Source of the DNA: an uncultured virus (IMG/VR IMGVR_UViG_2791355488_000009)
Lineage: Duplodnaviria; Heunggongvirae; Uroviricota; Caudoviricetes
Length of the DNA stretch: 64,000 bases
Strand: one strand, 5' to 3'
Virus record (IMG/VR): IMGVR_UViG_2791355488_000009
The notes under the pieces are model-generated. The model was not told the DNA's origin, made no database searches, and worked only from the letters and a program-made list of their open reading frames with translations. The position numbers and the translations under genes are program-made. Shown here in pieces: positions 1 to 64,000 of the stretch. Numbering within the stretch: the first letter of the stretch is position 1; the number at the start of each line of letters is the position of its first letter.

Positions 1-1635
1 ATGATAAGTGAGATTATAGTCGAGGCATTAACAATCACATGTAATTATATGTCTCAAAATTATAGTGATAAAAATTATAAAATTCTCTTTGATGAAATAT
101 TAACTATAGCTGGAATTGATAAATTTGAGTTTGAGAGTGATGAAACAATTTATTCATACGAGGCTGTTCAAAAAATATTATCATCTTTAAATGAAAAGGA
201 AAATACAAGAAAAACTAAAGGGGTGTACTACACACCTATTGATGTTGTGAGATTCATATTAATTAACACTATAAAATCGGCTTGTGGGAAATTAAAACCA
301 AATGGGTTACATGTTTTAGATTTAAATGGTATTCCTTACAATAATTTTTGTTTTAGCAAGACCGTATTTGATCCTACATGTGGAGCAGGAGAATTTCTTG
401 TCGCTGCACTAGAGATAAAACTAGACTTACTGGATTTACATAAAGCAAATATTAGTAAAGGCAACCTCAAAAAGATTATCAGAACTATAAAAGGCAATGA
501 CGTTAATGTTGATTCGATTATAATTTCGAAGATTAGACTATTTCTATGTGCGTTGCAAAGACAAGGTGTAGCAAAAGTGTCAGGACTAGGGATAGAATTG
601 AACAACTCTTTTGAAAGCTATGATTTCGTTCAAGAAACCCCAACTAGTGAAAAAAGTTTTGACATTATAGTTGGGAATCCCCCATATGTAGAAGACTCTA
701 AGAGCGGTTTATCTCCAGAAAACAAGTATGGTAATATTTATGCGAATGTATTAGAGAATTCGAGTAAGCATCTTAAGCAAAACGGTTCGATGGGTTTTGT
801 AATTCCTCTTTCTTATGTGTCTACACCAAGAATGTCTAAAATTAGAGAGATCTTACATGTCTATGTACCTGAGCAATATATATTGAGTTATTCGGATAGG
901 CCGGATTGCTTGTTTACGTCGGTACATCAAAAATTATGTATTTTAATAGGTAAAAATAAAAAGATTGAAAAAACTATTTTTACGGGAAACTATCGCTATT
1001 GGTATAGTGAAGAGAGACCAGAGTTATTCAATACGGTTGAAGTTGTCAGAAATCTATATGGAACTGATAGTTACATACCTAAATTAGGAACTATTACGGA
1101 TAAAGATATATATGCAAAAGTAATTAATAATGAAAGTAAGTTAATAGATGCCATGAAAGGAAATCAAGGATCTGTTTATTTAAATATGAGAGCGGCTTTT
1201 TGGATTAAAGCTTTTGTTAATAAGCATAATGGTGGCGAATATAAAGAGTATGGTTGCCAAAGTAAGGAAATGGCAAATTATATTATGTGCATTCTAAATT
1301 CTTCTTTATTTTGGTGGTATTGGATATGTGTATCAGATTGTTGGCACATAACAAGAAAAGAATTAATCGGATTTACAATTCCTAAAAATTCCAATTTTAG
1401 AGAGACAGATAGACTCGCTAAACTACTTGAAGATAAACTGGAAGTAACAAAAAAATATGTGGGTACTAAGCAAACCGAGTATGAGTATAAACATAAAGAG
1501 TGCATTGATGAAATTCATGAAATCGATGATTATATCAATAAATTATACGGACTTACAGAAGAAGAAAGCCTTTATATCAAAAACTTTGCTTTTAGATATA
1601 GAATAGGTGGAGGTGTTGAAAATGAAAGTAATTGA
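1..1635 (+). CDS. Amino (probably N6-adenine) DNA methyltransferase of RM cassette; may extend upstream of the window
   Basis: GVYYTP, motif I FDPTCGAGEF, motif IV GNPPY. Confidence 0.85.
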   Translation: MISEIIVEALTITCNYMSQNYSDKNYKILFDEILTIAGIDKFEFESDETIYSYEAVQKILSSLNEKENTRKTKGVYYTPIDVVRFILINTIKSACGKLKPNGLHVLDLNGIPYNNFCFSKTVFDPTCGAGEFLVAALEIKLDLLDLHKANISKGNLKKIIRTIKGNDVNVDSIIISKIRLFLCALQRQGVAKVSGLGIELNNSFESYDFVQETPTSEKSFDIIVGNPPYVEDSKSGLSPENKYGNIYANVLENSSKHLKQNGSMGFVIPLSYVSTPRMSKIREILHVYVPEQYILSYSDRPDCLFTSVHQKLCILIGKNKKIEKTIFTGNYRYWYSEERPELFNTVEVVRNLYGTDSYIPKLGTITDKDIYAKVINNESKLIDAMKGNQGSVYLNMRAAFWIKAFVNKHNGGEYKEYGCQSKEMANYIMCILNSSLFWWYWICVSDCWHITRKELIGFTIPKNSNFRETDRLAKLLEDKLEVTKKYVGTKQTEYEYKHKECIDEIHEIDDYINKLYGLTEEESLYIKNFAFRYRIGGGVENESN

Positions 1636-2722
1636 TTTGTTTTCAGGGTGTGGAGGGCTTTCATATGGATTTATTAAAGATGGATTTCAAATAAAAAGAG
1701 CAGTGGAATTTGATGCAAGTATAGCCAATACTTATATTCTAAATCACCCAGAAGTTGATATGATTGTTGATGATATTCAGAATATTGACCAAGCAGGAGT
1801 ATTTACTCAAGGTGACGCGGATGTAATTATTGGAGGCCCCCCTTGTCAAGGCTTTTCAATGGCAGGAGCGAGAATTCGCACAGGATTCATTGATGATCCT
1901 CGGAATTATTTATTTAAGCATTATTTTAATGTCGTCAAAACAGTAAAACCAAAAATTTTTATCATGGAAAATGTCAAAGGAATAATGACAATGCAAGGAG
2001 GGAAAATCTTTGATGAAATATTGCGGATTTTCTCCGATGAAGAATTATTAGAAGGACAATCATATAAAACTTACCATCGTCTTGTGAAAGCTGTTGATTT
2101 TGGAATTCCTCAAAAAAGAGAAAGAATGATAATAATTGGCACGTTATTAAACGAGGTTGACTTTGATAGAGTATGGCAACAAACTAAAGAGGAAATTGAA
2201 AGAGATTATCCCTTATATTTCCATAAGGTTACTATAGCTGATGCTATTAATAATTTACCGAAAACAACATCAGATGGTATCATTAGCAATCCTGAAATCC
2301 AAACAGAATACCAAAAATATTTAGCTTGTGATTCTAACACACTTAATAATCATACTAAAACAAACCACTCTAAAGTTGCTGTCGATAGAATGAAGAAGGT
2401 AGATAATGGTGAGAACTTCACTGTATTGGATGAAAAAATAAATTCTATTCATAGTGGTTCTTATGGACGCTTATCTTGGGATGATCAAGCTCCAACTATT
2501 ACTACAAGGTTTGACACACCTGCAGGAGGAAGATTTATCCATCCTGTTGAGAACCGTACTCTATCACCACGTGAGGCGGCCAGGATACAAAGTTTTCCAG
2601 ATGATTTTATTTTCTATGGTAATAAAACATCAATATGCAAGCAAATCGGAAATGCAGTTCCACCAAAGATATCCTATTTCTTGGCGAGGTTTGTAAGAAA
2701 TATATTAAATGAGGAGGTATAA
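1622..2722 (+). CDS. C5-cytosine DNA methyltransferase of RM cassette
   Basis: DLFSGCGG, GGPPCQGFS, ENV, QKRER, IGNAVPP; ggaggt SD before ATG 1622. Confidence 0.95.
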   Translation: MKVIDLFSGCGGLSYGFIKDGFQIKRAVEFDASIANTYILNHPEVDMIVDDIQNIDQAGVFTQGDADVIIGGPPCQGFSMAGARIRTGFIDDPRNYLFKHYFNVVKTVKPKIFIMENVKGIMTMQGGKIFDEILRIFSDEELLEGQSYKTYHRLVKAVDFGIPQKRERMIIIGTLLNEVDFDRVWQQTKEEIERDYPLYFHKVTIADAINNLPKTTSDGIISNPEIQTEYQKYLACDSNTLNNHTKTNHSKVAVDRMKKVDNGENFTVLDEKINSIHSGSYGRLSWDDQAPTITTRFDTPAGGRFIHPVENRTLSPREAARIQSFPDDFIFYGNKTSICKQIGNAVPPKISYFLARFVRNILNEEV

Positions 2723-2727
2723 GCTAT

Positions 2728-4599
2728 ATGAACCCATTATTAGAAAGCAAATTAAACGAACTTAACAGTGCAGCAGATTATGAATGTTGGTATTTGGTGA
2801 AACAGCCAACAGCATTTGATAATATCTGTTATCTTGTTAGTTTCTTAGAAGATTTTAAAGCACAAGATAATCCAGGAAATCTACAGGACTACATCGCAAA
2901 TAAAATAGAAACACTAAAGACAATAAAACCGAATGTGGATATATCTAATAATTATCGTGCTCTGAGAGTAGCGGCATTTTTTGGTCTTATTACTATGACA
3001 AACACGAAGTATGAGAATGCAGTTATTACAGATTCGTTTAAAGAGGTTACATTAAGATGCAATGGTGAATATGAGAAGACAGGATTATATTTAGACATTA
3101 TACAGCGTCAAATTGAAAAAATGTATATCAGCTCTTCTGTAGATGAAGAATATGAAGGAGTAAGGCAAGACTACAGATTGTACCCCGTTATGTTGCTATA
3201 TAAGGTGTTGGTTGAACTTGGACGTTCAACCGGTAATTACTCTATTTCAATGACAGAGTATAGATACTTGGTGGCTACAACAAAAACATTTGAAGGTTTT
3301 CTTGATACGCTTTTATTAATTAAATTATTACGTGATGATTCTGATGCAACAACTTCATTTGAACAATATCGTTCTAAGTTTGACAATCGTCTAATTCAAG
3401 CACTGAAACAACTTTCGACATTGGTTGTTGAAAGAGATTCCATTTCACTCAATGAAGATTATATTGAAGAGGTGGCACATAAAGTATATATTTTTGAGGA
3501 CAACCCAAATATATTCACGACAGAAAACTATCTGGGGTTTCTTGGCTCGACAAAATCCTTGTTTGAGTTAGAAAAATTTGAAGAAGAAGAGGAACTAACA
3601 ATTTATGAAAATTCCACTAGAGTTAAAGGTGGAATGAATACCTTATTATATGGAGTCCCTGGGTCTGGAAAGAGCTGGACTATTGAAAAAGAGTATTGTG
3701 ATGATGAAAGCAGAATGGAGCGTCTTGTATTCCACCCAGATTACACTTACTCGGATTTTATTGGTCAAATTCTTCCTAATGTGTCTGATGGTATTGTAAG
3801 TTATAAGTTTACGGAAGGACCATTTACAAGTCTATTGAAAAAAGCTTATACAAATCCTGAAAAGATGTTTTACCTTATAATTGAAGAAATTAATCGTGGA
3901 AACGCACCAGCTATATTTGGCGAAGTTTTTCAACTTCTAGATCGCAAAGACGATGGAACGAGTGAGTATGGAATAACTAACGTGGATATTGCGAATATAG
4001 TCTACAACAATCCAAATAAAAAAGTTCGTATTCCTTCTAATATGTCTATCATTGGAACAATGAATACATCAGACCAGAATGTGTTCACTCTTGACACTGC
4101 CTTTCAACGTCGTTGGAATATGCGTATGATAGAAAACACATTTGTAGGACATGATTATGCAAGAACAACCATCTTAGACACAGGTGTAACTTGGCAAAGA
4201 TTCTGTGAAGTTATCAATAATGAAATTGTTACAAAAAATATTCGTATGACATCGTCAGAAGATAAAAGACTTGGAACATATTTTGTTAGAGCTGCTGACT
4301 TAGAATATCATGAAGAAGCAGACAATAATGACCTTTCTGAAAAAGAGCAAATTCAAGCAAGGTTGCTTAATTATAGATTTGCTGAGAAAGTTCTTAAATA
4401 TTTATGGGATGATGCTTTTAAATTTTCTCGTGAGGATATTTTCAAAAATACAATTTATAAGAGTCTAGAAGAAGTAGTTAATCACTTTAATTCTAGGAGT
4501 TCTGCAAAAGCAACAGGCAATGATCGTCTAGATGTTTTTAAAGAAGAGATTATTGACGCTTTTCTAACCCAGGATTCAATTGATAGTACTGTTGAGTAA
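2728..4599 (+). CDS. McrB-like AAA+ GTPase restriction subunit (LlaJI R1-like)
   Basis: Walker A GVPGSGKS, FHPDYTYSDF, Walker B IIEEINRG, McrB signature MNTSD, DTAFQRRW. Confidence 0.9.
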   Translation: MNPLLESKLNELNSAADYECWYLVKQPTAFDNICYLVSFLEDFKAQDNPGNLQDYIANKIETLKTIKPNVDISNNYRALRVAAFFGLITMTNTKYENAVITDSFKEVTLRCNGEYEKTGLYLDIIQRQIEKMYISSSVDEEYEGVRQDYRLYPVMLLYKVLVELGRSTGNYSISMTEYRYLVATTKTFEGFLDTLLLIKLLRDDSDATTSFEQYRSKFDNRLIQALKQLSTLVVERDSISLNEDYIEEVAHKVYIFEDNPNIFTTENYLGFLGSTKSLFELEKFEEEEELTIYENSTRVKGGMNTLLYGVPGSGKSWTIEKEYCDDESRMERLVFHPDYTYSDFIGQILPNVSDGIVSYKFTEGPFTSLLKKAYTNPEKMFYLIIEEINRGNAPAIFGEVFQLLDRKDDGTSEYGITNVDIANIVYNNPNKKVRIPSNMSIIGTMNTSDQNVFTLDTAFQRRWNMRMIENTFVGHDYARTTILDTGVTWQRFCEVINNEIVTKNIRMTSSEDKRLGTYFVRAADLEYHEEADNNDLSEKEQIQARLLNYRFAEKVLKYLWDDAFKFSREDIFKNTIYKSLEEVVNHFNSRSSAKATGNDRLDVFKEEIIDAFLTQDSIDSTVE

Positions 4600-4613
4600 G
4601 GTGGTGATAATCT

Positions 4614-5921
4614 ATGGAAATAAGCACTGAATTGCTGAAGAGCAAGTGCCATGTTAATACGAATGAAGAGGGGGATCGCTTTGTTGGCATCAAGGCTGAT
4701 TCTGAAAATGCGATGGTCTATTTTCCTATGGGTTATCAATTGCCAGACACAGAACATGAACGAAGAAGAGATATTTTGCATCTAATATCCGTACTTTCAG
4801 AATTTACGGTCAGAAATGATAGAGTTCTCCATATGAAAAAGTTTGAAGCTCCTCAATCCGTTGATTTTCCTGTCAATGCATATATGGAAGTAATAAACTA
4901 CTATTTGGAGCAACGCTCATATTACACAGAGAAGGAGCCTATCTATAAAACTAGCGATCGTGGTAACACCGACTGGGCTAAAACAATTCGTCAGCAGAAA
5001 CCTTTGTTGCAAGCTAACAATTCGCCTATTTATTTAAAACAGACAGTAAGGGATTCTACACCGAATGATCGTAATCTGATAACACAAATCCACAAGTACT
5101 GTGTATATGAGAGTTTTCAAAAATTAGGATGGTTGTTTACACCAAATCTTCCACCTAAACCAGATTTTCCGATTGATATAAAACGGTTTCTTATTGAACT
5201 AAATGATAAATTAGGTAAAACAAATAATGATAAAGATAAACGTCTTTTCACTTCAATGATTGCAATGCTTAAGTATATAGATGAAGAGACAAACAAACGT
5301 CAATTCTATTTTGGGACAGATAGTTTCGAGTATGTATGGGAAAAACTTATTGACAGAGTATTTGGTGTTAGTAACAAAAACTCATATTTTCCAAAGGCAA
5401 CCTGGCACCTAAAAAAAGGTAAGACAAGAACATTTGAAGCTCTTAGGCCAGATACAATCATGGTTTGCAATAACAAAATCTATGTCTTAGACGCAAAGTA
5501 TTATAGATATGGATTAACTGGCGAACCCATGCATCTGCCAGAGGGTAGATCTATACATAAGCAGATAACTTATGGTGAATATATAAGTACAAACAATAAA
5601 TTTAAAGATGAAAATGGCAATAATCCAACGGTATACAATGCATTTTTGATGCCATACAATTCACGAGAAAATATTTTTGATTTGTCTGGTATATTTGAAA
5701 ATTGTGGTGAAAGTACTGGTGAGTGGAAAGGGCATGATAATACTTTTGAACATGTCCAAGGCATCTTGGTCGATATCAATTACTTGATGCACCATTACAC
5801 AGGAAACCACTCGAAAAAAATTATAGCCTTAGCAGATTCGATAGAGAGAGCTTTAGCTGAAAATGGTGGAAATTTACCTACAGAGGCTGAAATAAGTGTA
5901 TCAGTTGGATCAGATTATTAA
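4614..5921 (+). CDS. LlaJI-family (McrC-like) restriction endonuclease subunit
   Basis: FVGIK..VYFPMGY N-terminus, FEYVWE, PD-(D/E)xK core RPDTIM...DAKYY, KQITYGEY; follows McrB-like gene. Confidence 0.85.
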   Translation: MEISTELLKSKCHVNTNEEGDRFVGIKADSENAMVYFPMGYQLPDTEHERRRDILHLISVLSEFTVRNDRVLHMKKFEAPQSVDFPVNAYMEVINYYLEQRSYYTEKEPIYKTSDRGNTDWAKTIRQQKPLLQANNSPIYLKQTVRDSTPNDRNLITQIHKYCVYESFQKLGWLFTPNLPPKPDFPIDIKRFLIELNDKLGKTNNDKDKRLFTSMIAMLKYIDEETNKRQFYFGTDSFEYVWEKLIDRVFGVSNKNSYFPKATWHLKKGKTRTFEALRPDTIMVCNNKIYVLDAKYYRYGLTGEPMHLPEGRSIHKQITYGEYISTNNKFKDENGNNPTVYNAFLMPYNSRENIFDLSGIFENCGESTGEWKGHDNTFEHVQGILVDINYLMHHYTGNHSKKIIALADSIERALAENGGNLPTEAEISVSVGSDY

Positions 5922-5944
5922 TCATAAGTATATAGAAAAAAATA

Positions 5945-5990
5945 AAAAATCACCGTTACTATGTGGACTGCATAGTGACGGTGATTTTTT
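5945..5990. terminator. Bidirectional intrinsic terminator between convergent genes
   Basis: aaaaaatcaccgttactatg / catagtgacggtgatttttt inverted repeat with A and T tails. Confidence 0.85.
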
Positions 5991-7212
5991 ATTTTTGAGC
6001 CATTTTCTTTACTTTTTTCCGGTGATTGCGCTGAGCAGTTGCATTTCTACAGTTAGGGCTACAATATTTTTTACGACCATTAGAAGTCTTCACTAAGAAA
6101 TGATTATTGCAAGCAGGATTAGCGCATTCTCTATATATTTCAGAACCTGGTCTCATATAAAATATTGAAAAATATAAGGCCGAAAGCAGGTTAGTGGCTT
6201 TCCACGAAGGCTCCATTTTACTTGCCACGAAACGAGGCACAATTCCAGAAAGATTTGAATTAATTTCTTCATTTAACACAATCTTTGCGACTATTATAAG
6301 AGCCTGTTTAAGGTTGTCATCAAAATTTTCAATAGCCGGTTTATCATAAAATTCGATGCCATTTTCATAAGTTACTTTACTAACCACACCTACCTTTCTC
6401 ATAAGATGAAATAGGAAATCTATGGTAATACGAGCAGCAGGTGTTTCATTTGGTGCATTGCGATATAGATAAACAATATCTTTATATCGAAGGTCGTTCA
6501 TTCCTGGATAACGGTTTGTCAAAGAACTACCCGAAATAATATCTTGATATTCCTCAATATTTAAATCATATGTTGGTTTATATACTGAATCATTAATTAT
6601 ATACGTTTCACTTTCAAAGCCTTCTTTGGTGCCGTCAATCTCGGGTACTGAGGAGGCTTTTTCTAATGTTTTAATAAAACCATGATAACAAGTCGAATAT
6701 GGTTTGCTCATAGAATTTAACTTGATAGAAACTCGCTCAGACAGAAGAAGATAAAGAGTTAGGTATAGTATTTTCTCATAGTTTCTATTAGGTTCTTCAA
6801 TCTCACTCATGAGAAGAACTGTTGCTTTTATATGATTCACAACTTCAGTTAACGAATGTATATCGATTTCCTCGTATTCTGCTTTACTAACAGGAAAGAA
6901 AAAACCGTTTTCCTCAAAAAAACTTCGTATGCTGTCCACTTCGTTTGGTAAAGAGATTAGTTCACTTAGCAAGTTTTCTTTTCTAACTGATCCCATCGGT
7001 GTGGTTCTACAAAGACCGTTTGAACCACTAAAGGCATAATGTAATTCATTTTGTTCATCAGATTGAATTTTCAAAGTGTGTCTCATCTCACCAGGAGAAA
7101 GATTAACAACATCAACACCTGTAAAACATCTATAGCCGTATAGAGAAAAATAATCATTTCCTAAATTAAAAAAGTTTTCATTTTCTAATGCAATATTTTC
7201 GATTTCAGACAT
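5989..7212 (-). CDS. CGNR zinc-finger domain protein, putative regulator
   Basis: C-terminal ECANPACNNHF...KKYCSPNCRNATAQRNHRKK; ggaggagg SD on the minus strand. Confidence 0.75.
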   Translation of the reverse strand: MSEIENIALENENFFNLGNDYFSLYGYRCFTGVDVVNLSPGEMRHTLKIQSDEQNELHYAFSGSNGLCRTTPMGSVRKENLLSELISLPNEVDSIRSFFEENGFFFPVSKAEYEEIDIHSLTEVVNHIKATVLLMSEIEEPNRNYEKILYLTLYLLLSERVSIKLNSMSKPYSTCYHGFIKTLEKASSVPEIDGTKEGFESETYIINDSVYKPTYDLNIEEYQDIISGSSLTNRYPGMNDLRYKDIVYLYRNAPNETPAARITIDFLFHLMRKVGVVSKVTYENGIEFYDKPAIENFDDNLKQALIIVAKIVLNEEINSNLSGIVPRFVASKMEPSWKATNLLSALYFSIFYMRPGSEIYRECANPACNNHFLVKTSNGRKKYCSPNCRNATAQRNHRKKVKKMAQK

Positions 7213-7365
7213 AAGAATTTCCTCCTCCTCATACTACAAGCACATAAAATCACATCCACAAGTAATTGAATAAATAATCGTAAATTCATTATATCAAATT
7301 TTAGTAATCAAAACAATAACCTTTGAAAGTTGATTTTTATTAATAGTAAGCAATAAATTCAGAAA

Positions 7366-7436
7366 TTTACTTACTTTTTGAGACTGATTACAATTATAGA
7401 TGAGGGGAATCCCTCTTTAAATTTATCAGTCTCAAA
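7366..7436 (+). promoter_or_regulatory. Putative sigma-A promoter overlapped by a 12-bp inverted repeat (operator candidate)
   Basis: TTTACT(7366-7371)-17-TACAAT(7389-7394); tttgagactgat (7377-7388) / atcagtctcaaa (7425-7436). Confidence 0.55.
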
Positions 7437-7632
7437 GTCCAAGATGCGCATTAGGACGGCGGGATGCATAGAGAGTTCGGAACACAGTGATAAAGACTGT
7501 GTTTGGAATGAAGATGCACCCACCGTTATTTCGTGTGCCCTTTTTTAGGACAAACGAAGTTTGTGGTCATCTTATCCGCAGACTCTTTTGCATTCCGCCA
7601 CCCATAGATGGGACGGAAAGGAATGCAAAATG
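7437..7632 (+). ncRNA. Structured 5' leader RNA of the sigma-like gene with mutually exclusive folds (candidate translational switch)
   Basis: Consecutive stems; 7586-7596/7620-7630 stem covers SD and start; 7458-7481 can alternatively pair with 7575-7599. Confidence 0.65.
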
Positions 7633-8172
7633 AAAATACGAGTTTTATATGAAGATCACATCAAAAACGGTCACAAGAACTACACCACAATTGAAATTCC
7701 AGATGGAGATTACAGTGTCATGCTGGATATCGACTATGAGCAACGTCTTGCAGAGGCAAATCCTGAAAAGAAAGCGGAGGTGAAACGCTGCGAGACTCTA
7801 CAAGAAATGTTCGACCTCATGAACAACAAGGAATACAACCATTGGCGCCGCTACCATCGACATCTTGGTAATCCCAAGACACCTTATCGGAAAGATGGTG
7901 AAGATGAAACAGATGTCATGGATACTTTCGCTGATAACTCTCAGGAGATAGAACGAAGTCTCCAAGATGAGTACGAATCTGTCTGCCAATGGATACGCAA
8001 GGCTCTCGGTAAAAAACAAGATTGGGCAGATATGTTCATTGCAGTTCGTATAGACGGTATGTCTATCCGTGAGTATGCGAGTTCCATCGGTGCAAGTGAG
8101 AACAACATTACTCAGAAATTAAAGCGAGCAACAAAGAAATTAGAACAAGAATATAAAAACCGTCAGATTTGA
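7630..8172 (+). CDS. Phage sigma-70 region-4-like HTH protein (sigma factor or activator)
   Basis: C-terminal FIAVRIDGMSIREYASSIGASENNITQKLKRATKKL; aaagga SD before ATG 7630. Confidence 0.75.
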   Translation: MKIRVLYEDHIKNGHKNYTTIEIPDGDYSVMLDIDYEQRLAEANPEKKAEVKRCETLQEMFDLMNNKEYNHWRRYHRHLGNPKTPYRKDGEDETDVMDTFADNSQEIERSLQDEYESVCQWIRKALGKKQDWADMFIAVRIDGMSIREYASSIGASENNITQKLKRATKKLEQEYKNRQI

Positions 8173-8204
8173 CCTTCTCCCAAGGCTACTAGGTAGGAGG
8201 TCAA
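8163..8204 (+). promoter_or_regulatory. Conserved element copy 1 (TCAGATT-N14-GGCTACTAGGTAG hairpin)
   Basis: Same boxes and spacing at 39185 and 43479. Confidence 0.7.
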
Positions 8205-8235
8205 GACCTCCAAAAAACACAAGGAGGTAATTCGA

Positions 8236-9015
8236 ATGGAATTACAAGTTTACAAAAATGCAGAGTTAGGCTCTGTACGTACTACAACGATTGGCGGGCA
8301 ACCATATTTTGTTGGCAAGGATGTAGCAAGCATTCTTGGTTATGCAAATACTCGCAAAGCTTTAATTGACCACGTTTATGAAGAGGACAAGGGAGTAACG
8401 AAATGTGACACCCTTGGTGGAAAACAGGATTTGATTATTATCAATGAATCCGGTCTTTATAGCCTCATACTCTCAAGCAAAATGCCAAATGCTAAGAAGT
8501 TTAAGCGATGGGTCACCAATGAAGTCCTCCCTGCTATTCGCAAACATGGACTTTATGCAACAGACGATTTAATCGCAAATCCAGACCTTGCCATTGCTGC
8601 TTTTACTGCACTGAAAGAGGAACGAGAAAAGAACAAGGAATTGATGGCAGCCGTTGCGATTGGTCAGCAGCAAATTGCTGAGATGAAACCCAAGGCTACC
8701 TATTATGATGTAGTGCTTAAATGCAGGGATGCGGTCAACATTTCTGTGATTGCCAAAGATTATGGCTGGAGTGCCATGCGCATGAACGAACACCTCCATG
8801 AAAAAGGCATTCAGTTTAAGCAAGGTGATATATGGCTTCTCTACCAAAAGTATGCTCCAAATGGATATACCAAAACCAATACTCACATTTATGAAGATAG
8901 CAAAGGTATAAAGCATACGAAAGTGCATACCAAGTGGACACAAAAAGGCAGACTCTTTATCTATGAACAGCTAAAGGCAGACGATATTTATCCGCAGATT
9001 GAGATGGAGGTGTGA
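8236..9015 (+). CDS. Phage antirepressor (BRO-N + KilA-C)
   Basis: PYFVGKDVASILGY, INESGLYSL, WVTNEVLPAIRKHG, TKWTQKGRLFI. Confidence 0.9.
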   Translation: MELQVYKNAELGSVRTTTIGGQPYFVGKDVASILGYANTRKALIDHVYEEDKGVTKCDTLGGKQDLIIINESGLYSLILSSKMPNAKKFKRWVTNEVLPAIRKHGLYATDDLIANPDLAIAAFTALKEEREKNKELMAAVAIGQQQIAEMKPKATYYDVVLKCRDAVNISVIAKDYGWSAMRMNEHLHEKGIQFKQGDIWLLYQKYAPNGYTKTNTHIYEDSKGIKHTKVHTKWTQKGRLFIYEQLKADDIYPQIEMEV

Positions 9016-9016
9016 T

Positions 9017-9451
9017 ATGGAAATTAATATGAAAAATGCAGAAGGGTATTATGATCCAACTCCCCATGAAGCACTTAGCAAAATAACTCGTGAGGAAAAG
9101 GCAGCAGCAAAAGCTGCCTTTAAGCCCCTTGTCTATATTTGCTCTCCATTTAGTGGCGATATAGAAAACAACAATAAGCGCACACGAGCATTTTGTCGTT
9201 TTGCTTTAGACAAGGGCAATATTCCGCTTGCTCCTCACCTTCTATTTCCACAGTTTATGGATGACAGCAATGAGAAAGAACGTGAGCTCGCTATTTTTAT
9301 GGATATTATCCTGATGGGCAAATGCCAAGAGGTCTGGGTGCTAGGTGATGTGATCTCAAGAGGCATGAGTATTGAAATTGAAAAAGCAAAGAAGCGCAGA
9401 CAGCCGGTTAGATACTTTAATAAAGATTTTGAGGAGGTAGAGTCTCTATGA
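9017..9451 (+). CDS. Conserved phage protein (DUF4406-like)
   Basis: LVYICSPFSGD, APHLLFPQF, CQEVWVLG..SRGM..EI. Confidence 0.65.
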   Translation: MEINMKNAEGYYDPTPHEALSKITREEKAAAKAAFKPLVYICSPFSGDIENNNKRTRAFCRFALDKGNIPLAPHLLFPQFMDDSNEKERELAIFMDIILMGKCQEVWVLGDVISRGMSIEIEKAKKRRQPVRYFNKDFEEVESL

Positions 9452-11805
9452 AGATAGCATACGGTAACAGCCGAATGGATAAGAAATGGAAAAACACAGA
9501 CATCAGCTGGGAGGACTTTTGCTCCCGGGTTAAGAACACACAGCGTACCACTGAAACCGTAGAAGAATATCGAAAAATGAGAAAAGGTGGTCAAGATTCC
9601 ATTAAAGATGTCGGAGGTTTTGTTGGGGGTCACTTAAAAGATGGCAGACGTAAAAAAGGAAATGTTCTATCTCGTTCTATGCTCACCCTTGATATGGATT
9701 ATGGCATAAGTACTATCTGGGAAGAAATCTCTACCTTCTTCCCTTATCAGTGTTGTATTTATTCTACTCATAAGCATACTCCAGAAAATCCAAGACTAAG
9801 GCTGATCATTCCTCTCTTCCGTGATGTGGGAGAGGAAGAGTATGCAGCTGTTAGTCGCATGGTCGCAAAAGAAATCGGCATCGACCTTTTTGATGATACG
9901 ACCTATGAACCGGAACGTTTAATGTATTGGCCGTCTACCTCTAGAAACGGTGTCTTTGTGTATGAAGAAAAAAACGGTTCTCTCCTAGACCCTGATGAAT
10001 TTCTAAATAAATACGATGATTGGCGTGATACCAGTACATGGCCCGTATCCTCTAGGCAGTCAGAAGTTATTGATCGCTCATTAAAGGAACAAGCCGATCC
10101 ACTTTCTAAAGAAGGTGTCATCGGTACTTTTTGTCGCACCTACTCAGTAAGCAGTGCAATCGATATGTTCTTAAAGGATATATACGAGCCTTCAGCAATG
10201 ACTGGTCGCTATGATTATATCCCAGCTGACTCCAGTGCCGGAGTCATACTCTATGATGATAAGTTTGCCTATTCCCACCACGCAACGGATCCTGCAAGTG
10301 GGAGACTTCTTAATGCTTTTGACCTCGTTCGCATCCATCGATTTGGTCATTTAGATGATCGAGCGACAGAAAGCACTCCACCAAGTAAACTCCCATCCTT
10401 TATCAACATGTGCGAATTTGCCATACAAGATGATGAAGTGAAAGCACAGTTTACGAAAGAGCGGATGGATCAGGCAACAATCGATTTTGCGGAAGATAAC
10501 TGGCAGACAGCACTTGAACTGGATAAGCAAGGAAAGATTAAGGATACCTTGGATAATATCGTTCTCATCATCCGCAACGATTCAGAACTAGAATCCATTG
10601 CCTTTAATAAGCACCGTGATGGAATCGATGCAAGAGACGGATTACCTTGGGAACAGATGAAAGGCGGCTGGAATGATTCAGATAATGCTGCCCTTAAAGT
10701 TTATCTATCAAATAAATACGGCATCTACTCCCCAACTAAGACAAAGGACGCAATATTAGCAGTCGCAGCAGAGCGTTCCTATCATCCTATAAAAGAATAC
10801 CTGGATCATTTACCAGAGTGGGACGGAATCGACCGTGTCGAAACCTTGCTGATTGATTACTTCAATGCAACAGATAATTCCTATACCAGAGCCGTTACCA
10901 GAAAAATGATGGTGGCAGCAGTCGCTAGAATTGTTCATCCTGGTACGAAATTCGATAGTGTCTTAATTCTAAATGGACCACAAGGCATCGGTAAGTCTAC
11001 CTTCTTTGCAAAGCTTGCAGGCGATTGGTTTTCCGATAGTTTAACCCTCACCGATATGAAAGATAAAGCAGGTCCTGAGAAACTTCAAGGGTACTGGATT
11101 TTAGAACTGGGTGAACTAGCTGGCATGCGAAAAACCGATGTGGAAGTTGTGAAATCCTTTATCTCAAGGTCGGATGATAAATACCGTGCCAGTTATGGTG
11201 TGAATGTTGAAAGCCACCCTCGTCAATGTATCATTGTCGGCTCTACCAATGCAGAAAGTGGATTTTTGCGAGACATCACGGGTAACCGAAGATTCTGGCC
11301 AGTGCGTATTAGTGGTAATGGTAAAAGAAAAGCATGGCAAATGTCCGTATACGATGTAGAGCAGATTTGGGCAGAAACTTTGGTGCTTTATGCCAAAGGT
11401 GAAAAGCTCTATTTAGAGGGCAGTGATGTAGAGTTGGCAACGAATGAGCAGGCAGATGCCATGGAGAGTGATGAGCGAGAAGGGCTTGTTCGCACTTACC
11501 TTGAAACGCTTTTACCCGATGATTGGAATGCCCTGTCCTTATACGAACGAAGAAATTACCTTAACGGTAGTGAATTTGGTGGGGAATCCCGTATCGGTAC
11601 GGTAGAACGTACGCTTGTTTGTAATATGGAAATTTGGTGTGAATGCTTTGGAAGGGATGCCTCCGCCATGAAACCTGCGGACTCCTATGCCATTGCAGGT
11701 ATTATGAAAAAGATTAATGGGTGGAACAAGTACCAAGGGAACAAGAACGGAACAAGTCATTTTCCCATTTACGGTAGACAACGTTGTTACGAGAAGAATG
11801 AGTAA
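9448..11805 (+). CDS. Primase-helicase (virulence-associated E / VapE family)
   Basis: N-terminal LDMD and STHKH..PRLR primase-like motifs; Walker A GPQGIGKST; DITGNRRFWP. Confidence 0.9.
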   Translation: MKIAYGNSRMDKKWKNTDISWEDFCSRVKNTQRTTETVEEYRKMRKGGQDSIKDVGGFVGGHLKDGRRKKGNVLSRSMLTLDMDYGISTIWEEISTFFPYQCCIYSTHKHTPENPRLRLIIPLFRDVGEEEYAAVSRMVAKEIGIDLFDDTTYEPERLMYWPSTSRNGVFVYEEKNGSLLDPDEFLNKYDDWRDTSTWPVSSRQSEVIDRSLKEQADPLSKEGVIGTFCRTYSVSSAIDMFLKDIYEPSAMTGRYDYIPADSSAGVILYDDKFAYSHHATDPASGRLLNAFDLVRIHRFGHLDDRATESTPPSKLPSFINMCEFAIQDDEVKAQFTKERMDQATIDFAEDNWQTALELDKQGKIKDTLDNIVLIIRNDSELESIAFNKHRDGIDARDGLPWEQMKGGWNDSDNAALKVYLSNKYGIYSPTKTKDAILAVAAERSYHPIKEYLDHLPEWDGIDRVETLLIDYFNATDNSYTRAVTRKMMVAAVARIVHPGTKFDSVLILNGPQGIGKSTFFAKLAGDWFSDSLTLTDMKDKAGPEKLQGYWILELGELAGMRKTDVEVVKSFISRSDDKYRASYGVNVESHPRQCIIVGSTNAESGFLRDITGNRRFWPVRISGNGKRKAWQMSVYDVEQIWAETLVLYAKGEKLYLEGSDVELATNEQADAMESDEREGLVRTYLETLLPDDWNALSLYERRNYLNGSEFGGESRIGTVERTLVCNMEIWCECFGRDASAMKPADSYAIAGIMKKINGWNKYQGNKNGTSHFPIYGRQRCYEKNE

Positions 11806-12006
11806 GGTCGTTCCTTGTTCTTTAGTTGTTCCCTGTGCTTGTTCTCTTAAAAACCCAGTCATTACCGATGTTTTGGCTTTGACGGAATGAGAGGAACAAG
11901 AGTTTTACTACTTAGTAATAAATTAATAAATAGTAGTGGTAAGGCATCTTGAGTGTGTGTATGCGCGCGTATAGGGAAAAACGTTAAAAGTTGTGCTTGT
12001 TGTTCC
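11723..12006. repeat. GGAACAAG / CTTGTTC iteron cluster with AT-rich patch; candidate replication origin
   Basis: ggaacaag at 11723, 11738, 11749, 11893; inverted (c)ttgttc at 11814, 11826, 11838 and near 12000. Confidence 0.5.
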
Positions 12007-12029
12007 TAATCAATTTATGGAGGTCATTT

Positions 12030-12311
12030 ATGCAAGAAAAATATATAGAACAAAAACTGGTAGCGACAGTAAAAAGCATGGGAGGTATTGCCCCGAAATT
12101 TGTGAGTCCTGGAATAGATGGAATGCCTGATCGCATTGTACTACTTCCCATGGGAAGAATCGCCTTTGTCGAATGTAAGGCGACAGGAAAAAAGATGCGA
12201 CCTTTACAAAATAAAAGAAAGAAGCAATTAGAGGCATTAGGCTTTCTAGTTTATTGCCTTGATGATGTAGAACAGATTGGAGGGATACTTAGTGAAATAC
12301 AAGCCACATGA
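12030..12311 (+). CDS. VRR-NUC domain nuclease
   Basis: GMPDRIVL...FVECKA...RPLQ. Confidence 0.85.
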   Translation: MQEKYIEQKLVATVKSMGGIAPKFVSPGIDGMPDRIVLLPMGRIAFVECKATGKKMRPLQNKRKKQLEALGFLVYCLDDVEQIGGILSEIQAT

Positions 12312-13644
12312 ATACCAACGCTATGCCACTGAATTTATTTTATCCCATCCCATATCTGCTGTATTTCTTGAGATGGGTTTAGGTAAAAGTGTGATTACCT
12401 TATCCGCCATCTTTGATTTGTGTTTAGATAGCTTTCTCGTTTGCAAGGTTTTAGTCATTGCGCCTTTAAGAGTCGCAAGGGACACATGGCCAGCAGAAAT
12501 CAATAAGTGGGATCATCTAAAAGGACTCTCTTACTCGGTGGCAGTCGGAACAGAAAAAGAAAGAATCGATGCCCTCAAGAAACAATCAACACTATACATC
12601 ATCAACCGTGAGAACGTGGATTGGTTGGTTCATAAAAGTGGTATTCCTTTTCATTTTGATATGGTGGTCATTGATGAGCTGTCATCATTTAAGTCTTATG
12701 GAGCAAAGCGGTTTAAGAGTCTACTTAAAGTAAGACCCTCTGTAAAAAGAATAGTCGGCCTTACCGGAACTCCCTCCAGTAATGGATTGATGGATTTATG
12801 GGCTGAATTTCGAATTCTTGATTTGGGTCAAAGGCTTGGACGCTACATTAGTCATTACCGAAATACCTACTTTACACCGGATAAGAGAAACGCACAGATT
12901 ATATTTTCTTATAAACCACTGCCAGGTGCAGAAGAGGAAATCTACAAACAAATATCGGACATCACCATTTCTATGAAATCTACCGATTATCTCAAGATGC
13001 CTGAATATGTCAGTAATGAAGTGTTTGTCACTTTAAGTGAAAAAGAATGGAAAGTCTATTCAGATTTTAAGGAAGACATGGTGGCTAACTTAGGTGATGA
13101 AGAAATTGATGCTGTTAATGCGGCAGTCCTTTCTGGAAAACTGCTACAGATGGCAAATGGTGCAGTATACGATAGCGAAAATAAAGCTCATGTGATTCAT
13201 GACAAAAAGCTAGATGCCTTGGAAGATTTAATCGAAGGAGCAAATGGGAAACCGGTCCTTGTTGCTTATTGGTATAAGCATGATTTAGAGCGAATTAGAG
13301 ATAGATTTCCAGTCAGACAAATTCAGTCATCAAAGGATATTGAGGATTGGAATGATGGCAAGATACCCATTGCTGTTATTCATCCAGCCAGTGCTGGGCA
13401 TGGTCTTAATCTTCAAAGTGGCGGTTCAACGCTTATCTGGTTTGGTCTGACCTGGTCACTAGAGCTGTATCAACAAACTAATGCAAGACTTTATAGGCAG
13501 GGTCAAAAGGATACAGTTATTGTTCACCACATCATCACCAAAAACACCATCGATGAAGACGTACTGCTTGCACTCACAAAAAAGGAGAAAACTCAAGATG
13601 CCTTGATTGATGCGGTAAAGGCGAATTTAGAGGTGATGCGATGA
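12292..13644 (+). CDS. SNF2-like helicase
   Basis: MGLGKS, VIDELS, LTGTP, AGHGLNLQ, QTNARLYRQGQ. Confidence 0.9.
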   Translation: MKYKPHEYQRYATEFILSHPISAVFLEMGLGKSVITLSAIFDLCLDSFLVCKVLVIAPLRVARDTWPAEINKWDHLKGLSYSVAVGTEKERIDALKKQSTLYIINRENVDWLVHKSGIPFHFDMVVIDELSSFKSYGAKRFKSLLKVRPSVKRIVGLTGTPSSNGLMDLWAEFRILDLGQRLGRYISHYRNTYFTPDKRNAQIIFSYKPLPGAEEEIYKQISDITISMKSTDYLKMPEYVSNEVFVTLSEKEWKVYSDFKEDMVANLGDEEIDAVNAAVLSGKLLQMANGAVYDSENKAHVIHDKKLDALEDLIEGANGKPVLVAYWYKHDLERIRDRFPVRQIQSSKDIEDWNDGKIPIAVIHPASAGHGLNLQSGGSTLIWFGLTWSLELYQQTNARLYRQGQKDTVIVHHIITKNTIDEDVLLALTKKEKTQDALIDAVKANLEVMR

Positions 13645-13865
13645 CAGAACCTTATCAAAACTTAGCCAATGCCATCATTTTAATGGCTGTTAAGGATTAT
13701 CGGACAGCCTTAAAGAAACTAAAAAAGCGTCCAAAGTATGGACCGGCACAAGATTTGAAAAACGAGGTGGAGAGGTTCTTCCGCTCTGATTGGTATAGAG
13801 AACTTACCTCTGTTGATGGGAACGTCCTAATCAAAAAGCTACAAGCGGAGGTGAGCGAGAAATGA
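13641..13865 (+). CDS. Conserved small phage protein
   Basis: PYQNLANAII..AVKDYR, EVERFFRSDW; translationally coupled to neighbours. Confidence 0.7.
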   Translation: MTEPYQNLANAIILMAVKDYRTALKKLKKRPKYGPAQDLKNEVERFFRSDWYRELTSVDGNVLIKKLQAEVSEK

Positions 13866-14314
13866 AAGCAAAAGAATATTTACATCAAGCCTACAGGCTA
13901 GATAAACGAATCCAATCCAACATTGAGGAAATGGAAAGGCTAAGGGAGCTATCGACCAGTGTTTCCTCCCCTATTTGGGGTGAGAGAATACAAACCCAGC
14001 GGCATACCGATGCTTTGTTTGTCAGGTATCTGGAGCGAATTGAAGAACTACAAATCAAGATTAATGATGAGGTAAATCATCTTGTAGCACTTAAAGCAGA
14101 GATTCGAGATGTGATTAATAAAGTAACGGATATCGATGAACGCATGGTGTTACGTTACCGCTACGTTCATAACTTTACCTGGGAGCAAATCGGTGATGAG
14201 CTGAATGCTGATAAGAGTACCATTCGCAGATGGCATGGCAATGCCTTAAATCACGTTGTCGTACCTGAAAATCCAATTGTTATTCAAATGTTGAACAGCA
14301 ATGAGCACTTTTGA
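13862..14314 (+). CDS. RinA/ArpU-like late transcriptional activator
   Basis: MKAKEYL, C-terminal HTH LRYRY..TWEQIGDEL..STIRRWH; last gene before packaging module. Confidence 0.75.
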   Translation: MKAKEYLHQAYRLDKRIQSNIEEMERLRELSTSVSSPIWGERIQTQRHTDALFVRYLERIEELQIKINDEVNHLVALKAEIRDVINKVTDIDERMVLRYRYVHNFTWEQIGDELNADKSTIRRWHGNALNHVVVPENPIVIQMLNSNEHF

Positions 14315-14373
14315 GCAGAGATAAGCACCTCATCTTCATGTTACATTATAATCAGCAAGATAGAATACTTACC

Positions 14374-14408
14374 AAGCCTTGTGGGTCATGCCCTGCAGGG
14401 CTTTTTCT
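14374..14408 (+). terminator. Hairpin with T-tract ahead of HNH gene
   Basis: aagccttgtggg-tcatg-ccctgcagggcttttt. Confidence 0.5.
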
Positions 14409-14429
14409 ATGCCCAGAAAGCGAGGTGAT

Positions 14430-14792
14430 ATGATGCCAAGAAAACCAAAACGACCATGCAGTACACCAGGCTGTCCCAACTTAACCGATGGCCAGTACTG
14501 TGAAGACCATCGAGTAGAAGAGCGTAGGCGCTATGACAAGTACCAACGGTCAAGTGATGTTAATAAAAAGTATGGCAGAGCCTGGAAAAGAATCCGTGAC
14601 AGATATGTACGAGAACATCCCCTGTGTGAGATGTGTAAGGAGGACGGACGACTAACTCCTACCGATGAAGTGCATCACATCCTCCCTGTTTCTCAAGGTG
14701 GTACACACGATAAAAGTAATTTGATGTCCTTATGTAAATCCTGTCACAACAAGATTCATTTAGAACTCGGTGATCGACAGATTCGTAGCTGA
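14430..14792 (+). CDS. Packaging-associated HNH endonuclease
   Basis: PLCEMC, EVHHILP, NLMSLCKSCHNKIH; upstream of terS. Confidence 0.9.
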   Translation: MMPRKPKRPCSTPGCPNLTDGQYCEDHRVEERRRYDKYQRSSDVNKKYGRAWKRIRDRYVREHPLCEMCKEDGRLTPTDEVHHILPVSQGGTHDKSNLMSLCKSCHNKIHLELGDRQIRS

Positions 14793-14910
14793 GCCAAGGG
14801 GGAGGTCAAATCTCCAGACCTTTTATGGCGGACAACGGCCTGGGGCTTGGCGTGTAAAAATCAGAAATCAAAGGGGGTATTAAAGACTTTTAGGAAAGTG
14901 GGGTGAAAAC

Positions 14911-15450
14911 ATGGCGAAAGACGGTACAGCAAGAGGCGGTCAGCGTGTTGGTGCAGGAAGAAAATCAAAGGCTCTAACCGACAAAATTGCTGATGGCAGA
15001 TTAAATGGTGCCATGATCCTGCCAGAGCCAACGGAAATAGAAGGTGCAGATGTTCCTCCTGTAAAAAATTATTTAAAGGCTACTCAGAAAAATGGCAAAG
15101 ACCTCTGTGCAGAAGATATTTATATCGAAACTTACAAGTGGCTGAAAGATCGTGGCTGCGAAATGTTAGTAAACAACCAGCTAATCGAGCAGTATGCCAT
15201 GAGTGTTTCTCGTTGGATTCAGTGTGAAGAGTGCATTTCAGAATATGGCTTTCTTGCCAAGCATCCAACCACTTCCGCTGCCATCGCATCACCTTATGTT
15301 GCGATGAGTCGTGAATACATGAAACAGGTCAACCAGTGTTGGTATCAGATTTACCAGATTGTGAAGGAAAACTGCTCTGTGGAGTTCGGTGGAAGAAGTC
15401 CACAAGACGATTTGATGGAGCGGTTATTATCTGCTCGGAAAGGAAAATAA
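14911..15450 (+). CDS. Terminase small subunit (P27 family)
   Basis: RGGQRVGAGRK N-terminus, ASPYV, DDLMERLL; position. Confidence 0.8.
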   Translation: MAKDGTARGGQRVGAGRKSKALTDKIADGRLNGAMILPEPTEIEGADVPPVKNYLKATQKNGKDLCAEDIYIETYKWLKDRGCEMLVNNQLIEQYAMSVSRWIQCEECISEYGFLAKHPTTSAAIASPYVAMSREYMKQVNQCWYQIYQIVKENCSVEFGGRSPQDDLMERLLSARKGK

Positions 15451-15451
15451 A

Positions 15452-16615
15452 ATGAAAAAATATAGAACGTGTGAAAGTGTATGCAAAGGTCATCCCGATA
15501 AATTATGTGACCTTATTTCAGATAGCATCTTAGATGCGTGTTTAAGAAAAGATAAATCCTCTCGTGTTGCTTGCGAGGTGATGGCTACCAAAGGACACAT
15601 CATTGTTGCCGGTGAGATTACCTGCTCAAAGAGAATTGATATCAGAGGTGTTGTTCGCCGTGTTCTGACGGATGTGGGCTACAATCCTAGAAAGTTTTTA
15701 GTCTTTGTCTATGTCCATCAGCAAAGTAAAGATATCGCAGGTGGTGTAGATAAGGCTTTGGAATCTCGTGAGGGTGATACGTCATGGTATTCCATGTTAG
15801 GAGCGGGTGACCAAGGCACCGTTTATGGCTATGCCACCAATGAAACCAGTGAGAAACTACCTCTCCCCTTAGTCTTATCCCATGCCATTTGCGAAAAGCT
15901 AGATAAGGTGATGAAGAATGGCGTGATTAAAGATATTGGCCCAGATGGTAAGGCTCAAGTGACGGTGGAATATGAAGGTGACAAACCAAAACGAATTAAG
16001 ACCATCGTTGTCTCCGTTCAACACAGTGCAGATAAAGATTTAGATGTTTTAAGAAATGAAGTCATTGCTCAGGTGCTGTGGCCAGTCTTTGAAAAATATC
16101 CATTTGACGATGAGACTGAGATCCTCATCAATCCAAGTGGACGATTTGTCGAAGGCGGACCAGCTGCAGATACCGGACTGACGGGAAGAAAAATCATGGT
16201 TGATACCTATGGTGGACTCGCCGCTCATGGTGGCGGTGCATTTTCAGGAAAAGACCCGACAAAAGTTGACCGCAGTGGTGCCTACATGGCGAGGGCAATT
16301 GCAAAGAATATTGTTCGATGTGGTTTTGCTAAGCGATGTCAGGTTGCGATTTCCTATGCCATTGGAAAAGCAGATCCGGTTGCTCTTGAGATTGATACCT
16401 TTGGAACAGGCACGGTGGAAGAAAGTATCCTTTGTCGTGCAGTGCTAGATGTATTCAATCTAAGACCTGCAGCCATTATCGAAAAGCTAAAACTGACGGA
16501 TGTTATTTATGCAGATACAGCTACTTACGGTCATTTCAGATATGGCTTAAGCACGTGGGAGTTTCTAGATTGCTATACAGAACTAAGGGAGGCGGTAAAC
16601 AAATATGTTGATTGA
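15452..16615 (+). CDS. metK: S-adenosylmethionine synthetase
   Basis: ESVCKGHPDK, GAGDQG, DGKAQVT, GGGAFSGKDPTKVDRS. Confidence 0.95.
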   Translation: MKKYRTCESVCKGHPDKLCDLISDSILDACLRKDKSSRVACEVMATKGHIIVAGEITCSKRIDIRGVVRRVLTDVGYNPRKFLVFVYVHQQSKDIAGGVDKALESREGDTSWYSMLGAGDQGTVYGYATNETSEKLPLPLVLSHAICEKLDKVMKNGVIKDIGPDGKAQVTVEYEGDKPKRIKTIVVSVQHSADKDLDVLRNEVIAQVLWPVFEKYPFDDETEILINPSGRFVEGGPAADTGLTGRKIMVDTYGGLAAHGGGAFSGKDPTKVDRSGAYMARAIAKNIVRCGFAKRCQVAISYAIGKADPVALEIDTFGTGTVEESILCRAVLDVFNLRPAAIIEKLKLTDVIYADTATYGHFRYGLSTWEFLDCYTELREAVNKYVD

Positions 16616-17840
16616 AAAGAAGAACACAAAAGACCTCATCCCTGCAACATACAATCCTCGTAAAGATTTAAAACCCGGTGATGCAGAATACGATAAATTA
16701 AAACGCTCCATTGAACAATTTGGTTATGTAGAGCCGGTTATCTGGAATAAGATGACCGGACATGTTGTTGGTGGGCATCAAAGACTAAAGGTTCTCATGG
16801 ATATGGGCATCACAGAAGTTGAGTGTGTCATCATTGAAATGGATGAAGAGAAAGAGAAAGCACTCAACATCGCACTCAATAAAATCAGCGGTGATTGGGA
16901 CAAGGATAAACTGGCCCTTTTAATTTCAGATTTACAAGGTGTAGATTTTGATGTTTCCCTAACTGGATTTGACCCTAAAGAACTGGATGACTTATTCAAG
17001 GACACATTGAAAGACGGTATCCACGATGATGACTTTGATGTGGAGACAGAACTAAAAAAGCCTGCCATCAGCAAGCTTGGTGACATATGGACGCTTGGCA
17101 GACACAGGCTTATCTGTGGTGATTCTACCAAGAAAGAAACCTATGATGTGCTGATGAATAAAAAGAAGGCAAACTTGTGCGTAACAGATCCTCCCTACAA
17201 TGTGAATTATGAAGGTGCTGCAGGGAAAATCAAAAATGACCATATGGCAAATGATGCCTTCTACCAGTTCCTCTTAGATGCCTTTATCAATATCGAAGAA
17301 GTTCTGGCAGACGATGCCTCCATCTATGTATTCCATGCCGACACCGAAGGGTTTAATTTTAGAAAAGCCTTCTCAGATGCCGGTTTTTATTTGTCTGGCT
17401 GTTGTATCTGGAAAAAGGACTCTCTTGTACTGGGGCGTTCTCCTTATCAATGGCAGCACGAACCTGTGCTGTTTGGCTGGAAGAAGAAGGGCAAGCATCA
17501 GTGGTATACGGGCAGGAAAGAAACCACCATCTGGGAATTTGATAAGCCGAAGAGAAATGGAGACCATCCTACGATGAAACCCATTCCTCTGCTCGCCTAT
17601 CCGATTTTGAACTCCTCGATGACTAACACCATTGTGCTAGATCCTTTTGGCGGCAGTGGTAGTACCTTAATTGCTTGTGAACAATCAGAGCGCATTTGCT
17701 ACACGGCAGAATTAGATGAGAAGTTTTGCGATGTCATTATCAAACGCTACATTGAACAGGTCGGTTCCTCTACCGAAGTCAGCGTTCAAAGGGATGGACT
17801 AAGTTACAACTATGATGAACTGGAGGTTGCTGATGGTTAA
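16605..17840 (+). CDS. ParB-N domain + N4/N6 DNA methyltransferase
   Basis: YNPRK..GGHQR ParB-like domain; TDPPY; HPTMKP; LDPFGGSGST. Confidence 0.9.
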   Translation: MLIEKKNTKDLIPATYNPRKDLKPGDAEYDKLKRSIEQFGYVEPVIWNKMTGHVVGGHQRLKVLMDMGITEVECVIIEMDEEKEKALNIALNKISGDWDKDKLALLISDLQGVDFDVSLTGFDPKELDDLFKDTLKDGIHDDDFDVETELKKPAISKLGDIWTLGRHRLICGDSTKKETYDVLMNKKKANLCVTDPPYNVNYEGAAGKIKNDHMANDAFYQFLLDAFINIEEVLADDASIYVFHADTEGFNFRKAFSDAGFYLSGCCIWKKDSLVLGRSPYQWQHEPVLFGWKKKGKHQWYTGRKETTIWEFDKPKRNGDHPTMKPIPLLAYPILNSSMTNTIVLDPFGGSGSTLIACEQSERICYTAELDEKFCDVIIKRYIEQVGSSTEVSVQRDGLSYNYDELEVADG

Positions 17841-19569
17841 ACTAACCCTTGGCAGTCTTTTTGATGGTTCAGGTGGTTTTCCTTTAGGCGGTTTAATTTC
17901 TGGTATTACCCCAGTATGGGCATCGGAGATTGAACCGTTTCCTATTAGGGTCACAACGAAAAGGCTGCCTTTTATAAAACATTACGGCGATATTTCAACC
18001 ATGGATGGCAGTAAGATAGAACCGGTAGATATTATTACTTTTGGCTCACCTTGTCAGGATTTATCCATAGCAGGTAAGCGTGATGGCTTGGATGGTAAAC
18101 GTTCAAGTCTTTTTTATGAGGCCATCCGAATTGTAAAAGAAATGAGGTGTGCTACAGATGGCAAAAAACCAAGATATATTGTCTGGGAAAACGTCCCTGG
18201 AGCCTTCTCATCAAATAAAGGAGAAGATTTCAGATGTGTCCTTGAAGGCATCTGCCACATCAAGGATGAAACCTTATCAGTTCCTAAGATTGATAAGTGG
18301 AAACAAGCAGGAACTATTGTGGGAGATCATTTCTCCCTTGCCTGGCGAGTGCTTGACGCTCAATACTGGGGAGTTCCCCAACGAAGAAAACGCATCTTCC
18401 TTGTCGCAGATTTTGCAGGTGGGGGTGTCGGAGAAATACTATTTAAGTCAGAAGGCTTGTCTGGGTATTCTAAAAAGAGCATCCGCTCGTGGCAAGGAAC
18501 TGCCAGCAACTTTGCAGACAGCATTGGAGCGACAGGCACAATCTGCTTAAATGACCAAGGCGGAGAACGCATGGATGTGACAACAGATATCACTTGCACT
18601 TTGAGGGCGAAATCAAATCATCCGCCTTGTATCATTGACTCTGCAGTTTTTGATAATCATGGAAAGGATACACGTTTTACTGGGCCAATCGATGTTGCAC
18701 CAACGATTTCTGCGACCTATGGAACAGGAGGCAACAATCAACCATTTGTTGTGGAGAATTCTAAGACTTATGATGTGCGATTTACCTCGGAAGGAACTGT
18801 AAATGCCCGTTCTAATGTTTACGAGAGTGATACGGCAAGAACGATTGATACGTCGGGTAATGCACCGGACAGCAATCAAGGTGGTATTGCAGTGGTGGAA
18901 TCTTATGGCTTACAAGGTTCTATAATAGGACGGGCAGATAAGAATGGACCTCAAGGTGATGGTGTGAATGAGGAGCTTAGTTTCACTTTAAATACCGTAG
19001 ATAAACACGCTGTGGTATATGCCATTGATAGAGAGTCATTTAACTGCGGTCAAAACTATGCTAGAAACCTAGGAATTACTGAAGACGGAATTAATTCCAC
19101 ACTAAAGGCACAAGGCCCTAGTGCTGTTGCAACTCCTACCTATTCATCCAGTAAGGCATCATTTTTTACAGATGCCAAAGAGGAACTTGCCAATACGCTG
19201 GTTGCTACCGACTACAAAGATCCGCCACTTATCAATGATAATGACGGGATAGATTATACGGTGAGAAGACTAACTCCAACTGAGTGTGCAAGACTGCAAG
19301 GTTTTCCAGATTGGTGGTGCAGTGATTTAGGCATAGAGAACCCAACGATGGATGACCTTCGGATTTGGTATGACATCTTTGAAACATTCCGTAAAGCGAC
19401 AGGAGCTTATTCCAAATCTAAGACACTAAAGCAAATCACGAAGTGGCTTAAAAACCCTCATTCAGATTCTGCAGAATATAAGATGTGGGGTAATGGAGTA
19501 GCCTTGCCCAATGTATGTTTTGTCCTATCGGGCATTGTTTGGTTTACACAATTAGAAGTGAAATCTTAA
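17833..19569 (+). CDS. Phage C5-cytosine DNA methyltransferase with long repeated variable region
   Basis: SLFDGSGG, GSPCQD, WENVPG, QRRKR, RRLTPTECARLQGFPD, YKMWGNGV. Confidence 0.9.
   Translation: MVKLTLGSLFDGSGGFPLGGLISGITPVWASEIEPFPIRVTTKRLPFIKHYGDISTMDGSKIEPVDIITFGSPCQDLSIAGKRDGLDGKRSSLFYEAIRIVKEMRCATDGKKPRYIVWENVPGAFSSNKGEDFRCVLEGICHIKDETLSVPKIDKWKQAGTIVGDHFSLAWRVLDAQYWGVPQRRKRIFLVADFAGGGVGEILFKSEGLSGYSKKSIRSWQGTASNFADSIGATGTICLNDQGGERMDVTTDITCTLRAKSNHPPCIIDSAVFDNHGKDTRFTGPIDVAPTISATYGTGGNNQPFVVENSKTYDVRFTSEGTVNARSNVYESDTARTIDTSGNAPDSNQGGIAVVESYGLQGSIIGRADKNGPQGDGVNEELSFTLNTVDKHAVVYAIDRESFNCGQNYARNLGITEDGINSTLKAQGPSAVATPTYSSSKASFFTDAKEELANTLVATDYKDPPLINDNDGIDYTVRRLTPTECARLQGFPDWWCSDLGIENPTMDDLRIWYDIFETFRKATGAYSKSKTLKQITKWLKNPHSDSAEYKMWGNGVALPNVCFVLSGIVWFTQLEVKS
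18158..18550 (+). CDS. Nested +1-frame ORF inside the C5 MTase (M.EcoHK31I beta-subunit-like)
   Basis: SD-like gaggtg 7 nt before ATG 18158; SSLSQIL..KYYLS.KAC.GIL.RA..RGKELP..L..AL sequence. Confidence 0.65.
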   Translation: MAKNQDILSGKTSLEPSHQIKEKISDVSLKASATSRMKPYQFLRLISGNKQELLWEIISPLPGECLTLNTGEFPNEENASSLSQILQVGVSEKYYLSQKACLGILKRASARGKELPATLQTALERQAQSA

Positions 19570-19600
19570 GTCTCATTTCTACACCTAAAAAGCGAGAAAT

Positions 19601-19636
19601 AGCTTGCTATAGTAGTGGTTTAGAGTGATATATGTA
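19601..19636 (+). promoter_or_regulatory. Conserved promoter-like element AGCTTGCTAT-N10-TAGAGTGATRTATGTA, copy 1
   Basis: Near-identical copy at 43744-43779; both precede an SD and gene. Confidence 0.6.
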
Positions 19637-19663
19637 CATACCAAAACAAAGGAGGTTTTGTAC

Positions 19664-20356
19664 ATGGTCATTAAATATAACGTAACAGGAGCAGACCGAA
19701 AAAGGCTAGTTACAACACTGAGCAAGATTACAGGTGTGAAAGCAAAGTATCTAGGAATGCCTAGCATGGCTTATGAGGTGGGGGATTTTATCATCGACAA
19801 GAATGGAACACTTGAACTGACTGGCAAGGCAGAAAGCGAAAAAATCGAAAGTGTGGCCGAGTGTTTAGCAAGCGAGGGCTTTACCCCAGATGAAGAAACT
19901 AAGGCCACAGCGAGCGCACAAACGGCGGACAGAGGAACATTTGGTCTTTGTATCTCCATGCCAAGAAGTAGCTTTACTGAAACGGCACTAGATAACGTAA
20001 AGGCAATCATTCAGGTAAAAGGCGAACTGATTCGTCACGCTTTGCAGCTAGATGATTTACCGATTGAGATTACAGAAGACCAAGTCTCATTTCCTTGGTT
20101 TGAAGAGATGCCTTCACCAGAAGAGGTACAAGCGTATACCCACTTTATTTCAGCACTTTGTGAGATGGCAAGGAATCAAAAACGCATCACGGTAAAAGAA
20201 AAGGAAACTCCGAATGAGAAATATGCATTCCGATGCTTTTTACTGCGCCTTGGCTTTATCGGAAAAGAACATAAGGAAGAACGGAAAATACTGCTTAGAA
20301 ACCTAACAGGTTCATCGGCATTTAAAGGAGGAGGTAAAAATGAGGATAATCAGTAA
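19664..20356 (+). CDS. Conserved phage protein (often labelled virulence-related protein)
   Basis: KYLGMPSMAYEVG, VSFPWF, NEKYAFRCFLLRLGFIG, LLRNLTGSSAFK. Confidence 0.7.
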   Translation: MVIKYNVTGADRKRLVTTLSKITGVKAKYLGMPSMAYEVGDFIIDKNGTLELTGKAESEKIESVAECLASEGFTPDEETKATASAQTADRGTFGLCISMPRSSFTETALDNVKAIIQVKGELIRHALQLDDLPIEITEDQVSFPWFEEMPSPEEVQAYTHFISALCEMARNQKRITVKEKETPNEKYAFRCFLLRLGFIGKEHKEERKILLRNLTGSSAFKGGGKNEDNQ

Positions 20357-20570
20357 AGAAAAACTACATCATCTTCGTGAAAAGTACCCTGTAGGATGCC
20401 GTGTAGAACTATTAAGGATGGATGATATTCAAGCACCAGTGATTGGAACAAAAGGAACAGTAATAGGAGTTGATGATATCGGCTCAATCATGGTGTCTTG
20501 GGACACAGGGTCTAGTTTATCCGTTGTTTTTGGAGAAGACCTTTGCAGGAGGATTGACGATGACAGATAA
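20340..20570 (+). CDS. DUF4314-like protein
   Basis: YPVGCRVEL..MDD...GTKGTV.GVDDIG.I.V.WD.GS.L. Confidence 0.75.
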   Translation: MRIISKEKLHHLREKYPVGCRVELLRMDDIQAPVIGTKGTVIGVDDIGSIMVSWDTGSSLSVVFGEDLCRRIDDDR

Positions 20571-20739
20571 GATAAAAGAGCAGATTATTGCCATTCGAGA
20601 TACAGGCCTTACCAATATGTTTGATGTGAACGCAGTCCAAAGAATCGCAGATGAGATGGAATTTTATGAGCTGGTCATTTTTCTTGAAGAAGAAAAAGCC
20701 AAGTATGTGAAGTTCATTTTAAACGGTGATGAAGATTAA
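20560..20739 (+). CDS. DUF5049-like small protein
   Basis: IKEQIIAIRDTGLTNMFDV; ggagg SD before ATG 20560. Confidence 0.7.
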   Translation: MTDKIKEQIIAIRDTGLTNMFDVNAVQRIADEMEFYELVIFLEEEKAKYVKFILNGDED

Positions 20740-20840
20740 ATCATAAACAAATTCAATAGTATAGGGATTTGAGCGTGCAGACGCTCTTTCTCTCGTCATA
20801 CAGCTTAAGGCTGTATTTTTTATGCTCATTTTGAAGGGAG

Positions 20841-22451
20841 GTGACCGCAATTAGAAAGCTCAAGAAATATAAACCGACACCTTTTATGGCAAAGGACTCT
20901 ATCTACGATAAAGATGCTGCAGATTATGCGGTCAACTTTATTGAGTGTTTAAGTCATACCAAGGGGAAATGGTCTGGAAAACCATTTGAACTGATTGATT
21001 GGCAAGAACAAATTATCAGAGATCTCTTTGGAACACTGAAACCAGATGGCTATCGGCAGTTTAATACAGCCTATATTGAGATTCCTAAGAAAATGGGGAA
21101 ATCTGAATTAGCGGCAGCTGTCGCATTACTGCTTACTTGTGGTGATGGCGAAGAAAGAGCCGAGGTTTATGGATGCGCTGCAGACAGGCAACAGGCGTCC
21201 ATCGTATTTGAAGTGGCTGCTGATATGGTACGTATGAGCCCGGCTCTAAGTAAACGAGTTAAAATCTTATCGGCAACAAAGCGGATCATTTTCCAACCGA
21301 CTAATAGTTTTTATCAAGTGCTTTCAGCAGAGGCTTATTCAAAGCATGGTTTTAATATTCATGGTGTTGTTTTTGATGAGCTGCATACGCAGCCCAATAG
21401 AAAACTCTTTGATGTCATGACCAAAGGTTCTGGTGATGCCAGAACACAGCCCCTATATTTTCTGATCACCACGGCAGGATCTGATACAAAATCAATCTGC
21501 TATGAAACCCATCAGAAAGCCAAAGATCTCATGGAGAAAAGAAAGATTGACCCTACTTTTTATCCGGTTATTTATGGAGCAGATGAGTCAGATGATTGGA
21601 CCTGTCCAAAGGTGTGGAAAAAAGCGAATCCAAGCCTTGGCATAACGGTAGGGATTGATAAGGTAAAAGCCGCCTGTGAATCAGCCAAGCAAAACCCTGC
21701 AGAAGAGAATGCCTTTAGACAGCTAAGGCTTAATCAGTGGGTCAAACAAGCGGTTCGCTGGATGCCAATGGACAGGTGGGATAAATGTGCCTTTGCCGTA
21801 AATGAAGAGGATTTACTTGGAAGGGTATGCTATGGCGGACTAGACCTTTCTAGCTCCATTGATATTACTGCCTTTGTATTGGTGTTTCCTCCCCTAGATG
21901 AGGATGATAAATACATCATTCTTCCCTACTTTTGGCTGCCAGAAGAAACTCTAAGTGCCAGGGTCAACCGTGACCATGTTCCCTATGATGTCTGGGAAAA
22001 GCAAGGACAGCTTAAAACAACGGAAGGCAATGTGGTCCATTACGGTTTTATTGAGAAGTTCATCGAAGAACTTGGCGAAAAGTACAATATTCGTGAGATT
22101 GCCTTTGACCGTTGGGGAGCCGTACAAATGGTTCAAAACCTAGAAGGCATGGGTTTTACTGTTGTCCCCTTTGGTCAAGGATTTAAGGATATGAGTCCAC
22201 CGACTAAGGAACTGATGAAACTAACGCTAGAAGAAAAGGTTGCTCATGGTGGGCATCCTGTACTTCGTTGGATGATGGATAACATTTTTGTTCGAACAGA
22301 CCCGGCAGGCAACATCAAGCCAGACAAGGAAAAATCATCAGAAAAGATTGATGGTGCAGTGGCAACGATTATGGCTCTTGATCGAGCGATTCGTTGTGGC
22401 AATGATACGAGTGCTTCGGTTTATGACAACCGAGGCATTCTCTTTATATGA
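20841..22451 (+). CDS. terL: Terminase large subunit (true start possibly ATT at 20850)
   Basis: EIPKKMGKSE Walker A, VFDELH Walker B, GGLDLS, EKIDGAVA. Confidence 0.95.
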   Translation: MTAIRKLKKYKPTPFMAKDSIYDKDAADYAVNFIECLSHTKGKWSGKPFELIDWQEQIIRDLFGTLKPDGYRQFNTAYIEIPKKMGKSELAAAVALLLTCGDGEERAEVYGCAADRQQASIVFEVAADMVRMSPALSKRVKILSATKRIIFQPTNSFYQVLSAEAYSKHGFNIHGVVFDELHTQPNRKLFDVMTKGSGDARTQPLYFLITTAGSDTKSICYETHQKAKDLMEKRKIDPTFYPVIYGADESDDWTCPKVWKKANPSLGITVGIDKVKAACESAKQNPAEENAFRQLRLNQWVKQAVRWMPMDRWDKCAFAVNEEDLLGRVCYGGLDLSSSIDITAFVLVFPPLDEDDKYIILPYFWLPEETLSARVNRDHVPYDVWEKQGQLKTTEGNVVHYGFIEKFIEELGEKYNIREIAFDRWGAVQMVQNLEGMGFTVVPFGQGFKDMSPPTKELMKLTLEEKVAHGGHPVLRWMMDNIFVRTDPAGNIKPDKEKSSEKIDGAVATIMALDRAIRCGNDTSASVYDNRGILFI

Positions 22452-22460
22452 GGGAGGTGA

Positions 22461-23789
22461 TTGGTTTTGGGATTTTTATCATCCATTTTTAAGGCGAGAG
22501 ATAAGCCTACTGATAGAGCTGTGAGTTCCAACTATACCTTTTTAATGGGATCAACCACAGCAGGTAAAACAGTGACCGAGCGGTCGGCACTTCAAATGAC
22601 GGCCGTATACTCTTGTGTTCGAATATTAGCTGAAGCAGTAGCAGGGCTTCCTCTGCATCTTTATTGTTATACAGAAGATGGTGGCAAGGAAAAAGCAATT
22701 GATCATTCCTTGTATCGACTTTTGCATGATGAACCAAATCCTGAGATGAGTTCTTTTGTGTTTAGAGAAACACTGATGACTCATCTTTTATTATGGGGGA
22801 ATTGTTATGCGCAGATTATTCGTAATGGAAAAGGTGAAGTTGTCGCTCTCTACCCCTTGATGCCAAATCGGATGTCAGTTCATCGAGATGAGAGTGGGCA
22901 GCTCTATTACTTATATACCAGAGGTGCAGATGATGTGAACAGTACGAAGGGTATGACAGTAAAACTTAGTACCTCCGATGTACTTCATATTCCCGGACTC
23001 GGGTTTGATGGACTGGTTGGCTACTCCCCGATTGCGATGGCTAAAAATGCGATTGGTCTAGCCATTGCAACAGAGGAATATGGAGCCAAGTTCTTTGCTA
23101 ACGGTGCTGCTCCAAGTGGTGTGCTTGAACATCCAGGAACGATTAAAGAACCTGGGAAAGTCAGAGAGGCTTGGCAGTCACAATTTGGTGGCAGTGCCAA
23201 TTCCAATAAAATAGCCGTGCTTGAAGAAGGAATGAAATATACACCGATTTCCATTTCACCAGAACAAGCACAATTCCTTGAAACAAGGAAGTTTCAAATC
23301 AATGAAATTGCTCGGATTTTTAGAGTCCCTCCTCACATGGTAGGCGACCTTGAGAAGTCGAGCTTTTCTAATATTGAGCAACAATCCCTTGAGTTTGTGA
23401 AATACACCTTAGACCCGTGGGTAGTGCGTTGGGAGCAAACCCTAGCCCGCACCCTTTTTACACCGGAAGAAAAGAAAAAATACTTCTTTAGATTCAATGT
23501 AGAAGGTCTGCTTAGAGGGGATTATGTTAGTCGCATGAGCGGGTATGCCACAGCAAGGCAGAACGGTTGGATGAGTGCCAATGATATTCGAGAACTTGAA
23601 AACCTAGACCGTATCCCAGCAGAGGACGGTGGTGACATGTACCTTGTCAACGGTAATATGCTCCCTCTTACAAAGGCAGGTGCATTCGCAAATACAAACG
23701 AGGATGGAAAGGAGGAAGACTTGGATGAAGAACAAGATGTTTTGGCGATGGAAGAACCAAGCAAGCGAACAAGAAGAACGAGTTCTTGA
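22461..23789 (+). CDS. Portal protein (HK97 family)
   Basis: AVYSCVRILAE, LLWGN.YA, GLVGYSPI, EIARIFRVPP. Confidence 0.95.
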   Translation: MVLGFLSSIFKARDKPTDRAVSSNYTFLMGSTTAGKTVTERSALQMTAVYSCVRILAEAVAGLPLHLYCYTEDGGKEKAIDHSLYRLLHDEPNPEMSSFVFRETLMTHLLLWGNCYAQIIRNGKGEVVALYPLMPNRMSVHRDESGQLYYLYTRGADDVNSTKGMTVKLSTSDVLHIPGLGFDGLVGYSPIAMAKNAIGLAIATEEYGAKFFANGAAPSGVLEHPGTIKEPGKVREAWQSQFGGSANSNKIAVLEEGMKYTPISISPEQAQFLETRKFQINEIARIFRVPPHMVGDLEKSSFSNIEQQSLEFVKYTLDPWVVRWEQTLARTLFTPEEKKKYFFRFNVEGLLRGDYVSRMSGYATARQNGWMSANDIRELENLDRIPAEDGGDMYLVNGNMLPLTKAGAFANTNEDGKEEDLDEEQDVLAMEEPSKRTRRTSS

Positions 23790-24456
23790 GCTTTATGGAA
23801 CAATCGCTGAAGAAAGCTGGTTTGATGATGATGTGACCCCACAGATGTTTAGAAATGAACTCTTTAGCGAAAAAGGACCCATCACCTTATGGATTAACTC
23901 ACCGGGTGGAGATTGCATTGCCGCAAGTCAGATTTATACCATGTTGATGGATTACCCAGATGAGGTAACTGTCAAGATTGATGGGATTGCAGCATCAGCC
24001 GCTTCTGTCATTGCCATGGCAGGAACAAAGGTATTGATGGCTCCGACAGCACTCATGATGATTCATAACCCGGCAACCATCACGATGGGCGATCATGAAG
24101 ACATGAAACGAGCGATTGAGATGTTAGATGAGGTGAAAGAAAGCATTATTAATGCCTATGAGATTAAGACTGGAGTATCTCGCATCAAACTATCTCATCT
24201 GATGGATGCTGAAACCTGGATGAATGCCAACAAAGCCATAGAACTTGGCTTTGCAGACGATGTGCTAAAGGATGAGAAACAATCCGAACCCACTTTTTCT
24301 GCCTATGCGTTTTCTAGAAAAGCAGTGGCTACGAATCTGCTAAATAAAATTGCAGAAAAGACAATACCAATCAAGGCAGAGGAAACTCTAAAACCACAAG
24401 GGCGCTCAATTGATGAACTCAAGGAGCGTCTTTTAATTATCAAAAAATATATGTAA
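23725..24456 (+). CDS. ClpP-type prohead protease
   Basis: INSPGGD, GIAASAAS, MMIHNP, ETWM.A..A..LGFAD. Confidence 0.9.
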   Translation: MKNKMFWRWKNQASEQEERVLELYGTIAEESWFDDDVTPQMFRNELFSEKGPITLWINSPGGDCIAASQIYTMLMDYPDEVTVKIDGIAASAASVIAMAGTKVLMAPTALMMIHNPATITMGDHEDMKRAIEMLDEVKESIINAYEIKTGVSRIKLSHLMDAETWMNANKAIELGFADDVLKDEKQSEPTFSAYAFSRKAVATNLLNKIAEKTIPIKAEETLKPQGRSIDELKERLLIIKKYM

Positions 24457-24472
24457 ATGGAGGAATTTTACT

Positions 24473-25669
24473 ATGACGATTACAGAAATGCGTAATAAAC
24501 GCAAAAAGCTTATTGAAACGATGGATGGGTTCTTGGACACTCATAAAACCAAGAATGGCACATTGTCCGCAGAAGATGATCAAACCTACAAAACCATGGA
24601 AGATGAAATTTCTGAACTTACCAATGAAATCCATCGCATGGAAAGACGTGAAGCAATCGAGGCTGAACTTGAAAAACCTGTCAGCAAGCCAATCATTGAA
24701 AATCCGATGAATGGTCGACTGGATAACAGTGAAATTAAAACTGGCCGAGCAGCTGATTCTTATAAGACTGCCATGCTTTCAGCCCTTCGCTCAAACTTCC
24801 GTAATGTATCCAATGTCCTACAAGAAGGGGTAGACGCAGATGGTGGCTATCTCGTACCCGAAGAATACGACAGCAGATTGATTGATGGTCTGGAAGAAGA
24901 GAATATCATTCGTAAGCTGGGTCACAGAATTACCACATCAGGTGAGCGAAAAATCAATATTGCAGCTACAAAACCTGCAGCTGCATGGATTGATGAGGGC
25001 GAGGCACTGACCTTTAGTGATGCAACCTTCTCTCAAATTAATCTGGATGCTCACAAACTTCACGTAGCTGTAAAGGTGACCGAGGAACTGCTCTATGACA
25101 ATGCCTTCCAACTGGAGAACTACATCATTGAGGAGTTTTATAAGGCTCTGGCCAATGCGGAAGAAGATGCCTTTATCAATGGTGATGGCACAGGAAAACC
25201 TCTAGGCATTCTTGCTGCTAGTGGTGGTGCTGAAGTAGGAGTGACTGCTGCCTCTGCCACAGCAATTACGGCCGATGAAGTGATTAATTTAGTGTATTCA
25301 CTGAAACGTCCATACCGTAAGAATGCAGTCTTTATTTTAAATGACCAGACCATTGCGGCACTTAGAAAACTCAAGGATGGAAACGGAGCGTATATGTGGC
25401 AAGCAGCTCTTGTTGCGGGTGAACCAGATAAACTACTAGGCTATCCTGTTTATACATCTGCTTATATGCCTACCATTGAGGCAGGTGCTAAGACCATTAT
25501 CTTTGGCGATTTGTCTTATTACAACATCGGTGATCGTGGTTCTCGCTCATTTGCGGAGCTTCGTGAGTTGTTTGCTGGTAATGGCATGGTCGGTTTTGTA
25601 GCTAAAGAACGTGTGGATGGCAAGTTAGTACTACCTGAAGCAATCAAGGTTCTTCAGCAGAAAGCCTAA
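24473..25669 (+). CDS. Major capsid protein (HK97 fold)
   Basis: Coiled-coil N-terminus, DGGYLVPEE, GDGTGKPLGI, KLKDGNGAYMW, FGD. Confidence 0.95.
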   Translation: MTITEMRNKRKKLIETMDGFLDTHKTKNGTLSAEDDQTYKTMEDEISELTNEIHRMERREAIEAELEKPVSKPIIENPMNGRLDNSEIKTGRAADSYKTAMLSALRSNFRNVSNVLQEGVDADGGYLVPEEYDSRLIDGLEEENIIRKLGHRITTSGERKINIAATKPAAAWIDEGEALTFSDATFSQINLDAHKLHVAVKVTEELLYDNAFQLENYIIEEFYKALANAEEDAFINGDGTGKPLGILAASGGAEVGVTAASATAITADEVINLVYSLKRPYRKNAVFILNDQTIAALRKLKDGNGAYMWQAALVAGEPDKLLGYPVYTSAYMPTIEAGAKTIIFGDLSYYNIGDRGSRSFAELRELFAGNGMVGFVAKERVDGKLVLPEAIKVLQQKA

Positions 25670-25681
25670 CGGAGGTGCGAT

Positions 25682-25906
25682 ATGGATTACAACACAAAAA
25701 ACTACACCGAACAAGGCGGAGATAAAACCGTCATCGCAGGAACGTTAGAGATTAAGGAGGGAGCAACCGTAACAGGTCTCCCTTCTTCTTTTACTCCTGC
25801 AGAAAACCAAGCACCTAGTGTGGCAGAAGATATTACGAGTTTAGTTGCTGATTTTAATGCCTTGCTTCTAAAGCTTCAAACAGCAGGACTCATGGAAGCT
25901 GATTAA
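25682..25906 (+). CDS. Head fibre/decoration-like protein
   Basis: LVADFNALLLKLQTAGLM C-terminus; directly after capsid gene. Confidence 0.6.
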   Translation: MDYNTKNYTEQGGDKTVIAGTLEIKEGATVTGLPSSFTPAENQAPSVAEDITSLVADFNALLLKLQTAGLMEAD

Positions 25907-25928
25907 AAAGAGAAAGGATGGTGGCGGT

Positions 25929-26237
25929 ATGACACTGATTCAAAAGGTAAAAGCAAACTTGATTTTAGAGCATGACGCTGATGACGAACTATTAGAGATG
26001 TTCATCACCGCTGCTGTCAGTTATGCCGAAAGTTATCAGCATGTACCAGAAAATTTCTATAGCGACAATCCTATGCCGCCTACTACTGAGCAGGCTGTTA
26101 TTATGCTCTCTTCTCATTTCTATGAAAGTAGAGATGGCAGCACGGGTGGCTTTTTTGCAGATAATGTGCAAGCCGGTCAGCAGGTGTGGAATACGGTCAA
26201 TCTTCTTTTGCGACTTGATCGGGATTGGAAGGTGTAA
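25929..26237 (+). CDS. Head-tail connector (gp6-like)
   Basis: VKANL..DD.LL, QAVIML.SHFYESR. Confidence 0.85.
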   Translation: MTLIQKVKANLILEHDADDELLEMFITAAVSYAESYQHVPENFYSDNPMPPTTEQAVIMLSSHFYESRDGSTGGFFADNVQAGQQVWNTVNLLLRLDRDWKV

Positions 26238-26240
26238 GAG

Positions 26241-26582
26241 ATGAGTTTTGGAAAAATGAATAAATTTGCTGATATTAAAGCAATTACAACAACGAAAGAT
26301 AGTGAGGGATTTGCGACAACATCAGAAACCGTGATTGCTTCGATTCGAGTCTACCGGGAAGGGCGTCATGGTAGTGAGCGCTGGGCTAACCTCGCTGCTT
26401 TTTCTGAAGCTACGGATCTCTTTAGATTTCGTGCCATTCCTGGAGTGCTGGTAACCACAGAGCATTTTATCGAGTGTGAAAGAGAATTATTTGATATTAC
26501 ATCGGTGGAAAACGTAAAAGGTCGAGGGATGTATACAGAAGTATTGGCTAAGAAGGTGGTGAGTAGCGTTGGCAAAAGTTGA
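26241..26582 (+). CDS. Head-tail adaptor/closure protein
   Basis: MSFGKMN.., FRFR, FDITSVENVKGR; position. Confidence 0.8.
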   Translation: MSFGKMNKFADIKAITTTKDSEGFATTSETVIASIRVYREGRHGSERWANLAAFSEATDLFRFRAIPGVLVTTEHFIECERELFDITSVENVKGRGMYTEVLAKKVVSSVGKS

Positions 26583-27000
26583 TATTAAAATGCCCGATGA
26601 ATTTCTACTTAAGGTTTCAAAGCTTGGCTCTGACTTTGACCCTGTTGCAGAAAAGGTGCTAAAAGCAGGTGGTGAAGTCGTTTTCAAACGAACGAAGAGC
26701 AATCTTTCTGCTGTAATCGGTAAAGGTACAAAGCATGAATCACGCTCAACGGGTGAACTTGAAAAAGCACTCGGTGTTACATCAGTACGATTAGATAGGA
26801 ACGGAAACCACAATATAAAAATTGGATTTTCTGAACCAAGGCCTGATGGTGAGAGTAACGCAAAAATAGCAAACATCCTTGAGTATGGCAAACACGGTCA
26901 ACCTGCAAAGCCTTTTTTGAAACCCGCTAGGAGTGCTTCCAAATCAGAGTGTATTTCAGTTATGAAAAGCACTTTTGAAGAGGAGGTCAAAAAGCTATGA
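26569..27000 (+). CDS. HK97 gp10-like tail component
   Basis: TGELEK, ILEYG..QPAKPFLKPA. Confidence 0.85.
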   Translation: MAKVDIKMPDEFLLKVSKLGSDFDPVAEKVLKAGGEVVFKRTKSNLSAVIGKGTKHESRSTGELEKALGVTSVRLDRNGNHNIKIGFSEPRPDGESNAKIANILEYGKHGQPAKPFLKPARSASKSECISVMKSTFEEEVKKL

Positions 27001-27341
27001 GTATTTTAGAGGACTTACAAGTAGTTTTAGAAACACTAGACGTTCCGATTGAAACAGGAGTGTTTTCAGATGTGGCTCCTGGTAAGTACATGGTGATTGT
27101 TCCGATGAGCGATAGCTTTGACCTTCATTCGGATAATCTACCATGCATGGATGTTCAAGAGGCACGGATTTCAATTTATAGCAAAGGCAGTTATACAGCG
27201 TTAAAAAATCAAGTGGTGCAGTTATTGTTGGATTCCAGTTTCACCATAACCGCACGGAGCTACATCGGCTTTGAAGATGATACGGGCTATTACCACTACA
27301 ACGTGGATGTAGCCAAACATTACGAAATAGGAGGTAATTAA
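26997..27341 (+). CDS. Putative tail terminator/completion protein
   Basis: Position before major tail gene; EDDTGYYH motif. Confidence 0.7.
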   Translation: MSILEDLQVVLETLDVPIETGVFSDVAPGKYMVIVPMSDSFDLHSDNLPCMDVQEARISIYSKGSYTALKNQVVQLLLDSSFTITARSYIGFEDDTGYYHYNVDVAKHYEIGGN

Positions 27342-27343
27342 AA

Positions 27344-27928
27344 ATGGCAACAATTGGTCTGGATAAACTTTATTATGCGACCATCACAGATGATGAAAAT
27401 GGCGAAGAAATCTATGGCACACCCACTCAGCTGGCAAAAGCAATCTCAGCAGAGTTATCTGTTGAACTGGCAGAGGCAACTCTCTATGCAGATGATGGTG
27501 CGGCAGAAATCGTTAAAGAATTTAAAAATGGCACTATCTCTCTTGGAGTGGATGATATTGGCTCGACTACTGCAGCCGCCTTAACCGGAGTCACGGTTGA
27601 TAAGAACAACGTTGTGGTTTCTAACAGTGAAGATGGCGGGGATCCTGTGGCTGTTGGTTTTAGAGCAAAGAAATCCAATGGCAAGTATAAATACTATTGG
27701 CTCTATCGAGTGAAATTCGGTATTCCTGCGACAAACCTAGCAACAAAAGGTGACAGTATTACATTCTCAACACCAACAATTGAAGGTACGGTTCTCCGAA
27801 GAAACAAGCCGGATACAAGCGGTAAACATCCCTGGAAAGCGGAAGTGACCGAAGGCGATAAGGATGTACCGGCATCGGTTATCAGCAGTTGGTATACAGA
27901 AGTCTATGAACCGGATTACACAGTATAA
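27344..27928 (+). CDS. Major tail protein (phi13 family)
   Basis: IGLDKLYYA, LYADDG, VAVGFRAKK, TKGDSITF. Confidence 0.9.
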   Translation: MATIGLDKLYYATITDDENGEEIYGTPTQLAKAISAELSVELAEATLYADDGAAEIVKEFKNGTISLGVDDIGSTTAAALTGVTVDKNNVVVSNSEDGGDPVAVGFRAKKSNGKYKYYWLYRVKFGIPATNLATKGDSITFSTPTIEGTVLRRNKPDTSGKHPWKAEVTEGDKDVPASVISSWYTEVYEPDYTV

Positions 27929-27941
27929 GGAGGGATAATTC

Positions 27942-28325
27942 ATGGATAACGAACGAACAGCAAGCATTCGTATTGGTGGCGATGAATATGTGCTACTACT
28001 TACTACAAAGGCAACAAAGGAAATCGCAGGACGATATGGTGGTCTTGAAAACCTAGGCGATAAGCTAATGAAGTCTGAGAATGTTGAGATGGCACTTTCA
28101 GAGATTGTGTGGTTGATTACCTTACTGGCCAATCAAAGTACCCTTGTCTACAACATCAAGCATAAGGATGCACCGAAGGAATTACTGACCGAAGATGAGG
28201 TGGAAATTCTCACAAGCCCGATTGATTTGGCAGAGTACAAAGAGGCAATTATGAATGCTCTTTACAAGGGTGCAAAAAGAAATGTATTCAGCGAGGAAAG
28301 CCCAAAAAACGCAGTAGCCCCGTAA
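27942..28325 (+). CDS. Tail assembly chaperone (G)
   Basis: Between major tail and tape measure genes; ends at slippery cccaaaaaac. Confidence 0.8.
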   Translation: MDNERTASIRIGGDEYVLLLTTKATKEIAGRYGGLENLGDKLMKSENVEMALSEIVWLITLLANQSTLVYNIKHKDAPKELLTEDEVEILTSPIDLAEYKEAIMNALYKGAKRNVFSEESPKNAVAP

Positions 28326-28513
28326 GTGACGAAGAGTTATTTACGAGGCTTTTATATTACGGCATCAGCGTATTACATCTGACCATGGATGAATTTTGGC
28401 TGATGCCGTTTGGTTTGCTACTAGACTTGTGGGAGTGTCACAAACAGTATCAGGGTCTGGCAAAACCAAAAAGAGAGATGTTTATCGATGACATTATCCC
28501 TGATGGAATCTGA
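28310..28513 (+). CDS. Tail assembly chaperone -1 frameshift extension (T), absent from ORF track
   Basis: -1 frame open from slippery site: RSSPVSDEELFTRLLYYG...EFWLMPFGLLLDLWECHKQ...DDIIPDGI*. Confidence 0.75.
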   Translation, partial: RSSPVSDEELFTRLLYYGISVLHLTMDEFWLMPFGLLLDLWECHKQYQGLAKPKREMFIDDIIPDGI

Positions 28514-28530
28514 CAAAGGAGGTGGAAAGC

Positions 28531-31137
28531 ATGGCAGATAATTTCGGCTTGAAAATCGGTCTTGAAGGCGAGAAAGAATTTAAGAAAGCATTAACCGATA
28601 TCAATCGTTCCTTTAAAGTACTTGGCTCTGAAATGAAACTGGTAGCTTCAGAATTTGATAAAAACGATAAGTCTGTCCAGGCTCTTTCCGCCAGAAATTC
28701 AGTCCTCAACAAAGAGATTGAAACCCAAAAAAGCAAAATTAATACCTTGAGGTCGGCTCTAGAAAATGCAGCTACCTCCTTTGGAGAAACCGATAGAAGA
28801 ACACAAAACTGGCAGATTCAATTGAACAATGCTGAGGCGGCACTCAACAATATGGAGCGAGAGTTAAGTAGCAATAATGCTGCTCTTGAAGAAGCAAACT
28901 CCAATTATGATGATGCTGAAGATGCTCTCGATGACATGAACCGTGAAATGAACGATGTCACCGACAGTGCAGATGATATGGGAAAAGAGATTGATGAGGC
29001 AGCTGACTCTGCTGAAAAATCCGAATCTAAGTTTAAAGGCTTAGGTACAACTCTAAAATCTATCGGCATTGCGATGGGAGCAGTTGCTGTTGCAGCAGGT
29101 GCGGCGGCTGTCAAACTTGGTAAAGAAGTCATTTCCGCTTATGCCGATTACGAACAATTAGTCGGTGGTGTAGATACTCTCTTTAAAGAGAATTCTCAGC
29201 AGTTACAAGACTATGCATCGAATGCCTATAAGACGGCGGGTCTTTCTGCCAATGACTACATGGAAACCGTCACTTCCTTTTCTGCAAGCCTTATTTCTTC
29301 TCTTGGAGGAGATACAGAAAAAGCCGTTAAATATGCGGATATGGCGATTACCGATATGTCTGACAATGCCAATAAAATGGGTACAGACATGGAATCCATT
29401 CAAAATGCCTATCAGGGTTTTGCTAAGCAAAATTACACCATGCTAGATAACCTTAAACTAGGCTATGGTGGTACAAAAAGTGAAATGGAGCGACTCCTTG
29501 CCGATGCCGAGGCTATCTCTGGCATTGAGTACGATGTTTCTTCTTATGCCGATGTAGTTTCTGCCATCCATGTCATTCAAGAAAGCATGGGTATTGCTGG
29601 TACGACTGCTCTTGAGGCAGAAGAAACTATTTCTGGATCGTTGAACGCATTCCAATCTGCATTCCAAAATCTTTTAGTTGGTTTTGGAAATGCCGATGCG
29701 GATATGGAACAACTCAGTAATAACATGGTGGATGCTTTTCAGTCGGTGGTAAAAAACATTACCCCAGTGATTGAAAATATCGTAAAGGCCCTGCCCATAG
29801 CAATTGAAGCATTATTGGATGCGATTTCGGATTTGTTACCGACATTGCTTGTTACGGTGACCGATTTGTTTACTCAGGTACTAAACGCACTGATGAACCT
29901 ACTACCTACCTTAATACCGGTAGCAGTTGATTCCATTCTCACGATTGTGAATGCGTTGATTGAAAACTTACCACTGCTAGTGGATGCGGCCGTTCAGTTA
30001 ATTGCAGCTTTAGTGGATGGTCTTGGGCAGGCTCTCCCAGAACTTATTCCTGCGGCAGTTAATGCAATTACTACGATTGTGCAAGGTTTGGTGGATAATT
30101 TACCCATGCTTCTTGATGCAGCACTGCAGTTAATACTTGGTTTGGCTCAGGGGCTACTCGAGGCGATCCCGCAACTAATTGAGGCTCTCCCTACGATTAT
30201 CTTGGCAATTGTTGATTTTATTATAAGCGCAATTCCTCAGATTATAGATGCAGGTATTCAGCTATTAACATCGCTGGTTACAGCCTTGCCTGAAATTATT
30301 ACGGCTATTGTAGAGGCGATTCCACAGATAATTGATGGAATATTAAATGGGATTTTAAGTTCGATCCCACAACTCATACAAGCGGGTGTCGACTTACTTG
30401 TTGCACTGATTCAAAATCTACCGACCATTATTACCACCATTGTGGTGGCAATCCCTCAAATCATTTCAAGTATTGTAAATGCCTTAATTGGAAACATCGA
30501 CAAGATCATTATGGCAGGGGTTCAGCTATTTGTAGCACTCATTCAGAATTTACCAACCATTGTGGTAGAGATCGTAAAAGCAGTGCCCCAGATTATTGGT
30601 GGCATCGTCAGAGCATTTACAAACTCCATGGGTTCCATCGTGACGGTGGGTGGCAACATTGTAAAAGGACTATGGCAGGGTATTCAATCTCTTGCTTCTT
30701 GGTTATGGAATAAAGTCAGTGGTTGGATTAGTGGCATTTGGACTGGCATCAAGGATTTCTTCGGTATCAAATCACCATCGAAACAGATGGGGTGGGTTGG
30801 TGAAATGCTTGTGAAAGGTCTTGCAGGTTCTATCCAAGATAACGGTGATGAGGCTGTAAAAGCAGCTGAAATGATGAGCGAGGACATCAACGATGTGATG
30901 ACTAGTCTTGCCAGTGATATGAGTACATCCTTGCCTACAGACTTTTCAGTGGATACTTCTGTAGGCGGCGTGATTTCAAACGCAGCGACCTCTTCCCTAG
31001 GCGGTGTCAGTGGTTCGCTGGTTACTGTACAGCAGATGATTGTACGAAGTGAAGATGATATCAGAAGGGTATCTCAGGAACTTTATAACTTAATTCAGAC
31101 AGGCTCTCGTGCTCAGGGTCGGTTTTCTACAACATAA
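28531..31137 (+). CDS. Tape measure protein
   Basis: Coiled-coil N-terminus, NYTMLDNLKLGYGGTK, amphipathic repeats, FFGIKSPSK. Confidence 0.9.
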   Translation: MADNFGLKIGLEGEKEFKKALTDINRSFKVLGSEMKLVASEFDKNDKSVQALSARNSVLNKEIETQKSKINTLRSALENAATSFGETDRRTQNWQIQLNNAEAALNNMERELSSNNAALEEANSNYDDAEDALDDMNREMNDVTDSADDMGKEIDEAADSAEKSESKFKGLGTTLKSIGIAMGAVAVAAGAAAVKLGKEVISAYADYEQLVGGVDTLFKENSQQLQDYASNAYKTAGLSANDYMETVTSFSASLISSLGGDTEKAVKYADMAITDMSDNANKMGTDMESIQNAYQGFAKQNYTMLDNLKLGYGGTKSEMERLLADAEAISGIEYDVSSYADVVSAIHVIQESMGIAGTTALEAEETISGSLNAFQSAFQNLLVGFGNADADMEQLSNNMVDAFQSVVKNITPVIENIVKALPIAIEALLDAISDLLPTLLVTVTDLFTQVLNALMNLLPTLIPVAVDSILTIVNALIENLPLLVDAAVQLIAALVDGLGQALPELIPAAVNAITTIVQGLVDNLPMLLDAALQLILGLAQGLLEAIPQLIEALPTIILAIVDFIISAIPQIIDAGIQLLTSLVTALPEIITAIVEAIPQIIDGILNGILSSIPQLIQAGVDLLVALIQNLPTIITTIVVAIPQIISSIVNALIGNIDKIIMAGVQLFVALIQNLPTIVVEIVKAVPQIIGGIVRAFTNSMGSIVTVGGNIVKGLWQGIQSLASWLWNKVSGWISGIWTGIKDFFGIKSPSKQMGWVGEMLVKGLAGSIQDNGDEAVKAAEMMSEDINDVMTSLASDMSTSLPTDFSVDTSVGGVISNAATSSLGGVSGSLVTVQQMIVRSEDDIRRVSQELYNLIQTGSRAQGRFSTT

Positions 31138-31149
31138 GGAGGTGTGCCG

Positions 31150-31926
31150 ATGGGTTTTTCATATGACGATATTTCTTCAAAAAGCATGGGACTAAAAGCC
31201 AGGCTCACTTCCTGGCAGGTCTGTGGAGGAATGCGAAATTTCACCACCACCGTACCTGGAAAGTATGGGGTGACAGACTTTGGAGCTGATTTTGATTACC
31301 GAGAAATCAATGTAGCTTGCAATATCTATCCCAAGCATAGCTTTTCTGCTCTGGTGAGTACGCTTGATGAACTTTCAACATGGCTTGATCCCATGCAAGG
31401 GTTAAAAGAACTTGTTTTTGATGATGTACCAGACAGGTATTTTATGGCAAGGCTGAATGAAAAAGTTGACTGTGAACGACTCATTCGTTTTGCAGGAAGT
31501 TTCAACTTGAAGTTTTTCTGTCCTGACCCTTTTGCTTATGCCATTATGGATGAAAATTATTTAATAGAAAGCGAAGGCGACCACACGGTTACAAGACTGA
31601 CCGGCAATGTTGATTCCAATCCTATGTATCGCTTGAAGGGAATCATCACATCGGGTGTGAACAATTCTATTTCTGTTACAACCAATGGCTTGGAAATGAA
31701 AATAGTGAATGCTGTACTTTTGGCAGAAGAAACCCTTGTCATTGATACAGATAAGATGACGGCTTATGTGGAAGACGAAAACGGGATAATCTTAAGAAAC
31801 GCTTTGCCTTACCTAGAGGATATAGATTTTCCAAGTCTTCATGTGGGCACGAATACCCTAGCAATAACAACGAATAATGCTGTGTTTACAGCACTTGAAA
31901 TAAAGGCTCGCAGTAGATGGAGGTGA
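31150..31926 (+). CDS. Distal tail (Dit) protein
   Basis: TVPGKYG, LVFDD.PDRYFMA, F.CPDPFAY, terminal RWR; follows TMP. Confidence 0.8.
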   Translation: MGFSYDDISSKSMGLKARLTSWQVCGGMRNFTTTVPGKYGVTDFGADFDYREINVACNIYPKHSFSALVSTLDELSTWLDPMQGLKELVFDDVPDRYFMARLNEKVDCERLIRFAGSFNLKFFCPDPFAYAIMDENYLIESEGDHTVTRLTGNVDSNPMYRLKGIITSGVNNSISVTTNGLEMKIVNAVLLAEETLVIDTDKMTAYVEDENGIILRNALPYLEDIDFPSLHVGTNTLAITTNNAVFTALEIKARSRWR

Positions 31927-31930
31927 TCCA

Positions 31931-34456
31931 GTGGCACTAAAAACAATATTAAATAAACAGACAGATTTTACGGGAGAGTTCCCAGTCGAATATGCAAAAT
32001 ATGGACTGTGGCGATTTAATGATATATCGGTAGATGAAAACGGCTATCTTGCAGACTCTTCTGGATTAGACAGAAAAATAGAGCTTGTCAATTATCTAGG
32101 AACAACTGCAAGCCTTCAAAGTGGCCAAAAAGGGAGACAAATCCGAATCAACATCAACAATCCCGCTACAGAAAAAACCTACCTAAAAGTGGCCAATGAT
32201 GGTACTTTCTTTTCGGAGATGGGAGAACGAATCCTTGTTGGCGGTTGGATGATACCGACTACTTATTCTGTGGGAAATACCTATTGCCCCATATTGAATA
32301 CGCGCTATGGTCCTGGTCAGCCAATCTTTTACCTGTCGCTCTTTGCAGGCAGACCTAGAATCATGCTTTATAACGCTAGTGGTTCTCTCATACTCGATCA
32401 AACAACCACACCGCCTTTTTCACTTATCAATGGTGGTGTGTATTTTATTTGCATGGTCATAGAGCCAAACAATAAAAATGCATGGATTGTACTAGGAGAT
32501 AGGACAAGTGGTGCAAGCTGGGTGTCACCGACTTACTCCTTTACAGGTACTTTAAATCCTACTTGTACAGCCGACATCATTATGGGTATGCATGCAGATG
32601 CCTATTGGTATGCAGGACGATTTGATGACTGGTTTTTTGATATGGATTCCAGTCTTACAACGGATGATTTGATTGATTATTTCAATGGGTCTCTTTTGAC
32701 TAACGGGGGTGATATGGGCGGTGCTGTTGATGCTCTTAGCGTACCGGGAGTGGTGAGCTTAAGGGAAACAGAAGGTGTCTATCCAACGGAAGGAACACTA
32801 TATACGGCTCCGGCAACGTGCAATCTATCTGGCACAGGTCGGGTCTCCGTTACCAGTGAATATATTTCTGGGGTAACTGCAGTTGGGCCGATAGAAACCT
32901 CAACAAGCGATGACCTAGTTCATTGGAGTGATTGGGTAGCCATCGCACTTGATGGAAAACTGGTATCTCCAAATAAGGCATACATTCGTTTTAAGGTCAC
33001 ACTTACTACCACAGATACGAGTAAGACCCCTCGAATTATTGATATCAGGCTATATGACATTCCAAAGTCACCTTATGAGAGGATTGGTTTTTCAAGACCG
33101 GTCGTACTGGATTCAAATGGGGCTTGGGAGGCTGTGTTAGAAAATGCTTATAACATTGTGGTAACCAGTGAAATCAATGGCGAGGATACGCTCTCATTTA
33201 TGATCCCCTACCGTGATCCCAAGCGGGGATTTATTGATAGCGAAAAGAAAATTCAGATTGTTGATGACATCTATAAAGTAAGGACTTTAACAGATACAAA
33301 AGACAGCGAAGGAAATCTAGCGACTGAAGTGTATGCTGAGGCAGAGTTTTATGACCTGACTTTTTCAGTGCGAAAAGAAGAGCATAAATTTGATGCAGAA
33401 ACTGCTGAAGTCTCTATGGCTTATGCCTTAGAAGGAACGGAATGGAGCGTAGGCACAGTTAATGTACGAACCAAAAGAACCTGGACGAGTACAGAAAAGA
33501 ATGCACTTTCCATCCTTCGCACGGTTGCTGACTTACACGGTGGAGACCTTGTCTTTGATTGCCCGAATAGACTGGTCCATCTCTTAACGGTCTATGGTAC
33601 GGATAGTGGTGCATTGTTCGCCTATAAGAAAAATATGAAGAGCATTAAAAGAGTCGTTGATACCAGAAGTCTTGTAACAAGGCTCTATGCCATTGGCAGC
33701 GATGGTCTTACCTTTGCAGACATCAATGGAGGAAAGGCGTATGTGGAGGATTATACTTATTCGTCAGATATTCGGATATCAACATTAGATTGCTCCTCTT
33801 TTACCAATCCCTATCAGATGAAAGAATATACGGAAATGAGGCTTGCTCAGTACTCAAAACCAAATATATCTTATGTTTTAAATGCAATGGATTTATCGGT
33901 CTTAACGGGTTATGAGCATGAGGCATGGTCGCTTGGTGATTATGTTCATGTAGAAGATAAAGATTTAGGCTTGTCAGTTACCACTCGTGTCATCAGAAGA
34001 GAATACAACTTGCAGGAGCCTTGGAACACGGTACTGGAATTATCCACAACACTTAAAAATCTAGGCAGTTCTGCAAGCCAGTGGGATAACGTGGCAGATT
34101 CTCTTGAAGGCACCAGTATGGTTACAAACAATGATATCCGGGAAATGGTTCCTTTTAATCTGCTGCGAAATTCTCGTGCTGATGATGGAATGGCTTACTG
34201 GGTTAATTCAGGCTTTGAAGTAGATGGTGATAACGGTGTAAGTGGGTCGACATCCTTTAAGGCAATGGGTGTATCCAATATGACAAAGAGTATGACTCAG
34301 ACCATCTATCCGGCTAATCGCTCTAGCTACACGCTCTCGGCACAAATCGCATCTGAAAACCTTGAAAAGCTGAGTAGCAATTCACAGGTTGGCATTGAAG
34401 TGGTTATTGAATATGAAGATGGAACGACAGAAGCAAGGTTTATTGATTTGTATTAA
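31931..34456 (+). CDS. Tail spike/Tal-like protein with N-terminal LamG-like extension and C-terminal half CBM-like domain
   Basis: GLWRFN...GRFDDW (LamG-like); EINGEDTLSF, KNMKSIKR, TRLYAIG, LGDYVHV (prophage tail endopeptidase-like); NLLRNS near C-terminus. Confidence 0.75.
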   Translation: MALKTILNKQTDFTGEFPVEYAKYGLWRFNDISVDENGYLADSSGLDRKIELVNYLGTTASLQSGQKGRQIRININNPATEKTYLKVANDGTFFSEMGERILVGGWMIPTTYSVGNTYCPILNTRYGPGQPIFYLSLFAGRPRIMLYNASGSLILDQTTTPPFSLINGGVYFICMVIEPNNKNAWIVLGDRTSGASWVSPTYSFTGTLNPTCTADIIMGMHADAYWYAGRFDDWFFDMDSSLTTDDLIDYFNGSLLTNGGDMGGAVDALSVPGVVSLRETEGVYPTEGTLYTAPATCNLSGTGRVSVTSEYISGVTAVGPIETSTSDDLVHWSDWVAIALDGKLVSPNKAYIRFKVTLTTTDTSKTPRIIDIRLYDIPKSPYERIGFSRPVVLDSNGAWEAVLENAYNIVVTSEINGEDTLSFMIPYRDPKRGFIDSEKKIQIVDDIYKVRTLTDTKDSEGNLATEVYAEAEFYDLTFSVRKEEHKFDAETAEVSMAYALEGTEWSVGTVNVRTKRTWTSTEKNALSILRTVADLHGGDLVFDCPNRLVHLLTVYGTDSGALFAYKKNMKSIKRVVDTRSLVTRLYAIGSDGLTFADINGGKAYVEDYTYSSDIRISTLDCSSFTNPYQMKEYTEMRLAQYSKPNISYVLNAMDLSVLTGYEHEAWSLGDYVHVEDKDLGLSVTTRVIRREYNLQEPWNTVLELSTTLKNLGSSASQWDNVADSLEGTSMVTNNDIREMVPFNLLRNSRADDGMAYWVNSGFEVDGDNGVSGSTSFKAMGVSNMTKSMTQTIYPANRSSYTLSAQIASENLEKLSSNSQVGIEVVIEYEDGTTEARFIDLY

Positions 34457-34465
34457 GGAGGTGGA

Positions 34466-34666
34466 TTGGTGGCTTATTTTTCAAGAACATCAGAAAAGAT
34501 ACTCCCAGAAAGCTACTCTTCTAAAGTAAAATCCATTACCATCCGTGTCTGTGTCACAAATTGCACAGGCACTTTTTATATTACGGATCTCTTTTTACAA
34601 GCAGGGTCAGTGGTCACGGGATGGGTAGGTCATCCCTGTGAAATAAGGTGGACGTTAGATGGCTAA
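34466..34666 (+). CDS. Small tail protein, C-terminal half of a CBM-like beta-sandwich
   Basis: ggaggt SD; CTGTFYITDLFLQAG; paralogous to the N-terminus of the next ORF. Confidence 0.65.
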   Translation: MVAYFSRTSEKILPESYSSKVKSITIRVCVTNCTGTFYITDLFLQAGSVVTGWVGHPCEIRWTLDG

Positions 34667-35243
34667 GGTTAATTTTATAAGGTTGGCAGAAGTCATAAAT
34701 AAAAAACAAGATAAGCGTGTCATGAGTGTAAGCATAAAACCTACCCTCTATGATTGCACTGGCATGATTTGGTTTACGGACATCCAGTTACAAGAAGGAC
34801 CTGTTCTAAATGGTTATGCGCCTCATACAGAAAGTAGGTTAGAAAAACTAAAGGAAGATGGCAGTATCAAGAATCCTGTTTGGTTTAACGGTGTGGTCCG
34901 TTCAGAGGAAACCATTATTTTATTTAATGTTGGTGAAACCTCTGCAGGACTTGATATTCATATCTATCCAAAGCTTTCTATGTCTGCTGGAACAGTGAAA
35001 CTAAGCCAAGGTATAGGAGGGCAACAGGTCTCCTTCCCTGGAACCATTGGAAAAGATGTTGATTTGGCGCTCCTAGCATCTACACGAGCATGTACCAAAA
35101 ACGGAGCAAGCGAACCCAAAGAGGGGTTCTATCAATACAGTGCTGCCTGGGACTCAAAGCACAAAGTGACCCTTGAAAAAGGGAAATCTGCAAGGGTGCT
35201 GTTTACCATGCAGGAAATGCAAGACGGAGGTGAACCATTCTAA
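34659..35243 (+). CDS. Tail-associated protein with N-terminal half-CBM segment
   Basis: CTGMIWFTDIQLQEG; coupled to neighbours. Confidence 0.65.
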   Translation: MAKVNFIRLAEVINKKQDKRVMSVSIKPTLYDCTGMIWFTDIQLQEGPVLNGYAPHTESRLEKLKEDGSIKNPVWFNGVVRSEETIILFNVGETSAGLDIHIYPKLSMSAGTVKLSQGIGGQQVSFPGTIGKDVDLALLASTRACTKNGASEPKEGFYQYSAAWDSKHKVTLEKGKSARVLFTMQEMQDGGEPF

Positions 35244-37711
35244 TGGAACGACTAAAAGGCAAGAAAATCATGGTGTGGACTTTTATGGGAAATGCACGGA
35301 TGTATGAAGCTTTAGAGAAATATGGAGACCGGATTGATACCATCGGTCTTTTTTCTTTTAAGGTACGAGCTACGGGTGAAATTGTTGAGAGTGGTGTCAC
35401 CATCAGTAGTATGCTCCCCTACATTAACCGTTATCGTCACATCAAATGGTTACTGACCATTGCCAATGATGGTGCAAACAGTATTTTCAGAGCATTGAGA
35501 GACAACACAAATGGTGCTCTGGAACTGTTTCTATCCGAGCTTATTCGTATTATGAAAAAGTATCCTTGGTGCGATGGTATTGATATTGACCTAGAAAGGG
35601 GCGATGACTATTCCACTCATGCTGAGTCAACCGCCATGTTTAAAAATATTTACAACACTATCAAAGCCTATGATTCAAGCAAACTGATGAACATTTGCCT
35701 GCCGGGAATGACCAGTGTCAATGGCTCTGTCGGTGGTGAGAACTGGTGCGTCTATGGTGACCTAGACCCTTATTGCGATACCGCATCAATTATGAGTTAT
35801 GGTATGGCTTGGTCAGGTTCTGCACCGGGACCTGTATCTCCAAGGAGCTGGCTTGAAGGGATTTATGATTATGCCGTTACAGTGATGAATCCCGATAAGA
35901 TTTTCTTTGGGATGCCTGCTTATGGATGGAACTGGCAAATTTATGACACACCAGAAAACCTAGGTAAAGCCTATAGGGGAACGTCTCATACCTACTATGC
36001 AGCAAAATACTGGATGACAGGAGTATATAATTTCACAGACGATGCGCCTCCTCAACCGTTTATTCCCATCGTGGCTTACTGGGATGATGAGAATAAAGTG
36101 CCCTGGGCATTGCCGCATGTCTACGATTATATGGAAGGAAGAGATGCCACTCGCTATAGCTATCCACTCTTATCTGCAAGCTACAATGGCAGACAGTATC
36201 TGACAGCCTATGGCAAACAACAAAAGTTAGCCTTTGGAACTGTTTATGTAGATCATGATGCCATGCCGGATAGTTATTCTGGTGTTGTTTCTGTTTCTAA
36301 TAGCGTCACAACACTGGGGGATGAAGGTGCGGCAACCTATCATTTTACGCTTGCTCAGGCAGGTACTTATGATGTAGCAGTAAAGCTAGGCTTTCCATTT
36401 TGGGATAAGAATAATATTCATATCTCCCTTGATGGAAATGAAGTAGATTTTTCTGAAAACAGACTGTGGTGGCCTTATTGGAGAACGACTTTCTGGGCGG
36501 TGCTTAAAAAAGGAGTGAGCCTTTCTGCAGGAACACACACCATCACCATTTCGCTTGGGGCAAAGGGTGTACAGTTTTATGGATTTAGAGTCTGTTCTTC
36601 ATTTTCTGAGGAGCCAACAGTTGGTGAAGCAGAATATACCCTAGCTCCTAGACATTTCAAGGATGTAAATGGTGATATGGTAGGACCTGCAAATGGTTTT
36701 AAGTTGACGCTTGAAATGCTTAGAAGAAAAGCAGATTCTGCCCTTGTGTGGTATGAGGATTTTAGAGATGATAACCCTCTCCCCCAAAGCTACTGGACAA
36801 CATTATCAGGCGAATGGAGTGTTTGGCAAGATACAAGCAGTTCGATGAATAGACCCTATTCCCAACTGGAGGGTAAGGGGCAGTTAGCATGGAACTACAA
36901 CAATTTTTCAGATATCCATTTAAGGGCGCAGATTATTTTTCCTGAGACCTTTAGTGGCAAGGCAGGTGTTTTTATTGGAACGATTTATTGTTGCTTTAAT
37001 TATGATAGCCAGCGTATTGAACTGTATGAAGGTTCTACTTTAAAAGGTAGTTATGCCACCAGCTTTTCAAAAACATCGGCCGCAAACATTCGATCGAATC
37101 CAAGCTTTTACACTCTAGAAATTCGAAAGCGTGGCAATCAAGTGCGGGTCTATTCCTCTGCATCTAATACACTGCGCTTTACAGCCACTTGCTCGGATGT
37201 GACAGGGTATGCAGGTATTCGTTCGGATAATAAAGTCCATTGCCAGTTGCTTCGCTTAGGCGATGCTTGGACCTATGAGCCTTATGAACGCTTTGACGTG
37301 CTTATGCCCGATGGAACATTTAAAACTTATGGTCGGCTATCAAGAAGTAACTGTTCTTGGGATGATGAGTTTCAAGTGTTTACTTTAACAGCAGACCTTG
37401 AGGAATCAGCCACAAGAAGTGAAAGCATCTCCCTAGATTATGATTTTTTTCATTCAGATATGATGCCGTCCATTCAGTGCGGAAATGACTACAGTGTCAC
37501 CATCATTCCAAGGGATATCAACATCTGGATATCTCGTCTTTTCTTAGGTGATGGTGACGGATTTTCCATTCTTTATTATCAAGATGTAGATAGTCTTGTG
37601 TACTGGGCAAATGAAGCAGCTTATCGGTGGAAACTTCGAGGCATGTGTATGTGGTCACTAGGGCAGGAGGATTTAAGGCTCTGGGAGTGGCTACCAAAGC
37701 AAATAGAGTAA
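35243..37711 (+). CDS. Virion-associated GH18 glycoside hydrolase with large internal insertion
   Basis: Catalytic DGIDIDLE, IMSY, KIFFGMPAYG; barrel-closing LRGMCMWSLGQED only at the extreme C-terminus. Confidence 0.8.
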   Translation: MERLKGKKIMVWTFMGNARMYEALEKYGDRIDTIGLFSFKVRATGEIVESGVTISSMLPYINRYRHIKWLLTIANDGANSIFRALRDNTNGALELFLSELIRIMKKYPWCDGIDIDLERGDDYSTHAESTAMFKNIYNTIKAYDSSKLMNICLPGMTSVNGSVGGENWCVYGDLDPYCDTASIMSYGMAWSGSAPGPVSPRSWLEGIYDYAVTVMNPDKIFFGMPAYGWNWQIYDTPENLGKAYRGTSHTYYAAKYWMTGVYNFTDDAPPQPFIPIVAYWDDENKVPWALPHVYDYMEGRDATRYSYPLLSASYNGRQYLTAYGKQQKLAFGTVYVDHDAMPDSYSGVVSVSNSVTTLGDEGAATYHFTLAQAGTYDVAVKLGFPFWDKNNIHISLDGNEVDFSENRLWWPYWRTTFWAVLKKGVSLSAGTHTITISLGAKGVQFYGFRVCSSFSEEPTVGEAEYTLAPRHFKDVNGDMVGPANGFKLTLEMLRRKADSALVWYEDFRDDNPLPQSYWTTLSGEWSVWQDTSSSMNRPYSQLEGKGQLAWNYNNFSDIHLRAQIIFPETFSGKAGVFIGTIYCCFNYDSQRIELYEGSTLKGSYATSFSKTSAANIRSNPSFYTLEIRKRGNQVRVYSSASNTLRFTATCSDVTGYAGIRSDNKVHCQLLRLGDAWTYEPYERFDVLMPDGTFKTYGRLSRSNCSWDDEFQVFTLTADLEESATRSESISLDYDFFHSDMMPSIQCGNDYSVTIIPRDINIWISRLFLGDGDGFSILYYQDVDSLVYWANEAAYRWKLRGMCMWSLGQEDLRLWEWLPKQIE

Positions 37712-37713
37712 TC

Positions 37714-37750
37714 AAAGGAACATCTGCAAAAGTAGGTGTTCTTTTTATTT
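37714..37750 (+). terminator. Terminator-like hairpin before holin
   Basis: aaaggaacatctgc-aaaa-gtaggtgttcttttt. Confidence 0.55.
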
Positions 37751-37771
37751 CAACAAAAGGAGGATTTTTAA

Positions 37772-38179
37772 ATGAAAGAAATATGGAACTGGATCCAAGT
37801 TGTGATAACAGCAATCGGTGGATTCTTCGGATGGTTTTTAGGAGGAGCAGACGGATTTTTATATGCGCTACTAGTCTTTGTAGTCATCGACTATCTAACA
37901 GGTGTCTTATGTGCAATTGCTGATAGGTCTTTATCAAGCGAAGTGGGATTTATCGGAATCAGCCGTAAAGTGCTGATTTTTGTTTTAGTGGGTGTAGCCA
38001 ATATTTTAGACGTTTATGTGATTGGTGATGGGAGCGTACTAAGAACAGCGATTGTTTTCTTCTACTTATCGAATGAGGGGATTTCGCTGTTAGAAAATTC
38101 AGCTCACCTTGGACTACCTATCCCAGAAAAACTAAAAGATGTATTAAAGCAGCTCCATAAAAAGAACGAGGAGGAATAA
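37772..38179 (+). CDS. Phage holin (holin_4_1 family)
   Basis: TM helices, IDYLTG, NEGISLLEN..LGLPIP. Confidence 0.9.
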   Translation: MKEIWNWIQVVITAIGGFFGWFLGGADGFLYALLVFVVIDYLTGVLCAIADRSLSSEVGFIGISRKVLIFVLVGVANILDVYVIGDGSVLRTAIVFFYLSNEGISLLENSAHLGLPIPEKLKDVLKQLHKKNEEE

Positions 38180-38181
38180 TC

Positions 38182-39120
38182 ATGAAAACTAAAGGAATTG
38201 ATATTAGTACTTGGCAAAAACCAAGTCAGATTAACTATGACCAACTTGCAAAAGAAGTTGATTTTGTCATCCTTCGAGCAGGATATACGGGCCACGGTAC
38301 AGGAGTAAGTTTGCACAAGGATGATGCCTTTGAACAACACTACAAAGCCTTTCACGAGAGAGGTATTCCTATCGGTGTTTACTGGTACAGCTGTGCGAAT
38401 ACTAATGCCAAAGGCGTAGCAGAAGCGAAGAAATGCCTTGAAATTATCAAAGGCAAGACCATCTCTTATCCCGTTTTTATTGATACAGAGGATAATTATC
38501 ACCAGCGACCAAGTGGCAAGAAAGCTATTACCGATGCTTTAGTAGGCTTTTGTGAAACCATAGAAAATGCTGGCTATTATGCCGGTATCTATGCGTCTAG
38601 TTCTTGGTTTCAAGATTTAACAGAACTGGATCGTCTAGCACCTTATGATTTCTGGGTCGCTCAGTGGTCTAATAAAGAACCGACACTTCGTCATGGTATC
38701 TGGCAGTACTCAAGCAAAGGTAAACTAAGTGGTTACTCAGGAAACTTAGACATGAACTATGCCTATAAAGATTACAAAGCGATTATCAAAAGTGCAGGGC
38801 TTAATCATCTTGGCAAAGAAGAAAATGCACCTGCTCCTACAGAAAAGAAATCGGTCGAGCTGCTGGCCAAGGAAGTCATTCAAGGGTTATGGGGTAATGG
38901 CGAAGAACGAAAGAAACGTTTAACGGATGTAGGCTATGATTATGCGGCGGTGCAATCAAAGGTCAATGAAATGCTATCTAGTAAAAAGTCTATTGATGCC
39001 ATCGCAAAGGAAGTCATTCGTGGCGATTGGGGTAACGGACAAGATCGAAAAAACAAACTTACAAATGCCGGTTATGACTATATTTCGGTACAAAAAAGGG
39101 TCAATGAACTCTTGAAATAA
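38182..39120 (+). CDS. Endolysin: GH25 muramidase + two Cpl-7 (CW_7) repeats
   Basis: GIDISTWQ, FIDTE, WQYSS; two AKEVI.G.WGNG..RK..L...GYDY..VQ..VN repeats. Confidence 0.9.
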   Translation: MKTKGIDISTWQKPSQINYDQLAKEVDFVILRAGYTGHGTGVSLHKDDAFEQHYKAFHERGIPIGVYWYSCANTNAKGVAEAKKCLEIIKGKTISYPVFIDTEDNYHQRPSGKKAITDALVGFCETIENAGYYAGIYASSSWFQDLTELDRLAPYDFWVAQWSNKEPTLRHGIWQYSSKGKLSGYSGNLDMNYAYKDYKAIIKSAGLNHLGKEENAPAPTEKKSVELLAKEVIQGLWGNGEERKKRLTDVGYDYAAVQSKVNEMLSSKKSIDAIAKEVIRGDWGNGQDRKNKLTNAGYDYISVQKRVNELLK

Positions 39121-39135
39121 GAACTAATAAGATTT

Positions 39136-39178
39136 CCTATCAAGGAGTATTTCTCTTTGGTAGGCATTCTTTTTTTCT
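39136..39178 (+). terminator. Intrinsic terminator after lysin
   Basis: cctatcaaggag...ctctttggtagg followed by T-run. Confidence 0.6.
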
Positions 39179-39184
39179 AAACCG

Positions 39185-39222
39185 TCAGATTCTATCATCT
39201 CCCGTGGCTACTAGGTAGAGGG
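39185..39222 (+). promoter_or_regulatory. Conserved element copy 2 (TCAGATT-N14-GGCTACTAGGTAG)
   Basis: Boxes at 39185-39191 and 39206-39218. Confidence 0.7.
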
Positions 39223-39250
39223 CAAGAAATAAATCGCCCTTTGGAAAGAG

Positions 39251-39478
39251 GTGATGGATATGAAACACAATCTAAGAATCAGTGTTTCTAAGAAACCACA
39301 GACAGGCGGACTTGTTAACTACCGTAATGTGTCCGTAAGGGAACGAATTCTTCGCTTTCTTTTAGGGAGTAAACAGCGTGTAACGATTGTGATCCCTGGA
39401 GATAGCATCGAGGAACTCTCTATCTGTGAAATGACGAAAGGAGGAACTGACCTTGAGCAAAATAAAGCTACTGCTTGA
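39251..39478 (+). CDS. Conserved hypothetical phage protein
   Basis: SD gaggtg; MKHNLRISVSK...VIPGDSI; first gene of the polymerase operon. Confidence 0.65.
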   Translation: MMDMKHNLRISVSKKPQTGGLVNYRNVSVRERILRFLLGSKQRVTIVIPGDSIEELSICEMTKGGTDLEQNKATA

Positions 39479-39770
39479 AGTGGTCAATGATATGCGAAGT
39501 CTTGCTGACAGCATACAGGCAGTTTGCGATGCGATGACAGAAGGAGATCCTGCTCCAGGTGCAAAAGCTGCCACTGAACAAGAACCAGTAAAAGAGCCGG
39601 ATATCCCACTGGAAAAAGTACGTATGGTACTTGCTGAAAAGAGCCAGATTGGGTTTACTGCCGAAGTGCGAGGACTCATTCAGAAGTATGGTGCAGACAA
39701 GTTAAGTGCTGTTGATAAGGCGTATTATTCTGACATCTTGAAAGATGCGGAGGGTCTTGGGAATGGGTAA
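39453..39770 (+). CDS. Conserved phage protein (small helical C-terminal domain)
   Basis: ggagg SD, TTG start; LEKVRMVLAEKS..G....V..LI.KYGA.KLS. Confidence 0.7.
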   Translation: MSKIKLLLEVVNDMRSLADSIQAVCDAMTEGDPAPGAKAATEQEPVKEPDIPLEKVRMVLAEKSQIGFTAEVRGLIQKYGADKLSAVDKAYYSDILKDAEGLGNG

Positions 39771-40899
39771 TCATGCAATATTATCTGCATCCTCATCCCA
39801 CAGGTGGCTTAACTGCCTACCCTCTGCAAGACTTGAACTGGAGTTTGAAGACCAAAGTGGTGAGTCAGCAAAAGAAGGCACAGCGGCTCATGACCTGTGT
39901 GAACACAAACTAAAAAAGGCACTTCATATGAGAAGTCAGCGACCTATCTCTGAGTATAACTCTGATGAGATGGAGGAATGTACAGATGCTTACGTGGACT
40001 TTGTTATGGAGCAGGTGGAACTTGCAAGAAAGTCTTGCACAGATCCTATCGTTCTTATTGAACAGCATCTTGATTTTTCATGCTATGTGCCAGACGGCTT
40101 TGGAACAGGAGACTGTGTAATCCTTTCAGATGACAGACTTCATATCGTGGATTTTAAATATGGACTGGGTGTGCTAGTCGATGCAGTGGACAATCCACAG
40201 ATGAAACTCTATGCCCTCGGAGCACTTGGAATCTATGATCACCTGTATGACATCAAAGAAGTGTCTATGACCATCTTTCAGCCAAGACGAGAGAATGTCA
40301 GCACCTGGACAATACCGGTGGAAGAACTAAAAGATTGGGCGGAAGAGGAGCTAAAACCAAGGGCGGTCAAGGCCTTTAACGGTGAGGGCGAATACATCCC
40401 TGGTCCATGGTGTACCTTCTGTAAAGCGGCAAATAGGTGTCGGGCTAGAGCCGAAGTAAAACTGAAACTTGCAGAGAAAGAATTCAAGATGCCACCTCTG
40501 CTGACGGATGCTGAAATAGAAGAAATCTTACTTTTTCTTCCCGACCTTACCAAGTGGGCGAATGAAATAACAGCCTATGCCACTGATGCAGCAGTCAATC
40601 ACGGTAAAGAGTGGAATGGTTTTAAAGTTGTGGAAGGTCGCTCGGTTCGCAAGTACAAAGATGAAGGAGCCATTGCAGAAAAAGCCGTGGCAGGTGGATA
40701 TAAGGACATTTACAGAAAGAGCCTTATTCCACTGACAGAGATGCAAAAACTGATGGGTAAATCCAAATTTGAGGAACTCCTCGGTGACCTCATTTACAAA
40801 CCACCGGGTAAGCCGACTCTTGTTCCAAACTCAGATAAAAGACCGGCAATGAACGTAGCAGATGCTAAAAACGAATTTAACGAAATTATGGAGGATTAA
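39763..40899 (+). CDS. DUF2800 Cas4-like PD-(D/E)xK exonuclease
   Basis: HAILSASSSHRW, GFGTGD, VDFKYG, QMKLYALG, WCTFCKA..C. Confidence 0.85.
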   Translation: MGNHAILSASSSHRWLNCLPSARLELEFEDQSGESAKEGTAAHDLCEHKLKKALHMRSQRPISEYNSDEMEECTDAYVDFVMEQVELARKSCTDPIVLIEQHLDFSCYVPDGFGTGDCVILSDDRLHIVDFKYGLGVLVDAVDNPQMKLYALGALGIYDHLYDIKEVSMTIFQPRRENVSTWTIPVEELKDWAEEELKPRAVKAFNGEGEYIPGPWCTFCKAANRCRARAEVKLKLAEKEFKMPPLLTDAEIEEILLFLPDLTKWANEITAYATDAAVNHGKEWNGFKVVEGRSVRKYKDEGAIAEKAVAGGYKDIYRKSLIPLTEMQKLMGKSKFEELLGDLIYKPPGKPTLVPNSDKRPAMNVADAKNEFNEIMED

Positions 40900-40904
40900 A
40901 TATT

Positions 40905-41456
40905 ATGGCAAATATACAAAACAAAACAAAAGTTATCACAGGTGTAAACTCAAGATTTTCTTACTTCCACGGCTGGGAGCCAGTATCCATCAATGGTGGT
41001 GCAGAAAAATACAGCGTATCCGTACTTATTCCAAAGGATGACAAGGAAACCATTAATGCTATCCATGCAGCAGTTGATGCTGCCATTGAGGAAGGTATCG
41101 CAAAGTTTGGTGGTAAGAAACCAAATAAGGCAGCCATTAAACTACCGCTGCGTGATGGTGATGTAGAGCGTGATGATGAGGCTTATAAAGGCCATTACTT
41201 CATCAATGCGAATAGCAAGACAGCGCCACAGATTGTAGATAAAAGTGTTAAGCCGATACTGGATCGTAGCGAGGTATACAGCGGTTGTTATGGCAGGGTT
41301 TCTCTTAACTTCTATGCTTTCAACTCAAATGGTAATAAAGGTGTAGCTTGTGGTCTTGGTAATATTCAAAAAATTAGAGACGGAGAACCTCTAGGCGGTA
41401 AGACTTCTGCAGTAGATGATTTTACGACTCTTGTCGATGATGACTTCCTTGCCTAA
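40905..41456 (+). CDS. DUF2815 ssDNA-binding protein
   Basis: KYSVSVLIPK, LRDGD, VYSGCY, GLGNIQK; acidic tail DDDFLA. Confidence 0.85.
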   Translation: MANIQNKTKVITGVNSRFSYFHGWEPVSINGGAEKYSVSVLIPKDDKETINAIHAAVDAAIEEGIAKFGGKKPNKAAIKLPLRDGDVERDDEAYKGHYFINANSKTAPQIVDKSVKPILDRSEVYSGCYGRVSLNFYAFNSNGNKGVACGLGNIQKIRDGEPLGGKTSAVDDFTTLVDDDFLA

Positions 41457-41476
41457 TAGAAACAATAAACTTGACG

Positions 41477-41508
41477 GTGGTGGAGGTCTTCCCTCTGCCA
41501 CCTTTTTT
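41477..41508 (+). terminator. Intrinsic terminator/attenuator between ssb and pol
   Basis: ggtggtggagg-tcttc-cctctgccacc-tttttt. Confidence 0.65.
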
Positions 41509-41529
41509 CATTTAGGAAAGGTGGTAGCT

Positions 41530-43470
41530 ATGAAGAACTTAGAAATTGATATCGAAACCTATTCATCTACCAATTTACAAAAGAGTGGTGTTTATCGTTA
41601 CGTAGAAGCAGATGATTTTGAGGTGATGCTGTTTGGTTATGCGGTTGACGGTGATGAAGTTAAGGTCATCGATTTGATGAATGGAGAAAAGATTCCAAAA
41701 GAAATCCTAGATGCCTTAACCGATGAAACCATTACGAAGTGGGCATTTAATGCTCAGTTTGAGCGAGTCTGTCTTTCACGTTATTTGGGCTACCCCACTG
41801 GAACTTATCTAAATCCTTCCTCATGGAAATGTTCCATGGTTTGGTCTGCCTATATGGGACTTCCTCTTTCTTTAGAAGGTGTAGGTGCAGTGCTAGGACT
41901 TGAGAAGCAAAAGCTGACGGAGGGTAAAGACCTGATACGATATTTTTGTCTTCCATGTGCTCCGACTAAAACAAATGGTGGTAGGACCCGTAACCTACCC
42001 ACTGATGAAATCGATAAGTGGCAAAAGTTCAAAGCATATAACAAGCGTGATGTGGAGGCAGAAATCCAGATACAACAAAGATTGATCAAGTTTCCAGTGC
42101 CAGAGGACATCTGGGATGAGTATCATCTCGACCAAGAAATTAACGATCGAGGCATAAAGGTTGATATGGATTTTGTTAAGCAGGCCATCGCTATGGATGA
42201 CATCTCTCATGAAAAACTACTAACCGCCATGCAGCAGATAACACATCTCGAAAACCCAAACTCCGTACAACAGATGAAAGGCTGGCTTTCAGATAACGGT
42301 CTAGAGATGGAGACACTCGGGAAAAAGGCTGTCGCTGAGAAACTTGAGGAAACAGATGGTGAACTAAATGAAGTTCTTTCACTTCGTCAGCAACTGGCAA
42401 AATCCTCGGTAAAGAAATATACAGCAATGGAAAATGCTGTATGTGCAGATTCTCGCGCCAGGGGAATGTTTCAGTTTTATGGAGCTAACAGAACCGGTCG
42501 CTTTGCCGGTAGGCTTGTGCAATTGCAAAATCTCCCTCAGAACCATATGCCAGATTTAAAAGAGGCGCGAACTATTGTCAGAAATGGTGATGTTGAAACA
42601 CTAGAACTGCTCTATGAAGATATACCCGATACACTCTCACAACTAATTCGTACAGCCTTTGTACCAAAAGAAGGTCATAAGTTTATTGTGGCTGACTTTT
42701 CAGCCATTGAGGCTCGTGTGCTTTCATGGCTTGCAGGTGAGACATGGCGAACGGATGTATTTGCTAGTGGTGGCGATATCTACTGTGCATCTGCCTCACA
42801 GATGTTTGGTGTTTCCGTTGAAAAGCATGGTGTGAACGGTCACTTGAGACAGAAGGGTAAAATTGCTGAATTGGCACTTGGCTATGGTGGTTCTGTTGGT
42901 GCGCTAAAAGCCATGGGTGCATTAGAGATGGGGCTTGAAGAGGAAGAATTAAAACCGCTTGTGAATGCCTGGAGAATGTCTAATCCCAACATCACACAGT
43001 TCTGGTGGGATGTAGATCGAGCGGCTAAACAATGCGTGAAGGAAAACAAATCACAAGAAACCCATGGCATCGAGTTTCATTGTTTTAGTGGCATGCTTTT
43101 TATCGTTCTTCCCTCTGGCAGAAGGCTTGCCTATGTAAAACCTCGAATTGGTGAGAATCAGTTTGGTGGTGAGTCTGTTACCTATGAAGGAGTAGGTGGA
43201 ACAAAGAAATGGGAGCGTCTTGAAAGTTACGGTCCTAAGTTTGTAGAGAATATTGTTCAAGCCATCTCCCGTGATATTTTAATGTATTCAATGAAGATGC
43301 TTAGTACTTATCGTATTGTGGCTCATGTCCATGATGAAGTCATTATTGAAGCCAATACTCAAATAGCGGTTACTGAAGTATGTAAACAGATGAGTCAAGT
43401 GCCACCTTGGGCAAAAGGGCTGCTCCTTGATGCCGATGGCTATGAATGTGACTTTTATCAAAAAGATTAA
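41530..43470 (+). CDS. Phage family A DNA polymerase
   Basis: Exo DIET; RTGRF; motif A DFSAIEAR; motif B RQKGKIAELALGYG; motif C HVHDE. Confidence 0.95.
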   Translation: MKNLEIDIETYSSTNLQKSGVYRYVEADDFEVMLFGYAVDGDEVKVIDLMNGEKIPKEILDALTDETITKWAFNAQFERVCLSRYLGYPTGTYLNPSSWKCSMVWSAYMGLPLSLEGVGAVLGLEKQKLTEGKDLIRYFCLPCAPTKTNGGRTRNLPTDEIDKWQKFKAYNKRDVEAEIQIQQRLIKFPVPEDIWDEYHLDQEINDRGIKVDMDFVKQAIAMDDISHEKLLTAMQQITHLENPNSVQQMKGWLSDNGLEMETLGKKAVAEKLEETDGELNEVLSLRQQLAKSSVKKYTAMENAVCADSRARGMFQFYGANRTGRFAGRLVQLQNLPQNHMPDLKEARTIVRNGDVETLELLYEDIPDTLSQLIRTAFVPKEGHKFIVADFSAIEARVLSWLAGETWRTDVFASGGDIYCASASQMFGVSVEKHGVNGHLRQKGKIAELALGYGGSVGALKAMGALEMGLEEEELKPLVNAWRMSNPNITQFWWDVDRAAKQCVKENKSQETHGIEFHCFSGMLFIVLPSGRRLAYVKPRIGENQFGGESVTYEGVGGTKKWERLESYGPKFVENIVQAISRDILMYSMKMLSTYRIVAHVHDEVIIEANTQIAVTEVCKQMSQVPPWAKGLLLDADGYECDFYQKD

Positions 43471-43478
43471 AGAAATCA

Positions 43479-43518
43479 TCAGATTTCACCTCCTGCCATG
43501 GCTACTAGGTAGGAGGTG
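43479..43518 (+). promoter_or_regulatory. Conserved element copy 3; 11-bp hairpin sequestering the SD of the next gene
   Basis: tcagatt; cacctcctgcc-atggctacta-ggtaggaggtg. Confidence 0.7.
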
Positions 43519-43525
43519 TTTTTCT

Positions 43526-43741
43526 ATGAACATTTATGAAGTAAAAGATGGTTGTCCGTTAAAGGGTAAGACCGAGCAGATGACAGAGGAAGAATTACAA
43601 AAGGAATATGATTTTCACATAGCGGAGAGCATTGTCGCAAACCTATATAAAGAAGGCAAAATCACAGCGGATGAATTACACAAAATATCAGCCTTGAACA
43701 GGCAGAAATTCTCTCCCCGTTTAGCCGAGATTATGTTCTAA
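43526..43741 (+). CDS. SHOCT-like small protein ahead of the recombinases
   Basis: aggaggtg SD; LYKEGKITADE..KI...N. Confidence 0.65.
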   Translation: MNIYEVKDGCPLKGKTEQMTEEELQKEYDFHIAESIVANLYKEGKITADELHKISALNRQKFSPRLAEIMF

Positions 43742-43743
43742 AA

Positions 43744-43779
43744 AGCTTGCTATTAATAGCTTTTAGAGTGATGTATGTA
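43744..43779 (+). promoter_or_regulatory. Promoter-like element copy 2 (matches 19601-19636)
   Basis: agcttgctat-taatagcttt-tagagtgatgtatgta. Confidence 0.6.
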
Positions 43780-43799
43780 ATGGGCGAAAGCGAGGTGAG

Positions 43800-45365
43800 A
43801 TGATGAAAAAGATAACAAAAATAGATGAACTGCCCCAGGGACAACTACCTAATACGAAACTTAGGGTTGCCGCCTATGCCAGGGTATCAACCGATAGTGA
43901 TGAACAGCTTGAAAGCCTTAAAGCACAGCGTGAACACTATGAGCGCTATATTAAGTCTAATCCAGAATGGGTATTTGCTGGTCTTTATTATGACGAAGGG
44001 ATCTCCGGCACCAAGGTGGAGAAACGGACTGAACTGCTCCGTATGATACGAGATTGTAAGCAAGGTCGGATTGATTTTATTATCACCAAATCAATCAGCC
44101 GCTTTGCTCGTAATACAGTAGATTGTCTAGAGTTAGTAAGAAAACTGATTGATATCGGTGTTTATATTTATTTTGAAAAAGAGAATCTAAATACGGGTGA
44201 TATGGAAAGTGAACTGATGCTTTCTATTCTTTCAGGGTTTGCTGCAGAAGAGTCTGCATCTATTTCACAAAACTCAACATGGTCCATTCAAAAGAGATTT
44301 CAAAATGGCAGTTATGTCGGTACTCCACCCTACGGCTACACCAATACAGATGGTGAAATGGTAATCGTCCCAGAAGAAGCAGAAATCATCAAACGTATTT
44401 TTACTGAGTGCCTTTCAGGGAAAGGTGGAGGTACTATAGCAAGAGGTTTGAACAAAGACAAAATCCCTGCAAGTAGAGGTAATCACTGGAGTGCAGGCAC
44501 GGTGATAGACATGCTTCGAAACGAAAAATATATGGGTGATGTCCTACTGCAAAAGACTTACACCGATAGTAACTACAACCGCCATCCAAACACAGGGGAA
44601 AAAGACCAATACTACTACAAGGATAATCATGAACCTATTATAAGTAGAGAAGACTTTGCTAAGGCACAAGATCTCATTGATGAAAGAGCCAAGATGAAGT
44701 GTAAGGGCGTGAAAAAGAACGTTTATCTTAATCGATATGCTTTAAGTGGCAAGATTGTCTGTGGAGAGTGTGGTCGCAATTTTAGGAGAAAGACAAACTA
44801 CTCAGCTGGTAGGAGTTACATTGCTTGGAGTTGCATCGGTCATATCGAAGACAAAGAGAGTTGCTCCATGTTGTTCTTGCGAGATGGGGAAATCAAAGCC
44901 ACCTTTACCACCATGATGAATAAGCTTGCTTTCAGTAACAAGCTAATCCTAGAGCCACTTTTCAAATCAATTAGCCAAATCGATGAAGAAAGCGACCGTG
45001 AAAGAATGGATGCTATTGATAAGCGAATGGAGCAACTCATGGAAGAACGCAACACCCTTATTACACTGATGGCCAAAGGTTTCCTGGAGCCAGCTCTTTT
45101 TAATCAGGAACGTAATGTCTTGGATAGTGAGATAAAAAATCTTACAACTGAAAAAACAAACCTGGTAACGAACTCTACGAGTGGGGTTTTACGAGCAAAC
45201 GATATAAAGGACCTCATTGATTACGTGTCAGCAGATAATTTTAATGGTGACTACACGGAAGAACTATTTGAAGAATTTGTAGAGAACATCATTGTAAATT
45301 CCAGGGATGAGCTGACATTCAATTTGAAATGCGGTCTTTCCCTGAAAGAAAAGGTGGTGAGATAA
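43800..45365 (+). CDS. Large serine recombinase
   Basis: [24 protein letters not shown], zinc ribbon CGECG. Confidence 0.95.
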   Translation: MMKKITKIDELPQGQLPNTKLRVAAYARVSTDSDEQLESLKAQREHYERYIKSNPEWVFAGLYYDEGISGTKVEKRTELLRMIRDCKQGRIDFIITKSISRFARNTVDCLELVRKLIDIGVYIYFEKENLNTGDMESELMLSILSGFAAEESASISQNSTWSIQKRFQNGSYVGTPPYGYTNTDGEMVIVPEEAEIIKRIFTECLSGKGGGTIARGLNKDKIPASRGNHWSAGTVIDMLRNEKYMGDVLLQKTYTDSNYNRHPNTGEKDQYYYKDNHEPIISREDFAKAQDLIDERAKMKCKGVKKNVYLNRYALSGKIVCGECGRNFRRKTNYSAGRSYIAWSCIGHIEDKESCSMLFLRDGEIKATFTTMMNKLAFSNKLILEPLFKSISQIDEESDRERMDAIDKRMEQLMEERNTLITLMAKGFLEPALFNQERNVLDSEIKNLTTEKTNLVTNSTSGVLRANDIKDLIDYVSADNFNGDYTEELFEEFVENIIVNSRDELTFNLKCGLSLKEKVVR

Positions 45366-45782
45366 ATGGCATATATTCCATATGGATACAAAATTCAAGA
45401 TGGAGTGGTTACTGTCGATGAAAAGGCAGCAGGTCAAGTAAAGGTATTCTTTGAGAAATACATATCAGGACTATCCCTTACAGTGGCTGGCGAACAGGCA
45501 GGTATTGATAAGACACATTCTGTGATGGGTCGCATTTTGAAAAACGTCAACTACCTTGGAAATGATACGTATCCAGCAATTATTGATAAAGAGATATTTG
45601 ATAAAGCTGAAGAAGTTAGAGATAAGCGTGCAAAGGATTTAGGACGAGTGGTAGAGCTTGCCGCTTTCACCTCTCCCCCTCCCAAAGAACGATTCAAAAT
45701 GAAAAAGGCAGATAATAAGATGCCAGTGGATCCTTTTGAACGAGCAGAATACTTATACAGTCTGATAGAAAGCGAGGAATAA
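45366..45782 (+). CDS. Short recombinase-domain protein (no catalytic domain)
   Basis: PYGY, ILKN..YLG, YPAII. Confidence 0.8.
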
Positions 45783-45783
45783 A

Positions 45784-47346
45784 GTGACAGAGAAAAATAT
45801 AATGGTTATTCCTGCTCGTAAAAGAGTAGGAAGTACAGCTGCAAAAGAAAAGATAAAGAAACTTCGTGTTGCTGCCTATTGCCGTGTTTCTACAGAAACA
45901 GAAGAACAGAATTCTAGCTATGAGGTTCAGGTCGCACACTATACAGAGTTTATAAAAAAGAATAATGAGTGGGAGTTTGCCGGTATTTTTGCAGATGATG
46001 GTATCTCCGGTACGAACACCAAAAAGCGTGACGAATTTAATCGTATGATTGTAGAGTGTATGGACGGCAACATCGACATGGTTATTACAAAATCCATCAG
46101 CCGATTTGCACGTAACACCTTAGACTGCCTTCAATACATTAGACAGCTCAAGGATAAGAACATATCCGTCTATTTTGAAAAAGAGAACATCAATACCATG
46201 GATGCCAAAGGTGAGGTTTTACTAACCATTATGGCATCTTTGGCACAACAGGAAAGCCAGAGCCTTTCTCAAAACGTTAAGCTTGGGCTACAGTACCGAT
46301 ACCAACAAGGAAAGGTGCAGGTCAATCATAAGCGATTTATGGGCTACACCAAAGATGAAGATGGAAATTTAATCATTGTTCCCGAAGAAGCTGAGATTAT
46401 CAAACGCATCTACCGAGAATACCTTGAAGGTCAGAGTCTAGTGGGTATTGGTCGAGGTCTTGAAAAAGATGGTATTTTAACAGCAGCTGGAAAACCAAGA
46501 TGGCGACCAGAATCAGTTAAGAAGCTACTTCAAAACGAAAAATACATCGGAGATGCCCTTCTGCAAAAGACTGTCACAGTAGATTTTCTAACCAAGAAAC
46601 GAGTTAAGAATGAAGGTCATCTTCCCCAGTATTATGTTGAAAATAGCCATGAGGCGATTATTCCTAAAGAGTTATTTTTGCAGGTGCAAGAAGAAATTCA
46701 TCGAAGAAGCAATATCTACACAGGAGAAGGCAAGAACAAACGAATTTATAGTAGTAAGTACGCATTAAGTGCCATCACCTTCTGTGGAGATTGTGGCGAT
46801 ATTTATAGACGGGTCTATTGGAATATCCACGGAAGAAAAGAATTTGTCTGGCGATGCGTGACTAGAATTGAGCAGGGTCCTGAGGTATGTAAGAACCGAA
46901 CCGTAAAAGAAGATGAACTTTATGGTGCAGTAATGACTGCGATTAATAAGCTACTTGCAGGTGGGAACAATATGATAAAGACACTGGAAGAGAATATTCA
47001 TGCTGTGATTGGCGAAACCACAGAATACCAAATTTCAGAGATTAACAACTCACTAGAGGAAAAACAAAAAGAACTCATCAAGCTGGCTAATAAGGGGCAA
47101 GACTATGAACATCTAGCAGATGAGATTGATGAGCTGAGAGACAAGCGACAGACCCTTTTAGTAGAAGATGCCTCCCTCAATAGCGAGAACGAGCGAATCG
47201 ATGAACTGATTGAGTTTATCCGCAAGAACAAATTCCGCACTCTAGAATATGACGATAAGCTTGTAAGGAAGATAATCCAGAACGTTACAGTCTATGAAGA
47301 CCACTTCGTCATATCCTTTAAATCAGGCATCGAAATGGAAATATGA
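45784..47346 (+). CDS. Large serine recombinase
   Basis: [29 protein letters not shown]. Confidence 0.95.
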
Positions 47347-47361
47347 AAACCAGAAATAAAT

Positions 47362-47399
47362 AGCCCATGACTCTACAGTAGAGTTGTGGGTTTTCTTTT
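47362..47399 (+). terminator. Intrinsic terminator after recombinases
   Basis: agcccatgactcta-cag-tagagttgtgggtt-ttctttt. Confidence 0.75.
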
Positions 47400-47488
47400 G
47401 CTTGCTGATTATAATAATATTTTAATAACTATTGTGTTTATCAACCAAATGGTTTATAATATTCTTAGCGTAAACTTGGAGGTGCTGT

Positions 47489-47713
47489 ATGACTACGGCA
47501 GAAATGATTAAAGAACTGTGTGAGCAAATGAATATAAGTGTTTCCGAACTTGCTAGACGTATTGGCCAGACTCCACAGAATTTCAATAAAAAATTACAAC
47601 GAGAAACAGTAACCTTGGATGAGTTGAAGGCCATTGCTGATGTGCTAGGTGTCAAGTTTGTGCAGGCATTTATTTTACCAGATGGAGAAGAAATAAAAAT
47701 ATCTAACGAATAA
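47489..47713 (+). CDS. XRE-family HTH regulator
   Basis: ISVSELARRIGQTPQNFNKKL. Confidence 0.85.
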   Translation: MTTAEMIKELCEQMNISVSELARRIGQTPQNFNKKLQRETVTLDELKAIADVLGVKFVQAFILPDGEEIKISNE

Positions 47714-47727
47714 AGGAGGATGTTTAT

Positions 47728-48597
47728 ATGGTAGGTAATGTTATTCAAATAGTAACAGAGAAATTATCATCTTTGCCTTTTATAGAAGGCATCGTATTAG
47801 GGGGCTCACGTGCAAGAGGCACCCATACAGAAAATTCTGATATAGATATCGGAATCTATTACAATTCAGACTCATTTGACCTGACAGCGATTAATCAAAT
47901 TGCTACAGAATTGGATGATAAAAATAGAAACAACCTTGTTGTGCCTCCCGGAGCGTGGGGTGATTGGATTAATGGCGGCGGATGGTTATTTATAAATGGG
48001 TATCATGTTGACTTGATTTTACGTGATATAAAACGGGTAGAACAAATAATCAAAGATACGGAGCAAGGAATTGTTACTGCCAATTATCAGACCGGGCATC
48101 CCCATGGTTATATAAGTGCTATGTATCGTGGAGAATTAGCGATTAGTAAAATACTATATGCTAAGAACGAAAGCTTATGCGAATTAAAAAAGCAGGCAGA
48201 AATTTACCCTACTGCTCTAAAGAAAAGCTTGATGAACTTTTTTATATTTGAAGCTGAATTCTCTTTAATGTTTGTAAAAGCAAATGCGGGGGTAGAGGAT
48301 AAATATTATATTGCAGGCCATGTTTTTCGTATTATTTCATGCTTAAATCAAGTACTATTTGCATGTAATAATGCTTATTGCATTAACGAAAAGAAAGCTA
48401 TAAAACTGCTTGAAACTTTTGAATATAAACCTGAAAAATATGCCGAAAGAGTTAATCATATTTTTGAAGTACTCGGTCTTTCTCTTTTTGAATGCTACGA
48501 TATGACCGAGAAACTTTATAAAGAAGTGAAAGAAATTGCAACGGAGATAAATAACTTTTTAAACGAGGAGAATTTAAATGAAAGAAAACAAATATGA
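47728..48597 (+). CDS. Nucleotidyltransferase domain protein (aadE-cluster associated type)
   Basis: GGSRARG...SDIDIG Pol-beta motif; WINGGGW; INEKKA. Confidence 0.85.
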   Translation: MVGNVIQIVTEKLSSLPFIEGIVLGGSRARGTHTENSDIDIGIYYNSDSFDLTAINQIATELDDKNRNNLVVPPGAWGDWINGGGWLFINGYHVDLILRDIKRVEQIIKDTEQGIVTANYQTGHPHGYISAMYRGELAISKILYAKNESLCELKKQAEIYPTALKKSLMNFFIFEAEFSLMFVKANAGVEDKYYIAGHVFRIISCLNQVLFACNNAYCINEKKAIKLLETFEYKPEKYAERVNHIFEVLGLSLFECYDMTEKLYKEVKEIATEINNFLNEENLNERKQI

Positions 48598-49315
48598 TGA
48601 TAATATATTTTTTCAAAAATACAGTCAAATGAGTCGCTCACAGCAGGGACTAGCTGGTGCAGGAGAATGGGAAACATTGAAAAAGCTGCTACCGGATTTT
48701 AAAGATAAGCGTGTGCTTGATTTAGGATGCGGCTATGGATGGCACTGTATTTATGCGATGGAACACGGTGCTTCTTCTGTTGTAGGTGTTGATATTTCTC
48801 ATAAAATGCTTGAAGTAGCAAAAGAAAAAACTCATTTTCCAGAAGTTGAATATGAATGCTGTGCCATAGAGGATATCGATTTTCCAGAGGAGAGTTTTGA
48901 TGTAATATTAAGTTCACTTGCGTTTCATTATATAGAAGGCTATGAGGATTTGATTAATAACTTGTATATAATGTTAAAACCAAATGGAATACTTATTTTT
49001 ACGGTTGAACATCCTGTTTTTACTTCCTATGGAACACAAGACTGGCATTATAACGAAAAAGGAGAAATACTGCATTTCCCGGTGGACAATTATTATTATG
49101 AGGGAAAACGAACAGCTGTATTTTTGAGAGAAAAGGTTACGAAATATCATAGAACACTGACCACATATCTAAACACACTGCTTTCAAATGGTTTTATAAT
49201 AAATCAGATTGTGGAGCCACAGCCACCAGAAAACATGATGGATATTCCGGGAATGGAGGATGAAATGCGCCGTCCCATGATGTTGATTGTATCTGCAAGA
49301 AAAGGATGCAAATAA
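48578..49315 (+). CDS. Class I SAM-dependent methyltransferase (aadE-cluster associated type)
   Basis: VLDLGCGYG, SSLAFHY, EHP, KYHRTL. Confidence 0.9.
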   Translation: MKENKYDDNIFFQKYSQMSRSQQGLAGAGEWETLKKLLPDFKDKRVLDLGCGYGWHCIYAMEHGASSVVGVDISHKMLEVAKEKTHFPEVEYECCAIEDIDFPEESFDVILSSLAFHYIEGYEDLINNLYIMLKPNGILIFTVEHPVFTSYGTQDWHYNEKGEILHFPVDNYYYEGKRTAVFLREKVTKYHRTLTTYLNTLLSNGFIINQIVEPQPPENMMDIPGMEDEMRRPMMLIVSARKGCK

Positions 49316-49693
49316 TATAGAAACCCATATGACCCTAATCAAGTTTCCGAAAAATTAAATGACCTGTTGGAAGACTTTTACGTAAAAGATAAGAAGGGGA
49401 TATATGAATATATTTTGGGTGGCTGTCTAGATTCACGATTATTGAATATTCGTATATTTGCTGAACCTACAAAAACAAGTGTATATCAATCACAAACAAG
49501 TAATGCAAAAGAGCAAGGAGTTTCTAACTGCCCATTATGTGCTATTGGCAGTAATAACAATAAAAGTAGAATATACAAGCAGAGCGAAATGGATGCAGAC
49601 CATGTCACAGCTTGGAGCAAAGGTGGTTCAACGGATGTAGGCAATTGTCAGATGCTTTGTAAAACTCATAATAGAGCAAAGGGTAATAAATAG
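49316..49693 (+). pseudogene. 5'-truncated HNH endonuclease (C-terminus of a DUF262-HNH-type protein)
   Basis: CPLC...MDADHVTAWSKGG.T...NCQMLCKTHNRAKGN; no SD/start; frame opens right after the MTase stop. Confidence 0.65.
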
Positions 49694-49749
49694 AATCACG
49701 ACATATCAAAACACTTTTATACAATAAACTATATTTCTTAGATTGATTC

Positions 49750-49893
49750 ATTGATATGTTTCCACATACGCAAGCCCTCAGTGGATATGTTCCCTCAAAG
49801 ACAATAATGTTCAAGTGACTAATTTTTGACAGCTATGACTTCCTCTTAACACATGTAGAGACTATCGTGTTGATACAACGAGCAGATACGTAG
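49750..49893 (+). other. Fragments of the rlmD/rumA 3' end (att scars, probable attR)
   Basis: IDMFPHT (49750-49770), VDMFPQ (49781-49798), THVETIVLIQRADT* (49849-49893). Confidence 0.7.
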
Positions 49894-50220
49894 AAATCCT
49901 TAGTTTTAGGCACTTTTTCAAGCATATCGTCTTTACTGGTGAGGGGGATAAAATCAGAAATAAAGTGATTAAAAATTATATCAATGTTTCTGTGGTGGTT
50001 GATATAGAGTGTGGGGATACAACGAAATAAAGATTAAGATTTAAGGGGTACTGTAAAATGGTACTCCTTTTCTCTTGTTCAAGGCGTTCAGAAATGAGCG
50101 TCTTTTTTCTTGCCAAAAACCAGAAAGGAAGTGATACCATATCACAGCCAAAACAGCAGGAGCGTTCGCCGCCCATAATTATTTTTGAACGCCAGTCAGA
50201 TGAAAACTGGCAGGAATACT

Positions 50221-50340
50221 CCTTATTCTGCTTAATTGCGCTCTTACCTGTCTGAATGGGATTTGTCAAGGGTGCGAAGCACAAAGCCTGCCCTTGATAA
50301 ATTTCATTTAGACGGGTATTATCCGCAAAGCAGAATGAGG
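50221..50340 (+). other. 120-nt long stem-loop upstream of orf23
   Basis: 28-bp inner stem 50245-50272/50291-50318, 13-bp outer stem, GCGAAGC in loop. Confidence 0.65.
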
Positions 50341-50390
50341 TTATGTGTCACATGAAAACATTCATTTTTAGAAAGGAAAGGTAAAAACAT

Positions 50391-50705
50391 ATGGAACTGA
50401 AATTTGTTATCCCAAACGTAGAAAAGACATTTGGCAGTCTGGAATTTGCCGGAGAAAACAAAGTGGAACAGCGAAGAATCAACGGAAAAATGACCCTGCT
50501 GTCACGCAGCTTTAACCTATACTCGGACATTCAGAGGGCAGACGATATTCTTGTGATTCTTCCGGCAGAAGCAGGTGAAAAGCATTTTGACTTTGAAGAA
50601 AAAGTAAAGTTGCTTAACCCACGTATTACGGCAGAGGGCTATAAAATTGGTACTCGTGGTTTCACGAATTATATTTTGCACGCTGACGATTTGGTAAAAG
50701 CATAA
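50391..50705 (+). CDS. Tn916 Orf23-like (YdcP/DUF961, HelP-like)
   Basis: MELKFVIPN.EKTFG.LEFAG, LYSDIQRAD. Confidence 0.9.
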   Translation: MELKFVIPNVEKTFGSLEFAGENKVEQRRINGKMTLLSRSFNLYSDIQRADDILVILPAEAGEKHFDFEEKVKLLNPRITAEGYKIGTRGFTNYILHADDLVKA

Positions 50706-50725
50706 GGAAAGAGAGGAATTATTCT

Positions 50726-51109
50726 ATGAGATTAGCAAACGGAATTGTAATTGATAAGGACGCAACCTTTGGTATGTTAAAGTTTTCTGCTCTCCGTCGT
50801 GAGGTTCATATTCAGAATGAGGACGGAACCGTATCAGACGAAATTAAGGAGCGAACCTATGATTTGAAATCAAAAGGTCAGGGCTGCATGATTCAGGTCA
50901 GTATTCCTGCAACTGTGCCGTTGAAAGAGTTTGATTATAATGCAGAAGTGGAGCTTGTCAATCCGGTAGCGGATACGGTGGCGACAGCTACCTTTCAAGG
51001 GGCAACTGTGGACTGGTATATCAAAGCAGAGGATATTATCTTGAAAAAGGGTGCTGCTTCTGCCGGAAATCCGCAGCCGCCGAAAAAGGATATGTCTGCC
51101 GGAAAGTAA
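50726..51109 (+). CDS. Tn916 Orf22-like (YdcP/DUF961)
   Basis: MRLANGIVIDK..TFG.LKFSALRREV. Confidence 0.9.
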   Translation: MRLANGIVIDKDATFGMLKFSALRREVHIQNEDGTVSDEIKERTYDLKSKGQGCMIQVSIPATVPLKEFDYNAEVELVNPVADTVATATFQGATVDWYIKAEDIILKKGAASAGNPQPPKKDMSAGK

Positions 51110-51161
51110 AAGTTCCTATTAAGCAGGAGCTTTCAAAGCAAAGAAAAGGAGTGATTCAGAC

Positions 51162-52556
51162 ATGAAACAGTCTTTCTTCCGTGGAAAGCGGATTCGCTCC
51201 ACGGACAAGGAGTTAGTTTTCCATGTTACCCTTGCCGCCCTCCTTCCGGTCTTTCTGCTGATTGTTCTGCTGTTTCATGGCAAGGCAATCATGCAGATGG
51301 ACTGGAAGAACAGCTCTCTTTTGCAGATAAGCAACATCAGTTTCCCTTATCTACTTATCAGCATGGGCGTGGCAGGCATCATATGTCTGGCATTGGCTGT
51401 GCTGTTTTATCATTATCGTCGTGATGATGTGAAACAGCTCTATCACCGTCAAAAACTGGCGAAAATGATTCTGGAAAACAAGTGGTATGAAGCAGAGCAG
51501 GTACAATCTGACGGATTCTTTAAAGACCTATCTTCCAGCCGTACTAAAGAGAAAATTACCTATTTCCCAAAACTGTACTATCAGCTTCAAAACGGGCTGA
51601 TTCACATTCGGGTAGAAATTACGTTGGGGAAATATCAAGACCAGCTTTTGCATTTGGAAAAGAAGCTGGAAAGTGGCTTGTACTGTGAGCTGACCGACAA
51701 AGAATTAAAGGATTCCTATGTGGAATATACCCTGCTCTATGATACCATTGCAAACCGGATTTTCATAGAAGACGTACAGGCACAGGGCGGCAGGCTCCGA
51801 TTGATGAAAAATGTGTGGTGGGAGTATGACAAGCTCCCCCATATGCTCATTGCTGGGGGAACGGGCGGCGGCAAAACATACTTTATCCTGACACTGGTGG
51901 AAGCCCTGCTCCGCACCAATGCCGTACTTTTTATCTTAGACCCGAAGAACGCTGACCTTGCCGATTTACAAACCGTTATGCCAAATGTCTACTATAAAAA
52001 AGAGGATATGCTTGCCTGCATTGATTCGTTCTATGAAGAAATGATGAAGCGCAGCGAAGATATGAAGCAGATGGAGGGCTACAAGACAGGTGAAAACTAT
52101 GCCTACTTAGGACTTCCAGCTCATTTTCTTATCTTTGATGAATATGTTGCGTTTATGGAAATGCTGGGAACCAAAGAAAACACTGCTGTTTTGAATAAAC
52201 TGAAACAGATTGTCATGCTGGGACGGCAGGCAGGCTTTTTTCTCATTCTTGCCTGCCAGCGTCCAGACGCAAAATATTTAGGGGACGGAATCCGTGACCA
52301 GTTTAATTTCCGTGTCGCTTTGGGACGTATGTCAGAAATGGGTTACGGTATGATGTTTGGGGAAACCGACAAGGACTTTTTCTTAAAGCAGATAAAGGGA
52401 CGTGGCTATGTAGATACAGGAACTAGCGTCATATCGGAGTTTTACACACCTCTTGTACCAAAAGGACATGACTTTTTAAAAGAAATAAAAGTTCTGATAG
52501 ACAGCAGGCAGGCGGCACAGGCGGCGTGCGAAGCGAAAGCCGCAGGTGCAGACTGA
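51162..52556 (+). CDS. FtsK/SpoIIIE coupling protein (Orf21-like)
   Basis: Two N-terminal TMs; PHMLIAGGTGGGKT; FDEY; QRPDA. Confidence 0.95.
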   Translation: MKQSFFRGKRIRSTDKELVFHVTLAALLPVFLLIVLLFHGKAIMQMDWKNSSLLQISNISFPYLLISMGVAGIICLALAVLFYHYRRDDVKQLYHRQKLAKMILENKWYEAEQVQSDGFFKDLSSSRTKEKITYFPKLYYQLQNGLIHIRVEITLGKYQDQLLHLEKKLESGLYCELTDKELKDSYVEYTLLYDTIANRIFIEDVQAQGGRLRLMKNVWWEYDKLPHMLIAGGTGGGKTYFILTLVEALLRTNAVLFILDPKNADLADLQTVMPNVYYKKEDMLACIDSFYEEMMKRSEDMKQMEGYKTGENYAYLGLPAHFLIFDEYVAFMEMLGTKENTAVLNKLKQIVMLGRQAGFFLILACQRPDAKYLGDGIRDQFNFRVALGRMSEMGYGMMFGETDKDFFLKQIKGRGYVDTGTSVISEFYTPLVPKGHDFLKEIKVLIDSRQAAQAACEAKAAGAD

Positions 52557-52563
52557 CTAGCTG

Positions 52564-52618
52564 GCTGGTGTGGCGTAAGCCACGCCAGCACAGAACCCCC
52601 CGTATCTAACAGGGGGGT
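52564..52618 (+). other. oriT / nic site of Tn916 type
   Basis: gctggtgtggc-gtaa-gccacgccagc hairpin and acccccc-gtatctaaca-ggggggt between orf21 and relaxase. Confidence 0.85.
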
Positions 52619-52745
52619 ACAAATCAACAGAAAACAGAATAAAAAAAGGCGAAAATCCTTTGTGGCATAAGGGTTTTCTATAAAAATGGCGTATGTCGGC
52701 TTGGTATGAAAAGTTGACATACGTTTTTTGATGGGAGGGATTTTA

Positions 52746-53948
52746 CTGAATATTAATACATGGATACAGGAACTACGGGAAAAACGTTCCGCTTATGGCG
52801 TTTCCCAAAGAAGACTTGCGGTAGCTGCCGGAATCACACGCCAGTATTTAAGCGATATGGAAACTGGAAAGATAGTTCCATCAGAGGAATTGCAAATGTC
52901 CATTCTGGAAGCACTGGAACGTTTCAATCCTGATTCTCCGCTGGAACTGCTCTTTGACTATGTGCGGATTCGCTTTCCAACGCTGGACGTAAAACACATT
53001 GTTCAGGACGTTTTGAAGTTAAAGCTGTCCTATCTGCTCCATCAGGATTATGGTTTTTATTCCTATGCAGAGCATTATTCGCTGGGAGATATTTTCGTAC
53101 TGGTATCCCCCGAACAGGAAAAGGGGGTTCTCTTGGAGCTAAAAGGGCGTGGCTGCCGCCAGTTTGAAAGCTATCTGCTGGCACAGGAACGAAGCTGGTA
53201 TGAATTTTTTATGGATTGTCTGGTTGAGGGTGGTGTGATGAAGCGGCTTGACCTTGCCATCAATGACAAGGCAGGCATTTTAAATATTCCAAACCTTACG
53301 GAAAAGTGCCGAAAAGAAGAATGTATCTCGGTCTTTCGTAGCTTTAAAAGTTACCGCAGCGGCGAACTGGTACGGCGTGAGGAAAAGGAATGTATGGGAA
53401 ATACGCTTTATATCGGCTCTTTGCAAAGTGAAGTGTACTTTTGCATTTATGAAAAGGATTATGAGCAGTACAAGAAAAACGATATTCCCATAGAAGAAGC
53501 AGAAATTAAAAACCGCTTTGAAATCCGGCTGAAAAATGAGCGTGCCTATCATGCTTTATGTGACCTGCTTTTTTATGACAATCCAGAACGCACCGCTTTC
53601 AAGATTATCAACCGATATGTCCGGTTCGTGGACAGGGATAATACAAAGCCTCGTTCCGACTGGCAGCTCAACGAAGAATGGGCATGGTTTATCGGGGAGA
53701 ATCGGGAAAGTATGAAGCTGACCACGAAGCCGGAGCCATATTCCTTTCAGCGTACCTTAAACTGGCTTTCCCATCAGGTAGCCCCCACGTTAAAGGTAGC
53801 CATGAAAATAGATGAAATCAATCATACGCAGGTGGTAAAGGACATTATCACCCATGCAAAATTAACGGAACGGCACAGAACCATTTTAAAACAGCAAGCC
53901 GCTTCTGTAGAAGAATTGATTGTCAAGGAAACAGATATTGCCCTGTAA
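52746..53948 (+). CDS. MOBT relaxase with N-terminal XRE HTH (Orf20-like); probable CTG start
   Basis: ggaggg SD then CTG 52746; HTH, FDYVRIRF, RLDLAIND, YEKDYEQ, NRFEIRL. Confidence 0.9.
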   Translation: MNINTWIQELREKRSAYGVSQRRLAVAAGITRQYLSDMETGKIVPSEELQMSILEALERFNPDSPLELLFDYVRIRFPTLDVKHIVQDVLKLKLSYLLHQDYGFYSYAEHYSLGDIFVLVSPEQEKGVLLELKGRGCRQFESYLLAQERSWYEFFMDCLVEGGVMKRLDLAINDKAGILNIPNLTEKCRKEECISVFRSFKSYRSGELVRREEKECMGNTLYIGSLQSEVYFCIYEKDYEQYKKNDIPIEEAEIKNRFEIRLKNERAYHALCDLLFYDNPERTAFKIINRYVRFVDRDNTKPRSDWQLNEEWAWFIGENRESMKLTTKPEPYSFQRTLNWLSHQVAPTLKVAMKIDEINHTQVVKDIITHAKLTERHRTILKQQAASVEELIVKETDIAL

Positions 53949-53975
53949 TTCGGGCAAAAAGAAAGGAGCAATTTT

Positions 53976-54197
53976 ATGAATTTCGGACAGAACTTATACA
54001 ACTGGTTTTTAACCAATGCACAATCGATGGTCTTGCTGGCAATCGTAGTCATTGGATTGTACTTAGGCTTTAAGCGTGAATTTTCCAAACTGATTGGATT
54101 TTTGGTGATTGCCTTAATTGCGGTTGGGTTGGTATTCAATGCTGCCGGCGTAAAAGATATTTTGCTGGAACTGTTCAATAAGATTATCGGAGCATAA
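53976..54197 (+). CDS. Orf19-like membrane protein
   Basis: MNFGQNLYNWFL.NAQ, KREFSKLIGF. Confidence 0.85.
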   Translation: MNFGQNLYNWFLTNAQSMVLLAIVVIGLYLGFKREFSKLIGFLVIALIAVGLVFNAAGVKDILLELFNKIIGA

Positions 54198-54246
54198 TGT
54201 AAAACAACCCAATCATTTTCAAGCAGAAAGGACGTGAGAATTTCAC

Positions 54247-54747
54247 ATGGAAATGCAGGTTTATATCTCGAACCTCGGTAAATACAATGAGGGTGAATTG
54301 GTCGGTGCATGGTTCACCCCTCCCATTGACCCCGAAGATGTAAAAGAAAAAATCGGGCTGAACAGTGAATATGAGGAATACGCTATTCATGATTATGAGC
54401 TGCCGTTTGATATTAACGAGTATACAACCATTGAGGACATTAACCGCCTGTGTGCTTTGGCGGAAGAACTTTCGGGTACACCGATTGAATCCGAAATGAA
54501 AGAGATTCAGCAAGCCTTTTTTAGCAGCTTTGAAGAAATGGCAGAACACGCAGACGACATTATCTGCTATCCCAATTGTGATGATATGGCAGACGTGGCA
54601 AGATACTTTATTGAAGAAACGGGAGCCTTGGGCGAAGTGCCTGCCAGTCTTCAAAACTATATTGACTATGAAGCCTATGGGCGTGACTTGGAGCTGGACG
54701 GCAACTTTCTAGTCACGGCTCATGGCGTATTTGAATATGCAGGATAG
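54247..54747 (+). CDS. ardA: Antirestriction protein ArdA
   Basis: VYISNLGKYNEGELVGAWF, YIDYEAYGRDL; highly acidic. Confidence 0.95.
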   Translation: MEMQVYISNLGKYNEGELVGAWFTPPIDPEDVKEKIGLNSEYEEYAIHDYELPFDINEYTTIEDINRLCALAEELSGTPIESEMKEIQQAFFSSFEEMAEHADDIICYPNCDDMADVARYFIEETGALGEVPASLQNYIDYEAYGRDLELDGNFLVTAHGVFEYAG

Positions 54748-54767
54748 CAACATAACGTAACTTTATG

Positions 54768-54797
54768 GGCAGTTCTTTTTTAGGGACTGCCCTTTTT
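54768..54797 (+). terminator. Hairpin with T-tract after ardA
   Basis: gggcagttc-tttttag-ggactgccc-ttttt. Confidence 0.55.
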
Positions 54798-54830
54798 CAT
54801 GGAAATTTTGAAAAGAAAGGACAGGTTTTT

Positions 54831-55223
54831 ATGAAGAAAATACGAAGCTATACCAGTATCTGGTCGGTGGAAAAAGTGCTTTACTCCATCAATGACTTTA
54901 AGCTGCCGTTTCCTATCACCTTTACCCAAATGACGTGGTTTGTGGTGTCACTGTTTCTGGTGATACTCTTTGGCAGCTTGCCGCCGCTATCTCTGATAGA
55001 CGGGGCTTTTCTCAAATACTTTGGGATTCCGCTTGCCATTACCTGGTTCATGAGCCAGAAAACCTTTGACGGAAAGAAGCCTTACGGTTTTCTAAAGTCA
55101 GTCGTGACCTATCTGGCACGCCCCAAAATCACCTATGCCGGAAAGCCTGTGAAGCTGCAAACAAAGCGGCATACCGAAGCCATCACAGCAGTTAGGAGTG
55201 AAGTCTATGACGTATCCAATTAA
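54831..55223 (+). CDS. Orf17-like (TcpE family) conjugation protein
   Basis: MKKIRSYTSIWSVEKVLY, FDGKKPY. Confidence 0.9.
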   Translation: MKKIRSYTSIWSVEKVLYSINDFKLPFPITFTQMTWFVVSLFLVILFGSLPPLSLIDGAFLKYFGIPLAITWFMSQKTFDGKKPYGFLKSVVTYLARPKITYAGKPVKLQTKRHTEAITAVRSEVYDVSN

Positions 55224-57660
55224 ATATATTGAAAACAATCTGGTCTGGAACCATGACGGGGAGTGCTATGCCTACTATGAGCTGATTCCCTACAATTACT
55301 CGTTCCTAAGTCCAGAACAGAAATTTCAGGTACATGATTCCTTTCGTCAGCTCATTGCACAAAACCGTGACGGGAAAATTCATGCCCTGCAAATCAGCAC
55401 GGAATCCAGCATACGAGCGGCGCAGGAACGCTCCAAACAGGAAGTGACAGGCAGATTAAAGGAAATTGCCTATGAAAAGATTGACCAACAGACAGAAGCC
55501 CTTGTTTCCATGATTGGAGAAAATCAGGTGGATTACCGCTTTTTTCTTGGGTTTAAGCTGCTTTTAAATGAGCAGGAAGTCACGGTGAAAAATATTGGAA
55601 AAGACATGGCAAATACTTTTTCTGATTTTGTTCATGAGGTGAACCACAAGCTCATGGGAGATTTTGTTTCCATGAGCAATGATGAAATTGGACGTTTTTC
55701 TAAAATGGAAAAACTGCTGGAAAATAAGATTTCCCGACGCTTTAAAATCCGACGCTTAAATAAAAATGATTTTGGCTATCTCATGGAGCATTTACACGGA
55801 CAGTCCGGCACAGCCTATGAGGATTACGAATATTCTCTGCCAAAGAAAAAGCTGAAAGGAAAAACGCTGGTAAAGCGGTATGACCTGATTCAGCCGACCC
55901 GTTGCCTGATAGAAGAAAATCAGCGGTATTTGAAGATTGAGCAGGAGGATTCTACCACCTATGCCGCTTATTTTACGATTAACTCCATTGTAGGGGAACT
56001 GGATTTTCCCTCTTCTGAAATCTTTTATTATCAGCAACAGCAATTTACCTTTCCCATTGACACCAGCATGAATGTGGAGATTGTGGCAAACAAAAAAGCC
56101 CTTACCACTGTCCGCAATAAGAAAAAGGAACTGAAAGACCTTGATAATCACGCATGGGAAAGTGACAGCGAAACCAGCAACAATGTGATGGAAGCCTTGG
56201 ATACAGTCAATGAACTGGAAACCAATTTAGACCAGTCAAAGGAAGCCATGTATAAGCTCTCTTATGTGATAAGGGTATCGGCTCCTGATTTGGAAGAACT
56301 GAAACGCCGCTGCAATGAGGTGAAAGATTTCTACGACGATTTAAGCGTCAAGCTGGTGCGTCCCTTTGGAGATATGCTGGGGCTACACGGCGAATTTTTT
56401 CCTGCCAGCAAACGGTACATGAATGATTATATCCAGTATGTGACCTCTGATTTTCTGGCAGGCTTGGGCTTTGGAGCTACACAAATGTTAGGTGAAAATG
56501 AGGGTATCTACGTAGGCTACAGTCTGGATACCGGAAGAAATGTGTACCTAAAGCCTGCCCTTGCCAGTCAGGGTGTCAAAGGCTCTGTTACCAATGCCCT
56601 TGCTGCCGCTTTTGTAGGCTCGCTGGGCGGTGGTAAATCCTTTTCCAATAACATGATTGTGTACTACTCTGTTCTGTTTGGAGCGCAGGCAGTCATTGTA
56701 GACCCAAAGGCAGAACGTGGGAACTGGAAAGAAACCCTGCCGGAGATTGCAGAAGAAATCAATATTGTCAATCTTACCAGCGAAGACAGGAACAAAGGAT
56801 TGCTTGACCCTTACGTCATTATGAAAAATCCAAAGGATTCGGAAAGCCTAGCCATTGATATTTTAACCTTTTTAACGGGAATTTCATCCCGTGACGGCGA
56901 ACGCTTTCCTGTCCTTAGAAAAGCCATACGTGCGGTAACAAACAGCGAAGAACGGGGATTGTTAAAAGTCATTGAGGAATTGAGGGTAGAAAATACACCT
57001 GTCAGTACCAGCATTGCTGACCATATCGAGAGCTTTACGGACTATGATTTTGCACAGCTTTTATTTTCCAATGGTGAAGTCACACAGTCCATCAGTTTGG
57101 AAAAGCAGCTGAATATTATACAGGTAGCGGATTTGGTGTTGCCGGACAAGGAAACCGGATTTGAGGAATATACGACAATGGAGCTGCTTTCCGTTGCCAT
57201 GCTTATTGTTATCAGTACCTTTGCTCTGGATTTTATCCATACTGACCGGAGCATTTTTAAGATTGTAGACCTTGACGAAGCATGGAGCTTTTTACAGGTA
57301 GCGCAGGGAAAAACACTGTCTATGAAACTGGTGCGTGCCGGACGTGCCATGAATGCAGGGGTGTATTTTGTGACCCAAAACACCGACGATTTGTTGGACG
57401 AGAAGCTGAAGAACAATCTGGGGCTTAAATTTGCATTCCGTTCCACGGATATCAATGAGATAAAGAAGACACTGACTTTTTTTGGCGTGGACGCAGAGGA
57501 CGAAAATAACCAGAAACGATTACGTAACTTGGAAAACGGTCAGTGCCTGATTAGTGATTTATATGGTCGTGTGGGTGTGATTCAGTTTCACCCGATATTT
57601 GAAGATTTGCTTCATGCCTTTGACACCCGTCCTCCGGTCAGAAAAGAGGTGGAATCATGA
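55207..57660 (+). CDS. VirB4-like ATPase (Orf16-like)
   Basis: YPIKYIENNL, GSLGGGKS, DEAW, RAGR. Confidence 0.95.
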   Translation: MTYPIKYIENNLVWNHDGECYAYYELIPYNYSFLSPEQKFQVHDSFRQLIAQNRDGKIHALQISTESSIRAAQERSKQEVTGRLKEIAYEKIDQQTEALVSMIGENQVDYRFFLGFKLLLNEQEVTVKNIGKDMANTFSDFVHEVNHKLMGDFVSMSNDEIGRFSKMEKLLENKISRRFKIRRLNKNDFGYLMEHLHGQSGTAYEDYEYSLPKKKLKGKTLVKRYDLIQPTRCLIEENQRYLKIEQEDSTTYAAYFTINSIVGELDFPSSEIFYYQQQQFTFPIDTSMNVEIVANKKALTTVRNKKKELKDLDNHAWESDSETSNNVMEALDTVNELETNLDQSKEAMYKLSYVIRVSAPDLEELKRRCNEVKDFYDDLSVKLVRPFGDMLGLHGEFFPASKRYMNDYIQYVTSDFLAGLGFGATQMLGENEGIYVGYSLDTGRNVYLKPALASQGVKGSVTNALAAAFVGSLGGGKSFSNNMIVYYSVLFGAQAVIVDPKAERGNWKETLPEIAEEINIVNLTSEDRNKGLLDPYVIMKNPKDSESLAIDILTFLTGISSRDGERFPVLRKAIRAVTNSEERGLLKVIEELRVENTPVSTSIADHIESFTDYDFAQLLFSNGEVTQSISLEKQLNIIQVADLVLPDKETGFEEYTTMELLSVAMLIVISTFALDFIHTDRSIFKIVDLDEAWSFLQVAQGKTLSMKLVRAGRAMNAGVYFVTQNTDDLLDEKLKNNLGLKFAFRSTDINEIKKTLTFFGVDAEDENNQKRLRNLENGQCLISDLYGRVGVIQFHPIFEDLLHAFDTRPPVRKEVES

Positions 57661-59972
57661 ATCAGCTTGTAACAGGCAGTGAAAAAAGAAAATGGAGCTG
57701 GCAGCGTACCGGAAAAGTGGTGATGACCGTATTTTTGATACTGGTAATCGCCCTTTTTCTTGTATCGGCATTGGGAACGGTGGCATACGCTGCTGGACTG
57801 GTGGACGATACGGTGAAAGCCGGAAATGAGTACAGCCAATACCCATTAGATAATTACCAGCTTGATTTTTATGTGGATAGCGGCTGGGACTGGCTCCCGT
57901 GGAACTGGCTGGACGGCATTGGAAAGCAGGTCATGTACGGGCTTTACGCTATTACCAATTTTATCTGGACTATCAGTCTGTATCTTTCCAATGCAACGGG
58001 CTATCTGGTGCAGGAAGCCTATTCACTGGATTTTATCTCCGATACGGCAGATTCCATTGGAAAGAACATACAGACCATTGCCGGAGTGAGCACAAGCGGA
58101 CTTTCCCCTGACGGCTTTTATAGCGGATTTTTGCTGATTCTCATTTTAATCGTGGGAATTTACGTTGCCTATACGGGACTTATCAAACGGGAAACCACCA
58201 AAGCCATTCATGCGGTGATGAATTTTGTAGTAGTGTTTGTATTGTCGGCGGCGTTTATTGCCTATGCACCGGACTATATTGGAAAAATCAATGACTTTTC
58301 CTCGGACATCAGCAACGCCAGCTTATCCTTAGGAACGAAAATTGTCATGCCGGATTCGGAAAGTAAGGGAAAAGACAGTGTTGACCTGATTCGTGATAGC
58401 CTGTTTTCCATACAGGTAAAACAGCCGTGGCTTTTATTACAGTTCGATAATTCAGACAGTGAAGCAATCGGAGAAGAACGGATTGACAGCCTGCTCTCTA
58501 CCAGCCCTGACGCAAACAACGGTAAAGACAGAGAAGAACTTGTAAAAGAAGAAATTGAAGAGAAAGACAATACAAATCTCACTATCACAAAGACCATCAA
58601 TCGCTTAGGTATGGTATTTTTCCTGTTCCTCTTTAATATCGGGATTTCGGTTTTTGTATTTTTACTGACAGGGATTCTGATTTTCTCACAGGTGCTTTTT
58701 ATTATTTATGCCATGTTCTTGCCTGTCAGTTTCTTGTTGAGTATGATACCCACCTTTGAGGGAATGACCAAACGTGCCATTACAAAGCTGTTTAATACCA
58801 TTCTCACAAGAGCAGGAATCACGCTGATTATTACCACGGCGTTTAGTATTTCCACCATGCTCTATACCCTGTCTGTGGGATATCCGTTCTTTCTGGTGGC
58901 ATTTTTGCAGATAGTGACCTTTGCCGGAATCTATTTTAAGCTGGGGGATTTAATGAGTATGTTCTCCCTGCAAAGCGGAGATTCCCAAAGTGTAGGCAGA
59001 CAGATCATGAGAAGACCCCGTATGCTCATGCAAGCTCATATGCACCGCTTGCAGCATAAGCTAGGGCGTTCCGTGGCAGCAATGGGAAAAAATCAAAATA
59101 CAGGCAAAAAGAACGGAACAAGTGCAGGTACTTCCGCTTCAAGAGCAACGCAGGCAGACCATACCAGACCGGAAAATGAAGCTGCCAGCAGACCGGAGCA
59201 ATCCTCTCTTGGGAAACGTGCCGGAGAAGTGGCAGGAAAAGTGATGGATACCAAAGACCGGATTCGGGATACCGCAGGTCAGCTAAAGGAGCAGGCAAAG
59301 GATTTACCTGTCAATGCCAGATATGCCCTTTATCATGGCAGAACGCAGGTGTCGGAGGGCATACAGGATTTTACCTCCGGCGTGACACAGACCAGAGCTG
59401 TCAGAAAGGAAGAACGGCAGGAAAAAGCCAAAAATCGGCGAAAAACCATTGCACAGCGTCGGTCAGAAATGGAACAGGCAAGGCAGCAAACAGCTTCCAA
59501 TATAGAAAAAACACCAAATGTATCTAAAGTGGGCGGCTCGGTTCATGAAAGACCTGCTACTGCCCCAGCCGGACAATCCCGTCCGATTGTTGACAGTCCG
59601 GCACAAGTGACCAGACCTACCGTACAGCCGGAACCTGCCAGAACTACTGCCCAAAGACCTGTTGTTTCTGCTAAGGGAGAACAACAAAGGCTCGATAGAG
59701 TACCCGACCATCAGACTGCACGACCAGAACAGCAGGCAGAAAGACAGATTTCTTCTGAAAGGCAGTCTACACAAAGAACTGTTTCTTTCAGTCAGAGGGA
59801 ACGTGCCTTTCCGGTAGAACGACAAACGCAATCTGGCAGCTCCCCTGCTCCTGTTCAAAAACGGGTATTACGGCAATCCGCCCCAAAACGCAGATTTACC
59901 GTGAAACGGGAACAGAAAATAAAGGGTTCTGCCATTCCTCCGACCAGCAGAAAGGAGGAACCGAAACTATGA
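57657..59972 (+). CDS. Orf15-like (VirB6-like) membrane protein with low-complexity C-terminal tail
   Basis: YPLDNYQLDFYVD, multiple TMs, QVKQPWLLLQF. Confidence 0.9.
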   Translation: MNQLVTGSEKRKWSWQRTGKVVMTVFLILVIALFLVSALGTVAYAAGLVDDTVKAGNEYSQYPLDNYQLDFYVDSGWDWLPWNWLDGIGKQVMYGLYAITNFIWTISLYLSNATGYLVQEAYSLDFISDTADSIGKNIQTIAGVSTSGLSPDGFYSGFLLILILIVGIYVAYTGLIKRETTKAIHAVMNFVVVFVLSAAFIAYAPDYIGKINDFSSDISNASLSLGTKIVMPDSESKGKDSVDLIRDSLFSIQVKQPWLLLQFDNSDSEAIGEERIDSLLSTSPDANNGKDREELVKEEIEEKDNTNLTITKTINRLGMVFFLFLFNIGISVFVFLLTGILIFSQVLFIIYAMFLPVSFLLSMIPTFEGMTKRAITKLFNTILTRAGITLIITTAFSISTMLYTLSVGYPFFLVAFLQIVTFAGIYFKLGDLMSMFSLQSGDSQSVGRQIMRRPRMLMQAHMHRLQHKLGRSVAAMGKNQNTGKKNGTSAGTSASRATQADHTRPENEAASRPEQSSLGKRAGEVAGKVMDTKDRIRDTAGQLKEQAKDLPVNARYALYHGRTQVSEGIQDFTSGVTQTRAVRKEERQEKAKNRRKTIAQRRSEMEQARQQTASNIEKTPNVSKVGGSVHERPATAPAGQSRPIVDSPAQVTRPTVQPEPARTTAQRPVVSAKGEQQRLDRVPDHQTARPEQQAERQISSERQSTQRTVSFSQRERAFPVERQTQSGSSPAPVQKRVLRQSAPKRRFTVKREQKIKGSAIPPTSRKEEPKL

Positions 59973-60967
59973 GAGGAAAGCCTATCCTGATTGCCTTTTC
60001 CGGTGTGTTCCTCTTAATTTTCTCGCTTCTTTTGCTGGTAGTGATTCTTTTTTCGGAGGAAGAAGACGGAGGACATGACCTGTCATACGGGGGTGCAAAC
60101 GTATCAGCGGAGGTGCTGGCACACAAGCCCATGTTAGAGAAGTACGCCAGAGAATACGGCATAGAAGATTATATCAATGTGCTACTCGCAATCATACAGG
60201 TAGAATCCGGCGGTACATTGGAAGACGTTATGCAGTCCTCGGAATCTATGGGCTTGCCGCCAAACACGCTAAGTGCAGAGGAATCCATCAAACAGGGGTG
60301 CAAGTATTTTGCTTCCCTGCTGGAATCCGCAAAAGCAAAGGGCTGTGACCTAAATTCCGTTATCCAGTCCTATAACTATGGTGGCGGCTTTCTTGACTAC
60401 GTGGCAAAGCGTGGGAAGAAATACACGTTCCAGCTTGCGGAGAGTTTTTCAAAAACACAGTCTGACGGTGTAAAGGTGACTTATTCCAATCCTATCGCTG
60501 TTCAGAAAAACGGCGGCTGGCGGTACGATTACGGAAATATGTTCTATGTATTGCTGGTATCAGAATACCTGACAATGCCGCAGTTTGATGATAAAACGGT
60601 ACAGGCTGTCATGACAGAAGCCCTAAAATATGAGGGCTGGCGGTATGTATACGGCGGTGCTTCTCCGACCACTTCCTTTGATTGCAGTGGTCTGGTTCAG
60701 TGGTGCTACGGGAAAGCTGGGATTTCCCTGCCACGAACCGCACAGGAGCAATACGACGTGACCCAGAATATCCCTTTATCCGAAGCAAAGGCTGGGGATT
60801 TGGTCTTTTTTCAAGGCACCTATGACGCAGGTACTTACATTACCCATGTGGGGATATATCAGGGAAACAACCGTATGTATCATGCCGGTGACCCAATCGG
60901 CTATACCGCTTTAACCAGTTCTTATTGGCAGCAACATTTGGTTGGTGCAGGAAGAATCAAACAATAG
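59969..60967 (+). CDS. Lysozyme-like + NlpC/P60 cell-wall hydrolase (Orf14-like)
   Basis: IQVESGG, DVMQSSES, YNYG; FDCSGL, HVGIY. Confidence 0.95.
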   Translation: MRGKPILIAFSGVFLLIFSLLLLVVILFSEEEDGGHDLSYGGANVSAEVLAHKPMLEKYAREYGIEDYINVLLAIIQVESGGTLEDVMQSSESMGLPPNTLSAEESIKQGCKYFASLLESAKAKGCDLNSVIQSYNYGGGFLDYVAKRGKKYTFQLAESFSKTQSDGVKVTYSNPIAVQKNGGWRYDYGNMFYVLLVSEYLTMPQFDDKTVQAVMTEALKYEGWRYVYGGASPTTSFDCSGLVQWCYGKAGISLPRTAQEQYDVTQNIPLSEAKAGDLVFFQGTYDAGTYITHVGIYQGNNRMYHAGDPIGYTALTSSYWQQHLVGAGRIKQ

Positions 60968-60983
60968 AAAGGACGATATTACT

Positions 60984-61889
60984 ATGAATTTAAGGAAAAA
61001 ACAAGGACAACCGGAGCAGGTAAAAGAGAAAAAGCTCCATGTTTACAAAGTAAATACCCACAAGAAAACGGTCATAGCCTTGTGGGTACTTTTGGCAGTT
61101 AGTTTCTGTTTTGCGGTCTATAAGAATTTCACCGCAATCGACATACACACCGTTCACGAAACAAAGGTAGTAGAGGAAAAAGTTGTGGATACCCATAAGA
61201 TAGAAAACTTTGTGGAGGATTTCGCCAAAGTTTATTATTCTTGGGAACAGATGGCAGCTTCCCTTGATAACCGGAATGACGCTATCAAGCATTACCTGAC
61301 CGCAGAATTACAGGCACTTAATACCGACACTATCCGAAAGGATATTCCGGTTTCCTCCTCTGTCAGTGATGTGCAGATTTGGTCTGTGTCACAGGACGGA
61401 GAAAACCAGTTTAAAGTGGCTTATACGATAGACCAGCTTATTACAGAGGGAGAAAACAAAAAAACGGTACGCTCTGCTTATGAAGTAGTGGTTTATGTAG
61501 ACAGCTCTGGAAATATGATTATCACAAAAAATCCCACTATTTGCAGTGTACCCGAAAAATCCGGCTATGAACCAAAAGCAAAAGAAAGTGACGGAACGGT
61601 AGACGCAGCAACAACCAATGAAATCAATGAGTTTTTAACTACATTTTTCAAGCTCTATCCTACCGCTACAGCAAAAGAGCTGTCTTATTATGTGAATGAC
61701 GGCGTATTAAAGCCAATCGGAAAAGACTATGTGTTTTCAGCGCTGATAAATCCTATCTATAACCGAAGCGGTAATCAGGTGATGGTTTCGCTGGCGGTCA
61801 AATATCTGGATAAGCAGACAAAGGCAACGCAAATATCTCAATTTGATTTGGTGCTGGAAAAGAACGAAAACTGGAAGATTGTAAAATAA
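60984..61889 (+). CDS. Orf13-like (TcpC/VirB8-like) conjugation protein
   Basis: One TM, VYKNFTAID.HT.HE, FFKLYP. Confidence 0.9.
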   Translation: MNLRKKQGQPEQVKEKKLHVYKVNTHKKTVIALWVLLAVSFCFAVYKNFTAIDIHTVHETKVVEEKVVDTHKIENFVEDFAKVYYSWEQMAASLDNRNDAIKHYLTAELQALNTDTIRKDIPVSSSVSDVQIWSVSQDGENQFKVAYTIDQLITEGENKKTVRSAYEVVVYVDSSGNMIITKNPTICSVPEKSGYEPKAKESDGTVDAATTNEINEFLTTFFKLYPTATAKELSYYVNDGVLKPIGKDYVFSALINPIYNRSGNQVMVSLAVKYLDKQTKATQISQFDLVLEKNENWKIVK

Positions 61890-61977
61890 GAAAAAGCCCG
61901 GTAGTCTGCTATTTTATAACTAGCTATTAATAGACTACCGGAACTTTCCTGTCACTATTCAATTCTGTTTGGGACAT

Positions 61978-62113
61978 TCATTCGTCCTCTGTTTCTACTT
62001 CCTTAACCTTTATCGCTCATATCCATCAAGCAGGCTGTCAAGGTGTCTGCGCTGCGTAGATTTATCTATTTGCTTATTGGGAAAAAGTATTGGTCAACGG
62101 ATACATCAAGTAG
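61978..62113 (-). pseudogene. Frameshifted 3' remnant of a Tn916 Orf9-like HTH repressor
   Basis: Minus-strand fragments LLDVSVDQYFF / NKQIDKSTQRRHLDSLLDG / MSDKG / KEVETEDE*. Confidence 0.6.
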
Positions 62114-62320
62114 CGTTCAGTACCATATCCCTCTTCTTCAATAAAGCCTGTATAAAAAGTAACAAACATATATCACTTTTTACCTTTAAAATATCAATAT
62201 CTGTGGTGTCATTATCTCGTCCCTTGACTGTGCTGACATAAAAGACTATTGCATTTCGCTCCACATATTCTATAGGGAAATCCTTATTCATTACATCAAC
62301 TTTTTTGTGATTCAAAAGTT

Positions 62321-63211
62321 CTAAAGTTTTGTTTCTGGCAATGAAAAATTATCTATAAAATATTTTATATATTTTTCCTTTGGTTTACCCTGATATGCAA
62401 TCCCATATTCTATTGTATCCTGCTCTTGTATAGGAATAGCTACTATATCTTTCCAATCGTTAGATATGCAAAATTCTGGCATAATTGCTATTCCATAACC
62501 TGCTTTTGCAAGTAAAATTCCAACTTGGTCATTTTCACATATAAAGCCTAAATGTTGTTGTGAATGAATGGTTATCTTTTCCTGTATTTTATTTTGATAT
62601 TGAAAAGGAATTAATTTGGGATGTAAAGTAATTAGACAGCTATCTTTTAAGTCGTCAAAAGTCAATTTTTTGTAGTTACTAAACGGAGAATTAGCAGGCA
62701 TAACCGCATATTTTGTAAGAACTTTTATTTTTTTAAAAGTACAATTCCTAATATCTTTAATCATCTCTTTCGTGGAAAGCATAATATCTATCTGCTTATT
62801 TATGAATAGATTTACAATCTGGGAATAATCATTGATTGAAATAACTGGATATACTCTAGGGTATTCTTGTTGCAAGCCTGATAAAATATCAGATAAACTA
62901 TTCAATTCCGCATTACTTGTACAGCCAATACGAATAAAAATAATGTTACGTGTTGCTGCTTTTTCAACATGCTTCTTAGAAATATCAATTTTCATTAATA
63001 TTTCTTTTGCATCACTATAAAAAGATATGCCGGCTTCTGTCAATTTCACCATTTTAGAAGTACGAATAAATAATTTGGTATTTAGTTCTTCTTCCAAACT
63101 TCTAATATGATGTGTGACGGTAGGGGGCGATAAATAAAGTTCCTCTGCTGCTTTAGTAAAATTTAATTTATCAGCAACATTTATAAAGCATTGCAATTGT
63201 TGTGTATTCAC
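62321..63211 (-). CDS. LysR-family transcriptional regulator
   Basis: LNFTKAAEELYLSPPTVTHHIRSLEEEL..LF.R. Confidence 0.95.
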   Translation of the reverse strand: MNTQQLQCFINVADKLNFTKAAEELYLSPPTVTHHIRSLEEELNTKLFIRTSKMVKLTEAGISFYSDAKEILMKIDISKKHVEKAATRNIIFIRIGCTSNAELNSLSDILSGLQQEYPRVYPVISINDYSQIVNLFINKQIDIMLSTKEMIKDIRNCTFKKIKVLTKYAVMPANSPFSNYKKLTFDDLKDSCLITLHPKLIPFQYQNKIQEKITIHSQQHLGFICENDQVGILLAKAGYGIAIMPEFCISNDWKDIVAIPIQEQDTIEYGIAYQGKPKEKYIKYFIDNFSLPETKL

Positions 63212-63525
63212 TTGACTTCCTCCTTTTGTCTAAGTTAATTATAAAACAGTTAATCAATCATTTCAATATATCATTAGAATTTATCTAATGGCATTACGCT
63301 TTTTGAAATTCTCATTTTTCTTTTATTATGTTAAATTGTACATGGTGCTTTTATATAGATGAATACATTTATTTAAAAATGTTACCGCTCAACACGATAA
63401 AAAGTTATTTGGAAAGAACCAGATGATAGGCAATAATGGGAGAACCATAAAGAAGAATTTATCTAATAAATTGAGTGTTTCAGATAATATTGCCTGTAAA
63501 GGATATAGAAATAAAGGAGGATATC

Positions 63526-63642
63526 ATGCGTTTTATTATTACAAGTACAGATGGAAAACATGGTGGAAGAGTTGTAGAAAATTTGCTAAAGAAAATGATT
63601 TTTCAAACGTGCCCTAGAGAAACTATCTTTAGTCCGCCATGA
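63526..63642 (+). pseudogene. Truncated NmrA/NAD(P)-binding protein N-terminus
   Basis: Strong aaaggagg SD; MRFIITSTDGKHGGRVVENLL resembles a degenerate Rossmann start; stops after 38 codons. Confidence 0.45.
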
Positions 63643-63747
63643 CCATATCTAATATTAAGAATAAGAAAGAGTCAGAAATCTGTGAATTTGAGATATAAAG
63701 AAAGTAAATAATTTTTTTAAGTAAATCACGTAAAAGGAACGATATAA

Positions 63748-64000
63748 ATGGAAATTTCATATGAGAGAAAAATAGATTTAAAGTTAATATTATCAATTAT
63801 AGCAACGGGACTGATGTCCTTTACAGGCGTAGTTGTTGAAACAGCTATGAATGTTACTTTTCCAACATTAATGGAACAATTTAACGTAGGTACCTCAACA
63901 GTACAATGGGTAACTACAGGCTATTTGCTAGTTTTAGCTATAATTATTCCAGCTTCTTCATTTTTAAAGAAACGATTTATGACTAAACATCTATTCCTGT
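63748..64000 (+). CDS. DHA2-family MFS efflux transporter (LmrB-like), partial
   Basis: MSFTGVVVETAMNVTFPTLMEQF....VQWVTTGYLL; runs off the window end. Confidence 0.85.
   Translation, partial: MEISYERKIDLKLILSIIATGLMSFTGVVVETAMNVTFPTLMEQFNVGTSTVQWVTTGYLLVLAIIIPASSFLKKRFMTKHLFL

Follow-up and report, generated by a model that had tools for sequence, protein, structure and literature searches.

The stretch of DNA analysed here (64,000 nucleotides from an uncultured virus, IMG/VR record IMGVR_UViG_2791355488_000009; hereafter the window) includes the early operon of a prophage, which carries restriction-modification cargo and adjoins resistance-like genes and a conjugative element. The first gene of this operon, at positions 7630 to 8172 on the plus strand and with its ATG start codon at 7630 rather than at 7631, encodes a 180-residue protein with a C-terminal sigma-70 region-4-like HTH and an N-terminal part lacking any recognised fold. 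It matches phrog_11138 (E 4e-33) and, below the gathering score, the Pfam family Sigma70_r4_2 (E 5e-5; 23.3 versus 25.7 bits), and all NCBIfam sigma-70/ECF matches fall under their cut-offs (28.7 versus 42.9 bits). Of the two regions that define the sigma-70 family, 2 and 4, only region 4 is thus matched, and below cut-off. A Foldseek search with the predicted structure (pLDDT 66.2, i.e. of modest quality) returned nothing at E ≤ 0.001; its best rows were sigma factors and sigma-4 domains, with local matches also to the HTH of KorA and ArdK, and neither model nor fold search gave any hint of RNA binding. The term "sigma-like", used in an earlier interpretation of the window made without database searches (the sequence-only reading), should therefore be read as "sigma-4-like HTH".

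The second gene (8236-9015, plus strand) encodes an antirepressor, Ant, with Bro-N and KilAC domains (Pfam E 4e-29 and 2e-35, respectively), and the operon continues with DUF7768, a primase and onward. An Ant-like gene follows the sigma-4-like gene in 72 of the 131 related loci with room for it, while among 10 sampled loci lacking Ant at this position seven have Rha and three have DUF7768 directly. According to the sequence records the hosts include Enterococcus, Erysipelotrichaceae, Anaerotignum, Megasphaera and Lachnospiraceae. Two named phages, Streptococcus phage Javan630 and Erysipelothrix phage phi1605, also have the leader described below, unannotated in both. No relation to Phi1207.3, as presented in the accessible part of PMC9927172, is claimed, since our searches of phage collections returned neither this phage nor Phi-m46.1.

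Directly upstream of the sigma-4-like gene, and running just past its start codon, lies a conserved leader RNA (7435-7636, plus strand), which gives a full-length match to our covariance model R1 (220.8 bits, E ~1e-53). It is the single copy in the 4.96-Mb genome, and the best minus-strand score in the 64-kb window is 20.4 bits. The minimum free energy of 7437-7650 is -81.4 kcal/mol compared to -50.5 +/- 4.4 for shuffled sequences (z = -7.04), and none of 200 shuffles equalled it. We collected 62 viral and 78 genome loci encoding the 180-residue protein; in 60 of the latter (E ≤ 1e-3; 67 at E ≤ 0.01) a full-length plus-strand R1 match ends at the start of the gene, one copy per locus, with scores of up to 237 bits on the plus strand and at most ~29 bits on the minus strand. 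Where protein identity has dropped to 65-68%, the leader is still 82-90% identical at the nucleotide level. The leader is hence conserved, strand-specific and tied to the sigma-4-like gene, and the proposal of the sequence-only reading, all of whose sequence segments lie at the coordinates it gave, that this region forms a real structured RNA is borne out. In one locus (L104) a second leader copy is present at 724-931 (66.7 bits), from whose start codon no ORF of at least 30 residues extends; we take this copy for a probable decayed duplicate that carries no information.

That the leader belongs to no named family, as the same reading had suspected, agrees with an Rfam 15 search, in which the whole window gave no match at the gathering score and eight homologous loci none at E ≤ 0.1. 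At E ≤ 10 the region 7150-7750 gave three chance-level snoRNA/microRNA matches, all outside the leader, and the Rfam C4 model (P1/P7 immI antisense RNA) did not match the leader. A full-text literature search, whose coverage excluded subscription journals and supplements, retrieved nothing on this leader or on regulation of the sigma-4-like gene; the supplements of the large RNA-motif catalogues (among them PMC5737381 and PMC8040213) may include the leader without a name. We read it as a member of a cis-regulatory RNA family that has so far gone undescribed and occurs in Bacillota prophages and temperate phages.

For the comparative analysis two alignments were made. The MAFFT-only alignment A1 comprised 38 leaders (the window and 37 viral sequences); its RNAalifold consensus was poor because divergent leaders were misaligned, and it was replaced by A4, a model-based alignment of 70 distinct leaders. 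Both the minimum-energy fold of the window and the A4 consensus show a fold in which the ribosome-binding site is hidden (OFF fold). In this fold the 5' end of the leader (7437-7451) contributes the 5' strands of the long-range helices P1 (7437-7444) and P2 (7446-7451), the 3' strands of which (P2, 7533-7538; P1, 7543-7551) lie within 7533-7551, and 7437-7440 is thereby paired with 7548-7551. Enclosed by these helices is an arm in which 7455-7469 of the segment S1 (7455-7475) pairs with S2 (7514-7527, preceded by GAAG at 7510-7513) around the hairpin P4 (7475-7509; stem 7475-7488/7496-7509, with a purine-rich internal loop and the apical loop 7489-7495). Further downstream the hairpin P5 (7558-7566/7576-7584) is followed by P6, an 11-bp stem (7586-7596/7620-7630) formed between the anti-Shine-Dalgarno strand S3 (7586-7599) and S4 (7615-7632), which holds the Shine-Dalgarno region (~7617-7623) and the start codon (7630-7632). 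The arm, the P5 hairpin and the stem that takes in the Shine-Dalgarno region together with the first base of the start codon had all been predicted by the sequence-only reading. A further stem that it placed at 7530-7558 is absent from the optimal fold as well as from the family consensus, and the bases concerned instead close P1 and P2.

Covariation supports the OFF fold. On A4, 89.4% of its cells are paired (34-51% in slid controls) and 48 of 66 pairs show two-sided changes, in total 259 cells compared to 57 +/- 6 in shuffles. Specifically, two-sided changes were found in 6/8 pairs of P1, 2/6 of P2, 6/9 of P5 (96.8% paired), 8/11 of P6 and 13/13 of P4 (helices 5 and 6); of all aligned column pairs, the two that covary most strongly also lie in P4.

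An alternative pairing is available to S1 (ON fold), in which 7458-7468 pairs with 7589-7599 of S3 over 11 bp, extended by 7470-7475 with 7583-7588; P4 is common to both folds. The sequence-only reading had drawn a longer helix, and while its core exists, the outer cgga/tccg end (7478-7481/7575-7578) is not kept among the relatives and, judging the alignment by eye, is peculiar to the window sequence. On A4, for which the OFF fold rather than the S1:S3 helix served as the model, 96.4% of the S1:S3 cells are paired (slid controls, 26-62%) and 6 of 11 pairs show two-sided changes (31 cells compared to 5.0 +/- 2.0 in shuffles). In the L116/L055 group, which comprises the relatives that diverge most and fits R1 poorly (21-35 bits), just 7 of the 11 pairs are kept. 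Moreover, the 5' end of the leader also has a second partner, since 7437-7440 can form a small hairpin with 7454-7457 (P1') when P1 is open; P1' is 94.8% paired, with two-sided changes in 3/4 pairs (6 cells compared to 1.0 +/- 0.9 in shuffles). When S2 was blocked, the consensus fold of 22 representatives became the ON fold together with P1', at -42.8 compared to -45.5 when left free.

The possibility has to be weighed that the OFF fold alone is real, the leader being a static structure that stabilises the mRNA and keeps translation constantly low, with S1:S3 a by-product of the resemblance of S1 to S4 and of S2 to S3. Such a leader would agree with the OFF fold having the lowest energy, both for the window sequence and for most relatives, and with A1, on which S1:S3 is 88% paired and its covariation not above shuffles; the covariation signal comes from the more diverse genome set. 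It would not account for alignment columns 35 and 223, which are unpaired in the OFF fold and nevertheless covary (C-G 52, U-A 13, A-U 1), ranking third among all column pairs by corrected mutual information. Nor would it account for three leaders (L123, L127 and L133) in which a U-to-C change in S1 disrupts S1:S2 and yet is accompanied by fitting changes in S3 (A-to-G) and S4 (U-to-C), or for the covariation of P1', an independent second alternative pairing. On a tree built without the tested columns, S1:S3 was kept paired through 30 pair-type changes (11 pairs), similar to S3:S4 (29 in 7 pairs) and compared to 14 in the upper helix of S1:S2 (8 pairs). A caveat applies to the mutual-information ranks, in that the top 70 column pairs include one ON-fold pair and 55 that belong to neither fold; the latter represent phylogenetic background, and these scores are accordingly confounded by descent. 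Taken together we consider a static leader very unlikely. Among the relatives (A4, 70 leaders) compensatory changes preserve the helices of the OFF fold as well as those of the ON fold, in keeping with the two mutually exclusive folds of the sequence-only reading.

A further alternative is an ermC-type leader peptide, i.e. a short ORF starting at 7508 or 7514 and crossing S2 with proline codons, on which a ribosome would free S1 for S3. Many relatives do have an M-K-M-H-P-P frame across S2, and in some (L090 and L045) it stops just past S2, but the frame is missing in three of 24 representatives (L027, L116 and L106), no Shine-Dalgarno sequence is suitably spaced from its start, and the OFF fold buries that start. 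Nor are its length, the place of its stop and the peptide that follows conserved; indels of one base change its phase relative to that of the main gene, and RNA pairing accounts for the conserved bases; of the explanations considered we find this one the hardest to believe.

The two folds are close in energy. With the ON pairing forced the window reaches -73.3 compared to -81.2 kcal/mol, a gap of +7.9 kcal/mol, and over 25 representatives the mean gap is +4.8. Since the OFF fold is thermodynamically favoured in most relatives, the ON fold might be infrequent or transient. Nearly all conserved bases that are unpaired in the OFF fold serve in ON-fold pairing, so that no ligand pocket stands out, and we could identify no site for a protein either.

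These data also bear on whether the arm P1-P4 could be the aptamer of a metabolite riboswitch, sensing a small molecule common to Bacillota hosts whose binding would stabilise S1:S2, or the reverse. As in riboswitch expression platforms, there are helices that exclude each other, and the ribosome-binding site lies under one of them; an aptamer followed by an expression platform, with an aptamer strand doubling as anti-sequestor, is the usual design. The very different hosts across the family are compatible with a universal ligand, and the small energy difference between the folds also speaks for a riboswitch. Against this, no Rfam riboswitch matched, the arm is a single long irregular hairpin that has no multi-helix junction, the apical loop differs between clades, and the conserved unpaired bases at 7470-7474 and 7510-7513 are explained by ON-fold pairing or by the candidate pseudoknot discussed below. 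The regulated gene, moreover, encodes a regulator and not a metabolic or transport function that would hint at a ligand, and we regard a metabolite riboswitch as unlikely.

The P5 hairpin (loop 7567-7575) and the U-rich tract that follows it (7586-7589) together form an intrinsic-terminator-like element at 7558-7589. At least five T within 8 nt past the stem are present in 65 of 69 distinct leaders, and the mean hairpin energy is -13.9 kcal/mol; a simple terminator scan flagged P5 in one relative (L001), but neither in the window nor in another relative (L019). The conserved P5 and U tract are left unexplained by a purely translational switch, and P5 may add attenuation of transcription. Pairing against P5 of the antiterminator kind was absent from the consensus folds with S1 or S2 blocked. 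The P5 loop is also part of a candidate pseudoknot in which 7511-7516 is complementary to 7568-7573 (88.1% paired, with 11 two-sided cells compared to 1.9 +/- 1.3); the evidence is suggestive only, because sliding the pairing by one column scores the same (4 pairs and 11 cells in both cases). The pseudoknot, P5 as a terminator-like hairpin, and the second pairing of the 5' end do not figure in the sequence-only reading.

Could the leader then act mainly by premature termination? Most transcripts would in that case end at P5 and its U tract (~7586-7592), freeing a stable ~190-nt RNA (P0-P5; for P0 see below) that may act in trans on incoming phage transcripts like P4 CI or P1 c4 RNA, and sequestration of the ribosome-binding site would be a back-up for read-through. 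The conservation and covariation of P5, its stability, the T-rich stretch behind it and the flag in L001 all speak for this, and so do the U tract of L001-type relatives, which by eye lacks a P6 pairing partner, and the antirepressor gene next in line in the 72 of 131 loci mentioned above. One segment complementary to two others (here S1 with S2 and S3) is also the logic of P4 immunity. Yet, as none of the consensus folds with S1 or S2 blocked showed a conserved pairing that prevents P5, termination would be constitutive unless overridden by a protein, and the strong covariation of S1:S3 and S3:S4, which lie 3' of the U tract, means that read-through transcripts must matter. With up to 2-3 mismatches allowed, S1 and S2 each occur just once in the 64-kb window; no antisense promoter within the leader was found in any of the three sequences scanned, and the Rfam C4 model did not match. 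We therefore hold this explanation to be improbable, about on a par with a riboswitch.

Upstream of the leader, a candidate early promoter is present at 7366-7394 on the plus strand (-35 TTTACT, 17-nt spacer, -10 TACAAT; 9/12 matches in a consensus scan); as a single candidate it is weak, because promoter-like sites in the region are no more numerous than in shuffled sequences. A TAnnnT hexamer is, though, situated 3-10 nt upstream of a hairpin equivalent to P0 in 30 of 67 distinct upstream contexts, compared to 12.4 +/- 2.8 for random anchors. P0 itself (7402-7415, plus strand) is a short hairpin just 5' of the conserved leader, and a hairpin is kept at this position in 63 of the 67 contexts with unrelated sequences; in the window P0 was also flagged as terminator-like. 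This arrangement points to a transcription start near 7400, with P0 probably being the 5'-terminal stem-loop of the transcript. Metatranscriptome contigs cover 7445-7526, 7497-7599 and 7497-7708, with none extending left of 7445. These contigs give no start, end or strand and could derive from DNA carry-over, and relatives diverge upstream of 7425 anyway; they carry no evidential weight for the leader.

The statement of the sequence-only reading that the prophage has no visible CI is weakly backed: an HTH_3-type repressor was absent among the scanned ORFs (small ORFs left out), while operator-like inverted repeats lie on either side of the candidate promoter and leave room for a protein repressor.

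On balance we propose, with a probability of roughly 0.7, that 7435-7636 is the conserved part of a ~230-nt 5' leader of the early operon that acts as a three-tier switch and represents a cis-regulatory RNA family new to science. Since the pairing that covers the ribosome-binding site covaries, we infer that the switch would set the translation of the first early gene and thereby expression of the early operon; the leader may also have a part in lysogeny, the sequence-only reading having placed it at the lysis/lysogeny decision point. In the OFF state S3 (7586-7599) would pair with S4 (7615-7630), which holds both the start codon and the ribosome-binding site, while S1 (7455-7475), its sole possible competitor, would be locked to S2 (7514-7527) in the 5' arm closed by P1 and P2. 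Switching to the ON state, the 5' end would make its small local hairpin (7437-7440 with 7454-7457), S1 would quit S2 for S3 (7458-7468/7589-7599, then 7470-7475/7583-7588) and the ribosome-binding site would be released; the freed S2 might be held by the P5 loop.

As to what triggers this switch, our best guess ranks a macromolecule first, followed by self-contained refolding, a small-molecule ligand and a trans RNA. The simplest macromolecule would be a phage protein, e.g. the HTH product of the operon itself, clamping or opening the S1:S2 arm, which we put forward tentatively. Kinetic or processing-driven refolding without an outside factor is a slightly weaker candidate; a small molecule appears unlikely, and an RNA acting in trans still less so. 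Equally doubtful as the latter is the bolder idea that the leader is an RNA-only bistable decision and immunity element replacing a CI-type repressor, in which refolding to the ON fold would commit the prophage to the lytic programme and a stable ~190-nt RNA released by the terminator would silence the early operon in lysogens and, in trans, in superinfecting relatives. If true, it would be an analogue of P4/P1 RNA immunity built from an unrelated RNA across many Bacillota classes, and carried on prophages with defence and resistance cargo.

To our knowledge, orphan structured RNAs in which both alternative folds are backed by compensatory changes are rare. The leader is therefore a good test case of how an RNA switch is constructed, in that every element, from the sensor arm through the anti-sequestor and sequestor helices to the very 5' end, has co-evolving alternative partners. 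It precedes the first early-operon gene in a prophage family found in many Bacillota, and the identity of its trigger would tell how such elements choose between silence and replication. The covariance model also provides a ready marker for the early operons of such prophages.

The proposed organisation resembles translational riboswitch platforms and the protein-gated PyrR attenuators, in which anti-anti-sequestor, anti-sequestor and sequestor tiers decide between terminator and antiterminator. As in these, S3 can pair either with the ribosome-binding site or with its upstream mimic S1 but not with both, S1 is in turn masked in the sensor hairpin S1:S2, and all three pairings covary. Unlike in PyrR attenuators the output would be sequestration of the ribosome-binding site and the 5' end of the leader also changes partner, and unlike both kinds of system the leader matches no known aptamer or protein-binding motif.

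RNA-based immunity is exemplified by the immI operon of P1 and P7 (c4 RNA, icd and ant) and by the CI RNA of phage P4. Shared with these are a structured leader RNA in a phage operon that opens with a small ORF and continues with an antirepressor (72/131 loci), repeated complementary segments, one of which covers that ORF's ribosome-binding site, and a terminator-like element in the leader. Here, in contrast, the pairings are intramolecular and form two complete alternative folds, the Rfam C4 model does not match, and Ant is replaced by Rha or absent in many relatives.

The mRNAs of the hok family (plasmid R1) and the repZ leader of ColIb-P9 are self-contained folding switches completed by an antisense RNA (Sok and Inc, respectively). 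Their sequences and genes are unrelated to ours, and no antisense-RNA counterpart was found here among second copies in the window or leader promoters in three sequences. What they have in common with the leader is that coupled covariations reveal mutually exclusive folds and that a long-range pairing or pseudoknot activates translation, as proposed here.

Finally, according to the accessible part of PMC13551039, the HTH regulators Aca2 and Aca1 bind RNA motifs located within 5' UTRs of phage anti-CRISPR operons and repress translation. The protein encoded here is sigma-4-like and not an Aca, and a ~200-nt RNA with two folds takes the place of the short hairpin motif described in that part of the report (PMC13551039). 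It is in layout alone that the two agree: judging from the same part of PMC13551039, both are operons of an HTH regulator with a covarying structured RNA directly 3' of the promoter, the promoter being a candidate in our case.

We report that the leader 5' of the 180-aa protein gene, a conserved structured RNA (7435-7636, +), has two complete, mutually exclusive helix sets, both kept by compensation; one covers the ribosome-binding site and the other leaves it free. In the OFF fold S1 (7455-7475) pairs with S2 (7514-7527) and the anti-Shine-Dalgarno strand S3 (7586-7599) with S4 (7615-7632; Shine-Dalgarno region and start codon), while in the ON fold S1 pairs with S3. The minimum free energy of 7437-7650 is -81.4 kcal/mol vs -50.5 +/- 4.4 for dinucleotide shuffles (z = -7.04), and the predicted fold (+ strand) comprises a long 5' arm, P1 (7437-7444/7543-7551), P2 (7446-7451/7533-7538), P3 (7455-7469/7514-7527) and P4 (7475-7488/7496-7509), together with hairpins P5 (7558-7566/7576-7584) and P6 (7586-7596/7620-7630), the latter of which takes in the Shine-Dalgarno region as well as the A of the ATG. 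The alternative helix claimed in the sequence-only reading is present (7458-7468/7589-7599, extended by 7470-7475/7583-7588) and costs 7.9 kcal/mol when forced in the window; two other elements of that reading, a local stem at 7530-7558 and the 4 bp at the outer end of its ON helix, are unsupported. The energy difference between ON and OFF is modest among 25 representative leaders (on average +4.8 kcal/mol, approximately zero with a crude pseudoknot term), which fits a switch that can be tipped by a moderate input.

Protein-guided scans identified 62 loci in viral contigs and 78 in species-representative genomes (homologous loci are denoted L plus a number). R1, a covariance model for the OFF fold, was trained on the window's leader plus 21 viral ones (of 62). 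The alignment based on R1, A4, has 78 matches (70 distinct), and its sources were the whole set of 78 genome loci, 19 of the 62 viral loci and the window. As A4 was fitted to the OFF fold its statistics are favoured: 89.4% paired vs 34-51% in slid controls, with two-sided changes in 48 of 66 pairs (259 cells vs 57 +/- 6 in shuffles). A4 was not fitted to S1:S3, and this helix is 96.4% paired vs 26-62% when slid, with two-sided changes in 6 of 11 pairs (31 cells vs 5.0 +/- 2.0); both folds suggested from the sequence, when tested for covariation on A4, have two-sided changes above shuffles. The most telling pair for the ON helix is columns 35 and 223, which are unpaired in the OFF fold, come third when all column pairs are ranked on corrected mutual information, and are C-G in 52 sequences, U-A in 13 and A-U in one. 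Paired cells among 25 representatives number 204/225 for S1:S2, 258/275 for S1:S3 and 161/175 for S3:S4, and three lineages have an S1 change that disrupts S1:S2 and is matched in both S3 and S4. On a tree built without the switching columns, pair-type changes amount to 30 over 11 pairs in S1:S3, 29 over seven in S3:S4 and 14 over eight in S1:S2. There is also a second partner switch at the 5' end, where 7437-7440 pairs with 7454-7457 in place of 7548-7551; this local hairpin is 94.8% paired, with two-sided changes in three of four pairs. Blocking S2 in 22 representatives gave a consensus fold that is exactly the ON fold, including the 5' local hairpin (-42.8 vs -45.5 free).

In a MAFFT-only alignment (window and 37 viral leaders) S1:S3 was 88% paired and its covariation was not above shuffles. 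Moreover, 55 of the 70 top mutual-information pairs fit neither fold, which indicates a strong phylogenetic background. The 7470-7475/7583-7588 extension (92% paired) is nearly invariant and is therefore neutral, neither for nor against. A candidate loop pseudoknot, 7511-7516/7568-7573, is 88% paired, but a one-column slide scores equally; some compensatory cases were seen by eye (L130, L078 and L027 types).

A phage collection search identified the leader at 87-88% DNA identity, from 7425-7430 on, in Streptococcus phage Javan630 and Erysipelothrix phage phi1605, where in each it lacks annotation. R1 gave full-length + strand matches that end at the gene start in 60 of the 78 genome loci at E <= 1e-3, and in 67 at E <= 0.01; most loci without a match lack upstream sequence or have very distant proteins, and the most divergent group of relatives fits the model poorly. 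Scores reach 237 bits on the + strand vs at most ~29 on the - strand, and the window's genome has one copy. Leader identity to the window is still 82-90% at 65-68% protein identity, and 61-74% at 38-53%. The sequence-only reading had recognised no named RNA family, and correspondingly an Rfam search with the window and eight homologous loci gave no match. One locus, L104, has two copies (724-931 and 1298-1507, ~370 nt apart); at the start codon of the upstream one (66.7 bits) there is no ORF of at least 30 aa, and it is therefore probably a decayed duplication. Near-identical copies of the gene occur in metagenome bins assigned to Methanolobus, Thermotogaceae, Dissulfurispiraceae and Micrarchaeota (L071, L080, L082 and L112; 89-93% aa in three, 65% over a partial match in L112); these are most likely not true hosts, a Bacillota prophage having contaminated the bins.

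The conserved leader is preceded by a short hairpin of unrelated sequence in 63 of 67 distinct contexts, and in 30 of the 67 a -10-like hexamer lies 3-10 nt 5' of it (12.4 +/- 2.8 for random anchors). The positions in the window of this hexamer (TACAAT, 7389-7394, +) and hairpin (7402-7415, +) suggest that transcription would start near 7400 and be followed by a 5'-terminal stem-loop. Directly 3' of P5 (mean stem energy -13.9 kcal/mol) 65 of 69 leaders have a U-rich tract; a simple terminator scan flagged P5 in L001 and left it unflagged in the window and L019, and consensus folding of 22 representatives with S1 or S2 blocked yielded no conserved structure that blocks P5.

The region's highest-scoring promoter-like site is on the - strand (7393-7421; TTTAAA, 17 nt, TATAAT; 10/12), directed leftwards to the CGNR zinc-finger gene and overlapping the + strand candidate promoter as a divergent pair. 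Two possible operators were noted. One, in the window's subgroup, is an imperfect long inverted repeat within 7371-7436 (~7373-7383/7423-7433), whose arms flank the candidate -10 box and the hairpin (P0) and involve the first conserved leader bases in pairing. The other, at ~7343-7373, is an inverted repeat with 6-bp arms 19 nt apart, and it overlaps the candidate -35 box. Many relatives have a second conserved element ~60-70 nt 5' of the leader that is absent from the window (L102:330-460, with equivalents in L066-L068, L075, L079, L080, L083, L086 and L092, and also in L100, L105, L136, L018, L045, L053 and L126). Its two 9-bp arms form an inverted repeat and co-change between clades, and the 21-nt spacer has a conserved AT-rich core, taken for a -10 box in the L001 scan; the element may be an operator beside the early promoter or a further RNA hairpin.

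The leader sits in a 418-nt gap between the gene for a 407-aa CGNR zinc-finger protein (5989-7212, -) and the 180-aa protein gene (7630-8172, +; ATG at 7630). For the 180-aa product, profile searches gave a weak, sub-threshold sigma-70 region-4 match, the structure model is modest (pLDDT 66.2), and the best fold matches (sigma factors and isolated sigma-4, KorA and ArdK HTH domains) are non-significant; automatic naming in the Atlas is sigma-70 family, and we read it as a putative sigma-4-like HTH regulator. Genes for Ant (Bro-N/KilAC), DUF7768, primase/VapE helicase, SNF2 helicase, a DUF1492 regulator and HNH follow on the + strand, then terminase small subunit, SAM synthetase, methylases, terminase large subunit, portal, ClpP, capsid and tail genes, and then GH25 lysin, DUF2800, Enc34-type SSB, family-A polymerase and two large serine recombinases. 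Restriction-modification cargo lies 5' of the leader region, and host genes start just left of the window beside a uracil-5 methyltransferase gene. As judged from this gene order, with phage genes 3' and cargo and host genes 5', the leader is the predicted head of the prophage early operon. In 72 of 131 loci the second operon gene encodes Ant; ten sampled of the 59 others have Rha (7) or directly DUF7768 (3).

The cargo between the prophage left end and the early operon (1-5921) is all defence (Eco57I-like N6 methylase, C5 methylase, McrB-like AAA_5 protein and LlaJI-type endonuclease), and the same slot in Javan630 and phi1605 has other genes (ATPase, RecD-like helicase); it is therefore a variable cargo hotspot just 5' of the leader. 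The Javan630 homologue (L063, MK448997.1, 3977-4519) is annotated from 4067 and the protein alignment runs from 3977, so that the annotation probably omits the first 30 codons. A full-length S-adenosylmethionine synthetase gene (15452-16615) adjoins those of two DNA methylases (16605-19569). The two adjacent recombinases (43800-47346) mark the prophage end, and directly 3' of them (47728-61889) are a nucleotidyltransferase, a class-I methyltransferase and a Tn916-like conjugative module (FtsK, Rep_trans, ArdA, TcpE, AAA_10, NlpC/P60, TcpC); prophage and module are two mobile elements in tandem.

The choice of fold would set the translation of the first early gene, and a part in the lysis-lysogeny decision is plausible from the leader's position. 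With respect to the trigger, the host range argues for a self-contained, phage-encoded or universal input. We found no ligand-pocket-like conserved bases in the leader alignment, no trans copy of S1 or S2 elsewhere in the 64-kb window (up to 2-3 mismatches), no antisense promoter within the leader in the three sequences scanned (window, L001 and L019) and no conserved leader peptide among 24 representatives. A precedent for a phage HTH protein that binds its own leader is described for the Aca2/Aca1 systems (PMC13551039). The evidence for two alternative folds is unusually clear. The leaders make up a genuine cis-regulatory RNA family that had not been described before; no known family matches it, but it is of a known kind, the ribosome-site sequestration switch.

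Follow-up and report, generated by a model that had tools for sequence, protein, structure and literature searches.

A probable overprinted gene in the +1 frame of phage C5 cytosine DNA methyltransferase genes, homologous to the N-terminal domain of beta chains of split enzymes

The window analyzed here, a stretch of 64,000 nucleotides from an uncultured virus of the Caudoviricetes, carries a C5 cytosine DNA methyltransferase gene, and a second ORF of 130 aa runs inside it in the +1 frame. Prokaryotic and phage DNA genomes are considered to hold very few long same-strand overlaps, and the question raised by this locus is whether the second frame is a gene and, if so, what its product does. An earlier note, made from the sequence alone, had proposed a nested gene that standard annotation would miss and had likened its product to the beta chain of M.EcoHK31I. 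The ORF lies indeed wholly within the methyltransferase gene, on the same strand (Table 1), and the C-terminal sequence that had been quoted for its protein is correct. Judging from sequence comparison, it is very probably a real coding gene under selection. The reading preferred here as a whole, namely a genuine overprinted +1 gene with its own translation and a product that serves as an accessory chain of the methyltransferase, is a probable one; the accessory role of the nested product taken by itself, which is argued from a domain fusion in split relatives, is put forward tentatively, at a little short of even chances.

Table 1. Positions of the main-frame and nested-frame features in the window
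Feature	Position	Strand	Details
C5 cytosine DNA methyltransferase gene, main frame	17812..19569	+	585 codons/aa
Motif I, main frame	17857-17880	+	
Motif IV (PCQ), main frame	18040-18060	+	
Shine-Dalgarno-like GAGGTG	18144..18149	+	8 nt upstream of the nested ATG; from main-frame codons ATG AGG TGT
Putative nested gene, +1 frame	18158..18550	+	130 codons + TAA; over the main codons for motifs VI-VIII and the linker to the target-recognition part
N-terminal half of the nested protein	18158..18319	+	Ser/Thr/Lys-rich, predicted disordered
Motif VI (ENV), main frame	18187-18201	+	
Conserved C-terminal part of the nested protein	18320..18538	+	residues 55-127, W55 to motif LSQIL..KYYLSxKACxGILRRAxxRGKxLPxxLxxAL
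Motif VIII (QRRKR), main frame	18379-18405	+	
Target-recognition part start (CLNDQGG), main frame	18544-18564	+	
Motif IX, main frame	19264-19311	+	RRLTPTECARLQGFPD, aa 485-500
Motif X, main frame	19489-19509	+	

The main gene matches Pfam PF00145 (C-5 cytosine DNA methylase) with an E value of 1e-41 and 143.9 bits, against a curated cut-off of 22, and TIGR00675 with an E value of 8e-37. The starts of its homologs suggest that the true start is likely the ATG at 17833, which shares nucleotides with the stop codon of the gene before it. Catalytic motifs I, IV, VI, VIII, IX, and X are all found in one ORF and, therefore, the gene of the window is not split; motifs IX and X, of which the earlier note had seen likely segments in the main frame, are both kept there. 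A main chain with all catalytic motifs may not need a partner, which counts against an accessory role for a second polypeptide.

The Shine-Dalgarno-like sequence that had been noticed before the nested ATG is present, at a spacing one nucleotide longer than the 7 nt first given. The main-frame ATG-AGG from which it derives also yields a +1-frame TGA (18143-18145), which bounds the nested frame upstream, and an alternative GTG start at 18149 would make the nested protein 133 aa long. The nested ATG is kept in 31/31 homologs, and the ATG together with a GAGG Shine-Dalgarno is fixed in all 32 non-redundant genes. The codons GAA ATG AGG are identical throughout this set (32/32), and elsewhere in the same genes AGG makes up 17% of the arginine codons. 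Most likely, the nested gene would be read independently from the conserved GAGG Shine-Dalgarno and the ATG at 18158.

Selection on the nested frame was evaluated in homologs picked by the main frame only, which gave 70 distinct full-length genes (69 from viral contigs and that of the window), of which 32 non-redundant ones (<90% identity) served for the synonymous-codon and shuffle tests. The +1 frame is open from stop to stop over 132-145 codons, at main codons ~112-246, in 70/70 of the full-length homologs, with main-protein identity within this fused, single-chain clade reaching down to 52%; stops in the +1 frame of close homologs were what the earlier note had expected to see if no gene were there. 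When synonymous codons are reshuffled with the main protein kept, 1.0-4.6 +1 stops are expected per gene, with a chance of zero stops of 0.003-0.33 per gene, and stop-free frames are observed in 31 of the 32 genes versus 3.4 expected, although the homologs share descent and joint probabilities from the shuffles are nominal rather than exact. The "stop" of the lone exception (L100) sits two codons ahead of its ATG and is the one that bounds the frame upstream. Outside the overlap, these 32 genes have 3.2-8.8 +1 stops per equal length. In the +2 frame, 3-12 stops are seen, so that the avoidance of stops is specific to the +1 frame.

Synonymous variation, the reduction of which had been suggested together with stop avoidance as a sign of a second gene, is indeed reduced. 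For an identical amino acid, the fraction of identical codons in the 32 genes rises from 0.41 upstream of the overlap to 0.68 within it and returns to 0.41 downstream (per-codon Mann-Whitney p = 1e-28), and it reaches 0.83 at main residues 191-246, under the conserved C-terminal part of the nested protein. Over nested residues 101-130, the nested frame has identities of 0.80/0.69/0.57 and the main frame of 0.50/0.37/0.36. The opposite pattern is seen over motifs VI and VIII, where the main frame exceeds the nested frame, and block-wise identities show the main frame, with motif VI, to be the better conserved over the N-terminal half of the nested protein.

The nested protein has homologs in two-chain methyltransferases from contigs of Oscillospiraceae and other gut Clostridia, where it corresponds to an N-terminal domain read in frame with the rest of the beta chain. 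It (P0001) matches residues 16-145 of a 540-aa protein (P0181) in frame, with 48% identity and an E value of 6e-29, and the remainder of that protein, which is without motifs I-VIII, matches the methyltransferase of the window from residue 219 on. In the split relatives (e.g., L002 and L021), the catalytic motifs are divided between two ORFs with the break after motif VIII, and the beta chain is made of the N-terminal domain of ~130 aa, the target-recognition part, and motifs IX-X. At locus L002, alpha and beta share 374 nt, with the beta ORF in the +1 frame. Such long overlaps occur in 53 of the 75 classifiable bacterial loci; in the remaining 22, alpha and beta are adjacent or overlap by <=71 nt, which places the domain on its own DNA. 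The domain is fused to the beta chain of the methyltransferase in every one of these loci (75/75).

Three gene layouts are thus seen: a single chain with the nested gene, a split enzyme with a long overlap, and a split enzyme with the domain on separate DNA. The tree of these layouts has a support of 81 for the key nesting, which is weak, and is midpoint-rooted only. In the long-overlap loci, the +1 frame of alpha scores 10-11 SD above codon-shuffled controls (6/6), whereas in the loci with the domain on its own DNA its z values lie between -1.3 and +1.4 (12/12), with stops in 9/12. Where the domain has separate, non-overlapping DNA, the +1 frame has decayed to shuffle level. The -1 frame of the separately encoded domain matches the profile of alpha motifs VI-VIII in 18/18 loci (E down to 2e-8), which is not counted as independent evidence because DNA homology alone produces such a match. 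The kinship with two-polypeptide C5 methyltransferases that had been proposed stands in that a homolog of the nested protein is the N-terminal domain of beta in split relatives; the likeness to the beta chain of M.EcoHK31I is not supported, given that motif IX, which that chain supplies, is found here in the main frame and that the nested protein carries no methyltransferase motif.

Phages of Bacillota, Proteobacteria, and Actinobacteria alike retain the overlap. In dmt of phage P1, gp127 of Mycobacterium phage Omega, and gp12 of Vibrio phage CP-T1, the open stretch of the +1 frame measures 165, 159, and 153 codons and scores 79.5, 76.0, and 84.2 bits, respectively, with the family profile; 300 shuffles of these three genes that preserve the main protein score 3-6 bits on average and 23-29 at most. 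A GGAG lies 8-12 nt upstream of the candidate ATGs in P1 and CP-T1. Similarity at the amino-acid level persists across phyla where synonymous sites are saturated. The family comprises 4671 cluster representatives at E <= 1e-3 and 512 at E <= 1e-30. As had been anticipated, standard annotation misses the nested frame: at the matched regions, the records of P1, Omega, CP-T1, and TPDSL_ph1 give only the methyltransferase CDS.

An alignment of 58 sequences (A1) covering all three gene layouts has 15 invariant columns, which in the nested protein are W55, P74, L82, L86, L96, A100, C101, G103, L105, R107, K113, L115, P116, L119, and A122. The C-terminal part is basic, and residues 98-111 and 117-129 are predicted to be helical. 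Modeled by itself with AF2 and the 58-row alignment, the nested protein yields a low-confidence structure with a mean pLDDT of 59.6 (41-51 in the N-terminal half and 78-90 for residues 91-130). For a beta chain of the split form (L043, 471 aa, 41-row alignment) the mean pLDDT is 42.4 and the model does not reveal the packing of the domain.

No match to the nested protein was obtained in Pfam or NCBIfam, the 58 family members gave nothing beyond chance-level rows in Pfam, and a profile search of PDB sequences with the nested family gave no match at E <= 10. In particular, these Pfam and PDB searches recovered no methyltransferase motif, no motif IX, and no helix-turn-helix or other family match. 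The motif FP..LSQIL..KYYLS, which was presumed to be perhaps an ordinary segment following motif VIII in orthodox C5 methyltransferases, found no support as such in Pfam or PDB. The sole match in PHROGs is phrog_16143 "DNA methyltransferase" (E 3.7e-7), which presumably groups mis-called or chimeric ORFs, and the ESM Atlas returns only unnamed "hypothetical protein" clusters of 132-163 aa. Fold searches with the AF2 model stay at background level, both with VIA-align (best Z 3.6, 0 chains at Z >= 5) and with Foldseek (best E 3.5), and this is no evidence of a new fold. The literature covered, mostly titles and the beginnings of abstracts, holds no description of a nested gene in these methyltransferases.

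Three known systems invite comparison. M.EcoHK31I (E. coli, YGGCCR) is described in PMC2836561 as an alpha/beta C5 methyltransferase in which beta supplies motif IX, absent from alpha, and is required for activity. As far as that description goes, the window is alike in belonging to a family with two-chain enzymes and in that its methyltransferase gene also encloses, on its own strand but in a different frame, the whole coding sequence of a second polypeptide. Compared by description only, it differs in its main chain, which has motifs I-X, in the lack of any methyltransferase motif in the nested chain, and in the place of the nested ORF, over motifs VI-VIII and not in the variable region. M.AquI is reportedly a naturally split C5 methyltransferase with motifs I-VIII in alpha and IX-X in beta, encoded by overlapping ORFs. 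The gut-Clostridia relatives would resemble it in being split at the same point, after motif VIII, with ORFs that overlap or abut, unlike the gene of the window, which is unsplit. Their beta has an extra N-terminal domain of ~130 aa, encoded over motifs VI-VIII of alpha in the long-overlap loci, which to our knowledge has not been described for M.AquI. A review of overprinted genes that overlap on the same strand in viruses is PMC8227390, and with such genes the nested ORF shares a younger protein in a shifted frame, a disordered part of biased composition, and suppressed synonymous change in the host frame. Here, unlike in those cases, it is the catalytic core of a DNA methyltransferase that serves as host frame, and in one clade the overlap has been resolved, with the domain now on DNA of its own.

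Taken together with the split relatives, the nested product would be the free-standing form of the domain that is fused to the front of beta in the two-chain methyltransferases of gut-Clostridia mobile elements. In the split enzymes, this domain would tether beta to alpha, and the nested protein may likewise dock on the catalytic part of the methyltransferase as an accessory chain. Physical action with the methyltransferase is proposed because the related domain is fused to the beta chain. The sequences show conservation, frame-specific selection, start signals, and homology to the N-terminal domain of beta, and from these translation, binding, and an effect on methylation are inferred.

The best surviving alternative, which is nonetheless rather unlikely, is a real nested gene whose product is not a subunit of the methyltransferase. 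Such a product would be a regulator that binds DNA or RNA and autoregulates the methylation module, or a counter-defense factor for which tight linkage to the methyltransferase is selected, for example in protection from host nucleases that cut methylated DNA. The conserved C-terminal part, which is basic and made up of two or three short helices, the disordered N-terminal half rich in Ser, Thr, and Lys, and the presence of every catalytic motif in the main chain would all suit it. Some C5 methyltransferases (SsoII type) have N-terminal DNA-binding regions that regulate their own operon, which also counts in its favor. However, the fusion of the domain to beta in all 75 classifiable loci favors action on or with the enzyme, and the searches give neither a helix-turn-helix nor another family match, with Z at most 3.6 and Foldseek E values of at least 3.5.

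It is very improbable that the nested frame in the fused genes is a functionless relic inherited from a split ancestor. One frame change near 18540 would be enough to turn a split gene, with a beta made of the nested domain and the recognition part, into the layout of the window, and the nested stop falls exactly at the start of the recognition part. Nonetheless, the fused clade keeps the frame open without exception, with ATG and Shine-Dalgarno fixed and synonymous change suppressed, and the fused genes of P1 and CP-T1 retain it, whereas a truly released frame, that of the clade with separate DNA, decays to shuffle level.

Even less credible is access to the nested frame by ribosomal +1 frameshifting instead of its own start, which would give a chimera of motifs I-VI and the nested C-terminus. 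Databases contain ~239-aa proteins of such make-up (e.g., P0123, joined after YIVWE), but these chimeras correspond to the loss of one base in a stretch of just four A and are seen in 0/76 full-length viral loci, and the conserved start signals, together with separate strong-SD starts in the split relatives, point to independent initiation. That the conservation reflects an RNA structure or DNA site and not a second protein can practically be set aside, since suppressed synonymous change alone cannot separate the two but the stop avoidance is confined to the +1 frame, the amino-acid similarity crosses phyla despite saturated synonymous sites, and the same amino-acid sequence is retained where it is encoded on separate DNA.

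The overprinted gene preferred here would, on balance, belong to an unrecognized family born by overprinting on motifs VI-VIII of mobile-element C5 methyltransferases and hidden in the +1 frame in phages of Bacillota, Proteobacteria (P1 dmt), and Actinobacteria. Its product would be a third component of the enzyme, free-standing in single-chain forms and fused to beta in split forms, and in one clade, mostly of Oscillospiraceae contigs, a frame-shifted duplication would have resolved the overlap and been followed by decay of the old +1 frame.

The ~390-nt overlap lies where a well-studied enzyme family is most conserved, yet it is unannotated even in phage P1, and thousands of such loci are now mis-handled by gene callers. 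The three layouts form an unusually clean natural series for the origin of an overprinted gene, its fusion, and the later removal of its overlap. "Orphan" C5 methyltransferases of phages and conjugative elements are used as anti-restriction devices; if the nested product is a partner of the methyltransferase, these enzymes have an unseen component, which would bear on their expression, on the prediction of their specificity, and on their use as tools.

The C5 cytosine methyltransferase gene of the window contains, as the earlier note had proposed, a second open reading frame of 130 aa in its +1 frame. This nested ORF has GAGGTG 8 nt upstream of its ATG, overlies the linker as well as the codons of motifs VI-VIII, and ends precisely at the start of the target-recognition part (CLNDQGG). 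It is present in a single copy in the genome. The main frame carries motifs I, IV, VI, VIII, IX and X, which bears out the note's view that motifs IX and X are retained there, and homolog starts suggest that the true start of the C5 gene is ATG 17833. The window is a siphovirus-type (pro)phage that also encodes primase/helicase, portal, protease, capsid and tape measure proteins, and its methylation module is flanked by the small and large terminase genes (14911-22451). The order methyltransferase, C5 gene, amidoligase is the same in the cultured Terrisporobacter phage TPDSL_ph1.

Features of the methylation module and its flanking genes (window positions)
Feature	Position	Remarks
Small terminase	14911..15450	
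MetK-like SAM synthetase	15452..16615	
ParB-N + N6/N4 methyltransferase	16605..17840	stop overlaps likely C5 start at 17833
C5 cytosine methyltransferase, 585 aa	17812..19569	PF00145, E 1e-41
Nested ORF, 130 aa	18158..18550	+1 frame of the C5 gene
Amidoligase-like gene	19625..20356	
Large terminase	20841..22451	

Conservation of the nested frame was evaluated in 80 viral-contig loci fetched by the main protein alone, which makes the sample blind to the nested frame. A full-length match was found in 76 of these loci, giving 70 distinct genes when the window is included, and in all 70 the +1 frame is open from stop to stop for 132-145 codons, over main codons about 112-246. For a non-redundant subset of 32 genes (<90% identity), synonymous codons were redrawn from each gene's own usage with the protein unchanged. 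This null model predicts 1.0-4.6 stops in the nested region and 3.4 stop-free genes, versus the 31 of 32 observed; the sole stop-bearing gene (locus L100) has only the upstream boundary stop, two codons 5' of the ATG. Outside the nested region, the same genes have 3.2-8.8 +1 stops per equal length. The chance that a shared amino acid is written with the same codon is 0.41 on either side of the overlap and 0.68 within it, where it reaches 0.83 at main residues 191-246 (Mann-Whitney p = 1e-28, per codon). The two checks put forward in the earlier note, stop-codon avoidance and reduced synonymous variation in homologs, both come out in favor of the nested frame. Conservation alternates between the frames, with the main frame ahead over motifs VI and VIII and the nested frame ahead at nested residues 101-130 (0.80/0.69/0.57 versus 0.50/0.37/0.36). 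The position of the nested ATG is unchanged in 31/31 homologs, and the main-frame codons GAA ATG AGG, the source of the GAGG, are invariant in 32/32 genes, while AGG makes up 17% of the Arg codons elsewhere in these genes.

The nested frame extends well beyond close relatives of the window. A tblastn search with the nested protein gave matches in at least 169 of 50,697 phage records, a lower bound given the single-sequence query, compared with 1734 records that match the N-terminal, catalytic portion of the enzyme. All three of the distant matches inspected, in P1 dmt, Mycobacterium phage Omega gp127 and Vibrio phage CP-T1 gp12, fall within annotated C5-methyltransferase CDSs and are read in the +1 frame of these. 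That frame is open for 165, 159 and 153 codons, respectively, and encodes the C-terminal motif of the nested protein. Their +1 translations score 79.5, 76.0 and 84.2 bits against the family profile, versus a mean of 3-6 and a maximum of 23-29 bits in 300 shuffles that preserve the main protein. GGAG is found 8-12 nt upstream of candidate ATGs in P1 and CP-T1. The nested ORF is absent as a CDS from the inspected matched regions of these three phages and from TPDSL_ph1, so that annotation does overlook it, as had been anticipated. The dmt CDS of P1 (1921-3939 of the fetched locus L161) begins with the C5 domain, ends with a Dam-like domain (DPPY) and is annotated in that record as an adenine methylase only; its nested +1 ORF occupies 2219-2718 and probably starts at ATG 2237, downstream of GGAG. 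In Omega (locus L162, 1565-2869), the methyltransferase seems to be divided between gp127, which has motifs I-VIII and in which the nested +1 ORF stops at about 2216, and a separate gp128. Together with the nested product, this would make three polypeptides.

The nested protein has no match in Pfam, NCBIfam or PDB sequences. Among 1.84 billion representatives, a profile search gave 4671 matches at E <= 1e-3, of which 512 reach E <= 1e-30. Called proteins of about 130 aa account for 564 hits of a database search, and longer proteins for 1330. The informative relatives are abundant proteins of 511-614 aa that are without motifs I-VIII. In one of these, P0181, the entire nested protein aligns in frame with residues 16-145 (48% identity, E 6e-29), and the rest of P0181 corresponds to the window methyltransferase from residue 219 onward, which comprises the recognition part together with motifs IX and X. 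The DNA loci of these proteins (80 retained, chiefly from Oscillospiraceae and other gut Clostridia) encode a split enzyme, with motifs I-VIII in an alpha ORF and the 511-614 aa protein as beta. Long +1 overlaps between alpha and beta occur in 53/75 classifiable loci; at L002, beta starts at 4001 and alpha ends at 4374, leaving 374 nt doubly read. The +1 ORF of the window, by comparison, has only the N-terminal domain of such a beta chain. The other 22/75 have alpha and beta adjacent or overlapping by <=71 nt in any frame, and in these the counterpart of the nested protein is encoded by separate DNA. An alignment of 58 sequences from the single-chain, long-overlap and separate-DNA layouts has 15 invariant columns, all within the C-terminal 75 residues. 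At 10 of the 22 adjacent-type loci (e.g., L021, 3899-3904), the beta ATG directly follows the alpha stop in the same frame, so that a single read-through would give one chain of alpha, the nested-type domain and the recognition part. Beta chains of the L002 type carry, at residues about 150-320, between this domain and CLNDQGG, NQRDE..L..V.GAL.A...M.QQTF modules that differ in number from locus to locus and may be repeated recognition modules.

The separate-DNA loci provide a natural control. Against the family profile, the +1 frame of the alpha 3' part has z values of -1.3 to +1.4 relative to codon shuffles in 12/12 such loci, with stops in 9/12, while in 6/6 long-overlap loci it lies 10-11 SD over the shuffles. 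The +1 signal is therefore no side effect of having to encode motifs VI-VIII, and is lost once no longer needed. A leftover frame and a conserved RNA or DNA element are both disfavored.

The doubly read DNA of the single-chain and long-overlap layouts is homologous in frame 0 to the alpha motif VI-VIII region and in frame +1 to the separately encoded domain, from which we infer that both segments of the separate-DNA layout derive from one doubly read ancestor by duplication. Because all C5 methyltransferases, to our knowledge, have motifs VI-VIII, the nested domain would be the younger of the two readings and hence an overprinted gene. A quick alpha-part tree supports overlap first and separate DNA later: the 19 separate-DNA loci form one clade (SH-aLRT 99), nested with weak support (81) in the long-overlap diversity, and P1 and CP-T1, both overlapping, fall outside. 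This order is provisional because the tree is quick and midpoint-rooted.

The nested frame could also be expressed as a frameshift product. Proteins of about 239 aa (P0123, P0124, P0125 and others) join motifs I-IV to the nested frame after YIVWE, equal to the loss of one base in the GAAAAC run at window 18190-18195. However, such a chimera is absent from all 76 full-length viral loci, which disfavors this explanation; these proteins probably reflect disrupted genes or errors in the reads. The 349-aa P0128, in which the N-terminal part of a ParB-N6/N4 methyltransferase runs into the C-terminal portion of the nested protein, looks like a deletion fusing the upstream gene to the nested frame.

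M.EcoHK31I is the known example of a C5 methyltransferase whose second chain lies inside the first gene in another frame; this second chain provides motif IX (PMC2836561). The likeness drawn in the earlier note stands for this layout only, given that the nested chain of the window has no methyltransferase motif, motif IX included, and the main chain is complete. No description of a nested gene in these methyltransferases was found in the titles and abstract openings returned by literature searches. It is seen, then, that the observation of a nested gene was correct and its interpretation partly so.

The structure predicted for the nested protein alone has its first 90 or so residues disordered and two confident helices (98-111 and 117-129), the beta chain alone gives a poor predicted fold, and fold searches with the nested-protein model returned none over background. 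Given that these predictions yield little, fusion to the beta chain is the best functional clue: the nested protein stands alone in some genomes but forms part of the methyltransferase beta chain in others, and so most likely acts on or with the enzyme. The main rival is a regulatory or counter-defense factor. On the sequence evidence, the nested ORF is a genuine overlapping gene, conserved but unannotated, and represents a new family. As the mechanism of its product we propose an accessory chain that would dock on the catalytic part of the methyltransferase, the homologous domain holding beta to alpha in split enzymes and the nested protein being supplied in trans in single-chain enzymes like that of the window.
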